Of a DNA stretch of 64,000 nt, positions 1 to 64,000 are shown piece by piece. The stretch is from Syntrophales bacterium (lineage in GTDB: Bacteria; Desulfobacterota; Syntrophia; Syntrophales; UBA2210): assembly GCA_963666365.2 (NCBI GenBank), contig CAXXNF010000002.1, forward strand, positions 32,001 through 96,000. Direction: 5' to 3'. Within the stretch, counting starts at the first letter, position 1, and every line of letters starts with the position of its first letter. Position numbers and translations under genes: made by a program. The notes beneath the pieces are model-generated. The model was not told where the DNA came from. It did not search any database and saw nothing but the letters and a program-made list of their open reading frames with translations.

Positions 1-3000
1 CGGTTACCACCACCGATGCGTCGGTGGGGGGGGGAGATACGCTTACAGGGGATGGAGGCGACGACCTGATCTGGGGACAGGCCGGCGGCGATACCCTGTA
101 CGGCAATGACGGCAACGACATCCTCTTCGGTGACCGCGGAGTGGTGACCTTCAGTGCCGGCGTGGCGCTCAGGATAGAAACGCTCGATACCGCAAACGGC
201 GGTAACGATACAATATACGGTGGTAATGGCAATGATGCGGCTTTTGGCGGGGCAGGCGCCGATACCCTCCAGGGAGAGAGCGGCAACGACATTATTCTCG
301 GCGATCATGGCGTAGTGGTCCGGGCCGACGGATCGGCTGCCGCACAGGATGTCTATACCACCGACCCGACTACGGGCGGTGCCGATACAATCAGCGGAGG
401 CGAGGGCAACAACATCGTAATCGGCGGTCCCGCCGGCGACACTCTTTCGACCGGTTCCGGCAGCGACATCGTTATCGGTGACAGCGGCTATGTGGTTCGC
501 AATGCCGGCTCCGTGGCTGAAAGAATCTATGCATCTTATCTGCCCGGTACCGGCGATTACGATGCGGGAGGCAACGACACCATCACCATCGCCGGCGGAG
601 CCAATAATGTCATCGGCGGTGTGGGTAACGATACCATTACCACCGGCACCGGTCTGGACGTGATCCTGGGCGACAACGGTACCATCGGTTTGGGAGATAC
701 GGCGCTGGGCGACGAAAAATACAACGTCGTTACCTCCGATTACGCCAACGGCGGGACCGACACCATCAATGCGGGCGACGGAAACAATATCGTCCTCGGC
801 GGCTCCTATAGTGATTCCATTACGACCGGCAACGGCTGGGATCTGATTCTCGGCGACAACGGAAAGGTGGTGCGCGGTTCCGACTATGTGCCCAGTGTGA
901 TCGAGAGCCTTACCGGCGACATTTATGGCGGCAACGATGCGCTCATCGATGGCGGTGAAGGCGACGACACGATCATCGGTGGAAACGGTGACGATACCAT
1001 CCGCGGCGGCAACGGCGACGACCTGCTGATCGGCGACAACGGGAGGGCTGTGCCGGGTGAGGCATCATCCATCGATGTGGCTTCGGGTGGGTCGGATACA
1101 ATAGATGGCGGTGCGGGACGCGACCGGATTATCGGCGGCATGGCCGGTGAGGCATCCCTCAAGGGCGGCAGCGAAGGCGACTACATCCTGGGCGACAACG
1201 GCGCCATTCTTTCCACGGCAACGACCTTCGCCGATGCGGGGACCGTGTACCGGGTCACTTCAGAATCGCCCGCCTCCGGCGGCAGTGAAACACTGATCGA
1301 CGGCGAGGGCGGAAACGACATCATCATCGGAGGTAGTGCCGGCGATGACACTCTGACCGGTGGTGACGGCGACGATCTGATCGTTGGTGACAACGCCACC
1401 GTGTATACCGGCGAAGATACGGGAGCTCTAATTTGGGTGGAGTCGACATATACGAATTACGGCGGCGGTGAAACGATAATCTCCGGCGGTCCGGGGAACG
1501 ATATCGTCATCGGCGGTCTGGGCAATGACACTATCGACGGCGGCGACGGCCACAATGTCGTTCTGGGAGACCACGGATTCGTGATCGCCGGCGGCGAGAT
1601 CGTTTCGACTGCGCCCGAGCATGCCGGTCAGGATGAAATCAGCACCGGTGCCGGTGACGATATCATTATAGGCGGCTCCGACGCCGACACCCCGATTACG
1701 AGCGGTGCCGGCAACGATATCATTCTTGGCGATAACGGCTGGGTGGGCCGTACGGACGGGATCATCTCGGGGATCGTTTCAGGGGTCTATCTGAGCGAAA
1801 ACACACTGGTGCAGACCGGCACGCGAGGCGGGAGCGATGCGAGCATCGATGCAGGAGCCGGTGACGACATAGTTATCGGAGGCAAGGGGAACGAAACCGT
1901 TACGGCCGGTACGGGGGACGATATTGTCATTGGCGACAACGGCGTGGTGGGCCGGGGCTTTAAAGCGGGCGTGGCAACCGCCGACGAATGGGGTATTGAC
2001 CGGATACTCTGGGACGGTATCGGTAATTACGCTCAGACGGCCAGCGTCGATCCGGAGACCGTGGCGCCGACGCACACCTGGTCCGCTGACGAGGCCTTCT
2101 ACGGGATTGCCACCACCTATGACGAATACAACGGTGTCGAAACAATTTACGGCAATGACGGCGAGGATATTCTCTTCGGCGGGTCTCTCGGCGATACGCT
2201 GATTTCAGGCGGTACGGGCCGCGACATCATTGTCGGCGACAACGGCGCGATGGAGCGCCGGCCCTCGGCCGCGGATGTAGGAAGCATTTCCCGAGCCTAT
2301 TTCGATGCCGACGGAGCCTTGCAGACCGGACTGCTCACACCGGTATGGTTCGCCTCAAAGGAAGGCGATCTGTACGGGGGAGGGGAAGCGAAGATCGACG
2401 GCGGGTACGACGGCGACTTCATCATTGGCGGGATAGGGAGCGACAGCCTGATCGAAGGCGGTCTCGCCGATGATGTGATCTTCGGCGACAACGGCGCCGT
2501 GGCCCGGGCAGACGGCTCGGTGCGGGCCAACGATTTCTGGTCTACAGATCCATCTCATGGCGGTGTGGAAACGATCCGCGGTGGCGACGGCGCTGATATC
2601 ATCATCGGTGGCTCAGAGAACGATTATGCCGTGACCGCGCCGGGTACAGTGGGTGACATCCTCTCCGGCGACGGGGGCGACGACATCATTATTGGTGACA
2701 ACGGCTACATCACCCGCAGTGACGCCGATGTGGTGGAGCGTATCCGCACACGGAGCCTTGAGAACAGCGTCAACTACCCACGCTTCGGCGGCAACGACAC
2801 CATCGATGTCGGAGCGGCGGGTATCGGCAATTATACCAGCTTCCCGACGGAGAACCGAGGCAGCGACATCATCATCGGCGGTACCGGCGACGATACCGTC
2901 GACGGCGGCTGGGAAGACATCACCGATACGATCATCGGCGACAACGGTGTGGTAGTGCGTACCGATCCGGCCGCCGGAACGAATCCTGACGGATCGAGCG

Positions 3001-6000
3001 TGTCAACCGACATCTGGACCCTTGATCCCGCCTACGGCGGCAAGGACACCCTTTACGGCGGGGCCGGCAATGACATCATCATCGGCGGCACAGGATACGC
3101 CGATGCCTATGGTGTCGGCGGCGACGTGATCTATGGCGGGACAGGGAATGATCATATCGCCGGCGACGGTGCCCGCGTCCAGCGCAACGCTACAGACGGG
3201 ATCGAGATCTTCGAAAGCCGCGATGCGGCCTACGGCGGCGATGACCGGATCGACCGGGAAGGCATGGGCCGCGATGTGCATGCCAAAGGTTCCGATGTAG
3301 TCCTCGGCGGTACCGGCCATGACATCATTCATGGCGGCCGCACCGATGACGGCGCCGAGATCATTTTCGGCGATAACGGCCGCGTTGATTATACCCAGGT
3401 GCGCACGGTATCGGTGGAACAGCACCTGCCGAACGAGCTCTACCTGACAGCGAACCTCGAATCCCTCGAACTTGATTGGGACAACACCGACGTTTCCTTC
3501 ATGGGCGGCGACGACACCATCGACGGCGGCTACGGCAACGATATCGTCTTCGGCGGACCCGAAGAAGACACCATTACCGGCTACTACGGCCTCGATGTCC
3601 TGATCGGCGACCACGGGGCGGCGGAGCACAACTCCCTCAACCAGCTTTCCATGGTCTGGACGACCCTGCCCTGGGGCGGCGGCAACGACACCATCACCGG
3701 CGACACCGGCCACGATGTCCTCTTCGGTGGAGCGGGGAACGATCTGATTTACGGCAACGACGGAGACGAAGTGATCTTCGGCGACAACGGAACGGTGGTT
3801 CGCTTCAGAGAATCCGCCCGTGACAACGATCTCTACTCTACCTTCCCGGCCTTCGGCGGTATCGATACGCTCTTCGGCGGCGAAGGAAATGACACCATTT
3901 TCGGCGGTTCCGGAGGGGACGATCAGGCCACCGACCAGGTGCCCTCAGGTACGGTGACGGTCGACAGCAACGGCTATCTGACCCGCGCCGGCGGCCTGGC
4001 GGCAAACGGCGATATCATCTATGGCGACGTAGCCGATTCATCGATTCAGGGGTATGACGAATTTCTCTTCGGCGACAGCGGCTATATGGACCGGGATCTT
4101 TCCGGCACGATCCTGGAGGTCTATTCGCGGTCTTGGGCCCTCTCCCTTGACGGGATGGTGACGCTGCGTGCCGACCGTGCCTCGGATGTGACGGCATCGG
4201 GTACTTTCGAAATTACGCTCAACGGCACAACCCATAGCCTGACTTTCGACGGAAGCGGGAACGCGACTCTGGCCGACTTGGTGATCGATCTGAACAACGC
4301 CATCTTGGCCGCCAGCCCCGCTCCGGGTGAAGGTCTGGACGCCGAGCTCGATGCTTCCAGTGAGAGCGGCTATCTGACCTTTGTGGGGGCTTCCGACCTC
4401 GGCGTGTACACCATCGAAGTGGTTGATTCGGCGCTGGTCCAGGCGCTCGGATTCGTCCAGCGGCAACTGGCAAGCGTGGATTACCCGAACCTGGGCGGAA
4501 ACGACGCCATCGATTTCGCCGTGGGCAACAAGGGCGCCGAGGTGATCATCGGCGGCTTCGGCCACGATCTGATGCATGGCGGCCTTTTCGACACCTCTAC
4601 CGATCTGATCATCGGCGACAACGGCGTGGCCACCCGCATCCAGGGACAGTTCATTCTGGCCGGAGCGCGTTCCACCGATGCAGGCTCCGGCGGCAGCGAC
4701 GATATCAACGGCGGCCCCGGCTACGACATCCTCCTCGGCGGCCCCGGCGACGACCTGATCATCGGCCACGACGGCGACGATTACCTCTGGGGAGACGGCG
4801 GGCGCGACCTCATTTGGGGCGGCGTGGCCGGGGCGGACGAGAGCAACTTCCGCCTGGCCGAAGGGGAGTCAGCCGCCGATAAATTCGACTATGCGCCGGG
4901 ATATCTCGATGCCGAACTCGATTATCCCACCGGCTACGAGGCGCCTTTAATCACTCCCAAGATCTTCAACGGTCTATCCTGGGACGGCCATGTGACCGAC
5001 GGCGCCGATACGATCCGCGGCGGCTACGGCGATGACTGGATCTTCGGCGGCGGCGACGCCGACGATCTGGACGGCGGTCCGGGCAGCGACTATGTGGACG
5101 GCGGCGTGGGCAGCGATACGGCCACCGGCGGCGGCGGCGATGACGTGGTGCGCGGTGGCGCGAACGATGATTCACTCCGGGGCGATTTCCCCTTCCTCGG
5201 ACGCTACGATTCGATTTCCACATACCTCAAGGTGGGAGACACGGGGACCCCGGCGCAACCCGATGAGTACTTCGCCTATCGCGGATACGTCACCGGCCGC
5301 GACCAGGTCTACGGCGAGGCGGGAAGCGAGCGTTTATTCGGCGATGGCGGGGCGAGCGATCCGATCGTCTTCACCGGAGACAGCGTAAGTGCCCTTACCG
5401 CAGCCAAGACCGAGAACCCGGACAAGGGCTATCCCGCGTCGGTCTTCTCTTTCGCCGGCGCCAACAACGACCTGGAATTCAGGGCCGTCAGCGCCACCGC
5501 ACAGTACATGGGCTGGACGATTCGAATCGTTTCGGGCGAAATTGGTTGTGATATCGAGGTCTCCTGGTCTATCGGGGCCAAGACCTTCACCGTGGTGGTG
5601 GACAAGGGCGCCCATAACGCCAACGACGTGATCGATGCAGTCGTCGATACACCCAGTTCGCCCTTCCTGGCATACGGGACCTACAATAACGGCGACAGCG
5701 ACTATGCCGACGGCGAGGGCAGTCAGGCCGGCCAGCGGCTCTGGGGCGGCGAGGGGATCGATTACCTCTACGCCTACGCGCCCGATGACGGGGACGAGCA
5801 GTACACCTACAGGGGCGATGAGCTGCACGGCGGTCCGGGCAACGACTTCCTCTACGGGAATGTGCGCAAAGACACCCTGCTCGGCGAAGGCGGCAGCGAC
5901 TTCCTCGCCGGTGATTGGCTGGTGGGCCGCAAATATGCACAGAACCAGCGTGAAGCCCCCTACGGTCCGGCCGAGATCGGCGGCGATGACCTGCTCCAGG

Positions 6001-9000
6001 GAGGTCCCGGCGAAGACCAGCTCTACGGCGGCGGCGGGAACGATACGCTGTGGGGCGGGGCGGATTCCGACTGGCTGGAAGGCCAGAACGGGATCGACAC
6101 GTTATATGGCGGCGGGTGGATCGACACCATGGTCATGGATGTCCGTGACACCTATAATGTCTTCGGCGACAATATAAACGGACACTACGGTAACCAGCGG
6201 AAGGGCGACGTCTACGACGACAACGCGACGGATATTCTGCTGATCGAGGCTTCCGACTTCGACGACGAGATCTGGATTTCCGAGGAGACGGTTCTCCTGA
6301 GCGACAATCCCTACGCCGTGAAGGAAGCGAATTTCGGTTTCGAACAGACCTTCGATCTGACACTCAAGGCGAGCGCCACGGCCGCTCTGGTGACGGTGAA
6401 CCTGACCATTTCCAGCAACGGCAACCTTGACACCCTTGTGAGCAGATTCAACGACGCCTTCGAGAGCTCACCTCAGTTGACCGGCAAGGTCGAGGCGGTC
6501 AAACGCGGTTATACCATCGCCATACTGACACGAGGAATGGGCCGGGCGGCAACGCTTACCATCGCCCACTTTACCGCAAAGGGCGATAACGGTCTTGCCG
6601 ACCTCGGGTTCAGCGACGGTCAGGAGAGCGTTGGTCAGATGGTGGTGGACTACACAGGCTATTCCGGATACGAAGAGAAGGTGGTTCACCGGGTGCTCCT
6701 AGGCGGATGGCGCGGTGACGACGGGAAGCCCATGGTGGAGCAGTTCAGAATATCCGGTCTGGGAGGCGATGACAGGATCGGCTTTGTCGAAGGGACCAAC
6801 GCCCTTGATGCCTCCGCCCTGAGTGCGCGCAGTCGAGACTGGGTCGGCGTGATCGACGGTGGTCCCGGCAATGATATCCTGAGCGGCAGCAGCGCCCGCG
6901 ACCGTATCGACGGCGGCTTCGGCTCCGACACCATCTACGGGTACGGTGGCGACGACCAGCTCTGGGGTGACGGCGGTCCCGGAATGGGTCTGCCCGACGA
7001 CGTGGACCGCATCTACGCCGGCCAGGGAAACGACGACGTGCTGGGCGGCCAGGGGCGCAATTACCTCTATGCATGGTCCAAAGATCCCAATATCGGCGGC
7101 ATCAATGACACCGCCGTGACGGAACTGCACTTCCGGGACGGCAGCCGAAGCGAAGGTGACCGTCTTTACGGCAGGTGAGGACAGGGTCCGGATTGAGGCA
7201 ACCGCCGACGCCCCGGTGACAGGACAGCTTTCCGCCGACGCCCACTTCAGTCTGCTCATCGGCGAAGGGACGCTGCCGATCAATGTGACCGTGACGAAGT
7301 ACGCCACCAGCGACAATCTGACCATATCCCATCTGCTGGACGACATCGAAGCGGCCATCGCGGAGGCGACCTTCGACGACGGTTCCGACGCGCACCTGGA
7401 CGAGAAGGTCACGGTGAGCCGTTCCGGCAACGTGATCACCCTGACGACGAAGGGGACGCTGCTGACGGTGATTCCCGGATCGGGCGATCCGGCGCGCACC
7501 GAACTCGATTTCGAAATTCGGAACCGATTTGCGGTGACGAGTCTGATCGACTCTCAAGACGCCGTTTGAGATTCTCTATGCCCTGGATGCACCGGCCGAG
7601 CTTCAAGCTGATCTACGAGCCGGATGATGCCAATCTCTTGACCGACCTGCACTGGATCAACGCCGCGCTGCCGGTCATGCTCAATAACGGCGCGGTCACC
7701 ATACGTGGTCTATGTATCCGCCGAGGCCACCCAGGACAACACCGAGCATCGCGGACCTGGTGGCCGACATCAACGCCGCCCTGGCAGCATACGGCCTCGC
7801 CGACCGGGTGATCGCCGGGCTCCGCCGCGGTGGACGATCGACATGGTGTGCAGAAGACCGTTCTCCACCCTGGCCTCCCGGATCGTCTCGATCAAGGTGG
7901 TCAGCCACTTCGGGGTGTACGTGGATCCTGCGATACCGGCGCCCTGCGCGACAACGACGGCGGCGGGATTTACTCAGGAAGAGGACACCGGGTCTCAACC
8001 GCATTCTCGGCGGTCCCATGGGGATGACGATCTTTACGGCGGCACCGGGCTCGACTTCCTTTACGGCCGGGACGGGAACAACACCCTCTGGCGGGCGGAC
8101 GGCACCTCCTTCGATACCCTCGACGGCGGGCTCGCCGGTGATGCCTGGAAAGAATATGCCAAAGCGAATCCGACAAGGTCTGGTACTACCGGGGGACCAA
8201 CGCAGACGATGTGATCTCGGTCGATTTCGTCACCGAGCCGGGCGTGCTTTGGCCGGACAGCATCTGATCACGCGCCTGACCAACAACAACGGCAACTACA
8301 CCTTCGATGCCGCGGTGAAGCTGAGTTTAAACGCCACCAACGCTGCGGGCGAGTTGATCTGGAACACCAACGACAGCCTGCCGGCCGATGACGATTACCT
8401 GGTCATCATCATCGATTGTCATGAACGGCGACGACAGTGGTGACCATCGGTCCCACGGTGCAAAAGACCGTCTGGACCGACGGCGGATACGGCGACGACC
8501 GTGGTGGAGACCATGTCCGGAATCGCCATTCTTCCGGACAAAACCGAAGGCACCACGCGCAACGATACCATTGAGACGGCTTACAATCTGGGTCGGGCCT
8601 GGCTGATGGCCTCCGATTATCCGGCGGACGATGAGCGCTTCTCCCTGAGCACCACTTGCCGACGGCGCCGATCCGGCCTTCAGCAATCTTTGTCAACGGG
8701 AATGTGGACCCGGTGCCAGTCATGGTCGACCGGCACCGCATGACAACCAGACCGTCTGCCGATTTGATCGCGGATCTCAACCGGGCGACTGAAAACCGCG
8801 GGCCTGGACAGCGATCTGGTGGCGGTGAGCCTGGGCGGCCGGGTCGCCATCGGGCCCACCGCTGTCGAGTTCAGCGTGACGGGCGCTCCAGATCGGCGCC
8901 TACGAAGACCAGCGTCACCACGGTCGAGGAGCTTGGTTTTACGGCCGACGCGGTGATCGGCCTGGCCGTACTCAAGGCCGGCGGCCGACCCGCGGTGAGT

Positions 9001-12000
9001 CTGGCGGCCGAATCGGCCGCTGCACGGCCACGGCGATTGCCGATGCCGACGGTACCTTCATTCTCACCATCGACGGCACGGCCTACCCGGTCACAGTGGT
9101 AACCGGAACCGCCGGCAACACCACCCGGCAGAACCTGGTGGACGACCTCAACGCCGCCGTTTACGGCTGCCCTTCCTGGACGGACTGGTGGTGGCGCAGT
9201 CGAAACACGCCCAGGGAAAAATCGAATTCAAACCGGCCAGATGGCGTGGACGATCGACAGCATCGCGGTGGACGGTTCGCACGAAGTCGTAACCAAGGTC
9301 GGGTTTGCGGCTCAGCAGTCGGCCCATTACACGCGTTTGACCGACGGATTCGGTCTTCCGGGTGAGCGTCAACGGCGACGGACCTATGTCCAGGTGACGG
9401 TCGCGGCGGACAGTACTGCGGACAACCAGAGCCTTGCCGATCTGGCGGCCGACTATCAATACGCTGCCTTCGCGGCGGCGGATCGGTCGATCACCTGATC
9501 CGCGCCATGGTGAGCGGCGGGGTCAATTTGGTTTATCACGGTGGAAGGCGGCTCGCGGGCTTCCATCGCCCTGGATGCGGGAGAAGGCGACCCGTTGGTG
9601 CAAAAGATCGGGTTTGTCCGTTGACGGGATCCGCCGGATCGGCCCTGCTCCTCAACCAGAACCTGACCCTAGAAAACCTCACCATCGACAATGCCGACGA
9701 TGTCGATTGGTACAGTTTCATCCTGTCGCCCGATCCCCGGGGCCGAACGCTGAAATAAAACTCAGCAGCGCCTCCGATCTTGACGGACTCGGCCTGGCCC
9801 TGTTCCCGGCCGACGGCGGCGGACAGCTGATAGAGGAAGACAAGATCGACATCGGCGGCGGAAACGAGACGGCCGAAACGGCCTATCTGATCGAGAACAT
9901 CGCCGATGTGGCGGCCGTCACCGGCCTGAGCATCTATACGGCTGAGGATATAGACTGGTTCAAATTCACCATGAAGGACAACGGAACGGCTTCCGATACC
10001 TTTGAGCTGGAAAAGACCCGCGGCGACGGGATCATTACCATTCAGCTCTTTGCGGCTGACGGACCACCCCGCTATATAAAATAGACGGCACAACGCTACT
10101 TGTGGGCACAACCTCCACGGACGATCATGTGGTGCTCGATCTCGATTCATTGACCGCCGGTGCGGAGGGGACGGATTACCTGGTGAAGATCACCGCCGAC
10201 GCACAGGCCGCCTACAGTCTCTATCCCCACATCGGCGACGCCGGCGAAACCGTGATCGATCTGAGCCGATCCGCCGTGCTGTCCATCAATCCGGACCGCG
10301 TGGACATGGAAGGGGGCAACGAGACCGCCGCCGATGCCTACCGGATCGCCGATATCGAGGGCATCAGCAAGATCTACGGTCTGACCATCGATACCACCGC
10401 CGATGTGGACTGGTTCGTTTTCACGATGGGTGAGGACGGCACCAAGGCCGATACATTCAGCCTGCTGCGCACCAACAGCGAAAGCGCAATAATTACCTTC
10501 AGCCTCTACGATGCCGACGGCAACAGGCTGCTGACCTCCGGTGGCGACGTGGTGACCATCGACGGTGGGGCCTATCCGGCTTCAGCTTATAAGTATACAG
10601 GAAAGACCAGCGCCACCGAAGCCTACGTAAAACTGAGTCTGGAAGGGCTTGCCAAGGGCGACTATACGATAGAAGTGACCGCCGACGAGCCGACCTATTA
10701 TGAACTGTACCCGAATATCGGGGCAAAGGGTTACACGCTGAAAGACCTTGCCGGCAAGTCGTCCAGCGGCATCAGCCTGTCCACCCTTGAGGCGGGCACG
10801 GCCTATATGCTGCGGGTGACCTCGCCCAACCTGGTGCCCACCATCTATGATCTGGAGTTTGTACTGACCGCCGGCGAGGATGCCAATGTACAGGATATGG
10901 CGCAGCGCACCGATGCGGTCCGCAAGGACGTGATCATGGGCGGCCCGGGCAATGACGTGCTCATGGGCGGCATGGGTGAAGACTGGATCTTCGGCGGTCC
11001 GGGCAATGACGTGCTCTGCGGCGGTTTCGACCGCCAGGCGCCTGATCTGCTCTTCGGCGAGGACGGCAACGACACCTTCCAGCTCATTCCCGATGCGCTG
11101 CCGCTTATGGAAGGGTCCGATCAGACCTACGTGCCCACCTTCGTGGATACCATGTACGGCGGCGACGGCGTGGACAGGGTGCTCTTCCTGGGCGGCGACA
11201 CCGACAATCTGGGACTGGACGTGCCCGACTATGTGTCCCTGCGCTACAACAGGATACTGCACCGCTACGAGCTGACCGCCCTTGTCTGGGATAAGGCCAA
11301 TCAGGAATTCATGACCGAGGTGGTGCCCGGTGCCGTGATCGTGGCCAAGGATGCGCCCAAGGAATCGGCCGGCGGATCGTCGGCCTATGACGGGCGGCTC
11401 GCCGAGGATATCATCTTCGATATAATTCTCGATAACGTGACCTATACCGTAACCGTGCCGCACGCCCTGGGCGACGGCATCGTGACGGCGGCAAACGCAC
11501 CGCAGATAGCGGCAAATAATATTACGGCGGTCAATTTGCCGACCTTTGCAAGCGAGGACTACACCGAGACCTTCACGGTCCAGGTAAACGACACCAGTCC
11601 CGTCGGCATAGGGGTCTATACGAGCCAGATCAGCACAATTGCCCAGATGGTAACCGCTCTGAACGATGCCATCGCATCGACGAGCCTTAATGGGAAGATT
11701 TCCGCCGCCGCCGTATCAACCACCGATGGAAGGCTGAAGATAACGGTAATAGATTCAAATGACATCGTGGTCATCTCCGACGGCAATTCGGACGGCGACT
11801 TGAGCTATTTCGGTTTCGAGTTCAACGGTCTGCAGGTGGCGATTGGCGATCACTCACCGGTCCAGGTGAACGTCAACGGTCTTACCAACGACATTGAAGC
11901 GCTGGCGGGGCTGGTCAACGAGGCGATCCGTTCGACGACGCTGACCGGCAAGGTGACGATGACCAAGGATGCCGGGGGCACGAAACTGGTGCTTCAGCCC

Positions 12001-15000
12001 GTCGGCATCCTTGACGGCACTGCGATCGAGATGGTCGAGGCGTCCGGCGAGACCAATCTTGCCTTCTTCGGCTTTACTGACGGCCAGAGCGCCCAAGTGA
12101 ACAATTCCGTGGCCGATCTGGCTAAGGACATTGTCGAGGCACTGCGCACGGCCGACAAGAGTGGTACGACCGAAGACATCAGCGACCGGATCAACGTGGG
12201 CGCCTCCGGCGGGCGGCTCATTATACAGACCTCAGAGATTGCGAAAGATTCAACGCTCAAGGTGTCCGGTGCCGGCGAAACCACACTCGGCTTTACTGCT
12301 GACCAGCTTCCCGAACCCCAGAAGGTGATCTACACCCAGACCTACATCTTCTATCAAACCCACCAGGTGGAGCAGACGGTAATCGACGTACAGGGCGGCG
12401 ATGATGTGGTGCGGGGCGATGCGGGCTTTACCTTCCCCAACGTGGAAAGTGAGTGGGGAATCGATCCGGGCGACGTGGAACAGAACGGTGAAATTTCCCG
12501 CCTGATTATCTACGGCGGCGACGGCAACGATCATCTCTATGGCGGTGCATACGACGACGAAATTTACGGCGGCGACGGCATCGACTTTATCGCCGGCGGC
12601 GGCGGTTCGGACTATCTGGACGGCGGCCCCGGACAAGATCTGCTTGCAGGCGATACCACCACGGCGCCCGACGACTATGAACTGGTGGAGAGGATCGGCG
12701 AAGTGGCGACCAACGACCAACCGGCCTACGCCGCCGTGCTGCCTGCCATCACCCGGGGCCTCGAAATCGACGGATTGACTCTCCATGAGGGGGATGCGGC
12801 CGACTGGTATCTGATCGAGACGCCCGATGCCCTCAGGAGCTTCGGTTCCGCCCACGCGGCCCAGCTCATAATGGACATGATCTCCGTGGTCTTTGACGAG
12901 CCGAATATGCAGGCGCTCTATGACAGCTTCCCGCTGACGGGGAGCTACCTCTTTGCGGCAGGCAATGTGGGCTCCAGTGGAGAGCTGGAAATCGTGCCGG
13001 TTGAAAAATATTCCGGCGTGCCTGACTACTATGTGCTCAAGATCGAAAACGTGCGCTCCTTCAGCGTGACGGCGATCAATGCGGTGGTGACCCTGGGACG
13101 TCTCAGCGCCGATGCGACATTCAACATCAGTATCGACGGCGGCGATCCGGTGGCAGTGACCGTATCGAAGGCATCTACCGATGCCAATGTGGATATCGAC
13201 AATCTTATCGCGGATGTAAATACCGCTCTGACCGGTGCAGGATTAAGTGCAACCGTAAAGGCGGAAAAAGTGTCCATTGCCACGGGCTTCCGCATCAGCC
13301 TGACCGGCGCCTACGGCATGACCATTGAAATAAGTTACGCCGATGACAACGCCGCCTCCGAACTGGGTTTTGTCAGCGGACAGAGCAACTCCGGCCGTGC
13401 ACCGGCCATGGGCCGCTACAAGCTGGTGTTCTCAAAAGAACTGCTCGGGACAGCCATCGATGTGGCAGGTGCCGACGCCGACGTGCAGATTTCCATCGGA
13501 GACCCCTCGTACCGTCCGGCGGCGATACCACTTGGCGACATCAATGGTGACGGTTACGACGATTACATTGCCGCCGTGAAAGACAACCTCACTGGCAGCG
13601 GTTTCAGCTATGCCCGCGTGGTCTTCGGTTCGGCGGCCGGCACCGACTTTGCCCTTGAAGCGGCCGGGGGATTTATCCTCAAACTGACGGCGCCGGTACT
13701 CTATCCGACCTCCACCACCCAGGCGCAGTCTTTCTTTGCAAAACCGGGCGATTATAACGGCGACGGAAAAGATGACATCATTGTCAGTGTCACCACCCCC
13801 ACCGGCGCCACAGTGACCGGGCTCGAACAGGCCGTCTATCTCATCTTCGGGGCCGTTACCTGGGCTGATGAGTTCGATGTGTACGGTCAGGCGGACGTGC
13901 GGATCGTCGGCACCGCCGGTGCAGGCGCCCTGCGCGGATCGAGCGCCGGCAACGTAAACGGCGATGCCTATGGTGATTTCCTCGTGACCCAGGGGAGCAG
14001 CGCCTATCTGTTCTATGGAAAGGCAAAGGCCATTTGGGAAACGGAAACAGGCGAACTTCTGAACGAAGACTTCACCAGTGGTTTAGGTGGATTTTCACGA
14101 GATACCATCGATGCTGCAAACCTGTGGCACCTCACCGTTCTGCGGTCCGGCGATCCCAACCACTCTGCGGGGCAGAGCCTCTACTACGGACTTGACAGCA
14201 CCCAGACCTACAACTACATCGACAGCGTCAGCGGACTGCCCGAACAGACCCTCGGGACCGTTACGTCAGCGGAGACAAGTCTTTCCGGGTACACCACGGC
14301 CACGCTGTCATTTAAATACTACCTGGAAACAGAAGGGCGGCCGGAGAGTTATGACCAGGTCAAGGTTGTTGTGCTGAGTACCTCTGACAACTGGGATACC
14401 CAAACCGTGACCATCGTCGCCTCCAACGACTCCGCCCTGGCCGACACGGTGCTCTCCGATCCCAGTTCCGCCTGGAAGTCGGCCAGTGTCGACCTCACCG
14501 ACTTCGCCGGAAAGAAGATCAAAATCCGTTTTGCCTTCGACTCCATTGATGAGGTGGAAAACCAGTACGAAGGCTGGTATGTGGATGATGTGCGGATCGT
14601 GGCGCCCACGTCCGTCTCCGGTGCAAACGCCACGTTCACTGTTGCTGCAGGGTTTGTGTCCGCCGCCGGCATCGGCGACTACAACGGCGACGGCTTTGAT
14701 GATCTCGCCTTCCTGAATGCGGCAGGTAATGTGTATCTATACTATGGTGCAACAGGCGCCACTCCCTTCGCGGGTCCCATCGCCGTGCCGGCCTCCGACC
14801 CCGACCTGACCCTCGCCACCGGCATTGTGGGGACACTGACCCCGCTGGGTAATGTGAACGGTGATGTCAGCGGCGATTATGCGATTGATGACTTCGTGGT
14901 AAACGGTGCGGGTATGTCCTGGATCGTCCTGGGCGGCATGGGCCTCGATGCTGATCTGAAAATAATTTCCACCCGCTACTTTATCAATGTCGGCGACATC

Positions 15001-18000
15001 GACGGAGACGGTAAGGATGACCTGGGCGCCCTGGCTCTTGAATCGAGCCCGGGACTGCTCCAGAACGGATCGGTGGTGACTCATGCCGTGGGCCAGGTCT
15101 TCCTCGGCAGGGATTCGGATTCCTGGGCAGCCGCCTGCTTCACCTGCCCCGATCTGGTCTTCGAGCTTGACCAGCCGTCCTATCAGGATGCGGGCGGCGC
15201 CACCATTCCGCAGCATTACTTCGCCGGTGTAGGTGATATCAATAATGATGGCAAGAACGACCTGGCCGCGGCAGAAACGCTGAGTACCCAGGTCCACCTG
15301 AGTTACGGCACGGCCCTTACACGTTACAGTGCGCCTGCACAGCCCGAGACGGACAAGCCGCTGCCGAAAGTATATGTGTACGAACTGGCGAAGCCGAACA
15401 TGGGCGGGACCGGTTCCACGGCCCATACCGGTATCGATGTATCAAACGATACGATCACCGATTTCACAATGCATGATGCCTTTGCTATTGAAGGAAGCGC
15501 CATTGGACAGCAACTCTCCTCGGCCCAGGCCATCGGTGATTTCGACGGAGACGGCAGCGACGACTTCATGGTGAGCGGTACGTTGGCAAGCTATATCTTC
15601 CTCGGTCCCATGGACCTCACCGGGCTTTCGAATGTAAACATCGCCGCCGATTTCATAATCGATGCCGCCTCACTGGGCACACCGGCCGACGCCATGGGCG
15701 ATGTCAACGCCGACGGAAAGACCGATCTGGCCTTTGTGCGCCATGACGATGCAGGCAACAGGACCGTCGTAACCGTGATTTTCGGCGGGCGCGTCATGCC
15801 CAGGACCATCGACGCGTCCTCCCTGGAGGCGCTCTACGCCCGGACCATCGAATTGGAGGATACGCTGCTCGAGGAGACGGGCGAAATTACCGTCATGATC
15901 GGGAACTGGAGCGGCCATGTGGATGTCCAGACCGGGCGCTTCTTCAACGATCTGCTGGTGGTCTCCTCGCTGCCGGGCGCCACCAACAGCTACGGCTATG
16001 TCTTCGCCGGCGATACGATCAAGGCCCGGACCACTACCATGGGCACCGGCGATGCCCTGGTGGACCTGAAACTCTTCACCACTACGGTGAATGTGGCCGA
16101 CGACCGTGTACCGGTGCGGACGCCCGACCTGGATACCCTGGAATCGACCACGAAGGTTACGATTGCGCCGGTGCATACGGTCATCGGTACAGCAGGCGCC
16201 ATTACCGACGCTGGGCAGAACACCTACGAGATCAATCAATCTGTGTCACATGCAGTAGGTAACGGTCTTACGGGACAATACTACGACGGCATCAATCTTG
16301 ACCAGACGATAAGTTATACCTGGTCGAATTACAGCGATTACGGGATTTACGACTATCAGACGACGTACTCTCATATTTATGTCGGGAACAGCGGCCTTAC
16401 AAATCTCAGTGTAAGCTGGCAGATTTACCACACCTATATCGGAGACCTGCGAATTACCGTGATCGCACCGAACGGTACAGAATATGTGGTGCATAATCGC
16501 AGCGGCGGGAATACCCGTGCTAATCCATGGTATCTGGTGAGCAACGTGGGGATCGGTACGCCAGGTACTACGGCCGGATGGTGGACCTTCAAGGTGGAAG
16601 ACCTTGCCGGAAGTGATCAGGGGTGGATTGACGGATGGCAGATTCACGGAACCGTGGGAGGAAGTTCGGCTCTAACCGGGACCGCGAGCACCGTCAATTT
16701 CGGCGACACACAGCCCGTGACGGGGCAAATGGAAACATACTCCAGCCGCTGGACGGGCTATGTGTCGGCGCTGGCTTCAGGCTACTATCAGTTCCGCACC
16801 TATAGCGATGACGGGGTGAGATTATATTTGAACGACGGCCTGGTCATCAATAACTGGACCGATCACGGCGGCACGTACGATTATTCCGGCAGTTATTACC
16901 TGACTACCGGAACCTATTATTCAATAAAGATGGAGCACTATCAAAATTACGGCGGCGCGGTGGCACGTCTGGAATGGAACGGTCCGGGCACCAACGGGTG
17001 GCAGGTGGTGCCCGAGCAGGCGCTGTTCACGGCAAATACGGGAGGAACACCCAAGTACATTACCGACTCCAACATCACCGTCTCCACCATCAATGTGAAC
17101 GCGGCCACTGCGGGCGCCGCCTACCCGATAGCGAGTGTAGAAGCGACTGTTAACCTGAAACATACCTACATCGGCGACCTGGTCATCTCGCTGGTATCGC
17201 CTGAGGGGAACACCGTCATTCTGCACAACCGCAGTGGTGGAAGTACGGATGATATTAATGGAACCTATACCGTCGGCACTGTTCCCGGTCTTGGGATTCT
17301 TCAGGGTGCGCGCGCCGATGGAAACTGGCAGCTGAAGATTGAGGACAAGGCCGGTGGCGATCAGGGTTGGCTGGCGCAATGGTCCCTGAAGATTGCTACG
17401 TACCAGGATATCGCAGAGAGCACTCCCTACAGCGCAAGCGCAACCGGAATTTCAGGAAATATTACCGACGTCAACGTGCGCATTACTCTGGATCACCCCA
17501 ATCTGTCGGAGCTGAAAATAGAATTGAAGCATGTGGTGTCGAATAGAACAATCACCCTTTTCGACCGGAACGATCTTTCAGGGGCCGATTTGCTGGGTAC
17601 GGTCTTCGATGCGGGGGCTTCAAGTGACATTTGGAACGGAACGGCCTCTTACACGGGAACATTTCTCCCACGGGGCAGCCTTGATTTCTTTGACGGACAA
17701 AGTCCCAACAGCGAGTGGCAGCTTATCATTACAGATTACGTACACAGTACCGCATCAGGGGCTCTCGTCAGCTGGTACCTGGATGTGCGCACTGATGAAA
17801 TAATTGCCTCGACGATTACGGTCTCCGGACTTTCGAAGGACAACGATGATGTGACGCTCACCGACGTGAACCTGTGGCTCAATATTTCCCATGCTTCGTC
17901 CGACAATGCTTTAAATATCTGGCTGGTGAGTCCCGGCGGGACGGAAGTGCAGCTTTGCGACAGTACAGAGGTGACGGGAAGAAGTCTCTCCGGTGAAGTC

Positions 18001-21000
18001 TTTGACGATGAGGCGGGCGATTCCGTCCTGAACGGGTTCTTTACGGCAGCGCACTCTGATTCGGAGGGCAACCTCAACGGGACCTGGACGCTCAAGATCC
18101 AGGATACCACCGGCAATGTCTCCGGCACCCTGAACGGTTGGACCCTCTATTTGGGGACCTCGCCGACGGTGTCGCAGATCGAAGTCGCCGGTCTTCCCGA
18201 CGGGCTGCGCGATCTTGACGTCACGGTGACCCTGGGCGACGATCCCGCTAATGGCTATGATTTCAATCTGGACGACTACTCGCTGGTGGTGCGCAAACTC
18301 AATACCGACGGCACGGTGCTGATCAGTAAAGCGCTCTTTAACCAGGGTACGCTGACAGGCAGCGCCCTGGGCAATGTGGTGCTGGGGACCACCTTCGACG
18401 ACGAGGCGGCCATCGATATCGGCGCAGGCGACGCGCCCTACACCTCTTCTTACAAGCCGGTTTCGTACACTGAGGATGGGAGCGGGGAACAGGTGGACGG
18501 TTTGATCGCCTTCGACGGCATCGATCCCAACGGTATCTGGGAACTCGTGCTCACCGACCACGAGGGAAAGACGGTAGGAAGGATCGAGGACTGGTCGCTC
18601 ACCTTCTCCTTCGAGCCGGAAGATGCCGATGCCCTGTCGGTTGTAGTGGGCGGCGACATCAGCGGGAACGGTCTCGACGATCTCGTCATCGGCGTGACTT
18701 CATTCAATACGGCGCCGAACGACGAACCCGATCCACGCATCGGCTGGGCCTATGTGCTGGGCGGCAGGCTCAGCGCCGCCAATACCGGCAAGGGAACCGT
18801 GACGAACGGCAACGACCTTGCCGACGAGACGGTGATCGCCTCCGCCTGGACGGCCCTGGGTTCCGATTTCATGAATGCCCGCGCGGTCTTCAATCTTGCC
18901 GGCGGCAACAACAATCTCTGGTTCGAGGCCCTCGATGCGGATGCCACTGCCAACGACATCCTGATCAAACTGGTCATGGATACGGATCTGACCACCGACC
19001 CGGCCAAGGCCTCGTACCATATCGGAACGAGGGTACTCACCATCACGGTTCGAAATCGCTTCACCACGGCAAACGACGTGATCAACGCGGTGCAGAATGA
19101 TACCGAGGCGGCTGGTTTCCGTGAGATCTTCCGCATCGCCCTCACCGCCGAGAGCGTGGTCAATGTGACGGACCACGCCGGATTCCGGGTGTCCGACACG
19201 AGCCTTGGCGCCGGGGTATACGCCCTTGGCGACCTGAACCGCGACGGATACGACGATTTCGCCGTAAGCCGCACCCGGGAAGACGGAGGATCGGCACTGG
19301 GGGGCCTGCTTGTGTTCTATGGCGAGGCGAGCTATGGCGAAGGGCCGGTCTCCGCCCTCGATGCCTCCACCATGACCGATATCATCATTCAGCAGGCCAC
19401 TGCCGACGAGTTGGGTGCCACCAGCCTGGTCGGTTCGCTCCAGGCCACTGCGGGTGACATCAACGGTGACGGCGTACAGGATTTGATTGTCGGCCAGCCG
19501 CAGGTCATCCGGATAAGCTCCGTCTCCGATGAATACAGTGTAAACGAAATCCTTAACCGCAACGAACGGGGCAGCGTCTATGTCTTCAAGTCGATTTCCA
19601 CGCGAAGCATTCAGCTCACCCTTGCCGAAGCCGATCTCATCATGGACGGCGAGGGCGAGTACGATCATTTCGGCTATCTGGCGCTTACGCCGAATATCGA
19701 TCTGGACGGCGACCGCATCGACGATCTTCTGATCGGCGCGCCCACCCTGGACGGCATTCTTGGCGGCGTAAAACAGGATGCAGGCCAGATCTACCTCATC
19801 TACGGCAACTACCGCACCGCCGTGATGCCCGTGACCGGTTACGGTATTCTCACCAACCGGACCATCACCGGCAGCGGCAGCTTCCTGGTCGATACGGGCA
19901 TCGGCCGCCCCGACCGGTTCTACGATCCCGATCTGGACGGCGATGGAGTCCTGGATGCCACCCGCTATACCATCGTGACCGGCGAAGGGCAGAAGTGGTA
20001 CCGCTTCACCACCCTCGGCGATGGATATCTCGGCACCATGATCCGCCTTACCCCTGCGGCCTCTGCGGGCATGACCGTACGGCTTTCAGGATATGACGGC
20101 GTGATTGCCGGCGGCCTCGTCGATCCCGACGGAACCGTGGAGAACGACGAATTCCTGGTAGGACCGGCGGTGGACACGGAGGAGACTTCCTTTACGGTTA
20201 AATTCGTCGGTGGTGCTGCCCAGGGCAGCGAGAGTGCCTCCTATGACACAGACACCGATACGCTGACCGTCACAATCGAAAGCGGCGTGTCAACCGCAAA
20301 CGACATTATTAAGGCCATCAACGCCACAACCATGGCCGGCGCTTCCTTCCGTGCAGTCCTGGCGGGTACGGACAACAGTGGAGAAGGAACGGTCTCCGAC
20401 GGGAACCACAGCGTGAAACTGAACGTGGTGCTTGCCGGCGACGGGCTGGAAATGGCCTCGGGAACGGCCGCGATTCTCGAATTCGACCTGAGCGCCTACC
20501 TGGCCTATATGGACGATCCGGAAGTGCTGGCACAGGTGGCTCTGCTTCTTTCGGGGCTTTCAGGTACTGCGGTGACCCTCCCCTCGCCGGTGTCGAATCT
20601 GACCGTGGTGGACGAGGACTCTCTCTTCTTTACCACCGTTGACACGAACGGGATCTACCAGCTCTGGGAGAGCGACGGAACGGCCGGCGGCACGCGGCAG
20701 GTTGCCGAGCTTACCGGTACGCCGGGCAGCCTGATGGATGTGGCCGGAACGCTCTATTTTACCCTGGAAGAGGGGCTGGTAAGCACCAACCTGGGTACCG
20801 ACAATCCCGATCAGCTTTGGAAGGTGCAGGCGGGCGAACCGCGCATCGTCTTCGTGGATGATTTCGATGCCACGCCCGATGCTGTAATTGCGGCGGGAAC
20901 CAAGATATTCCTGAATGTAAACGACAAAATCCGTGTCGTCGATACCGACGGTAACGGTGCCTGGGTCACCTTCGGAGGATCGGCAATTGAAGGTGTCACC

Positions 21001-24000
21001 GAGATGGCTGAAGTTGGCGGAACCCTCTATTTCATCGGCGATTATCTCGATCAAAAGACACTCTTCTCCACTACTGGCGGAACGGCGAGCCTGGTGGCCG
21101 AGACGGAATCGCTCTACGGGACGAGCGGTGCCTTTGTGGCGACCGTGGACGGCGCCGAGCGCATCTATTTCACCGCGCCCTATGAGGGGTACAACGTCCT
21201 CTGGTACACCGCGGGCGGCGCTGCCCAGGTGATCAGAGATTCCGGCGACGCCACCCTGAGAGCCCCCGCCAATTTCACGATCTTCAAGGGGATACTGCTG
21301 CTTTCCGCAGACAATGGTGTGTCGGGGAACGATCTCTGGAGAAGCGCCGATGGCGTGAACTTTACGCTGGTCAACAGCGGAGCCGGCATCAACTCCGGCG
21401 GGGCCGCAAATCCGCGGAACCTGTTCGTCTACCGGAACGGGACGGACACGACCGACGATGATCTGCTCTATCTGAGTGCCAAGGGAAGTGATGCCGCGGG
21501 GTCCGAGCTGTGGAAGAGTGCGAACGGCGCGACCTTTGCGCAGGTTAAGAACATCAATGCGACCAGCAAGGGATCATCCAGCCCGAACAACTTTGCAGAG
21601 TTCGGCGGAAAGGTCTATTTCGCGGCCGACGATGGATCAAGCGGCTTCGAACTATGGGTGACGGACGGTTCGGCGGCGAACACGAGCCGCATTCGTGATA
21701 TTAATCCCGGGTCAGCGTCCTCATCGCCGAGAGGCCTTATCGTATACGACGGTGTGCTCTATTTCTCTGCCGATGATGGCACCCACGGGAGAGAGTTGTG
21801 GACAAGCGACGGGACGGAAGGCGGCACCGTCATTTACAAGGACATTCGTGACGGCGAAAAGAGCTCCGATGTGGGGAACTTCATACTCTTCAACAATGGG
21901 ACCACTGACACCGAGGATGATGTGCTGTACTTTACCGCCGACGACGGTGTCCACGGGAATGAACTCTGGTTCATGACTTCCGGTACGGCCGGCGCCGACA
22001 TAACCCCGCCGGGGAGCAACAACGATATGACCCTTACCAGCTCCGATAAGGAAGGCGGCGTGAGCGTGGTGTTTGCCCATGGTGATGTGACCATGGGTGC
22101 CTGGACCATTGCCGCCTCCACCGTGACCACTGTCGATCCTGACGGCGATGACAACGGGATCAGACTGACCGAGAGCGGCGGTGATGCAAAGAGTCTCGTG
22201 TTGATTCATGCAGACGGGCAGGACGGTGATTCGGCGACAGCCTTCTGGCTTGCGACAGATAAGATTATCAAAGTGGAGATCAACAGCGGTGTGACTAGGG
22301 CCGGGACCATTATCACTGCAATTAACACCGTTTCAGGGGACAGTGATGTGACGGCGGCAAATGCCACTGGCAGCGACGGCTCGGGTATCGTGGGAACCGG
22401 CAGGGAAGCGTCTGCATCATGGTCTTCAACCAGCCGAACCATCACGGTGACCATCAAGGCGGGCGTTACCACCGCTGACGATGTGATTGCCGCCGTCAAT
22501 GCGCGTACCGGAGAGACCTCCATCACGGCAAGCCTCAACAGTTCTGTGGAAACAGGTAACGACGGCTCGGGAACCATCAATACCGAACCGGTTACCACCG
22601 CGGGCGGCGTGGACGGCGCCGGCCCCACCTGGACGCTGAGTCTGCCCGGCGCCGACAATGATATTCTCATTACCGGAGATACCACCACCGACTACAGCGG
22701 GTTTGCGGTGAATGTGGTCGAGGATAGCGATCCAGGTACGAATTTCACCGAGTTCTTCGCAAAGGCCTCATGGAACAGCGATACCAGTCTGCTTACCATC
22801 TCCATCGCCACAGGCCAGACTACGCGGAACGACATTATGGGGGCGGTGGGCACCTCCCTGCGTCCCAATGCGGCCATTCCCCTGACGGCCTCGGCCGCGG
22901 CGGGAGAGCCCGACAATAACGGCATAGTGGGGATCACGGCTATCACCAGCGGCAGCAGCGACGGCGCTTTGTCCGCCGTGGTGATCAATCCGGAAGGGGA
23001 TCTCAATGCGGTAAGCGTGACCGCAGTCAACCCGGGCAGCGGCTACGACGACCTGCGGGTCCTATACGTGGACGATGGTTCCGTCAGCGACGGCACGCCC
23101 GTTGCGGTCTATGACAGCGTCAATAACGTATTGACTGTCACGATTCAGAGCGGCGTGACTACGGCACAGCAGGTCATTAACGCGATCAACGCCGTGACGA
23201 CTGATTACACAGGAACGACTGCCGACTTCAATACGCTTTTCCAGGCCGCCGTGAACGGAGCCGGGACAGTGACCTTTACCACACCCACCCATGTGACCAC
23301 GGGGGGGAGCAGTGGGAAGTCCTCTGTCACGATCAGTTCCACTGGCGGCAATAATGATGTGACCATCGAGGCGGATTCTGCAGGGGTGGCTTACGACGGA
23401 CTAAGGGTGTTGTTCTACGATGACGGCACCTACGCCGGCAACGAGGCCTCGGCGATCTATGATGCGGGTGCGAAGATTCTGATGGTCCTTATAAACAATG
23501 GTTCTACCACGGCGATCAAAGTTGTAGAGGCAATCAACGAAATTGCGGGACTCAATTATACCGCTACATACGGGGGAAACGGTGGTGGGTATGTGCAGGT
23601 GACGACCCCGGCCGACCGTACCGCCGGAGGCGTCGACGGGTCCGCGAAGGCCTTTGTGGAGGTCGATGTCGCCGGTGATGACAATGTGGTGAGAATCGAG
23701 GCCCTGGCGAACGGCAGCGCCGCCAATAACGCGGGGATCATTTTCATAGACGATGTTTCGGTTACGGGCAACGATGCCACGGTCCGCTGGAACGCAGACG
23801 ATCATATATTAATCGTGAAGATTGAAAAGGACGTCACCACGGCCCAGACGGTCATCGACACCGTCAACAACTACGTGAGTGAAGATATGGATGCCTTCCG
23901 GACGGTGTATGCCGCCTCCGGGCCTGTGACTGCCGGCGGTACGGTCGCGGCGCCCATAGCGGTGACCGGCGGCGGCAACGACGGCACGGCGGCGAGCGGA

Positions 24001-27000
24001 TCCTTCACTGTGCGGGATGATGCCATCACGGTCACGGCGGCCAACCTGGGGACGGCCTACAATAATGTGCAGGTGCTGCTTGTCGCCGGTGACACGGAAG
24101 GGGCTGTTTACAACAGCGACAACAAGCGCATCACGGTCACGATCGATAAAAACGGAACCACCACCACTGCAGATATTGCAACGCTCATTCATGGTTTGGC
24201 CGATTTTAACGCCTCAGGTGGCGATACGACGAAAGTATTTACGCCGACCTTTACCGATGTGACCGGAGAAACCGGTGTGGACGGCGTGACCGGAGTGGCT
24301 GCAAGCGCGACCTTTACCGTGGCCGGAAATACTATTGACGTCACCGCCGATGCAACCGGGGCAGAGTGGAGTGTCAGCAAATTGGTGCTAACCTCCGGCG
24401 GATCGCTGGGGGCGCCGAGTTTTGACGACGCCACCGACACGATCACCCTGCAGATCGTTGCGGCAACTACGACGACCCTGCAGGTGGCCAGCGCCATCCA
24501 TGACATGGGCGATTTCAACGTTGACACGCTTCCGGAGGACGGCACCCTCGCTGTTGCAGGTACTTTCAACGGCACGGGCGTGGTCACCGGTGTCACGGCG
24601 GTTACGGCCGTTGCGGCAAGCGGTACCTTCACGATTCAGGGCGGAACGACGGCGATTACCGTGACAGCGGCCACAGCCGGCACCGCATACAATGACGTGG
24701 ATGTGCTACTCGTGGCGGATGTGAACGCCGGCAGTGAAAGCGCAGGGTATGTCCACGCCGCCGGCGCCGGTGTAATCACCGTCCATGTAGCAAAGGACGG
24801 TTCGACGACGGCAACGATCATAAAGAATAAAATTAATGGCTTGACTGATTTCAACGCTACCGGCGGAGATACAAAGAATATCTTTACCGACACCTATGCC
24901 GACGCCACCGGGTCGAACGGCGTCGATACGGCGCCCTCCGCGGCCGATCTGGATTTGAATCCCGATCCCGCTGTTGATGCGGTCATTACGGTCACCGCCA
25001 AGGCGGACGGCACGGCCAATGACGGCGTCCTTATTTACGTCATCGATAACGGGAGCATCGCAGACGGGACCGCTGCGACACAGTGGGACAGCGTAAACGA
25101 AAAATTGAAGATTACCGTTCAATCCGGGGCGACCACAATTGGTACGGTACTAACCGTCATCAATAACACGACCGGCTTCAAAGATCTCTTTGAAGCGTCC
25201 TCAACGGACAGTGGGACAATCATTGTTCCCAGCGGTCTTACCGACGGCGGTGAAACGGCGACAGCTTCAAAGGTCACGCTCACTCTGGACGGAAGCAATA
25301 ACGATCTGCTCGTCACTGCCGCGCAGGGTGGTACGGACTACGACAATGTCACGGTGAAGCTGATAGACGATGGCACTATCACAGGCACCAGCACCACGGC
25401 AGCGGCGAGCTACAACAGCGCGGACAAGGTATTGACCATCAACATCAACAGCGGCTACACCACCGCCGGGGCCATTGTAACTGCTTTGGGAGACGGGAGC
25501 AGCACCAAATTCACCGCCGCGCCTACGGGCAGTGACGGCGATACAACCGGCGCCGTGTCGTTGTCGCGCGTGACCAATCCTACCGGCGCCTCCGGTGGAG
25601 GAAAGGCCTCCGCCACCGTTGCTCTGGCGGGGACGACCACGTCAATCAGCGTTACGGCGGAAAATAACGGTGCCGCCTACTCCGGTGTGCGCATACGATT
25701 CGTTGACAGTGTGCTCGAAATCGGTCAGGAAACAGCCGTCTACAATGACATCGCCAGTGAAATTGTAGTCAGCATCAAGGCCGGCGCCACTACTGCAGCT
25801 CGGGTCATTGAGGTTATCGATGCGCTTGCCGACTGGAACGCGGTACTGGCTTCGGGCAGTTCCGGGGCGAAAATCGACACCGCGGCAGTGAAAACCGTCG
25901 GGACCTATGGCATGGCGGCGGACATCAACAGTTCGGGGAGCGCCAGTCCGTCGCATCTGACCATGTATGAAGGAAAAGTGTATTTCACCGCCAGCGACGG
26001 AACCAACGGCATCGAGTTGTGGGCGGTCAATCCCGTCGGCAATGGGGTTGCCATGGTGGCCGATATCAATGTCTCCGGCAGTGCTGTCCCCCAATACCTG
26101 ACGGTATTTGCCGATGATTCAGATAAGGAATGGCTCTATTTTGCCGCCGGCAACGGCACCGTGAAAGGGCTGTGGCGGACCGACGGAACCGATACTGCCC
26201 AGGTCGGCGCATTTGTCACACCATCCACCCTTGCGGCAGGCAGCGACAGACTTGCCGTAATTTCCCGGGATGGTTCCAACAATGTGCTGACCCTCATTGC
26301 AACGGATGGGAGTACCCAGGGCGTGGGCAAGCAGGCGCCCGTAACGGATGCTTCCAATCTAACCGGCTGGGAGTACGCCGTCGATCAGCACGCACTGGTC
26401 TATGTGGTCGACAATGGTGCAACCTATTCGCTGCAGACGACGGCCTCGACCAGCGCGATCGTGACCGGCAGCGCGTCGATTATCGACAACCTGACCGGCG
26501 TGGGCGGCAACCTCTTCTTTACCGTAGGCGGGAAATCCCTCTATGTGTCCGTCGAAGGCGCCGCGGCGGTCAAAGTGGAGGAATATCCCTATCTGCTTGA
26601 GAATCTGACTGCAGTAGGCGATACCCTATTCTTCGTGTACGATTCCGGAACGACCGATGTGCTCCACGCATTCACCTACGCGTCCGATGCCACACCCGTG
26701 TCGGTCAAGCGCCTCTCCGGTGATGCCTCTTTGATGATCAATGTGAACGGCACGCTCTTCTTTAAACTGGGAAGTGACCGCGGCACAAGCCTGTGGCAGA
26801 GCGACGGCACACAGTCGGGTACGGTGCAGGTGAGCTCTGTCTCGGACGGTTTCACATCAACCGTGCCGAATCCCGCCAATATGGTGGTTCTTTCCGGCTC
26901 GCTTTACTTTACGTCGACCGACTGGAACGGAGAGGCAGTACTGTGGAAGAGCGAGTACGACGGAGAGACGTCAATCTGGACCACGGGCCGCCTGGAAACA

Positions 27001-30000
27001 TTCGGCGGCGTGCCGCTGCCCAGCATCACAGTGGAAGTGCTGGCAGCGGAAGGCGACGGGATGATCACCGCCTCCGATTTCGCGGCGCCGGCCCTTGCTG
27101 CCTATACCACTAAATCGAACCAGAATTTCCTGGATCTTACCATGGTGGTGCGCGAATTCCTGGCCTCCGGAAAGACCTGGCTTACGCTGCGCCTCCAGAG
27201 CGAATCGGCGATTACCCTGCGAAGGGCGTGGCTGGCCGACGACAGTGCCACCGGCCTGATCGTCGAGACGGTGGAGCGGACCGGGGTGGTGGCCGATCTC
27301 TACACCTATGAGGGGCGTCTGCTTGTCCAGGGACAGTCGATCGTCGACCTGAGCCGGTTCCCCGCAGGCACCTATTTCCTCAAGGTCTACGATCCGAACA
27401 ACGCGATCGGCACGGAAAAGGTGCTCGACGACCAGGGCCACCAGATCGGCAGTCCCACACTACTGACCGCCGTGGGCGACATGGCCTACTTTGTCCACGA
27501 GACCAAATTGTGGCGCACCAATGGTGTGTCGGTTGCCGAAGTGAAGATCGCCGGAATACCGAATGGCAGCGTGTTCAGTCCTGCCAATCTGATTGGTGTG
27601 GGCGAGACGCTTTTCTTCACGGTTGGCAGCGGTGCAGATACGGAACTGTGGAAAACCGCAGGCGTCTTCGCCGAGAAGGTGGGCGACCTGAGCAATGGCC
27701 CGGCCCATATGACCGCCGTGGGCGACAGTCTGTTCTTCTTTATCGATACGTCCCTCTATGCCAGTGACGATTCGAGCGTCGAATTCGTGAAGACTCTTGC
27801 TGATATTGCCGCCTCTGATATCACCGACCCGGTTGCTTCCGGAGAGGTATTCTTCTTCCAGGTACAGGGCGCCCTCTGGAAGAGCGACGGCACCGCGGAC
27901 GGTACCGCTGCGGTATCCATCGTCGATCCGGGTGTGATCGATTCCCAGGATCTGGTGGCCATGAACGGCTTCCTCTACTATCTGGTCCGCGAGGGATCGG
28001 TGGTGACACTGTGGAAGGCCAGCCCCCTTGAGGGCGAACTGACCGGAGCGGAGCCCCTGAGCATAGCCGCCCTGGCGGCGATCGATGCCACGGCGACCGA
28101 TCTCCTGGGCGTCCTCGACGGTCGTCTGCTCTTCACGGTAACCGATGGTAAGGGTACAGGAACTACTGACGACGATGAAGTCCAGCTCTGGATCACCAAC
28201 GGGAACGGCGACAAGTTCTTCGGCGATGACGTGGACGGCACGTATATGATCAACGCCGACATCGGCGGCAGCGCCGATTACCTGAAGATCGCCGACGGTC
28301 TGCTCCACTTCGCCACGAAGGTGGCCGACAACGTCTTCCAGGTCTGGACCACCGACGGTGCCGAGGCCGGTACCGTCCAGAAGATCGGCGATGCTCCGGG
28401 CGTCATTACCGCGGCGGCTGATCTGCTCCCCGGCAGGATTATGGAAACGGTCGACCTTGGCGGGACCCTGTATCTTCTGACCGAAACCGATACCTATCCG
28501 ATGCTCTGGAAGAGCGACGGCACGAAACTGGAGCTTGTGACCACCCTGTCCGGTGAGGCCTACGGGCTTACCGTGGTGCGTGATACGCTGTATTTCGCAG
28601 TACGGATGGCGGATGCCGTCACTGAAGACAACGATACGCCCGATGACGATTCCGACGACTGGACCCGCGACGGCTACACGCTCTGGAAGAGCGACGGTTC
28701 CGCCGCCGGTACGATCATGGTGAAGAACCTGGGGAATATCAATCCGGGCATCATTGACAATCTCTCGGCAGTGGGGACGCGGCTGATATTCACATGTCTT
28801 AACGTGGATGACGGCACCTATGACTACAGCCTCTGGGTCACCGATGGGACCGGTGTGGGCACGGTGCCCATCGCGAGCGGCTCGGCCGGTACGCTGCCCT
28901 ATGGAACCGCCGCGATCACACCGAAGAATTTTATCACTGTGGGTGAAACCCTGTTCTTTACCTTCCAGGGGGCGCTGTACAAGACCAACGGGACGGAAGA
29001 GAGCACGGAGAAAGTGAAGGAAGGAACCTTTACGCTCCTGACCGATGTCAACGGCACACTCTTCTTCGAGACCGGCGGGGCCCTCTGGCGGTCAACCGGC
29101 ACCCTGGTGGACGTGCCCTTCACCGTAGCGGCCAAGGCGCCCATCGCCGGCGCGAGCCATGCCGCCGCCGACCGTGACGTGATCCACGGCGGCGACGGGG
29201 ACGACATCCTCATCGGCAACGCCGATCACGACCAGCTCTTCGGCGAGAGCGGCGAGGACTTCTTCGTGGCCGAATCGAAGGAGATCAGGGATCTGGCTTC
29301 CTATGAGACCTTCGATCTGCCGCCGGCCGCCGAATTCAGCGTGAATCAGCCGCGATCCAGCGACACGGAAGTGTATATTCCCGACAATGCGCTGCGGGCC
29401 GGCATTGCCCGGGCGCTGGATATCCCCGTGACGACGGACTACCTGGGCCGGCCGCTGGCGCACGAACCGATTTACGCCAGCGCCATGTCCACGCTGACGG
29501 AACTGCAGCTTTTCGGTCTGGGGATCGAAAATCTGACGGGCATCCAGTTTGCGAACAACGTGACCGTGCTGAACCTGAACGACAATCGAATTATGGATCT
29601 CGGCCTGCTCGTGCCGGCCACCGATCCGATCACCGGCGCGCCCACGGGCATGGCCAACCTGGGGATCTTCACCATCGATCACAACGGCGGTGGCGCTCTC
29701 TCCTTCGACGGCGTGGACGACTATGTGGATATCGAGGCCGATGTGTCCGAAATCGAGCTGACGGTCACCTTCTGGTTCAGGTCCGATAGGGGCAACGTCG
29801 GCCTGTTCAGTGCCGATGCGGGCATCCGCGGGTCCGAAGGCCACGATAGGGATATCTATCTCGATGCAGCGGGGCACATGGTCGCGCTGCTCTGGGACGG
29901 CGACTCATCACAGTACGAAGCGCTGATAACCGACGCAGCTTTCGCCGATGGTCAGTGGCACCATGTGGCCTATCTGTACAGCGACAACGGTGCCGGCACA

Positions 30001-32376
30001 AAGCAGCAGCTCTATGTGGACGGTGATCAACAGACCGTCACGAGAGAGTACATCAACAAGAGCGGTGTGATCGACAGCGACCCGGCGCCGCAGGCCGGGC
30101 AGACCGAAGGACGTGAGCAATCCTCCAGTTTCTCCTGGCAGACCGGAATCAACCTGGGCTATGCGCAGACAGCCGACGGCACGGCCCTCTATCTTGAAGG
30201 CGAAATGGACGAGGTCCGCATATGGCACAAGGCCCTGAGCGAGGAGTTGATTGTTGCCGACATGACCAACGACTACCCGGGTGAGCGCGTCTACCTGGTA
30301 GGTTACTGGAACTTCGATGAACCGTCAGCGACCAGCGTGCTCGACAGTTCTCTCTATGAGCGGAGCGGTGTCCTTGGCGGCGGCGTCGATACGCGCAGAC
30401 CGGTGCGGGTACGCGTGAATCCCGCGGAGAAGCCGACGGTTGCCACTGCCTATGACACGGCCTTCAAGACCGACATCCACCACCTGGCGGATCTGAACAG
30501 ACCCGGTCAGTTGACGCACCTGAGTCTGGATTACACCCGGACCTTTGATCTGACGCCGCTCGCTGAGCTGACGGAACTGGTGTTCCTGAGTCTGGACGGC
30601 GTGGTTCCCGCGGGAACGCCGATGCTTGCGGAAGTCGTGGATCACAGCGTTGATCATCTGGTGGAGACCAAGGACGGCACGGTGATCAACCTTGAGAAGG
30701 GGCACACGCTGGTCCTCAGCAGCGGCATCTTCGCCTGGAAACGGCTGCAGGTGGGCGGCGGCGTGGATACCGACGAGGCGTTCACCATCAGTCGCGGTAA
30801 TTGGGACGGCAGCGTCTTTGCCGGGTCGAGCACGGGAACCCATCTGCGTGTCGAGGCCTTTGGTGTGACTGAGTATCACAGTATCGCCGGCGGAAGCATC
30901 ATCCAGATCCTCTTCGACGGCGGGAACGGCGATGACGTACTTATAGTGGATGCCAGCGTGACACTGCCGGTGTACGCGGTGGCCGGCGACGGCAACGATA
31001 CTGTCACCGGCGGTTCTGGCGATGATTATATCTTCGGCGGCCGCGGGAATGACATCCTGACGGGCGGGGCAGGGGACGATGTGATTTCCGGCAACGAAGG
31101 CGACGATCGCTTCGTCTTTGCCGGCGCCTGGGGCAACGACATCATCAACGAGAATCCGGGCGAGGGTACGGACACGCTGGACTTCTCCGCCGTGGATGAT
31201 GGTCTGACCATTAACCTGGGCGGCGAGACCACCGACGGCATTAACACCGCCACCCATGAGGTCAACGCCTTCGAACGTGTGATCGGTGGTACGGGGCTCG
31301 ATACACTACGCCTGGTTCGAAAGACGGCCGACTCGGTAGAAATGACCGGCAACAGGATGATCTGGAACAAAGTGGGCATAGACTTCGAAGATACGGAGAA
31401 CCTCTATGTGAGGCTCGCTGAAACCGACGAAGACGGTAATGTGGTAAAACGGGTCGGCACCATCGACATAAGCGGCGCGGTGGACTTCTCAGTCTACTCC
31501 CTGGTTCTGGAGGCACAGTTGATTACCATCGAAGGCCAGGTGACGGCGAAAGACATCTCACTGAGCGCCACCTATCTGCTTAACATCGCGCAGGACTTCG
31601 ATGTCAGCGATGGCCGGGGTGACCTGGCGATTCTCCACGCCACCCAGTTGCGGATGGCGGTAGACAGGGGCATCGGAAGCCCGACTCAGCCGGTCTTTAC
31701 GCAGGTGAGCACGCTCGAAGCGGTCACGCAGGGCGCCGGTGGCATCTATGTGACCGAACTCGACGGTGTGATCGTCGGCGATGTGGACATGACTGCGGCG
31801 GGAGTGGTAGAGACGAACAAGGGTCTGAAGACCGGCGGCGGCGGGCGCATCACCCTGACGAACCTGGCGGGAGAGCTGATTGTTGCGAACAATGACGGTG
31901 AGCCGATGATCGATGCCACCGGAGGCCGGATCGTGATCACCACGGAAGAAATAGACATCCAGGGCAATATCCAGAGTCACAGGGATGTGGGCGGAACGCG
32001 GTACAGCGGAACCCTTGCGTTGCAGCCGCTGTCGGTGAACAGCGATATCGACATGGCCCTGGCGGAAGGCGACGGCACTGCCCGGTTCTCACTGAGCGCC
32101 GCTGAGCTCGATCATATCATCGAGGGCTTCGACGACGGAAGCGGCGCCCGTTTCATCAGGGACGGCGTACTGGTGGTGTTCGAAGGACGGTCCGGCATCA
32201 ACATCGGACGGGTGAACGGGCGGCACGACTTCACCGTCGGCAGCTATGTATTCCGCGACACGGTGACCCTGCGGTCGCCGGTACTGGGCGGCAGCTTCGA
32301 TGTGGTGGGCAAGATAGAACTCGCGCCGGTTGATGCGGAAGGCCGCGTGGTGGAACTGATATTCCTGGGGCCGTAG
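1..32376 (+). CDS. Giant multidomain RTX-repeat surface protein / adhesin A (reconstructed single gene, 5'-truncated, >10,700 aa, interrupted by indels at ~7150-10100)
   Basis: The frame of ORF 24..7178 is open from base 3 (VTTTDASVGGGDTL...). The same module types continue through alternating frames across 7150-10100 into ORF 10102..32376, with no intergenic-looking DNA. Stop codon TAG at 32374-32376. Confidence 0.8.
3..7178 (+). CDS. Gene A, first intact segment: RTX-type (hemolysin Ca-binding) repeats with IxGDNG spacer motif
   Basis: Dozens of GGxGxDxxxG nonapeptides in a recurring unit GGxDTIxGGxGxDIIIGGxGxDTIxGxxGxDxIxGDNG. The real coding frame shifts at ~7145-7155. Confidence 0.9.
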   Translation, partial: VTTTDASVGGGDTLTGDGGDDLIWGQAGGDTLYGNDGNDILFGDRGVVTFSAGVALRIETLDTANGGNDTIYGGNGNDAAFGGAGADTLQGESGNDIILGDHGVVVRADGSAAAQDVYTTDPTTGGADTISGGEGNNIVIGGPAGDTLSTGSGSDIVIGDSGYVVRNAGSVAERIYASYLPGTGDYDAGGNDTITIAGGANNVIGGVGNDTITTGTGLDVILGDNGTIGLGDTALGDEKYNVVTSDYANGGTDTINAGDGNNIVLGGSYSDSITTGNGWDLILGDNGKVVRGSDYVPSVIESLTGDIYGGNDALIDGGEGDDTIIGGNGDDTIRGGNGDDLLIGDNGRAVPGEASSIDVASGGSDTIDGGAGRDRIIGGMAGEASLKGGSEGDYILGDNGAILSTATTFADAGTVYRVTSESPASGGSETLIDGEGGNDIIIGGSAGDDTLTGGDGDDLIVGDNATVYTGEDTGALIWVESTYTNYGGGETIISGGPGNDIVIGGLGNDTIDGGDGHNVVLGDHGFVIAGGEIVSTAPEHAGQDEISTGAGDDIIIGGSDADTPITSGAGNDIILGDNGWVGRTDGIISGIVSGVYLSENTLVQTGTRGGSDASIDAGAGDDIVIGGKGNETVTAGTGDDIVIGDNGVVGRGFKAGVATADEWGIDRILWDGIGNYAQTASVDPETVAPTHTWSADEAFYGIATTYDEYNGVETIYGNDGEDILFGGSLGDTLISGGTGRDIIVGDNGAMERRPSAADVGSISRAYFDADGALQTGLLTPVWFASKEGDLYGGGEAKIDGGYDGDFIIGGIGSDSLIEGGLADDVIFGDNGAVARADGSVRANDFWSTDPSHGGVETIRGGDGADIIIGGSENDYAVTAPGTVGDILSGDGGDDIIIGDNGYITRSDADVVERIRTRSLENSVNYPRFGGNDTIDVGAAGIGNYTSFPTENRGSDIIIGGTGDDTVDGGWEDITDTIIGDNGVVVRTDPAAGTNPDGSSVSTDIWTLDPAYGGKDTLYGGAGNDIIIGGTGYADAYGVGGDVIYGGTGNDHIAGDGARVQRNATDGIEIFESRDAAYGGDDRIDREGMGRDVHAKGSDVVLGGTGHDIIHGGRTDDGAEIIFGDNGRVDYTQVRTVSVEQHLPNELYLTANLESLELDWDNTDVSFMGGDDTIDGGYGNDIVFGGPEEDTITGYYGLDVLIGDHGAAEHNSLNQLSMVWTTLPWGGGNDTITGDTGHDVLFGGAGNDLIYGNDGDEVIFGDNGTVVRFRESARDNDLYSTFPAFGGIDTLFGGEGNDTIFGGSGGDDQATDQVPSGTVTVDSNGYLTRAGGLAANGDIIYGDVADSSIQGYDEFLFGDSGYMDRDLSGTILEVYSRSWALSLDGMVTLRADRASDVTASGTFEITLNGTTHSLTFDGSGNATLADLVIDLNNAILAASPAPGEGLDAELDASSESGYLTFVGASDLGVYTIEVVDSALVQALGFVQRQLASVDYPNLGGNDAIDFAVGNKGAEVIIGGFGHDLMHGGLFDTSTDLIIGDNGVATRIQGQFILAGARSTDAGSGGSDDINGGPGYDILLGGPGDDLIIGHDGDDYLWGDGGRDLIWGGVAGADESNFRLAEGESAADKFDYAPGYLDAELDYPTGYEAPLITPKIFNGLSWDGHVTDGADTIRGGYGDDWIFGGGDADDLDGGPGSDYVDGGVGSDTATGGGGDDVVRGGANDDSLRGDFPFLGRYDSISTYLKVGDTGTPAQPDEYFAYRGYVTGRDQVYGEAGSERLFGDGGASDPIVFTGDSVSALTAAKTENPDKGYPASVFSFAGANNDLEFRAVSATAQYMGWTIRIVSGEIGCDIEVSWSIGAKTFTVVVDKGAHNANDVIDAVVDTPSSPFLAYGTYNNGDSDYADGEGSQAGQRLWGGEGIDYLYAYAPDDGDEQYTYRGDELHGGPGNDFLYGNVRKDTLLGEGGSDFLAGDWLVGRKYAQNQREAPYGPAEIGGDDLLQGGPGEDQLYGGGGNDTLWGGADSDWLEGQNGIDTLYGGGWIDTMVMDVRDTYNVFGDNINGHYGNQRKGDVYDDNATDILLIEASDFDDEIWISEETVLLSDNPYAVKEANFGFEQTFDLTLKASATAALVTVNLTISSNGNLDTLVSRFNDAFESSPQLTGKVEAVKRGYTIAILTRGMGRAATLTIAHFTAKGDNGLADLGFSDGQESVGQMVVDYTGYSGYEEKVVHRVLLGGWRGDDGKPMVEQFRISGLGGDDRIGFVEGTNALDASALSARSRDWVGVIDGGPGNDILSGSSARDRIDGGFGSDTIYGYGGDDQLWGDGGPGMGLPDDVDRIYAGQGNDDVLGGQGRNYLYAWSKDPNIGGINDTAVTELHFRDGSRSEGDRLYGR
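7145..10101 (+). other. Frameshift-riddled coding segment of gene A (probable low-accuracy sequence; alternatively local pseudogenisation)
   Basis: Recognisable pieces in changing frames: APVTGQLSADAHFSL, SIADLVADINAAL, GDDDLYGGTGLDFLYG, WKEYAK/SDKVWYYRGTNADDVISVDFVTEPG, HLITRLTNNNGNYTFD, RNDTIETAYNLG, LTIDNADDVDWYSF, GGNETAETAYLIEN. Many single-base indels within 3 kb, while the flanks are clean. Confidence 0.85.
9650..10865 (+). other. Three PPC-like (pre-peptidase C-terminal) domains
   Basis: Motifs NETAxxAY...GLTIxxxxDVDWFxF...G.Y.I.V repeated; no catalytic protease motif nearby. Confidence 0.6.
10102..32376 (+). CDS. Gene A, second intact segment (7424 aa): PPC-like, RTX, FG-GAP, MAM-like, P-domain, PA14, ELWxxDGT, LRR, LamG and C-terminal beta-helix-like module
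   Basis: Uninterrupted ORF. The GTG at 10102 lies mid-domain and is probably not a true start. Confidence 0.9.
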   Translation: MGTTSTDDHVVLDLDSLTAGAEGTDYLVKITADAQAAYSLYPHIGDAGETVIDLSRSAVLSINPDRVDMEGGNETAADAYRIADIEGISKIYGLTIDTTADVDWFVFTMGEDGTKADTFSLLRTNSESAIITFSLYDADGNRLLTSGGDVVTIDGGAYPASAYKYTGKTSATEAYVKLSLEGLAKGDYTIEVTADEPTYYELYPNIGAKGYTLKDLAGKSSSGISLSTLEAGTAYMLRVTSPNLVPTIYDLEFVLTAGEDANVQDMAQRTDAVRKDVIMGGPGNDVLMGGMGEDWIFGGPGNDVLCGGFDRQAPDLLFGEDGNDTFQLIPDALPLMEGSDQTYVPTFVDTMYGGDGVDRVLFLGGDTDNLGLDVPDYVSLRYNRILHRYELTALVWDKANQEFMTEVVPGAVIVAKDAPKESAGGSSAYDGRLAEDIIFDIILDNVTYTVTVPHALGDGIVTAANAPQIAANNITAVNLPTFASEDYTETFTVQVNDTSPVGIGVYTSQISTIAQMVTALNDAIASTSLNGKISAAAVSTTDGRLKITVIDSNDIVVISDGNSDGDLSYFGFEFNGLQVAIGDHSPVQVNVNGLTNDIEALAGLVNEAIRSTTLTGKVTMTKDAGGTKLVLQPVGILDGTAIEMVEASGETNLAFFGFTDGQSAQVNNSVADLAKDIVEALRTADKSGTTEDISDRINVGASGGRLIIQTSEIAKDSTLKVSGAGETTLGFTADQLPEPQKVIYTQTYIFYQTHQVEQTVIDVQGGDDVVRGDAGFTFPNVESEWGIDPGDVEQNGEISRLIIYGGDGNDHLYGGAYDDEIYGGDGIDFIAGGGGSDYLDGGPGQDLLAGDTTTAPDDYELVERIGEVATNDQPAYAAVLPAITRGLEIDGLTLHEGDAADWYLIETPDALRSFGSAHAAQLIMDMISVVFDEPNMQALYDSFPLTGSYLFAAGNVGSSGELEIVPVEKYSGVPDYYVLKIENVRSFSVTAINAVVTLGRLSADATFNISIDGGDPVAVTVSKASTDANVDIDNLIADVNTALTGAGLSATVKAEKVSIATGFRISLTGAYGMTIEISYADDNAASELGFVSGQSNSGRAPAMGRYKLVFSKELLGTAIDVAGADADVQISIGDPSYRPAAIPLGDINGDGYDDYIAAVKDNLTGSGFSYARVVFGSAAGTDFALEAAGGFILKLTAPVLYPTSTTQAQSFFAKPGDYNGDGKDDIIVSVTTPTGATVTGLEQAVYLIFGAVTWADEFDVYGQADVRIVGTAGAGALRGSSAGNVNGDAYGDFLVTQGSSAYLFYGKAKAIWETETGELLNEDFTSGLGGFSRDTIDAANLWHLTVLRSGDPNHSAGQSLYYGLDSTQTYNYIDSVSGLPEQTLGTVTSAETSLSGYTTATLSFKYYLETEGRPESYDQVKVVVLSTSDNWDTQTVTIVASNDSALADTVLSDPSSAWKSASVDLTDFAGKKIKIRFAFDSIDEVENQYEGWYVDDVRIVAPTSVSGANATFTVAAGFVSAAGIGDYNGDGFDDLAFLNAAGNVYLYYGATGATPFAGPIAVPASDPDLTLATGIVGTLTPLGNVNGDVSGDYAIDDFVVNGAGMSWIVLGGMGLDADLKIISTRYFINVGDIDGDGKDDLGALALESSPGLLQNGSVVTHAVGQVFLGRDSDSWAAACFTCPDLVFELDQPSYQDAGGATIPQHYFAGVGDINNDGKNDLAAAETLSTQVHLSYGTALTRYSAPAQPETDKPLPKVYVYELAKPNMGGTGSTAHTGIDVSNDTITDFTMHDAFAIEGSAIGQQLSSAQAIGDFDGDGSDDFMVSGTLASYIFLGPMDLTGLSNVNIAADFIIDAASLGTPADAMGDVNADGKTDLAFVRHDDAGNRTVVTVIFGGRVMPRTIDASSLEALYARTIELEDTLLEETGEITVMIGNWSGHVDVQTGRFFNDLLVVSSLPGATNSYGYVFAGDTIKARTTTMGTGDALVDLKLFTTTVNVADDRVPVRTPDLDTLESTTKVTIAPVHTVIGTAGAITDAGQNTYEINQSVSHAVGNGLTGQYYDGINLDQTISYTWSNYSDYGIYDYQTTYSHIYVGNSGLTNLSVSWQIYHTYIGDLRITVIAPNGTEYVVHNRSGGNTRANPWYLVSNVGIGTPGTTAGWWTFKVEDLAGSDQGWIDGWQIHGTVGGSSALTGTASTVNFGDTQPVTGQMETYSSRWTGYVSALASGYYQFRTYSDDGVRLYLNDGLVINNWTDHGGTYDYSGSYYLTTGTYYSIKMEHYQNYGGAVARLEWNGPGTNGWQVVPEQALFTANTGGTPKYITDSNITVSTINVNAATAGAAYPIASVEATVNLKHTYIGDLVISLVSPEGNTVILHNRSGGSTDDINGTYTVGTVPGLGILQGARADGNWQLKIEDKAGGDQGWLAQWSLKIATYQDIAESTPYSASATGISGNITDVNVRITLDHPNLSELKIELKHVVSNRTITLFDRNDLSGADLLGTVFDAGASSDIWNGTASYTGTFLPRGSLDFFDGQSPNSEWQLIITDYVHSTASGALVSWYLDVRTDEIIASTITVSGLSKDNDDVTLTDVNLWLNISHASSDNALNIWLVSPGGTEVQLCDSTEVTGRSLSGEVFDDEAGDSVLNGFFTAAHSDSEGNLNGTWTLKIQDTTGNVSGTLNGWTLYLGTSPTVSQIEVAGLPDGLRDLDVTVTLGDDPANGYDFNLDDYSLVVRKLNTDGTVLISKALFNQGTLTGSALGNVVLGTTFDDEAAIDIGAGDAPYTSSYKPVSYTEDGSGEQVDGLIAFDGIDPNGIWELVLTDHEGKTVGRIEDWSLTFSFEPEDADALSVVVGGDISGNGLDDLVIGVTSFNTAPNDEPDPRIGWAYVLGGRLSAANTGKGTVTNGNDLADETVIASAWTALGSDFMNARAVFNLAGGNNNLWFEALDADATANDILIKLVMDTDLTTDPAKASYHIGTRVLTITVRNRFTTANDVINAVQNDTEAAGFREIFRIALTAESVVNVTDHAGFRVSDTSLGAGVYALGDLNRDGYDDFAVSRTREDGGSALGGLLVFYGEASYGEGPVSALDASTMTDIIIQQATADELGATSLVGSLQATAGDINGDGVQDLIVGQPQVIRISSVSDEYSVNEILNRNERGSVYVFKSISTRSIQLTLAEADLIMDGEGEYDHFGYLALTPNIDLDGDRIDDLLIGAPTLDGILGGVKQDAGQIYLIYGNYRTAVMPVTGYGILTNRTITGSGSFLVDTGIGRPDRFYDPDLDGDGVLDATRYTIVTGEGQKWYRFTTLGDGYLGTMIRLTPAASAGMTVRLSGYDGVIAGGLVDPDGTVENDEFLVGPAVDTEETSFTVKFVGGAAQGSESASYDTDTDTLTVTIESGVSTANDIIKAINATTMAGASFRAVLAGTDNSGEGTVSDGNHSVKLNVVLAGDGLEMASGTAAILEFDLSAYLAYMDDPEVLAQVALLLSGLSGTAVTLPSPVSNLTVVDEDSLFFTTVDTNGIYQLWESDGTAGGTRQVAELTGTPGSLMDVAGTLYFTLEEGLVSTNLGTDNPDQLWKVQAGEPRIVFVDDFDATPDAVIAAGTKIFLNVNDKIRVVDTDGNGAWVTFGGSAIEGVTEMAEVGGTLYFIGDYLDQKTLFSTTGGTASLVAETESLYGTSGAFVATVDGAERIYFTAPYEGYNVLWYTAGGAAQVIRDSGDATLRAPANFTIFKGILLLSADNGVSGNDLWRSADGVNFTLVNSGAGINSGGAANPRNLFVYRNGTDTTDDDLLYLSAKGSDAAGSELWKSANGATFAQVKNINATSKGSSSPNNFAEFGGKVYFAADDGSSGFELWVTDGSAANTSRIRDINPGSASSSPRGLIVYDGVLYFSADDGTHGRELWTSDGTEGGTVIYKDIRDGEKSSDVGNFILFNNGTTDTEDDVLYFTADDGVHGNELWFMTSGTAGADITPPGSNNDMTLTSSDKEGGVSVVFAHGDVTMGAWTIAASTVTTVDPDGDDNGIRLTESGGDAKSLVLIHADGQDGDSATAFWLATDKIIKVEINSGVTRAGTIITAINTVSGDSDVTAANATGSDGSGIVGTGREASASWSSTSRTITVTIKAGVTTADDVIAAVNARTGETSITASLNSSVETGNDGSGTINTEPVTTAGGVDGAGPTWTLSLPGADNDILITGDTTTDYSGFAVNVVEDSDPGTNFTEFFAKASWNSDTSLLTISIATGQTTRNDIMGAVGTSLRPNAAIPLTASAAAGEPDNNGIVGITAITSGSSDGALSAVVINPEGDLNAVSVTAVNPGSGYDDLRVLYVDDGSVSDGTPVAVYDSVNNVLTVTIQSGVTTAQQVINAINAVTTDYTGTTADFNTLFQAAVNGAGTVTFTTPTHVTTGGSSGKSSVTISSTGGNNDVTIEADSAGVAYDGLRVLFYDDGTYAGNEASAIYDAGAKILMVLINNGSTTAIKVVEAINEIAGLNYTATYGGNGGGYVQVTTPADRTAGGVDGSAKAFVEVDVAGDDNVVRIEALANGSAANNAGIIFIDDVSVTGNDATVRWNADDHILIVKIEKDVTTAQTVIDTVNNYVSEDMDAFRTVYAASGPVTAGGTVAAPIAVTGGGNDGTAASGSFTVRDDAITVTAANLGTAYNNVQVLLVAGDTEGAVYNSDNKRITVTIDKNGTTTTADIATLIHGLADFNASGGDTTKVFTPTFTDVTGETGVDGVTGVAASATFTVAGNTIDVTADATGAEWSVSKLVLTSGGSLGAPSFDDATDTITLQIVAATTTTLQVASAIHDMGDFNVDTLPEDGTLAVAGTFNGTGVVTGVTAVTAVAASGTFTIQGGTTAITVTAATAGTAYNDVDVLLVADVNAGSESAGYVHAAGAGVITVHVAKDGSTTATIIKNKINGLTDFNATGGDTKNIFTDTYADATGSNGVDTAPSAADLDLNPDPAVDAVITVTAKADGTANDGVLIYVIDNGSIADGTAATQWDSVNEKLKITVQSGATTIGTVLTVINNTTGFKDLFEASSTDSGTIIVPSGLTDGGETATASKVTLTLDGSNNDLLVTAAQGGTDYDNVTVKLIDDGTITGTSTTAAASYNSADKVLTININSGYTTAGAIVTALGDGSSTKFTAAPTGSDGDTTGAVSLSRVTNPTGASGGGKASATVALAGTTTSISVTAENNGAAYSGVRIRFVDSVLEIGQETAVYNDIASEIVVSIKAGATTAARVIEVIDALADWNAVLASGSSGAKIDTAAVKTVGTYGMAADINSSGSASPSHLTMYEGKVYFTASDGTNGIELWAVNPVGNGVAMVADINVSGSAVPQYLTVFADDSDKEWLYFAAGNGTVKGLWRTDGTDTAQVGAFVTPSTLAAGSDRLAVISRDGSNNVLTLIATDGSTQGVGKQAPVTDASNLTGWEYAVDQHALVYVVDNGATYSLQTTASTSAIVTGSASIIDNLTGVGGNLFFTVGGKSLYVSVEGAAAVKVEEYPYLLENLTAVGDTLFFVYDSGTTDVLHAFTYASDATPVSVKRLSGDASLMINVNGTLFFKLGSDRGTSLWQSDGTQSGTVQVSSVSDGFTSTVPNPANMVVLSGSLYFTSTDWNGEAVLWKSEYDGETSIWTTGRLETFGGVPLPSITVEVLAAEGDGMITASDFAAPALAAYTTKSNQNFLDLTMVVREFLASGKTWLTLRLQSESAITLRRAWLADDSATGLIVETVERTGVVADLYTYEGRLLVQGQSIVDLSRFPAGTYFLKVYDPNNAIGTEKVLDDQGHQIGSPTLLTAVGDMAYFVHETKLWRTNGVSVAEVKIAGIPNGSVFSPANLIGVGETLFFTVGSGADTELWKTAGVFAEKVGDLSNGPAHMTAVGDSLFFFIDTSLYASDDSSVEFVKTLADIAASDITDPVASGEVFFFQVQGALWKSDGTADGTAAVSIVDPGVIDSQDLVAMNGFLYYLVREGSVVTLWKASPLEGELTGAEPLSIAALAAIDATATDLLGVLDGRLLFTVTDGKGTGTTDDDEVQLWITNGNGDKFFGDDVDGTYMINADIGGSADYLKIADGLLHFATKVADNVFQVWTTDGAEAGTVQKIGDAPGVITAAADLLPGRIMETVDLGGTLYLLTETDTYPMLWKSDGTKLELVTTLSGEAYGLTVVRDTLYFAVRMADAVTEDNDTPDDDSDDWTRDGYTLWKSDGSAAGTIMVKNLGNINPGIIDNLSAVGTRLIFTCLNVDDGTYDYSLWVTDGTGVGTVPIASGSAGTLPYGTAAITPKNFITVGETLFFTFQGALYKTNGTEESTEKVKEGTFTLLTDVNGTLFFETGGALWRSTGTLVDVPFTVAAKAPIAGASHAAADRDVIHGGDGDDILIGNADHDQLFGESGEDFFVAESKEIRDLASYETFDLPPAAEFSVNQPRSSDTEVYIPDNALRAGIARALDIPVTTDYLGRPLAHEPIYASAMSTLTELQLFGLGIENLTGIQFANNVTVLNLNDNRIMDLGLLVPATDPITGAPTGMANLGIFTIDHNGGGALSFDGVDDYVDIEADVSEIELTVTFWFRSDRGNVGLFSADAGIRGSEGHDRDIYLDAAGHMVALLWDGDSSQYEALITDAAFADGQWHHVAYLYSDNGAGTKQQLYVDGDQQTVTREYINKSGVIDSDPAPQAGQTEGREQSSSFSWQTGINLGYAQTADGTALYLEGEMDEVRIWHKALSEELIVADMTNDYPGERVYLVGYWNFDEPSATSVLDSSLYERSGVLGGGVDTRRPVRVRVNPAEKPTVATAYDTAFKTDIHHLADLNRPGQLTHLSLDYTRTFDLTPLAELTELVFLSLDGVVPAGTPMLAEVVDHSVDHLVETKDGTVINLEKGHTLVLSSGIFAWKRLQVGGGVDTDEAFTISRGNWDGSVFAGSSTGTHLRVEAFGVTEYHSIAGGSIIQILFDGGNGDDVLIVDASVTLPVYAVAGDGNDTVTGGSGDDYIFGGRGNDILTGGAGDDVISGNEGDDRFVFAGAWGNDIINENPGEGTDTLDFSAVDDGLTINLGGETTDGINTATHEVNAFERVIGGTGLDTLRLVRKTADSVEMTGNRMIWNKVGIDFEDTENLYVRLAETDEDGNVVKRVGTIDISGAVDFSVYSLVLEAQLITIEGQVTAKDISLSATYLLNIAQDFDVSDGRGDLAILHATQLRMAVDRGIGSPTQPVFTQVSTLEAVTQGAGGIYVTELDGVIVGDVDMTAAGVVETNKGLKTGGGGRITLTNLAGELIVANNDGEPMIDATGGRIVITTEEIDIQGNIQSHRDVGGTRYSGTLALQPLSVNSDIDMALAEGDGTARFSLSAAELDHIIEGFDDGSGARFIRDGVLVVFEGRSGINIGRVNGRHDFTVGSYVFRDTVTLRSPVLGGSFDVVGKIELAPVDAEGRVVELIFLGP
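14053..14601 (+). other. MAM/ConA-like jelly-roll domain inserted in the FG-GAP region
   Basis: LSFKYYLETE...YD...WKSASVDLTDFAGKKIKIRFAFDS...EGWYVDDVRI pattern. Confidence 0.65.
16078..18612 (+). other. Cluster of five proprotein-convertase P-domains plus one PA14 domain
   Basis: HTYIGDL...L..P.G and G.W.L.I.D...G.L..W.L motifs repeated. PA14 signature GLTGQYY ... SSRWTGY...G.Y.F...SDDGVRLYLND...NNWTDH...IKMEHYQNYGGAVARLEW. Confidence 0.85.
20581..29100 (+). other. ELWxxDGT beta-propeller repeats (two blocks, ~20581-27010 and ~27450-29100)
   Basis: LYFxAxDGxxGxELWxSDGTxxGT...DI repeats, e.g. VLYFSADDGTHGRELWTSDGTEGGTVIYKDI, plus many degenerate LWKSDG copies. Confidence 0.85.
21988..25899 (+). 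repeat. Array of 12 degenerate ~105-aa 'NND..TTA' domains inserted in an ELWxxDGT blade
   Basis: Consensus GxNNDxxITAxxxGxxYNxVxVxxxDD...AxAxY...LTVxIxSGxTTAxxVIxAIN...FxA...GxGxV; 12 TTA-helix motifs counted. Confidence 0.8.
29371..30600 (+). other. Internalin-like LRR domain split by a LamG/pentraxin-like domain (29686-~30470)
   Basis: Cap IPDNALRAGIARAL, then LTELQL..LGIENLTGIQFANNVTVLNLNDNRIMDL. LamG motifs ALSFDGVDDYV, DGQWHHVA, LYVDG, GEMDEVRIW, LVGYWNFDE. LRR resumes at LTHLSLDY..FDLTPLAELTELVFLSL. Confidence 0.8.
30913..31310 (+). repeat. C-proximal RTX nonapeptide repeats of protein A
   Basis: GGNGDD, AGDGNDTVTGGSGDDYIFGGRGNDILTGGAGDDVISGNEGDDRFVF...WGNDII...GTDTLDFS. Confidence 0.85.
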
Positions 32377-32430
32377 GGTAAAGAAAAATATGGCTCGCGC
32401 AGAGGCGCGGGGACGCAGGGGAGACAGAAG

Positions 32431-32579
32431 GATACCTTTGAAGAACCTTATGAAATCATCTATTTCGTCATGCCGGCAGGTCCCGGATCAAGTCCGGGGG
32501 GGGTATCCAGTTTTTTTAAGTACTTTCTGGATTCCGGGTCAAGCCCGGAATGACAGAAGAGGGAATTGTGCCAGGTCTC
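32431..32579. mobile_element. Possible degenerate MITE bounded by GAGACCTTTGCA-like terminal inverted repeats
   Basis: Left end GATACCTTTGAAGAA; right end (reverse complement) GAGACCTGGCACAATTCCC. Recalled resemblance to IS5-family (IS1106-type) ends; no transposase in the window. Confidence 0.35.
32466..32554. repeat. CGTC-type REP-like palindromic dimer
   Basis: CGTCATGCCGG...CCCGGATCAAGTCCGGG...TATCCAG spacer CTGGATTCCGGGTCAAGCCCGGAATGAC. Internal hairpins TTCCGGG-TCAAG-CCCGGAA and CCCGGA-TCAAG-TCCGGG; termini GTCAT/ATGAC. May also act as a terminator or mRNA stabiliser for gene A. Confidence 0.75.
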
Positions 32580-32679
32580 AAGGAGATACACGGGTAATGA
32601 AAAGAGTCTTTCTCTGCGGACTCAGCGCCCCAGCGGGAGAAAAAGAAGAGAGTTGACGAAACCTGCCAATAATAAGATG

Positions 32680-32708
32680 TTGCGCTGGGACGGCAGGAAA
32701 TGTATAGT
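32680..32708 (+). promoter_or_regulatory. Putative sigma70-type promoter for gene B
   Basis: TTGCGC (32680-32685), 17-bp spacer, TATAGT (32703-32708), 44 bp upstream of the GTG start in AT-rich DNA. Confidence 0.55.
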
Positions 32709-32740
32709 AGATAAACTTTTCTAAACCCGATTTTTCTTGT

Positions 32741-32744
32741 GGAG
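32741..32744 (+). promoter_or_regulatory. Ribosome-binding site of gene B
   Basis: GGAG 8 nt upstream of GTG 32753. Confidence 0.6.
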
Positions 32745-32752
32745 CACTTTTT

Positions 32753-35700
32753 GTGAATAAACGGGAATCGGATACTATGTTTCAGCTTGAGGGGCTTGAG
32801 CAGAGGATCATGCTTTCGGCTGATCCGCTGGTGGGCGCCCTTGCGTTGGAGCTTGCCACGCTCGATTCCCCAGTCTCCGCCACATATAGTGAATATCCAT
32901 CAGAAGTAATCGATATTTCTTGCGATCTGTCGTTCCAGGAAGGGAATCCATCGGGCGAGTACGATCCCGACGCCGGCCTCGACGATCTTCTCGGCGGGCT
33001 TCCCGAAGAGCACATCAACGGCGTCGATGGTGAAGATTCCCTCACCGGGCTCGATGCCGCCGCGGCCGAAGAGGCCGATGCACCGGCGGCACGTTCACCC
33101 TTTGCCGTCACCGAACCGCAGGGGAGTGAAGGAGTTCTCTTTTTTGAAATGCTCGATACGCGGCTGCAAACAGCCGTGTATGAGTTCTACGGCGACAGCC
33201 TCGATCCTCCCGCCGCCGACGTGGTCCTGTCAGTAACACAAGATGGAAGTTTATTAATTGAAATCGGCACGTTACCCATTCTCGTCAGCGTAACGGATGC
33301 GGACAATGGTGGGGTGCATCTTTCGATCATCGCATCCGGTGAAGCGGATGAATTTCTCGTAATATCGGGGTTTTCAGTTGCATATGCCGACCTGATATTT
33401 CCTCTGCCGGCGGCTGAGTCTCTCAGTGCAGTTTCAGGAAAAATTGATATTCAGGGCGGTCTGAGCCTGGAGGGCAGTCTGCGTCTCGAGGCGGATACCA
33501 TCCTTATCGGCGCCCCTGTGCAGGCTTCCGATATCACCCTCACAGCGGGGACAATCGAAATCGATGCCCCCCTCGAAGGAACCGGCGATGGCGTGCTTGT
33601 GCTTCAACCGGCTGATGCCGATGCCGTCATCGATGTCTGCGCCGACACCGGTGCGGCCTTCGCCCTCGACGCAGAGGAATTGGATTTTATCGACGGCGGA
33701 TTCCGGGACGTCATCATCGGCCGTGAGGATGGGGCCCATGCCTTCACCCTCGGCGCCTACACCTTCGGCTTTCCGGTACTCTTCCGGGCGCCTCTCGAGG
33801 GCGGCGCCTTCGATGTGGTGGGAACGCTGCGCACCTCAGACGCCGTAAACGATATCGAACTGGGGATTTCCTTTCTCGGTTCGGGCCATACCAAGACCGT
33901 GCACACCGATACGGTGACTGCCGGCTTCGAAATTAACATCGGCGAAAGCGTTATCGTTGCCGGTGATGCGTCAGGCGTCATGGGCAACGGGGCGGTCTAT
34001 TATGATACCACGAATAACGGCGCCAACCCCACAGGCAATAATATCTATGTGAGCGGTCAGATCGACGGCCAGACGCTCGCGAGTTCCAGCTACAACAATA
34101 TGAACGTACGCATCGTGGCCGATGTGGCTGCCGGCGGGGCGGCCCATGCGGCCTATTCGTCCAGCCTGAACCGGCTCACGATCCATGTGGAAGACGATGG
34201 ATCATCGACCTCGGCCGATGTGGCCGCCGCCATCGGCAGGGTGTACAATTTTTATAATGCCGCTGCTTCAGGCACGGCTGCAGTGGGAACGGACGCGCAG
34301 AATTACCTGTCCGTGACCTCCGGTGGTTCCGCGGCCGCGCTTGCCAACGGATCATTCACACTGGGAAACGGCAACACCATCACCTTCAAGGCCGGTAATC
34401 CCGCCGGGGCGGCCTCCTTCAACGGGTCAGGCGTGCGGGTGATTGCCGACAGCGCGACCGATGCCGGCTATGCCGAATACTCGGTTTCGGATAAAATCCT
34501 TTATGTGCATATTAAAAGCGGTGTGACCACCACGGTGCAGATGAGGGAAGCCATCGCTGCGGTCTTCAATTTCTTCGACGAGACCGGCGGTGACGCAAGC
34601 GTTGTTACACTGAGCAAGACCTTTGCCTATGTGACCACCGGCGGCAAAGATGAACCCGCTGCTGCAGCTTCGGGCACATTCATCCTGTCAGGAGATACAA
34701 TTATCCTTACGGCTGCTGCCACCGGCGCATCCTGGAACGGCGTTAATGTGGTTATCGTGGCCGATGCCGCGGCGGTGAGCGCCATCTACAACGGCGGAAC
34801 AAAAGTCATCACCGTCCATGTAAAAAACGACGGGACATCCACCACTGCCGAGGTGCGTACCGCCATCAACGGCCTGGCGGACTTTACCGCCTCCGGCGGA
34901 TCCACCAACAAGGTGGCGCTGACGAAAGATTATTCCGCGGCCATCACCGGCGGCGACTACCAGACGGCCGCCAGCGGTTCCTTTACCATCGGTGATGATA
35001 CCATCGCCTTCAAGGCGGGTCGCACCATTGACGGGACCGCCTTCAACGGTCTGGATGTCCAGGTTGTCCTCGATGCCACAATCACAACTGGGGCCTGGGC
35101 CGAGTACGATGCTCCCACACGAACCCTGGTTGTGCATGCTCTTGAAACCGCCACCACCGCCGATGTGGCGGAGACTCTGGGAACGCTCTTCAATGTCTAC
35201 GATGCAGTCAGCAGCGGTAATTCGCTGGTGAATCTTTCCGCTGACTTTGACAATGTAACCACTGGCGGCAACCTCAACCAGGCGGCTTCGGGCAGCTTTG
35301 ACTTGAATGGCGACACCATCACCTTCAGCGCCGGCCGCCGGGGACAGGCGCTCTACCTGAATGCGGGGACCGACGGCGACATCACCATCCAGGGGGCTGT
35401 GGGGGTGGGAACGGCCCTGGAGCACCTTTACATCGTCAGTGCCCGCAATGTGATTGTCAACGGTCAGGTTATTCTCAGCGGCGACCTGGTGCAGGTACAG
35501 GGAACGGGAACAAGCGAGTTCGATCTGGATGTGACCGCCGGGCGGCATGTGAATATGAATGTCGAGGCGGCGATTACCTTCCAGGGAACCCTTCAGTCCA
35601 ATCACGGCGATGCGACACTGACGGTCGATCAGAGCAATGCGAGTGGCCTCATTGACATAAACAGCGCCCGCGTGCTTGCCGGCGACCTTATCATCAATGA

Positions 35701-38700
35701 AGCACGCAACGTCAGTTTTCAGGCAATTGTGACCGTTTCCGGTGCGATATACCAGTTCGCCGGTCTCGCGAATACGAGATTCTATGGTCCTGTTTCCGCC
35801 GGCAGTATCGGCATCATGGCCAACAGCCTCATCGATTTCAGAAGCACCGTGGTCCTCACCGAAGGCGATATATTTCTGATTTCGGACGAGATCGATTTCA
35901 ACGGCGGCGCCGCTTCCGTGACGGGCAAGTCTGCCATCGTACTTATGCCCACGACAAACGAGACGAGCATCGATGTGGGCTCCCCCGTGGGAGGGACGGG
36001 AACGCTTTCCATCAGCGACACGGACCTGGCGGCTCTGACCGACGGGTTTCAGTATATCCAGATTGGGTACGAGTCAGATTATGTCCACACCATGGTCGTC
36101 GGATCGAGCGCCTTTCTGGATCCTGTTCGGCTCTATGCGGGTGAAATCATTATAAACGGTAATGTGACGGGGAAGACTTCGGCATTGTTGTATGTCTCCG
36201 GCGTTGTGAGTGAAGGCGATATTCTCGCCGGTTCCCCCGCAGTCACCATCGATACCGCCGAATTCCGTATTACCAACGAGAAGATCGACGATGTATGGCT
36301 TCCCGCCGAGATCAACGTTCTTGTCTACAACGGGGACATTCTTTTGATGAATAACGGTGCGATCAACGCCAGTCTGGACACGGAGAGCACCTCAGAGACC
36401 ACGACGGTTGTCCTCACTGCGGCGAACGGCAATATTTGTCGCCAGGCTGGCTCCGAAGGATTGGTGAGCGGCACGGATCTGCAGGTCACCGCCACGGGCA
36501 ACATCGATCTCAAGACTACCGTCACCACCGCAGAGCTGTCTTCAACGGCATCAGGATCCATAACCATCGTGGAAACCGACGGCATCGACCTTGTTTCTGT
36601 CACCACAGAGAACGGTCCCATCGATATCCGGGCCGGCGGCGCCGTAATCGCGCAAAATGTAGTTTCGGTTACAGACGATGCCGGTAACGATATTACTATT
36701 CTGACCACGACCGGAAATCTTCAGGTGCAGGTGGTTGATGCACAGACCCTGGGCCATGTGGCTCTTACGGCTGAAAACGGAGCGGTGAACGATGCTGCCG
36801 GAGTCGATGCCGCAGGAACGCCAAACGTAGTGGCCAATACCGCCACGATCACGGCGAAAAACGGAATCGGCAGCGTTGCCGCCCTCGGCGATTTCAACAT
36901 GTATCTTACTACCGTTGGTGATGCCGTTGCCGGGCTGGTGGCGGAAAATACCGGTACAAGCGGCGACATCGTCGTCACGCAGGCGGCGGACGCCGGCGAC
37001 ATGACCCTTGCTGCGGCCCAGAGCAACCTTTCCGGCGCCGGTGCGGTGGTCGTATTCGTTCTCGGCGGCAACCTGACCGTGACATCCACGGGGATTGCCA
37101 TTGCCGGTTCGGGAAACACCCTGCTGAGCGCTTCGGCCGGTCTCGTGTTGAATGCACCGGTGGCGAGTACCGGCGGCAATGTCAGCCTGAGTGCCGGGGC
37201 CGGTATTACACAGACTGCCAGCGGCGACATTACGACATCGGGTGCGGGGTCGACCGTTGACATGAAGGCCGACGGCGCGATCGCCATGTTCGACGGCGCC
37301 GTGACACAGACAAACAATGGGAACATCCGTTACGAGGCTTCGACGGGCAACGTTATCCTGGGCGAACTCAAGGCCGGGACGGCGAAGGTTGCGGTGATCG
37401 CCACGGAGGGCAGTATTCTCGATTTGGATACGGACACCTCTGCGACGGACATTGCCGCCGGCGATCTGATTCTGACGGCGGGGACGGCCATCGGGGCATC
37501 GGACAACCACCTGGAAATTTCGGTTGTCAATCTGACCGCCAAATCCACTGCAGGTTCCACCTTTATTAATGAAGCGGATTCGGTCACGATCACAAATCTG
37601 ACCGTGACGGTGGAGCGTGTGACGTCCGACGGGACGCTCGATGTCACGCAACCGTCGAGCACCCAGGAAGACATGACAAGCGGCGGCATCCTTGTGTTGA
37701 CCACCATAAACGGATTCATTACGGTCAACGGTGGTACGGTCACCGCGGCTTCGGGGATCAATGCTGCGGGGAACATCCTTCTTTCGGCGGGAGAGACGAG
37801 CGAGGGGACGGCGACCGACAGCAATATCACCATCAATGGGTTGATCGCGAGTACGGGCGGCCACATCAGTATCATTGGAAAGGACGGCATTACGCAGACT
37901 GCCAGCGGCGACATTACGACATCGGGTGCGGGGTCGACCGTTGACATGAAGGCCGACGGCGCGATCGCCATGTTCGACGGTGCCGTGACACAGACGAACA
38001 ACGGGAACATCCGGTACGAGGCGGCGACGGGTAACGTTATCTTGGGCGAACTCAAGGCCGGGACGGCGAAGGTTGCGGTGATCGCCACGGAGGGCAGTAT
38101 TCTCGATTTAGGTACGGACACCTCTGCGACCGACATTGCCGCCGGCGATCTGATTCTGACGGCGGGGACGGCCATCGGGGCATCGGACGATCACCTGGAA
38201 ATTTCGGTTGTCAATCTGACCGCCAAATCCACTGCAGGTTCCACCTTTATTAATGAAGCGGATTCGGTCACGATCACAAATCTGACCGTGATGGTGGAGC
38301 GTGTGACGTCCGACGGGACGCTCGATGTCACGCAACCGTCGAGCACCCAGGAAGACCTGACAAGCGGCGGCATCCTTGTGTTGACCACCATAAACGGATT
38401 CATTACGGTCAACGGTGGTACGGTCACCGCGGCGGCGGGGATCAATGCTGCGGGGAACATCCTTCTTTCGGCGGGAGAGACGAGCGAGGGGACGGCGACC
38501 GACAGCGATATCACCATCAATGGGTTGATCGCGAGTACGGGCGGCCACATCAGTATCATCGGAAAGGACGGCATTACGCAGACTGCCAGCGGCGACATTA
38601 CGACATCGGGTGCGGGGTCGACCGTTGACATGAAGGCCGACGGCGCGATCGCCATGTTCGACGGCGCCGTGACACAGACAAACAATGGGAACATCCGTTA

Positions 38701-41700
38701 CGAGGCTTCGACGGGCAACGTTATCCTGGGCGAACTCAAGGCCGGGACGGCGAAGGTTGCGGTGATCGCCACGGAGGGCAGTATTCTCGATTTGGATACG
38801 GACACCTCTGCGACGGACATTGCCGCCGGCGATCTGATTCTGACGGCGGGGACGGCCATCGGGGCATCGGACAACCACCTGGAAATTTCGGTTGTCAATC
38901 TGACCGCCAAATCCACTGCAGGTTCCACCTTTATTAATGAAGCGGATTCGGTCACGATCACAAATCTGACCGTGACGGTGGAGCGTGTGACGTCCGACGG
39001 GACGCTCGATGTCACGCAACCGTCGAGCACCCAGGAAGACATGACAAGCGGCGGCATCCTTGTGTTGACCACCATAAACGGATTCATTACGGTCAACGGT
39101 GGTACGGTCACCGCGGCGGCGGGGATCAATGCTGCGGGGAACATCCTTCTTTCGGCGGGAGAGACGAGCGAGGGGACGGCGACCGACAGCGATATCACCA
39201 TCAATGGGTTGATCGCGAGTACGGGCGGCCACATCAGTATCATCGGAAAGGACGGCATTACGCAGACTGCCAGCGGCGACATTACGACATCGGGTGCGGG
39301 GTCGACCGTTGACATGAAGGCCGACGGCGCGATCGCCATGTTCGACGGCGCCGTGACACAGACAAACAATGGGAACATCCGTTACGAGGCTTCGACGGGT
39401 AACGTTATCTTGGGCGAACTCAAGGCCGGGACGGCGAAGGTTGCGGTGATCGCCACGGAGGGCAGTATTCTCGATTTAGGTACGGACACCTCTGCGACCG
39501 ACATTGCCGCCGGCGATCTGATTCTGACGGCGGGGACGGCCATCGGGGCATCGGACGATCACCTGGAAATTTCGGTTGTCAATCTGACCGCCAAATCCAC
39601 TGCAGGTTCCACCTTTATTAATGAAGCGGATTCGGTCACGATCACAAATCTGACCGTGATGGTGGAGCGTGTGACGTCCGACGGGACGCTCGATGTCACG
39701 CAACCGTCGAGCACCCAGGAAGACCTGACAAGCGGCGGCATCCTTGTGTTGACCACCATAAACGGATTCATTACGGTCAACGGTGGTACGGTCACCGCGG
39801 CGGCGGGGATCAATGCTGCGGGGAACATCCTTCTTTCGGCGGGAGAGACGAGCGAGGGGACGGCGACCGACAGCGATATCACCATCAATGGGTTGATCGC
39901 GAGTACGGGCGGCCACATCAGTATCATCGGAAAGGACGGCATTACGCAGACTGCCAGCGGCGACATTACGACATCGGGTGCGGGGTCGACCGTTGACATG
40001 AAGGCCGACGGCGCGATCGCCATGTTCGACGGCGCCGTGACACAGACAAACAATGGGAACATCCGTTACGAGGCTTCGACGGGCAACGTTATCCTGGGCG
40101 AACTCAAGGCCGGGACGGCGAAGGTTGCGGTGATCGCCACGGCCGGGTCTATCATCGATGGCGATAGCGCCGTGGATATAATAGCCGCCGAGGTGCGCAT
40201 GACAGCCGGCTTCGGTATCGGCAACGCCTCAGATCCGCTCGAACTGACGGTGAACACAATAAGCGCCTTCGCGGGACCCGGCGGGATGGCCCTTGCGTCA
40301 ACCGGCGCTGTTACCGTCGGATCGGTCGATATAATTGCCCGAAGGGTGATTGCCAACGGTGGAGACGAACTGGTCTACGACGTGATCCAGAGCGGTCTTC
40401 ATACGGACAATGCCGGATTCATCGTGCTTCATGCCGGCGGAACCGTGACCGTGGTTCCCGGAAAGGCGTCGGCGGTGCTGTTTCCCGACAGTGCCGAGGA
40501 GATCACGCTTGTCGCGGACGAAGGCGGGACCGCTTTCAATGGTTATGTCATCAGCCTCGAAAACGACAGTACTATCGCCGGTGACGATGCGATTGCTTCC
40601 TATAATAGTGACACGAAGACACTCACCGTAAAGGTGAGAAGCGAACAAACCACGGCAGGAACGCTGGTAACTGAGATTAATGCGGTGGACGATCTTCCCT
40701 TCACTGCGATGAGCACCGGGCCGGCCGGTGATGCCCTCGTCGTGACGGTCGGGGCTTCCGGTCTCGATTACTCGTCCCGGAACGGGACCGACGACACGGT
40801 CATCTCTGAAATTTCCACGGTGACCGACGGCGGCGACGAGGCGCTTCCCGCTTCCGCCGTCCTCCTGCCGCCGACGATAGGATTCGGTATCAAGGTGACC
40901 TCAGAAACCGCCGGCGCCGACACCAACGGCATCACCGTCAGACTGCTGGACGACGGAGCGGGTGGATATCTTGCCGACGGGACCGATACGGCGGCCGTGG
41001 TCTATGATGATGTGAACAGACGCCTCAATATATTCATCAACAACGGATTCACGACGGTCGGTGCCGTCGTGGACGAGATAAACGCCGCAGACTTGCCCTT
41101 TGCCGCAGCCATCGAAGGCAACGGAGACGGAACGGTCGTGTTGCACACAGCGCCGGTTGCCACCGTGGTGAATGTCCCCGCCCGTGTATCACTGGCGCCG
41201 CCCGGCGCAAAGAACGATATGATCATTACGGCCGCGGCTGCCGGCACCCCGTATAACGGAGTGACAGTGCGGTTCATCGATGACGGCAGCATTGCCGGAA
41301 GCAATGCCACCGCTTCCTACAACGCCGCAGACAAGATACTGACCGTGTCCATCAGAAGCGGCGCGACAACGGCCAATGCGGTCGTTACCGCCATCAACAC
41401 CCAGGGAACCTTAACGGCAGCGCTCGATACCACCACCGAGACCGTCAACGACGGGTCCGGGACCGTGCAGAGCATGTCGAGTCTGAGTTACGGGGGAGAT
41501 GCCGACACAGTGGCTCTTGCCTTTGTGCGCCCCTCGGGTGCTGAAAACGATATCCAGTTCGAAGCCAAGGACTACGGGACAGGTTTCAACGGCATCCGTA
41601 TCGATCTGATCGACGACGGTTCCTTAATTGACGGTACCGCTCGGGCCACCTACAACACGGGAACGAAGGTGCTGACCATTAACATCCAGAGTCAGTTTAC

Positions 41701-44700
41701 CGATGCCCAGGCGATTGTGGACGAGGTGAACAACGGCGACAACCGATTCGATATGCCCTTTAACGCTTCCCATGACGGTGAAAGCACCGGGGTCGGCGGC
41801 GTGACTGCCTTTGAAGCGACTATTACCGCAGAGGGCGTATCCGATACGGCCAGGGCCGTGATAAGGCCGAAGGGGACGAATAACGATCTCATCTTCACCG
41901 CCAAAGGTCCGGGGACCCAATACGGCAATGTGCTGATACGGTTCATCGATAACGGGGCCATTTCCAACGGGTCAGCCTCAGCGGTTTACAGCTCTAACAC
42001 CAAGATGCTGACGATCAATATCCAGAACGGAATCACCACCGCAGCGGCCGTGATCAGCGAAGTGAACACCGGTACGAACAGTGGCGCCATCCCCTTTACG
42101 GCATCCAGCAGTACGGGGAATGACGGTACCGGGACTATTCACACACCGGCCGTCGCCACCGACGGTGGAAGGGATGCCGTTCCCGCGGGTCTCACGCTGT
42201 CTCCTGCGGGTGCGGACAACGATTTTGTGCTGACCGCGAGTGAACCGGGTGAAGGTATGAACGGCGTCACCGTAATCCTGGTGCACGATGCCGATGTGGC
42301 TGCTGCCGGGCCGGTGGTCACCTACGCCCATACGGATTCCGAAAAAAGAGTTCTGGTAATTACGATTAAAAACGGCGTGACCATCACCGCGCAGGTAGTG
42401 GCGGCGGTCAATGCCGCAAAGGTTGAGGGCACTGCACCATTTACCGCCGTCAATGCCGCAGGCCAGAGCGGCGCCGGAACGGTTCAGGATGCAACCGTTC
42501 CCTACGCCGCCAAAGGCGCGGGCTATGTGGAAGTGGTTGCCACCGCAGGGAATATCGATATGAAGGCCGGGGCAACCGCCGTCGGCGCCCTGTATGCACG
42601 CGCACAGGGCGATCTGATTTTCTCCGCCACGACGGGCAGGATGGAGGCAGTGGCCGGGATAACGCTGGAAACGGTGACCGGTTCGATTGTCAACAGCGCC
42701 TCCACCACTGAAACCACACTGAAGGTGACAGGACAGTACCCGCTGATTCTGAACCCGGCATCGCAGACAACGGCGTCCACCAATGATCTGATAATCGACG
42801 GCCGGGGCGCCGTCACATTTGCAGGTGCAGGACTGGCTTTGAACGGTGCCGACCTGCGGGTGACCGCCGATGACGATATTACGGTACAGGTCGGGGCGCC
42901 TGTCAATGTTACTGATGGATCGGTGTCCCTCTCCTCGGAAGACAATATTGTGGTGAACGCAACGATTACGGCCGATCTGCTTACGTTCAACGCCGGTACG
43001 GATGCGGATCCCGTCCATTCCATTGCAGGCACCGGTTCCGTGACCATTGCTGCCGACCTCACCGGGGCTGTGGCCGTCACCGCCGCCGACGATGTGAACC
43101 AGAACGCCCACATCACCGCTTCCGGTGTTTCTTCAGTAGTCGTGGTTGCCACGGCAGGCGACATTACGATGCTGGACGGAACCATCACCACAGTGGTGAA
43201 CGGAGCGCTTTCCTACACGGCGGGCGACGATGTGAAACTTTCACTTCTGCAAAGCACCGGGAAAAACAATCCGCTGATTGCCGCAGTGAGTGCCGGTGAA
43301 ACGAATAACGACGGTTCCGGGACAATTACGGCGCCTACCGGCCCGGTGACGACGGCGGGAGGCACGGACACGATTCGCGCCTTCGCCACCATTGAAATCA
43401 CCGGGGAGAAGAACGATATTCGGGTTACCGCCGACCGGACGGGCGCGGATCTTAACGGGATACAGGTATCCATCGTAGATGACGGAACCGTCACGGACGG
43501 CGGCGCCGTTGTGGCCTATGATGCCGATACCAGGACTCTTACCATAACGATTGAGAGCGGAATTACCACTGCCTCCACGGTCATTAATGCCGTGAACGTG
43601 GTACCCGCAGCCATAGCGGTGACCGCCGGTGGCGCCATAATCGACAACACCGTGCTTGAGGATCCGAACATCGTTACCGCAGGGGAGGCGATACTTTCGA
43701 CCAAGGCGGGAATGGGCGGTACGGATGAAGGGAACGACATCAACACGGATGTCTTCGATCTCGATGCGGGCAATGAAGGTGCCGGCGATATCGTCATCAC
43801 ACAGGCGGCGGGACGTCCCCTTCTGGTAACGCAGATTACCCAGAAGGCGGCAGCCGGCACGGGTCACATTCTGGTTTCCACCACTGGCGACACCCTCATT
43901 CTGGCCAGCGGACAGAACGGTGTCAGCAACGCCGGGGCGGGAAACATCACCATATCGGCAGCAGACCTGGTGATTCTGGCGCCGGTAACGGCCGCTGGGG
44001 GGCAGGTAAATCTGATCGCTGCATCCCGGGTCGTTCAAAATGCGGAAGTCGCCACTGGCGGAGGATCTCTGTACGTGGCCGCCGCCGCAGGCGGTATCGA
44101 AATGATTGGGGCGGCAGCGGGCAGCAGTGTCGGAAAGGCCGCTCATGCCACGGTCATTCTTCCCGGCGACAACAACGACCTCACAATTACCGCTGTCTCG
44201 ACGGGTACGCTCTACAATGACGTGGCCATTCTCTTTGTTGACGGTTCCGCGCTGAATGCGGTCTATGCGGAAAAGCTTCTGACGATAACGGTAGTAGCCG
44301 GGGTAACTACCGCCGGAGACGTGACCGCTTTCGATTTCGACGGCGCCGGTGTGCCCTTTGCCGTGGTTTTGGCCGATGATGATCCTTCGGGCCCGAATAC
44401 CGGTGCAGGACTGGTCTATCCGCATGATCCGATATCAACAGGCGGCACCGGTATGGATGACGGCAACATCCTCTATTTCGCCCATGCCGATATCGCGGTG
44501 GGGTTGCTCGATGCCACTGCGGGAACGGTGGCGATTGTTTCTGAGAACGGCAGTGTTGTAGACAACGGTTGCAAGAATTCTTTGGGCGAGGATCTGCTGG
44601 ATGTGTCGTCTTCATCCCTGGCGATCCAGGCGGCTATAAGCGCCGGGGAGTTGGGCGCCGGCGCGAATTCCCTGGAAACATCCGTAGAAGCTCTCGCGGT

Positions 44701-47700
44701 TTCGGCAGGCGCCGGCGGAATTAATCTTCTCAATAGCGGTGAAGTGACGATTGGAACTGTCTCCTTCGGTGCGGATTCCCTGAGCGGTCTTGTCACCTCG
44801 CTCAACGGAAGCATCGTTCTCAGAACCCTGGATGGCGGCATTACCGTGGGAACCGGCGGGGTGAGCGCCGACGGGATGGGAAATATTCTGCTTCAGGCGC
44901 AGAGTAACGGGGCCGAGGCCGATCTCGTTCTGAACGCGGCGGTGGAAAGCGACTCCGGTGTCATTTCGCTCCTGGGCGCCCGCAATGTGATCCAAAATGC
45001 CGCGGTGACCACAGCGGGGACGGGGACCATCGATGTCCGGGCCGGGACAGGTGCCGTTACCATGGCCGACGGGATCACGAGCAGCACCGGCGGGGGCAAT
45101 ATACGGTACCGGGCCGCCGGAAATATTACGGTTGGCGTCCTTAATGCCGGTGCCGGGAAAGTGAGCCTCCTGTCCGACAGCGGTTCGGTCCTGGACGGCG
45201 GCGATACAGGCGGCGCCGATATCACGGCGGGCCACATCCGCTTCAATGCCGGTACGGGAGTCGGTCTACTGGGTCTCGTGTCGAATGCGCTCGAGATTGC
45301 AGCAGGCACGGTCAGCGCCTCATCCGGATCAGGGGGGATCAATCTGAATGTAACCGGCGATGTGATCGTTGACGCGGTAGCCGTCAGTCTTTCCAGGGTC
45401 AAGAACGATGGAACGCTTCCGATAGCAACGGATCTCAACGATAATTCCCAGAGCGATTTGACGACAGCCTCGAGCGGCGGGATCGTGCTTGTTTCCACCG
45501 GCATGGTCACGCTCAATGACGGTGACAACGATTATCTTGCCATCAGCGCCCATACCACCGGGAACATACTGGTTCAGGCGGGCGCAGGTATCACGATCAA
45601 TAGCGGGATTTCCACGGGGAGCGGCGCGATTTCGATCATTTCGACCACCGGCACTATTACACAGGGGAGCGGCTCGCTTATTTCCACCACCGGGGCAAGC
45701 ATTGATATGGAGGCCACGGCCGGGGCCGTCGCGATGACCGACGGTTCGCGGGTGCTGAGCACCGGGGCGGGAGATGTGCGTGTCAAGGCCGCGGGCGATA
45801 TTGCACTGAGCCGCATCAATGCCGGGACCGGTAACGCAAGTCTCATTTCCGGCACGGGAAGCATCCTGGACAACGGCGACACCCATGTGGATGTGGCGGC
45901 TGCCGGTCTGAGAATTCAGGCGGGCGGGAGTGTCGGTGAATTGGGCTCCGGAATGGGGGCGGTCGAGACGACCGTCGGCACGATGAGCGTCCTGGCGGGT
46001 GCCGGCGGCATCAGCCTCTATGAAACGGACGATATAGTCATCGGCGCGGTGGCGGCCGGTGTGAAGAGGGTGACAGCGGCGGGAACCGTTGCAGCGCTGC
46101 CTGATGTAAACGATGAAGCCCTGAGTGATTTGACGGCTGCCACGGCGATTGTCCTCAGGACCTATGACGGGTCCGTCACCATTACCGATGGCGCCGATAC
46201 CGAGGTCGATGCGGGCTTCGGTAGAGGGGTGGTGTCACTCGGTGCAGGCAACATCCTGATCAGCGCCGGTGACAAGGACAGCCCGGCCACCAGTGATGTA
46301 ACGGTCAGCGCTGGTGTAATCAGCGCAGGCGGTGCGATTTCAATACTTGCCGCAGACGGTATCGTCCAGGCCGCCATGATCGCCACCGCCGGAGCGAGCA
46401 TCGATGTACATGCCCTAGCGGGCAGTATCACCATGGAAACGACAGCGTCTGCGATGAGCACCGGTGCGGGGAATGTACGCTATGCGGCAGGAACGGCTGT
46501 GCTGATAGGAATCATAGGTGCCGGTACCGGTAATATAGATATTGTGGCGACTGCGGGAAGCATAACCCGTATCAGCTCAGGCATCCTCACAGGCCAGGGA
46601 TTGCGTTTGCATGCGGGAATCAGCATTGGAGAACCGGAGAATACCGGGAACGGTGCCCTGGTGATGTCCGTTTCCACGGTGAGCGCTTCTTCCGGTGCGG
46701 GCGGGATATATCTTGCACAGACAGCGGCGGCTGAAGGAGACCCCGTGCCGGTGCTGACGGTCAGCGCGGTGATCGCGTCGGTTACACGGGTGACTGAGAC
46801 CGGCGCAACTACGCCCGTGACCAGCGGGACGTTGAGCGATCTGACAGCTACCAGCGGGGGCAGCATTTCACTTCAGGCGGGAGGCGCCCTGACGCTGAGC
46901 GACGGCGCCGACGGCGATGCCATCGCGGTGAAAACCGACGGGGACGGGATGATAACGATTATCGCTACCGGCGCTATCACTATCGAGGCTGCCGTTGAAA
47001 GTGATGCCGGCAGCATTGTCATCCTGAGTGTGGAATCGGCCATCGTACAAAATGCAAACGGTGATATTGTCAGTAGGGCGGGAACGATTACAGTGGCCGC
47101 AACGGCCTCGATTACCATGGATCCGGGCGCTTCCGCCACAGCATCAGGCGAAGGCGATATACGATATATGGCCGACGGGAGCATTATCGTCGGATCGATG
47201 GATGCCGGCACCGGGGATGCGAGCATTGTTTCAGTGTCCGGTGACATTCTGGATAATGCCGATGTGTCCGGGATAGTCAGCGCCACCGCGCTTCGTCTGG
47301 AAGCGGCAATGGGAATCGGGCAGCCGACGGATGCGGGCAACGGGCTTATTGAAATCGATGCGGCCACCCTTGCGGCATTGAGCGGCGTCGGCGGAATATA
47401 TCTTGCCGAGGCCGTTGATATCGTTACAGGAACGGCGCCCGCGGTATTCAGCGCCGAAGAAGTGGTTCCTTCCGGTCTAATCGAATATGTGCTGTCGGCG
47501 CTGGGTATCGATGAGAGTGCGGCGGCCCATTATCTGTCCGTCCTGGGTGATATAGAAACGCTGGGTGCGCTGGTGCTGACGGTGGCGGGAACGGTGCTCT
47601 TCAATGACGGGGATGGGGACGATCTGGCGATTGAGGCTGGCGGCCTGATTCATATCAGCCACACAGGCACCGCTACGGTACAATCAGGGATTCAGGGCGG

Positions 47701-50700
47701 TGCAGTGGAGTTCACCGGTGACGGAGAACTGGTCATCAATGCCGATATTACCGGGGCCGCCGGCGTCGCCTTCAAAGGCACGGGCGCCATTTCACTGGGT
47801 GCTGATGTGACGGCGCTTACGCCGGCTGCGGTGATATTCGTCGACACGGCGGCGATCACACTGACGGATGATGTGTCGCTGACCACCAATGCCGGCATGG
47901 TGACCCTGGACGAGGTGCTGACTGACGCAGCCGGGGACCATGTGCTGACGATTATGGTCGGGGATGTGCTGTTCAAGGACAATGTGGGCCTTGATGACGC
48001 CGCTGTGGGCGGTGTGGCAATCACCTCTTCCGGCGATGTGACCTTCATCGATCCTTCGGCCGGTACTGTCGATGTAAACATGCTCACGATTGCGGCTGCA
48101 GGCGCGGTGACCTTCAATGCCGATGTCGATGTGACCGGGCCGGTTTCCCTTACATGTGAGACGCTCAATCTGAACGCACCGCTGAACGCCGGTGGTGCCG
48201 CGGGATCGGTAACCGTGACGAACGGTGCGACGGCCGTCATCAACGGCGGGATCACATCGACGGGCATCGTACGGTTTAACGGTGTAGGGCCGGTGGAACT
48301 GGGCGCCGATATTTCCGTCACAGGACTCGGGGCGGGTGTGGTGATCTCCGACTCTGTGCTGCTGCTGACGGGCGACCGACGCATTGCGACGAACAGCGGC
48401 TCGATTACACTGGATGAAATAGCGACGGACACCGCCCTGGATCATGTGCTGACCCTTGCGGCTGGCTCGGGGGCCCTTACTTTAGACGACAATGCCGGTG
48501 TTGAAGAAACTGCGCTGGGCGGATTGACGATTGAAAGTGCCGGAACGGTGCGGTTCGTCGGCGCCGATGCCGCCATAGACGCGATGGTTCTGGATATTTC
48601 CTGTACGGGAGAGACGCGTTTCGACGGGGTGCTTCGCCTGGGCAGTGCCGACGTGACCACCGGCACACTGGCGCTGAACGCCGCCCTGACAGCAACAGGG
48701 GCGGTCACCGTCACCAACGCCGGACAGGCAGACATGAGCGCGCCGATTACGGCTGGGAGCACTTTATGGGTCAAAGGTCCCGGTACGGTCAACCTCGGGG
48801 CCGATGTGACGGTAATCAATGCCGGTGATTTTGATCTTTTTGCACCTCTGGTGCTGACCGCCGATGTGGCGATATCAACCGCTCTCGGCACCGGATCAGT
48901 GTACCTGCGCGATAGGGTGGACAGCGACGGCGAAGAGCCCGGATGCCGGCTGCTGACGATCGCTGCAAATGCCGAAACTGGAACAATCTCCTTCGCTGAC
49001 GCGGTTGGAGCCGTGGCGCCCCTCGGGGTGATCGTAGTATCGGCGTCCCATGTGGATTTTGCCGGGGCCGTGACTGCCTGCGGCGCGGGAATTGACGTGA
49101 CCACTGGAACGGCTCATTTCGGAGGCCCTGTTGCCACGACTGATGGTGGCACCGTCAGCATCACGAATACCGATGCAGTGACCATCGCCCTATCGGCGCC
49201 CTTCAGCCTTGACGGCGCCTTTACCCAGGTTGGCCCGGGGTCTGTAACCATTGCCGGGTCGATCAGGACCACCGCAGATCCGATAACCTTTGCCGGTGCG
49301 GTCACCTTGAGCGGTCCCGTAACCCTGGATACGGGAGATGGCGGCGATATCGGCTTCGGCGCTGCAATCGGCGGCGGCCATGGTTTGACCATCGATGCGG
49401 GAATGGGTGCGGTCGGTTTCGGCGGCGCCCTGGGCAGTCCGGCAAAAATTACCGGACTTGACGTGACCGGCGGCGATATTGCCTTTATCGGTCCGGTACA
49501 GACGATGTCCGGCGGGGCGGTTTCGATTCAAAACAGCGGAATTCTTGACATCGGCGCCGCAGCCGCAATGACCCTGGACGGACCGTTCACCCAGAGCGGC
49601 GGAGGAACCGTTCGTGCGGGCGCCAATATCGTGACTACAGGCGATGACATCACGTTCAGCGGAACGACTGCACTCGAAGGCGATATAACACTCACCAGCG
49701 CCGGTGGCTCGGTGGCCCTTTCCGGCATTGCCACTGACACGACCGGAACCCGATCCCTGATGGTCAATGCCGGCTCTGGTTCCGTAATCTTCAATGGTGC
49801 TGTGGGCAGTGCAGCCGTGCCCATTGGGCTCCTGCGGGTTGATCGCGCGGGCGCAATCACCGTGAATGAAAATGCCTCGATGTGGACTGCCGGTATCATA
49901 GATTTCAACGCCTATGGTACTATTCTTGTGGGGGCCCCGATGCTAGGCGCCGGCGGCATTGCGCTGCGGGCGGGTACCGGTGCCGCGGAGACAGGCGCCA
50001 TAATAGTGGAAGTGCAGGATCCAAACTACGCCCTCAAGACGAGCGACGAGGGGGGGGACATTGTGCTGTATGCCGGAGACGCGACAGGCGACGTGACCCT
50101 CAGCGGCAACGTACTCGCTGTCGATCGTGTAACCGTCAGCGCACCGGGCGGCGCCATCGCGCAATACGCCGGTGTCCTGTCGGGATCGGCAGTGGGGCTG
50201 GAAGCGGCAGGCGCGATTACCGGGCTGGATGGAGAACATCAGGAGGTGTTTTTTGCGACCTCTACCGCGCTGATCGATGCGCAGAGCTTCGGCGCCGGCA
50301 ATCTTGTGATCCGTAATGTGCCCTGGGGAGTCACCGGCGATCTGGAGATTGGATCGCTTGCCACGCTGGGCGGCGACATCCGGCTGGAACAGTTCTATCG
50401 CGAGACTGGTGGTACGACAACGGTGACCGGCAATGTAACCTCGGGAAGCCAGGATGCCGCTGTGGACGGCGGTTCGATTACCATCATGGGTCCGAACGGA
50501 CTGGTGATTCAGGCGGAGATCAGCACCTCAGGCGGTATCGGTGGATCGGTGACGATCGCAGCTAATGTAAATACGGACTCGCCCAATGCCAGGATCGTTT
50601 TAGGCGCCGGGGACGTGTACCTCTCGGGGGACGAGAGCAGTGATGTGCTCATTGTGTCGGAGAATATTCGTCAGGCCGAGTCAATCCTGTATACCCATAC

Positions 50701-53700
50701 AGGTGACATCATAATCAGGGCGATTGCGGAAACTACTGAGGCGGGCTCGGACATTACCCTTATCGCCGACACTGACGGCGATGGCCGGGGCGGTGTCATC
50801 GTCGAAGCAGCGGGATTCCTGAAATCCGGAGGGAACATCGTCATTGCCGGTTCGGACTGCATTACCACGGCGGAAAGTACCGACAGCGTCGTGATCCGGA
50901 ATGACGGCGCGCTGAATCAGCTCGAGGCCGCAGGCGGTATCCTTATCGAGAGCGGCGTTGCTGCGCCCGAAGCCGCGATAGTGCAGATCGAGGGGAAAAT
51001 CCTGGCGACCGGAACGGCAGGGATTATTGTCTATACCTTCGGAGAAACCCTCACCGCGACCACGATTGCGGCCCGGGGCGGTGATGTGGAATTTGCAGGA
51101 CCGGTTCTTCTTTCGGGCGCGACGACCGTCACTACGGAGAACCCCGGCGGCGACGAGGGAACCGTCTTCTTCTGCGATGCCGTGACGGGAACGGGGGCGC
51201 TGTCGGTGTACACCGGCGCCGGCAACGCAGAATTCGAAGATATCGTGGGTGCCGAGGGGGCCTATCCTTCCTCGCTCTACGTAGAAACGACCGATCTGAC
51301 CCTTCGTGCCGCGGTGAAGGTGAACGGCCCGATCAGCCTGATCGTCGCGGGCGAGCCGAGACTGGGTCCCTACCTGGCGACCGTGGGCAGGGGCGATATC
51401 ATGATCCGTGCTCCAGCCTGCGTCACGCTCCCGGTGCTCAGGGCCGCCAATGGGAAGATTGACATAGAGGCGGGTGAAACCATTACTGCCCACGATGTCC
51501 TGTCGCAGGCCGGGAGTACCGCAAATGCCGTGCAGCTGGTGAGCCTTTCCGGAAATATCCTGGTGGGGGTTATTGACGGTGGCGCCTATGGTCTCGTTAC
51601 GCTCCGTGCGTTGCAGGGGGTGGTGGCAGACGATTCGGAAGGTGAGGAGTTCAATATACGGGCGGGCAGTCTTGTCATCGAGGCGATGGCAGCAGGAGTG
51701 TTTCCCGGAATTGACGATCTTGACATCGCTGTCGGCCGGTTGAATGTAACCACTGCCGGCATCCCTGGAAACATTGCCCTTACCCAGACGGTTTCAGCCG
51801 GGGATTTGATTGTCGAAGCGATTCATGTGACGGGGCAGAATAATCCAGGTTCAGTCTACCTGGTCTCCGAAGGCGGGTCCATCACGGTCGCGCAGACCGG
51901 AAGCGGCGTTGCGGTAGAAGGGCCGGGTCATGTGCTGATCGAAAGTGAAGGTGCCGGAGTCGCTTTGAACGGCGCCGTCGCACTGGCCGGTGGTTCCCTG
52001 TCCTTGAGGGCCGCGGGAGATGTGGCGCTCGGAACCGCCGTGTCAATAACCGTTGCCGATACCGCCACAGTGCAGTTCGAAGCCGTCTCGGGCGGGATCA
52101 CCATGGCCGGTGATGCATGCATTGCCGCGCAGTCAGGCAATATTCACCTGCAGGCCGCGGGAGATATCCTCGTATCGTCCATCGAAACCACCGGCGTAGT
52201 AAGCATCACTTCGAGTTCCGGTTCGGTGCTGGGCGCCGGGGCGTTTCCCGCACACGTGATCGCCGGCGTCCTTGCCATCCGCGCGGGGAACGGCATCGGT
52301 ATCCTCGGGGAGAGCGCGGCACCTTTCAGGATGTCCGTCGATAATGTCGCTGCGCTGTCGGGCCCCGGAGGGATCAACCTTCTCGAAGCAGACAGCCTTC
52401 AGGTGACGAAGGTTCCGGCGGTATTCGTGAACGCCGTATACCGCGATGGCACGGTGGCGCCCCTGGGAGATGGGGAATTCCTGTCGGGATTGAATTCGCC
52501 GGGTCCGGCCGCCATTGTGCTGAGAAGTGCCACCGGCGATATTCATGTACTCAGGGAGATTGCCGTCGGCGGCGCCGGCAACGTACTGCTCCAGACCGAT
52601 GGGACCGACTCCCGTATTGTACTGACGAGCGGTGTTCTCTCTAACAGCGGTGACATTTCGATTCTGTCGGCCGGTGGCGTATTCCAGGGCGCCACTGTGG
52701 CTGAAGGGGGGTCCGTGGCAGTGACCGCCGGCATGCTTCGCTATGTCGACGGAGACAACAGCGACGCCGAGCTTGTCTTTACGCTGACGACGGCGCCTGT
52801 GCACGGCCTTATTACTCTGAGTGGGACAGGGCTCGTCCAGGGTGATGCCTTTACCCAGGCGGACATAGACAACGAGTTGCTGGGGTATACCCACGACGGA
52901 AGCGAAACCGCGACGGATATGTGCGGCTTCAGTGTCGATGACGGCCTGGGGGGTGCGACCGAGGGTTCGCTGACCTTCTTCATCGATCCGGTGAACGACA
53001 GCCCGGAAAACTTCGTGCCGTCCACTTCCGAAAGCGAAAGACTCACCACCAGTCAAGGCGTGAATATCCTCTTCACCGGCGCGCTCGGCATCAGTGTTGC
53101 CGACCCCGATGCCGGGATCGCGCCTATTCTGTGCGAGATCGAGATCACACCTCCCGAAGGGGCAGCAATCATTTCCGTGGTGACGGCCGATGGTGTTGAA
53201 GCCGTCGGGAACGGGACCACCCGTTTGATCCTGACCGGTCCGATCGACGCGGTAAGTGAAACACTGGCCACTCTTGTCTATGAGATTCTCGATGGATCGG
53301 CATTCTACACGGACACCATGACGATTACCACTGACGACAACGGCTTCTACGGTCGCGGCGGCGCTCTCATAGCCGTATCCACCGTCCATATCAAGGTGAA
53401 TGCGGCGCCGGTTCTCGCACACAATGAAGGCCTTACAGTGAATGAAGGAGCTTCCGCCACGATCGGCGGGGATCTGCTGCAGGTGGTCGATCCTGACAGT
53501 GTTCCGGATTTTGTCATGGTAACCGGTCCCGCCTGCGGTATCCTTTCGCTGGACGGCACGGCACTCGCAGCAGGCGATGTCTTCACGCAGGCAAACATCG
53601 ATGCGGGACGCCTGATCTATACCCATGACGGCTCGGAAACAACCTCCGACGGGTTCACGTTTACGATTACGGACGGCGACGGCGGCGTCATTCCCGAGAC

Positions 53701-56700
53701 GGTCTTTACTATTGCGGTAATCCCGGTGAACAATCCTCCGGTACTGACCGCACCGGCTCGCTTCATCGTGAATTTCCCCGACGATCCGCTGGATCCGGTT
53801 GTCCTTCCGATTGAAGGCCTGTCCGTTTCAGATGTCGATGTCGCGGCCGGCGATCCTTCAGTGCTGCATCTGACCATCCAGGGCGCGGGCGTCCTGCGTG
53901 TGGGCCCAGGCGGAACCGACGGTATTGTCATCATGGGGAATGAGAGCGGCGATGTGACGCTGAGCGGCGGTTTTGCCCAGTTGAGTCAGTGGCTCTCCGC
54001 GCTTTCCGGCGATTCGAGCCTTGAATTCCTGTGGAAAGAGCAGACCTACGGGGCCGCGGCGATGACGGTGTCCTTCTCCGATGGCGAGGGTGCGGACGAT
54101 GCCTGCGAAACACAGATCCCGATCAAGATCAATGCCGTACCTCACGTGGTGAATGTGGGTATGACAATCGCCGGTGGAACGCGGGTGGTGATCACCGAAG
54201 ATCACCTGAGATACGCCGATGAGGATAATAGGGCCGATGAGCTCCTTTTCACCATCGAAAGTCTCCCCGTCAAGGGAATCCTCCTTATCGGCGGCCGGAG
54301 CGCTGTGGTGGGCGATGTCTTCAGTCAGGCCAATCTTGATGCGTTTAAGGGTGAAACCGGTCTGGTCTATGCGGGCTCGGGAGAAACGGCCGCCCAGGAT
54401 CAGGATGGATTCAGTTATTCCGTTTCGGACGGTGACGGGGGCGACCTGTCCGGCAGAGGGTTCACGATCCTTATACAGGATACGCAGTCGACGCCCGTAA
54501 TTCATGTGCCCGCGCCAATCATCGTCAATGAGGGCCTGACTGTCAGCCTCGCGGGAGTGTCCGCCGATGCAACGGGAACGGCGATGTACGGGACCCTGTC
54601 TCTGTCTGAGGGAAGTGCAGGCCTGATGTCCTTCGGCGGCGGCGACCCGTGGACCGCGCAGAAGACCATTACGGGAAGCCTTGTGGATATCAACACCGCC
54701 CTTGCCGGACTGTCCTATCGTGCGGGCGTCGACGCGGGCCCCTGCGAGGATACGGTGGTGATTACGCTTCAGTCCGGGACGCTCACGGCGGAGGCAAGAA
54801 TTGCGATTACTGTAAACGACATTCCCATGCTTGCCGTGAATGCGGGGCTTACAGTGTATGAAGGTGCGTCCGCAGTCATTACTTCTGAGTTTCTCAGGAC
54901 CGTGCAGGGAGAGGATTCTCCGCTGACCTATACTCTTGTGACGGTACCGGTAAACGGTGTGTTGAAGATTGAAGGAGTTATACTGTCGGCTGGAATGACC
55001 TTTACTCAGGCCCAGATCGATGCCGGTCTCCTCGTCTATGTCCACGGCGGTGGTGAGAACGTCACCGATGGATTTACCTTTACCGTCTCCGACGGCCTCG
55101 GCGGCGATATCGGCGCTACAGCCTTCGATATCGTGGTGATCCCGGTAAACAACCCCCCCGTAGTGCACGTGCCGGGCGACATACTGGTCAACGAAGGCAC
55201 AACGACACTGATCGGTGGTATATCGGTGACCGATTCTGATGCCTTCGGCACGGATGCCTTTATTGCAGGTCTGGCACTGGCAGAGGGGAGCGCCGGGCAT
55301 CTCTGGATGGTATCCATGGGGAACGCCGTGGTCACGGGAAAGTATTCTTCATCGGTGATGATCACCGGTACCCTGGATGATATCAACGCGACACTGGCGA
55401 CGTTACGCTATGTCACCCCCTTCGGTGCATACGATAGGCCCTTTACCGATGTAGTCACGGTAATCGCGAACGACCTGGGACATAACGGAGAAGGGGGACC
55501 GAAAGAGGGCACTGCGGCAATAGCCGTTACGGTGAATCACATTCCGGAAGTGGCTATCAATACCGGCGCATCGCTGAGTCAACTGGATTCGATGACAGTG
55601 ACGTCGGCGATGCTTCGTGTGATAGATGTGGATGCCGTACCCGATGCGCTTGTATTTACGATTACCGCCATCATGAAGGGAGTGCTGGCAAGGAACGGCA
55701 GTGCCTGTGCGACGGGCGAAACTTTCACCCAGGCCGACATCGATGCCGGGCTCATCAGCTTTACCCATGACGGAAGCCCGGGTTCGGAAGGCGGCTTTAC
55801 CTTCACGGTGTCCGACGGCAGAGGCGGCCTGGTTTCCGAGACCTCCTTCGCGATAACGATCACGGACAACACGCTTCCCTGGGTTGCGTCGAACACCGGA
55901 GGCGCGGTGCTTGAAGGCGGGACGCTTGATCTGACGCAGGCGGCGCTGGAGATAAAAGATCTGGAGCAGGGGCCCGCGCTGCTGGTCTTCACGATGATCG
56001 GGACATCCAGCGGGTATGTCGAGCGTGACGGCGTGACGCTTTTTGCAGGGGATTCCTTCACGCAGGCCGATGTGAACGGCGGCCTGGTGCGGTTCGTTCA
56101 TGACGGCAGACAGGATTCAGAAACCGGGTTTTCCGCATCGGTGAGCGACGGAGCCGGAGGCGCGATTGCAGCGGTTGAATTTTCAATTCAGGTTACATCG
56201 GTGGCGTATAAGACTCAGGCGGGAGCGACTTCACTGGCCGTCTCCGGCGTCACGATTCCCGATCCGGGAGGCGCCTCTGCACAGGTGACGGTGACGCTGG
56301 CGCTCTCTGTCGCAGATACAGTGGCGACGTTGCGCGTCGGTGCGGTGAGCGGCGTAACCATTTCCGGGAACAACACTGCAGTGATCGTGATGACCGGTAC
56401 GCTGGCCGATGTCAACCAGGCCATGACGACCCTCGAAATCAGACCCAGGGTCGGTGTCGGCGCCTGCTGCGGTCATATCGCGATCGAAGCCGACAACGGC
56501 GCGGTGTGGAATGATAATGTATATTTCAAGTTCAACGCAACGCCGGAGTCGGCGGCAGCCGGGACCCTTTCCGTGGATGAAAGCGGAGCGGCGATCCTGG
56601 GGCAGGATGTCCTGCGCACCACTGACAGGGACAACAACCGCTACGAACTGGCCTATACCGTTCTTACTGCGCCTCTGCAGGGCACACTGCTGTACGCCGG

Positions 56701-59700
56701 TTTCACACCGCTGACGGCCGGGGGCGCCTTTACGCAGGCCGACGTGGACAATGGACTCATAAGCTATGTCCACGGCGGGAGTGAAAGCACACTGACCGAC
56801 GGGATTGCGCTCACGGTATCCGACGGCGACGGCGGATCGATCCCCTCGCTTGCACTGCAGATAGCGATTGCGCCGGTGAACAATCCGCCGGTACTGAATG
56901 TGCCCGATACGACGGCGTCGCCTTTGTTAACGAATGTGGGTGTACCTTGTGCCGTACAGGGGATCGTCATAATCGATCGTGATGCGGGGGACGGTACGAT
57001 TACGCTCACGGCGAGTCTCGCTTCGGCCGATCCCGACAGGGCCTTCCTGACGGTTCAGCCGGCGGGAAGCGCCGCGGTCGAGGGACAGGGGACCTGGATC
57101 GTAAAGATTACCGGCCCGCTGGCGGATGTGCAGTGGACAGTGGCCAGTCTGTTGTATACGCCCGTTGCGGATGCGGGATATTTCAATGATGAGATCACTG
57201 TTCTGGTCGAGGATAACGGCAATGTCGGATCGGGCGGTTCGCAGTCGGCCACGGCGTCGATCCGTGTGCAGGTAAACGATGTGCCAGCGCCGTTCAACGG
57301 GATCACGGTAGCGCGGATTGTCACCGGCGGCGGCGCCATTGACGTGGAAGCGGGCAACGGTTCGATCACGATGGCCGCCGGCGCGCTGGTTTCCAGCAGC
57401 GGCGTCTCTCCCGAAGGAATACCGATCGAAGGTGCAGGCGGCGATATCAGACTTGTGGCGCTCACGGATGGGGTACTGGGATGGGTGCATGCGGGGTCCG
57501 GTTCGGTAAGCCTTACCGCGACGGAGGGAAGCATTCTGAACGGCGCCGTTCGGTACGACAGAATATTCGACAGACCCGTCGTGGACACTGAGTGGCGTTC
57601 AAATATGTCGGCCTCTGCTGCCGTAATGAATGCCGGCATCGGCATCGGCGTCATGGGTGATATTTCGAGCATCCTTTACGCTCCTGATCCGGTGCTGACC
57701 TCAATCGGCACAGTGGCCGCCCACGCAGGGGAAGGTGGGATCAACATCCTCGAAAAAGACGACGTAACCGTCGACGATGTCACAACGACCATCGAACGGG
57801 TGCTTCCCGATGGCACAGTCAACGAAATTATCGGCGTCATGCAGTCCGATCTGGTGACGAGCAGTAACGGCGCCATCGTCCTGCGTACCGACGCAGGCGA
57901 CATCACGCTTAATGATGGTGTGGCGGTGGCTGACAACACCGCGGTGCGGGCGGATGGAATGGGTAACGTTCTGGTTGAAACGGTGGGCGCTGGTACGAAT
58001 AGTATCGCCAATGCGGACATGATTTCCGGCATCGGTCATATTACGATGACGGCGGCAGCCAGTGTGACCTTTACGGGTGCGGCCGGTATTTCCACGGGAG
58101 GCACCGGCACAATCTTTGTAAACGCTCTTTCCGGAAGCGTGACGATGGCCGATGGAAGCCGGTTCATGGCGGTGTCCGGTGATATCCGTGTCTGTGCAGA
58201 AGAGGGGATCGCGCTGGGCGGCATCGTGACGACGGCGGGGGTTTCGCTGATCGCGACCACTGGTTCCATCACTGACGGAGGTGAAACCGTTATCGACGTG
58301 ACCGCCGATACAGCGAGAATGAATGCCGGCGTCGGCATCGGAACCGCCTCAGATCACATTGAAATGGCGATTGCAATAGTCTCCGCCCGCGCGGCATCGG
58401 GTGGGATCTTCGTTCTTGAAAACGACACCATGATCGTTGAGAGCGCCGATGCGACGATCCAAAAGGTGCGCATAGACGGCGGTGTTACTCCGATCACGGA
58501 CGCGCCGCAGCGCGATGTCGTGACCACCTCCGGTGACGGTTCCATCGTACTGACGGCGACCCTGGGCGACATCACCCTGAACGACGGCGACGGGAACGGC
58601 ACGGCAGTGAGTGCGAACGGTACAGGCAACATCCTGCTTCAGGCCCTTGCCGGCGCAATCACGGCGAATGCCGACATCCTTTCCGGGACGGGCCACATCA
58701 CGATCAAGGCGGCCCAGGGCATCAGCCTGAGCGCCGATGTGGACGTGACGACGGCATCGCCGGGTACGGTATCGTTCACCACCGGCGACGACCTGAGTAT
58801 GACAGGAAGCGCGACCGTCACGGCCACGGGGAGCGCGGTCCGACTGAGCGCGACGGGTGACCTCACCGTGGGTAACCTCACGGCGACCGACGTATCGCTG
58901 ATATCGGGCGGGGCCCTCATCAACGCGGCCGATTCAGTAACGAACGTGACGGCGGCGCAGCTTCGGATCGCGGCAGCGGGATCGATCGGGACGGCGGCCC
59001 GTCACCTGACGACGGATATCGACACAGTCAGCGCCCAGTCCGAGACGGGGAGCATCTACATAACGGAAGACGACGGCGCGACCGTTGACGGCGTGAGCGT
59101 CACCGTGACGGAGTACCACGCCGACGGGACCACGACGGCCGTGACCGATGCGGTGCAGGCGGACCTGACGACGGAAGCCGACGGCAGCATCGTGCTGGTT
59201 GCGACGGCGGGTGCTCTTACCCTCAATGACGGCGACGGAAACGGCACGGCAGTGAGCGCGAACGGTGCAGGGAACATCCTGCTTCAGGCCCTGGCGGGTG
59301 CACTCACGGCGAACGCCGACATCCTTTCCGGGACGGGTCACATCACGATCAAGGCGGCCCAGGACATCAGCCTGAACGCCGACGTGGACGTGACGACGGC
59401 ATCGCCGGGGACGGCATCACTCACCACCGGTGGCGCCCTGAGTATGACAGGAAGCGCGACCGTCACGGCCGCGGGAAGCGCGGTCCGACTGAGCGCGACG
59501 GGTGACCTCACCGTGGGTAACCTCACGGCGACCGACGTATCGCTGATATCGGGCGGGGCCCTCATCAACGCCGCCGATTCCACAAAGAACGTAACGGCGA
59601 CGCACCTGCGCATCGAGTCGACGGGTTCGGTCGGTGCGGCAGACAGGCACGTGACGACGCACATCGACGTGTTCAGTGTCCAGTCGTCGACGGGCGGCAT

Positions 59701-62700
59701 CTACATAACGGAGGACAGCGGCGCGACCGTTGACGGCGTGAGCGTCACCGTGACGGAGTACCACGCCGACGGCACGACGACGGCCGTGACCGATGGAGCG
59801 CAGGCCGACCTGACGACGGAGGCCGACGGCAGCATCGTACTGGTGGCAACCCTGGGCGACATCACCCTGAATGACGGCGACGGGAACGGCACGGCAGTGA
59901 GTGCGAACGGTACAGGCAACATCCTGCTTCAGGCCCTTGCCGGCGCAATCACGGCGAATGCCGACATCCTTTCCGGGACGGGTCACATCACGATCAAGGC
60001 GGCCCAGGACATCAGCCTGAACGCCGACGTGGACGTGACGACGGCATCGCCGGGGACGGTATCGTTCACCACCGGCGGCGCCCTGAGTATGACAGGAAGC
60101 GCGACCGTCACGGCCGCGGGAAGCGCGGTCCGACTGAGCGCGACGGGTGACCTCACCGTGGGTAACCTCACGGCGACCGACGTATCGCTGATATCGGGCG
60201 GGGCCCTCATCAACGCCGCCGATTCCACAAAGAACGTAACGGCGACGAACCTGCGCATCGAGTCGACGGGTTCGGTCGGTGCGGCAGACAGGCACGTGAC
60301 GACGCACATCGACGTGCTCAGTGCCCAGTCGTCGACGGGCGGCATCTACATAACGGAAGACGACGGCGCGACCGTTGACGGCGTGAGCGTCACCGTGACG
60401 GAGTACCACGCCGACGGGACCACGACGGCCGTGACCGATGCGGTGCAGGCGGACCTGACGACGGAAGCCGACGGCAGCATCGTGCTGGTTGCGACGGCGG
60501 GTGCTCTCACCCTCAATGACGGCGACGGGAACGGCACGGTAGTGAGCGCGAACGGTGCAGGGAACATCCTGCTTCAGGCCCTGGCGGGTGCACTCACGGC
60601 GAACGCCGACATCCTTTCCGGGACGGGCCACATCACGATCAAGGCGGCCCAGGGCATCAGCCTGAACGCCGACGTGGACGTGACGACGGCATCGCCGGGG
60701 ACGGTATCGTTCACCACCGGTGGCGACCTGAGTATGACAGGAAGCGCGACCGTCACGGCCACGGGGAGCGCGGTCCGACTGAGCGCGACGGGTGACCTCA
60801 CCGTGGGTAACCTCACGGCGACCGACGTATCGCTGATATCGGGCGGGGCCCTCATCAACGCGGCCGATTCAGTAACGAACGTGACGGCGGCGCAGCTGCG
60901 CATCGAGTCGACGGGTTCGGTCGGTGCGGCAGACAGGCACGTGACGACGCACATCGACGTGCTCAGTGCCCAGTCGTCGACGGGCGGCATCTACATAACG
61001 GAAGACGACGGCGCGACCGTTGACGGCGTGAGCGTCACCGTGACGGAGTACCACGCCGACGGGACCACGACGGCCGTGACCGATGCGGTGCAGGCGGACC
61101 TGACGACGGAAGCCGACGGCAGCATCGTGCTGGTTGCGACGGCGGGTGCTCTTACCCTCAATGACGGCGACGGAAACGGCACGGCAGTGAGCGCGAACGG
61201 TGCAGGGAACATCCTGCTTCAGGCCCTGGCGGGTGCACTCACGGCGAACGCCGACATCCTTTCCGGGACGGGTCACATCACGATCAAGGCGGCCCAGGAC
61301 ATCAGCCTGAACGCCGACGTGGACGTGACGACGGCATCGCCGGGGACGGCATCACTCACCACCGGTGGCGCCCTGAGTATGACAGGAAGCGCGACCGTCA
61401 CGGCCGCGGGAAGCGCGGTCCGACTGAGCGCGACGGGTGACCTCACCGTGGGTAACCTCACGGCGTCCGATGTATCGCTGATATCGGGCGGGGGCCCTCA
61501 TCAACGCGGCCGATTCGACGAAGAACGTGACGGCGACGCACCTGCGCATCGAGTCGACGGGTTCGGTCGGTGCGGCAGACAGGCACGTGACGACGCACAT
61601 CGACGTGCTCAGTGCCCAGTCGTCGACGGGCGGCATCTACATAACGGAGGACAGCGGCGCGACTGTTGACGGCGTGAGCGTCACCGTGACGGAGTACCAC
61701 GCCGACGGCACGACGACGGCCGTGACCGATGGAGCGCAGGCCGACCTGACGACGGAGGCCGACGGCAGCATCGTACTGGTGGCAACCCTGGGCGACATCA
61801 CCCTGAATGACGGCGACGGGAACGGCACGGCAGTGAGTGCGAACGGTACAGGCAACATCCTGCTTCAGGCCCTGGCTGGCGCACTCACGGCGAATGCCGA
61901 CATCCCTTTCCGGGACGGGTCACATCACGATCAAGACCGCAGCGGACATCACCCTGAACGCCGACGTGGACGCGACAACGGCATCGCCGGGGACCATCTC
62001 GATGCACGCCGCAGGCGCCCTGAGTATGACAGGAAGCGCGACCGTCACGGCCGCGGGAAGCGCGGTCCGACTGAGCGCGACGGGTGACCTCACCGTGGGT
62101 AACCTGACGGCGACCGACGTATCGCTTATATCGGGCGGGGCCCTCATCAACGCCGCCGATTCCACAAAGAACGTGACGGCGACGCACCTGCGCATCGAGT
62201 CGACGGGTTCGGTCGGTGCGGCAGACAGGCACGTGACGACGCACATCGACGTGCTCAGTGCCCAGTCGTCGACGGGCGGCATTTACATAACGGAGGACAG
62301 CGGCGCGACTGTTGACGGCGTGAGCGTCACCGTGACGGAGTACCACGCCGGCGGCACGACGACGGCCGTGACCGATGGAGCGCAGGCCGACCTGACGACG
62401 GAGGCCGACGGCAGCATCGTACTGGTGGCGACCCTGGGCGCTCTCACCCTGAATGACGGCGACGGGAACGGGACGGCAGTGAGTGCAGACGGCGCAGGCA
62501 ACATCCTGCTTCAGGCCCTTGCGGGATCGATCGTTGCCAACGCGGACATCCTTTCCGGGACGGGGCATATCACGGTAGGCGCAGCGACCGATGTAATCGT
62601 CGCATCAGCCGTTGACATTGCAACCGGCGGCGGCGGGACGATCTGTATCAATGCCGAGACAGGGAATGTCACAATGACCGATCAAAGCCGTATTGCAGCA

Positions 62701-64000
62701 ACTTCAGGGGATATACGGGCAGTTGCCAATGAGTCAATCACGCTGGGCGGCATCGTGACAACAGCGGGAGTTTCGCTGATTGCGACGGCGGGATCGATTA
62801 TGGACGGCGGAGACAGTTTCGTCGATGTAACGGCAGAGCAACTTCTGATGTGGGCAGGTATCGGTGTCGGTACAGAGAGTGATTTCATTGAGACGACGGC
62901 AGTGACGCTATCTTCCCGTGCGACGTCGGGAGGAATTTTCATACAGGAAAGCGACGGGTTGATCATTGATGATACGACCGTGACAATTCAGCAGGTGCAG
63001 GCCGATGCCACAGTGACGCCGCGTACCGATGGGCCGCAAAGTGACCTGAGAACCACGGCGGGAAACGGCTCGATCACGGTTGTGGTGGACGGCGATATTA
63101 CGCTGAATGACGGGACGTCGCCGGCGGATGGGACGGCGGTGGCGGCAGACGGCAGCGGTAATGTGCTGATCGAAACATCGGGCGACGCCACTTTGAATGC
63201 CGCGGTGGAGAGCGAGAGCGGAGACGTGGACGTCAATGCCGACGGTGCGGTATTTATGAATGCCGGTATGTACTCAGAAGGCGGTATACTCACCATGTAT
63301 TCCTCCTCGGACATCTTCATTGAAGGGGTGGATACCGAAGGAGGCGATATTAGTATTAGGACCTATGAAAGCGGGTCCGTGTATCTGGGAAGCCTTGAGG
63401 CTTCGGGCGGCCTGGTAACAATACACTCAGCAGCGTTCATAGAGGAACTGGGAGACGACACTGGTATCGATGTCTATGCCGACGGTCTGGTCTGGACGGC
63501 GGTATCCGGGATCGGCACGCTCGGCGCCATTGAGACCTCGGCGATTCTCATGAGTTTCGATACCGCCGGTGGTGCGATTCGTGCAGCCAATGACTGTGAA
63601 GAAGACGCTATACTTGAGAAAGCATCCACGGGCGGCGGCGATCTGGAATTATCCCAGAGGGGAGGCGGGTCCCTGACGGTGGAAGATGCCGCAACATCTG
63701 ATGGTGCAGTGTCCGTCGCGGTTGCAGGACGGCGCACTCACTGCCGTACGGGTGCATGCGGTCGGCGCCGGTATCACGCTTGCCACCACGGGGTCGGGAA
63801 GTGTGTATGTCGGCGATGTAACGGCATCGGGACAGACCGTTTCCATAACATCCGCCGGAGCCATTGAAGAACTCGATGAAGATGTCGATGCCGATGTGAC
63901 GGCGGCGACACTGATCATAGCGGCGCAGAGCGGTATCGGTTCTTCGAATACCATGGAGACCTGCGTCTCGCAGGCTTCACTGGAAACGCTTACCGGCCGT
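32753..64000 (+). CDS. Giant LEPR-XLL-type beta-helical repeat surface protein B (>10,400 aa, 3'-truncated; ORF 32753..61669 plus frameshifted continuations)
   Basis: N-terminal FQLEGLEQRIMLSADPL matches the LEPRxLL motif of giant repeat proteins. 9638-codon ORF; the repeat continues in the frames of ORFs 61527.. and 61837.. and again after ~63725 (DGALTAVRVHAVGAGITLATTGSG...) to the window end. +1 indels at ~61490, ~61905 and ~63725. Confidence 0.88.
37202..40142 (+). repeat. Near-identical tandem array, 684-bp (228-aa) unit, ~4.3 copies
   Basis: CAGACTGCCAGCGGCGAC recurs at 37211, 37895, 38579, 39263 and 39947. Confidence 0.97.
40463..42490 (+). repeat. Six degenerate 'NND..TTA' domains inserted in the beta-helix of protein B
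   Basis: Same consensus as 21988-25899, e.g. PGAKNDMIITAAAAGTPYNGVTVRFIDDG...LTVSIRSGATTANAVVTAIN. Confidence 0.8.
52688..57310 (+). repeat. Alternating cadherin-like (CSPG-type, 7 copies) and Ig-like (6 copies) domains
   Basis: FTQAxIDxGxxxYxHDGSE...FxFTVSDG units alternate with NxPPV...ISVxDxDA...LTGxxxxINxxLAxLxY...D.G..G.GG units. Confidence 0.8.
58540..62575 (+). repeat. Near-identical tandem array, 645-bp (215-aa) unit, ~6.2 copies
   Basis: ATATCGGGCGGGG recurs at 58901, 59546, 60191, 60836, 61481 and 62128 (last spacing 647 because of two +1 indels). Confidence 0.97.

What the first reader, a model, noticed from the sequence alone, without database searches (positions are those of the whole stretch)
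19993..29142. Five-level Russian-doll domain nesting spanning ~3,000 aa
Seen: a PPC-like domain is split in three (KWYRFTTLGDG..IRLTP at 19993-20055; GVVADLY..EGRLL..SIVDLS..PAGTYFLKVY at 27283-27390; VPFTVAAKAP at 29113-29142). Its first gap holds a DNRLRE/CBM96-like domain (AILEFDLS..LAQVALLL at 20470-20556; SITVEV..LDLTMVVREFL..LTLRL..LIVET at 27022-27270). That domain encloses the ELWxxDGT propellers (20581-27010). One blade is split (ELWFMTSGT ... GTYGMAADIN) by 1,304 aa of NND..TTA repeats, and the first of those contains another complete copy (~22110-22400). The second PPC gap holds a second ELWxxDGT block. Inference: the protein is branched or tree-like rather than beads-on-a-string, and must fold with strands thousands of residues apart, which is unusual for a protein secreted unfolded.
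Basis: partly seen in the sequence, partly recalled or inferred. Interest (0 to 1): 0.75.

Follow-up and report, generated by a model that had tools for sequence, protein, structure and literature searches.

The report
Deeply nested domains in a giant surface protein
One 7,424-residue bacterial surface protein carries a small sandwich-shaped domain whose pieces lie thousands of residues apart because other domains have been inserted into it, and into each other, five levels deep.

Summary
Every quoted peptide lies in frame in one 7,424-aa ORF, 10102-32376.

- **Split unit:** a profile built only from 7 insert-free relatives hits this protein in four colinear, complementary pieces: aa 3268-3337, 3441-3488, 5640-5771 and 6337-6369.
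- **Rejoin test:** rejoined in a script, the pieces score as one domain, 236 bits against 107 for the largest piece.
- **Outer host:** a profile of genuine PPC domains hits 3287-3328 and 5733-5768 with complementary coordinates.
- **Natural series:** relatives run from bare PPC, to PPC holding a DNRLRE/CBM96-like sandwich, then ELWxxDGT propellers, then NND..TTA arrays inside blades.
- **Deepest levels:** the split blade and the repeat inside a repeat have weaker, sequence-only support.

The kind is known: split domains in RTX adhesins, and six-level nesting in cyanobacterial RNA polymerase. The depth, the roughly 130-aa host carrying roughly 2,820 aa, and three unannotated module families make this a new variant.

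The parts
10102..32376 (+). Giant gene B (7,424 aa) that holds the whole nested region.
   Evidence: Single ORF. The colinear 54%-identical homologue P0002 has the same inserts.
19903..20112 (+). Level 1, piece 1 of the PPC-like host domain (aa 3268-3337; WYRFTTLGDG..IRLTP).
   Evidence: Composite-unit profile h4-65, E 2e-13. A profile of genuine PPC copies hits aa 3287-3328 = h8-50.
20113..20421 (+). Insert site 1: one NND..TTA unit (aa 3338-3440).
   Evidence: NND profile hit 3330-3410, h4-85. The same site holds PA14 in L006 and L007.
20422..20565 (+). Level 2, piece 1 of the DNRLRE/CBM96-like sandwich (aa 3441-3488; AILEFDLS..VALLLSG).
   Evidence: Composite-unit profile h68-117, E 1e-6. 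In the contiguous relative P0079, DNRLRE_dom covers this part and the next as one hit.
20566..21993 (+). Level 3, ELWxxDGT (Kelch-like) propeller block 1, N-terminal part (aa 3489-3964). It ends after strand 3 of a blade (..ELWFMTSGTAG).
   Evidence: 8 repeat hits, the last covering h12-36 only. TIGR04534. Kelch-type propellers in PDB, E 1.5e-9.
21994..25899 (+). Level 4, array of NND..TTA units inserted in the blade (aa 3965-5266, 1,302 aa): one split outer unit, one inner unit and 10 regular units.
   Evidence: 12 NND profile hits. No DNA-level tandem repeat.
21994..22089 (+). Level 4, N-half of the first (outer) NND unit (aa 3965-3996).
   Evidence: 12.4 bits at h13-43 on its own. Rejoined with the C-half it gives one alignment over h13-85 at 54.9 bits.
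22090..22365 (+). Level 5, complete NND unit nested inside the first unit (aa 3997-4088).
   Evidence: NND profile h1-85. P0002 shows h7-50 / h1-87 / h51-84 at the same place.
22366..22521 (+). Level 4, C-half of the outer NND unit (aa 4089-4140).
   Evidence: NND profile h32-85 in the native context, h48-85 alone.
25900..27018 (+). Level 3, propeller block 1, C-terminal part (aa 5267-5639). It starts with the missing strand 4 (GTYGMAADINSS).
   Evidence: 6 repeat hits. The rejoined blade reaches h3-45 at 43.2 bits, against 36.0 alone. The same exit pattern is seen in P0002, P0013, L001, L003, L004 and L005.
27019..27270 (+). Level 2, piece 2 of the DNRLRE/CBM96-like sandwich (aa 5640-5723).
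   Evidence: First part of composite-unit hit h123-261, E 3e-30. The boundary is set by where bare-PPC relatives resume, h214-219.
27271..27414 (+). Level 1, piece 2 of the PPC-like host (aa 5724-5771; GVVADLY..AGTYFLKVYDP).
   Evidence: Genuine-PPC profile h50-90 at aa 5733-5768, E 8e-5.
27415..29109 (+). Insert site 3: second ELWxxDGT propeller block (aa 5772-6336, 565 aa), nested in the PPC host.
   Evidence: 12 repeat hits. This site is closed in 95 of 134 relatives.
29110..29208 (+). Level 1, piece 3: last PPC strand (VPFTVAAKAP) and the lead into the RTX repeats (aa 6337-6369).
   Evidence: Composite-unit profile h262-294, E 4e-9. Pfam RTX repeat follows directly.

Best explanation
**What it is.** Gene B encodes a giant, calcium-repeat-bearing surface protein. 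A conserved branching unit sits between FG-GAP repeats and RTX/leucine-rich repeats.

**The host.** The unit's host is a divergent PPC beta-sandwich, about 85 aa in its insert-free form and about 130 aa of profile-matched sequence here.

**Two loops of the host accept inserts.**
- The loop after the 'IRLTP' strand holds one NND..TTA unit plus a DNRLRE/CBM96-like sandwich.
- The loop before the last strand holds a 12-repeat ELWxxDGT (Kelch-like) propeller block.

**The nesting continues inward.**
- The DNRLRE-like sandwich is itself opened in one loop by a larger propeller block. Its length of about 850 aa is twice the about 430 aa seen in simpler relatives.
- One blade of that block is opened between its third and fourth strands by an array of 12 NND..TTA units.
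- The first of those units is opened by another unit.

**Shown or inferred.** The nesting order and the insertion points are shown by sequence comparison. The fold is inferred. Each inserted module presumably has its two ends close together, so that once it folds it draws the two halves of its host together. The structure would therefore fold from the inside out.

**Likely role (inferred).** As in the split domains of RTX adhesins, the hub projects binding modules (propellers, lectin-like sandwiches) sideways from the fibre axis, giving a tree-shaped rather than a linear protein.
For: **The unit is split in this protein.**
- Four complementary pieces of a profile built without this protein.
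- Scripted rejoin: one hit over h4-287 at 236.0 bits, against 106.6 for the module alone. 0 of 20 random-flank controls exceeded 117.6. Removing piece 1, 2 or 4 costs 61, 46 or 36 bits.
- BLASTP of the 681-aa P0020 gives three colinear segments spanning aa 3030-6500.

**The pieces are under constraint.** Against P0002 the flanks are 74% (203/273) and 69% (162/235) identical, compared with 37% (105/286) at the start of the repeat array and 54% overall.

**The outer host is a PPC domain.**
- The composite-unit profile hits Pfam-positive PPC domains (P0134, P0151, P0136) as two adjacent pieces, h13-50 and h217-258.
- A profile of 32 such PPC copies hits aa 3287-3328 (h8-50) and 5733-5768 (h50-90). 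The same split appears in P0002 and L003. L030 gives one whole hit.
- Bare PPC in the same sequence context is seen in L030, P0160, P0161, P0164, P0165 and P0168.

**The second level resembles DNRLRE/CBM96.**
- In the contiguous unit of P0079, DNRLRE_dom covers residues 75-204 = profile 17-148 of 164, across insert site 2.
- CBM96 is the nearest language-model cluster, score 0.90.

**The insertion sites recur across relatives.**
- Of 134 module instances, site 2 has a propeller in 62, is closed in 42, holds something else in 8 and is unknown in 22.
- Site 3 is closed in 95, has a propeller in 20, something else in 8 and is unknown in 11.
- Site 1 holds NND, PA14 or an unknown domain.

**The full architecture recurs in genome bins** titled Victivallales, Lentisphaeria, Planctomycetota and Verrucomicrobiota.

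**Blades are split by NND arrays.**
- The entry and exit pattern is seen in P0001, P0002, P0013, L001, L003, L004 and L005.
- The blade at aa 6151-6210 is contiguous here, but its orthologue in L002, L004 and L005 is split by NND arrays.

**A unit is nested in a unit:**
Against: - That the pieces pack into single domains is therefore inferred.
- Pfam and NCBIfam do not call PPC or DNRLRE on this protein at E<=1. On contiguous relatives, the scores seen are below the curated cut-offs.
- The blade-rejoin gain is small: 43.2 bits against a best random tail of 42.8.
- In L006 and L007 the array in block 1 seems to lie between complete blades.
- No close relative lacks the array in block 1, so the split of that particular blade has no insert-free counterpart (one search was inconclusive).
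- The profile of the contiguous unit finds no solved structure (best E 0.46).
- Function and secretion route are untested, and no type I secretion genes were found nearby.
Confidence: 0.8

Rival explanations
1. Levels 4 and 5 are not true nesting. On this reading the NND..TTA array is a linker between two separate, self-sufficient propellers. The half-units at its start are degenerate or truncated repeats, and only levels 1 to 3 are nested.
For: - The rejoined blade gains only 7 bits, and the best of 30 random tails reaches 42.8 against 43.2.
- In L006 and L007 complete blades flank the array.
- The first unit in L003, L005 and L007 is whole, so the repeat-in-repeat is confined to P0001, P0002 and perhaps L004.
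- The lengths of site 2 fall near 1x, 2x and 4x of about 430 aa, which would fit separate rings.
Against: - The unit before the array stops at profile position 36, and the 12 residues before the next unit read as positions 37-48.
- The same phase continuity is seen in P0002, P0013, L001, L003, L004 and L005.
- In propeller block 2, a blade that is contiguous here is demonstrably cut by arrays in L002, L004 and L005.
- The half-units in P0002 are exactly complementary, h7-50 and h51-84. One insertion explains that; two independent deletions do not.
Confidence: 0.15
2. The pieces complement each other between molecules rather than within one chain. On this reading, domain swapping between copies of the protein, or with the neighbouring giant proteins, uses the split sandwiches as connectors to build a surface mesh.
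For: Nothing direct. Three giant surface-protein genes lie side by side. Very long inserts make assembly within one chain kinetically demanding.
Against: - ORFs A and C carry no piece of the unit: the PPC profile has no hit in either.
- Relatives with short or no inserts have the same unit in one piece. The ancestral state is therefore within one chain.
Confidence: 0.04
3. The protein is beads on a string with dead remnants. On this reading the flanking pieces are decayed fragments left by recombination and no longer fold into anything.
For: Curated Pfam and NCBIfam models do not recognise the pieces in this protein.
Against: - The pieces are the best-conserved parts between P0001 and P0002: 69-74% against 37-54%.
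- The pieces are exactly complementary.
- The same break points recur in bins of at least four other phyla.
Confidence: 0.02

Closest known systems
Split domains of RTX adhesins that bud off ligand-binding domains (AhLap, FrhA and others).
   Same: - A beta-sandwich in a giant, calcium-repeat-bearing surface protein is interrupted, and another domain emerges from it and returns.
- CBM, vWFA and beta-roll domains can themselves be hosts, which gives three levels: beta-roll > vWFA > insert or CBM-like.
- The inserted domains have adjacent ends.

Source: passages read in PMC12077191 and bioRxiv 10.1101/2025.09.30.679566. Graham et al. 2024, Proteins, is cited there but is not held.
   Different: - The hosts here are a PPC-like and a DNRLRE/CBM96-like sandwich, not Ig-like extenders.
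- The inserts are propeller blocks of 565 aa and about 850 aa plus a 1,302-aa repeat array, not single domains of 17-28 kDa.
- The depth is five.
- The propeller is a host too. The term 'propeller' does not occur in the preprint.
- An N-terminal retention module and a C-terminal type I signal were not identified.
Nested SBHM insertions of Si3 in the cyanobacterial RNA polymerase beta' subunit.
   Same: Recursive A1-B1-C-B2-A2 insertion, described as six-level nested architectures (figure legend: depths 1-5), with one fold inserted into copies of itself. That parallels the NND unit in an NND unit here. Source: passages read in PMC13114784; PMC10895346 seen as a search listing only.
   Different: - Si3 is cytoplasmic, and one fold type is used throughout.
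- The whole rpoC2 protein modelled in that survey is 1,280 aa, whereas the inserts alone here total about 2,820 aa.
- The same survey states that insertions are consistently smaller than their hosts. Here a host of about 130 aa carries about 2,820 aa (inserts of 103, 2,151 and 565 aa).
PPC, the bacterial pre-peptidase C-terminal domain (Pfam PF04151).
   Same: The motif order is the same: DWY.F.. / ..I.L.. / DLDL.LYD..G / ..AGTYY..V / Y.L. A profile of 32 Pfam-positive copies aligns with the pieces.
   Different: The domain is below the Pfam cut-off on this protein and on every relative whose score was seen. Here it is interrupted twice.
DNRLRE domain (NCBIfam NF033679) and CBM96 (Pfam PF24517). 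The founding CBM96 member is an alginate-binding beta-sandwich.
   Same: Sub-threshold profile match over 132 of 164 positions. It is also the nearest language-model cluster. The beta-sandwich, type B CBM description comes from the abstract of PMC9971899.
   Different: The score is 24.8 bits against a cut-off of 34. The alginate-binding residues were not examined. The domain is interrupted by propellers.
Integrin beta subunit (PSI > hybrid > beta-I domain) and alpha-I domain inserted in the FG-GAP propeller.
   Same: An extracellular adhesion protein with three-level nesting and a domain inserted in a propeller. This is recalled textbook knowledge; one review was seen as a search listing only (PMC10137042).
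   Different: It is eukaryotic, the folds are unrelated, and the insert lies between blades rather than within one.

Membership tests
ELWxxDGT repeat protein (NCBIfam TIGR04534) | Score at or above the curated cut-off (65 bits), with tandem repeats of about 47 aa. | tested here: met
   309.2 bits, E 2.5e-94, 12 stretches. 26 units with my own profile.
PPC domain (Pfam PF04151) | Score at or above the Pfam gathering cut-off (25.9 bits). | tested here: not met
   No hit at E<=1 on aa 3200-6500. On contiguous relatives, 8 of 12 hit, best E 6.6e-5. The score seen for P0080 is 21.3 bits. Bare-PPC L030 scores 13.4 bits.
PPC domain (Pfam PF04151) | Alignable along its length with genuine PPC copies. 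| tested here: met
   A profile of 32 Pfam-positive copies hits aa 3287-3328 = h8-50 and 5733-5768 = h50-90. L030 gives one hit over h17-91 at 29.4 bits.
PPC domain (Pfam PF04151) | Beta-sandwich fold formed by the three pieces. | not testable with these tools
DNRLRE domain / CBM96 (NF033679, PF24517) | Score at or above the curated cut-off (34 bits for NF033679; 26 bits for PF24517). | tested here: not met
   NF033679: 2 of 12 contiguous units, with 24.8 bits in P0079. PF24517: 1 of 12, E 0.048. No hit on this protein.
DNRLRE domain / CBM96 | Basic and aromatic groove that binds alginate (founding member). | not tested
   Only the abstract of PMC9971899 was read. No residue mapping was made.
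RTX adhesin with split domains | A domain interrupted by another domain that returns to complete it. | tested here: met
   Shown at the sequence level only.
RTX adhesin with split domains | C-terminal RTX beta-roll plus a type I secretion signal, with a cognate ABC transporter, membrane fusion protein and outer membrane protein. | tested here: inconclusive
   RTX nonapeptides are present at several places. The C-terminal 200 aa are not diagnostic. No transporter genes were found in the window or in 16 flanking ORFs of 4 loci.
RTX adhesin with split domains | N-terminal retention module and a long run of Ig-like extender domains. | not tested
   The N-terminal part shows PPC-like, FG-GAP, MAM, PA14 and P-domain hits instead. 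No retention module was looked for.
Kelch-type beta-propeller | Four-stranded blades of about 47 aa related to Kelch repeats. | tested here: inconclusive
   The profile of block 1 hits designed Kelch-type propellers (8pjr, E 1.5e-9) and KLHL17 (6hrl, E 1.1e-4) over about 65 positions. Blade number and ring closure are unknown.

The most novel reading that the evidence does not exclude
The PPC plus DNRLRE-like unit is a dedicated, reusable socket with three plug-in sites. A small set of modules whose ends lie close together is inserted recursively into it and into each other, including into copies of themselves. Those modules are propeller blocks in steps of about 430 aa, NND..TTA units, and PA14.

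This would be the deepest nesting yet noted in an extracellular protein, and one whose inserts outweigh the host about 20-fold. That contradicts the 'inserts are smaller than hosts' rule drawn from structure databases.

Folding would have to run from the inside out. If export is C-terminus first, the host sandwich could close only after about 3,000 residues have emerged.
Probability: 0.45. Interest if true: 0.72.

Novelty: new variant of a known kind. Interest (0 to 1): 0.62.

Why it matters
- **Annotation.** Linear domain maps miss the architecture of some giant bacterial surface proteins. Curated libraries saw none of the four host pieces here, because each piece is too short on its own.
- **Evolution.** The natural series runs from bare PPC to five levels. 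It offers a stepwise record of how domain insertion builds complexity.
- **Folding.** The series also offers test cases for folding of discontinuous domains across 100 to 2,400 residues.
- **Uncharacterised families.** The composite unit, the NND..TTA unit and the ~160-aa domain at site 1 are found in bins from many phyla, and none has a curated family model that accepts it or a significant solved relative. At site 1 only Pfam was checked for the ~160-aa domain.

Tried and rejected

Retries were made only after the stated twenty other calls. No model was obtained, so fold search was never usable.
I had intended it for the two propeller halves, alignments A9 and A10.

**Alignments that failed or were discarded.**
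- The search for related loci with alignment A3 failed for lack of a conserved stretch. A smaller alignment, A8, worked.
- Alignments A1 and A4 misplaced the N-terminal pieces against propeller or C-terminal columns and were discarded.

**Searches that gave nothing useful.**
- The PDB search with A3 was swamped by leucine-rich and RTX columns.
- The PDB search with the clean unit profile found nothing. The bare PPC segment also found nothing.
- For the NND unit, PDB gave only insignificant OspA matches, and the atlas gave only unnamed clusters.
- One NCBIfam scan of nine relatives missed the DNRLRE hits.
- hhalign of A12 against P0165 returned only the N-terminal local match.

**Tests that were inconclusive.**
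- P0017 as a possible array-free counterpart of block 1: repeats align out of register.
- The ends of the L011 gene look frameshifted, so they give no information on signals.
- The module tree has 134 columns and 60 of 127 branches unresolved. It cannot give the number or order of gains.

**Literature.**
- 'ELWxxDGT' occurs in 0 papers.
- The searches found no description of this family.
- The giant-gene preprint 10.1101/2023.11.21.568195 does not use 'inserted', 'nested' or 'discontinuous'.

Full report
**The sequence.** Window 10102-32376 (+) is a single open reading frame of 7,424 codons. It lies between two other giant genes: A at 3-7178, rich in RTX repeats, and C at 32753-61669, with cadherin-like repeats. 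Curated libraries recognise only part of the region. NCBIfam finds the ELWxxDGT repeat (309.2 bits, cut-off 65, 12 stretches), and Pfam finds one RTX repeat just after the region. Neither finds a PPC or a DNRLRE/CBM96 domain at E<=1.

**The flanks form one unit that is contiguous in relatives.** This gave 162 proteins at E<=1e-3, most of them matching the whole stretch as one piece. The other flank pieces occur in the same proteins at variable spacing.

From seven relatives in which everything is adjacent I built a 294-position profile of the composite unit, leaving the window's protein out. It hits the window's protein in exactly four colinear pieces:
- aa 3268-3337 = h4-65.
- aa 3441-3488 = h68-117.
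- aa 5640-5771 = h123-261.
- aa 6337-6369 = h262-294.

This defines three inserts: 103 aa (site 1), 2,151 aa (site 2) and 565 aa (site 3).

Joining the four pieces in a script gives one alignment over h4-287 at 236.0 bits. The largest piece alone gives 106.6. Twenty constructs with random flanks reach at most 117.6. The wrong order falls apart into four hits. The 681-aa relative P0020 aligns by BLASTP to aa 3030-3335, 5641-5765 and 6339-6500. The FG-GAP context upstream and the RTX/leucine-rich context downstream are therefore shared too. Against the colinear homologue P0002, the flanks are 69-74% identical, compared with 37% at the start of the repeat array and 54% overall.

**Level 1 in level 2: a DNRLRE-like sandwich inside a PPC domain.** The composite-unit profile hits Pfam-positive PPC domains of other proteins as two adjacent pieces, h13-50 and h217-258. 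A profile made only from 32 such genuine PPC copies hits the window's protein at aa 3287-3328 (h8-50) and aa 5733-5768 (h50-90). These are complementary coordinates 2,405 residues apart. The same split appears in P0002 and L003, and L030 gives one whole hit.

L030, P0160, P0161, P0164, P0165 and P0168 carry the bare PPC in the same sequence context, with nothing between h46 and h214. What fills that gap in the contiguous unit matches NCBIfam DNRLRE_dom over profile positions 17-148 of 164 in P0079. The score is 24.8 bits, below the cut-off of 34, and 2 of 12 units match. The fill also sits nearest to CBM96 clusters in the language-model atlas, at 0.90. Pfam PPC is matched weakly by 8 of 12 contiguous units.

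**Level 3: propellers.** Among 134 module instances (hit proteins plus ORFs of 25 loci, including two duplicates), the sites are occupied as follows:

| Site | ELWxxDGT repeats | Closed | Other | Unknown (truncated) |
|---|---|---|---|---|
| 2 | 62 | 42 | 8 | 22 |
| 3 | 20 | 95 | 8 | 11 |

Site 2 lengths, after subtracting any NND array, cluster as follows:
- 388-474 aa in 15 sequences.
- 763-838 aa in 8 sequences.
- 839-935 aa in 8 sequences with arrays, including this protein.
- 1,694 aa in 1 sequence.

This suggests blocks in steps of roughly 430 aa. The repeat profile matches designed Kelch-type propellers in the PDB at E 1.5e-9. Site 1 holds an NND unit here, a PA14 domain in L006 and L007 (above the Pfam cut-off), and an unrecognised domain of about 160 aa in L014, L015 and L017. 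It too is a plug-in site.

**Level 4: an array inside a blade.** In block 1 the last repeat before the array covers profile positions 12-36 only (..ELWFMTSGTAG). The 12 residues before the first repeat after the array (GTYGMAADINSS) read as positions 37-48. The same exit pattern is seen in P0002, P0013, L001, L003, L004 and L005. In L006 and L007 complete blades seem to flank the array. The scripted rejoin extends the alignment to h3-45 at 43.2 bits, against 36.0 alone. None of 30 random tails reaches that, but the best comes close at 42.8.

Stronger support comes from propeller block 2. The blade at aa 6151-6210 is contiguous here, with a 20-residue acidic loop. In L002, L004 and L005 its orthologue is cut at that very loop by arrays of 3-4 units. 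No close relative without the block 1 array was found.

**Level 5: a unit inside a unit.** The array gives 12 profile hits: 10 regular units, one complete unit at aa 3997-4078, and a C-terminal half at aa 4089-4136. The missing N-terminal half lies before the complete unit, at aa 3965-3996. Rejoined, the two halves give one alignment over h13-85 at 54.9 bits. The C-half alone gives 47.3, and 30 random partners reach at most 48.6. P0002 shows h7-50, then h1-87, then h51-84. A single insertion explains these exactly complementary halves. The DNA has no recent tandem repeats.

**Distribution.** The genome scan gave 39 loci. The complete architecture recurs in bins titled Victivallales (L003), Lentisphaeria (L004), Planctomycetota (L005) and Verrucomicrobiota (L006, L007). 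That architecture is unit, propeller, array, propeller, unit, propeller, unit. The nearest locus is a Syntrophus bin, L001, at 81% identity over the module. These rows form one group of 17 on a poorly resolved tree, with local support 93. The number of gains and losses cannot be settled.

**Comparison with what is known.** Split domains from which ligand-binding domains bud are described for RTX adhesins, with up to three levels (passages of PMC12077191; bioRxiv 10.1101/2025.09.30.679566). A 2026 survey reports mostly single-level insertions, six-level nesting in cyanobacterial RNA polymerase, and inserts consistently smaller than hosts (passages of PMC13114784). The present case belongs to that kind. 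It differs in four ways:
- the host and insert folds;
- the depth for an extracellular protein;
- a propeller blade acting as host;
- a host of about 130 aa carrying about 2,820 aa.

No paper in the held library mentions the ELWxxDGT repeat or this unit.

**Limits.**
- No structure could be predicted, so the packing of the pieces is inferred.
- The secretion route is unknown. The C-terminus-first argument rests on type I secretion, from the abstract of PMC4648471. That route is suggested here only by the RTX repeats.
- Function is inferred by analogy with adhesin split domains.

Noticed in passing
window 20113-20421 (aa 3338-3440): A further NND..TTA unit sits between the first PPC piece and the first DNRLRE-like piece. 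The same site holds PA14 in L006 and L007, and an unrecognised ~160-aa domain in L014, L015 and L017.
   Followed up: yes
window 10357-10548 and 10756-10857 (aa 86-149 and 219-252): The N-terminal PPC-like domain of the same protein is also hit in two complementary pieces (h2-64 and h65-98), about 69 aa apart. It may be a second, small split PPC.
   Followed up: partly
window 12763-12843 (aa 888-914) and downstream to about aa 1105: A third PPC-like start (DWYLIETP, h6-32). By eye, a possible last strand (GRYKLVFS) follows only after a repeat-like stretch of about 110 aa. Not tested.
   Followed up: no
window 18850-19107 (aa 2917-3002): A solitary, well-scoring NND..TTA unit (74 bits) lies upstream of the FG-GAP repeats, outside any array.
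   Followed up: no
window 32753-61669 (ORF C, 9,638 aa): The first 5,000 aa have no Pfam hit at E<=1e-3, and the second half has 7 Cadherin_3 stretches. BLASTP from the flank that contains the NND unit matches many places in C, so the NND unit probably occurs there too.
   Followed up: partly
related loci and proteins (site 2 lengths): Propeller inserts come in lengths near 430, 800 and 1,700 aa, as if built from blocks of about nine blades. Ring size and number are unknown.
   Followed up: partly
window 31177-32376 (about the last 400 aa of ORF B): By eye, the C-terminal part reads like a beta-helix (repeated ..ITLTN.AG.L.V.. patterns, as printed). It does not end in an obvious type I secretion signal. 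A 376-nt gap separates it from ORF C.
   Followed up: no
L011:7094-7423 and L011:18812-19411: Both ends of the otherwise intact 4,106-aa relative translate to Arg/Pro-rich nonsense. This suggests frameshift errors in that long-read assembly.
   Followed up: no
L006 aa 2984-3029, L007 aa 3841-3888, P0017 aa 1094-1138: In several relatives the first NND unit of the array in propeller block 2 lacks its N-terminal half (profile h35-85 only). It follows directly on blade-like strands. Whether blade strands replace the missing half is unexplained.
   Followed up: no
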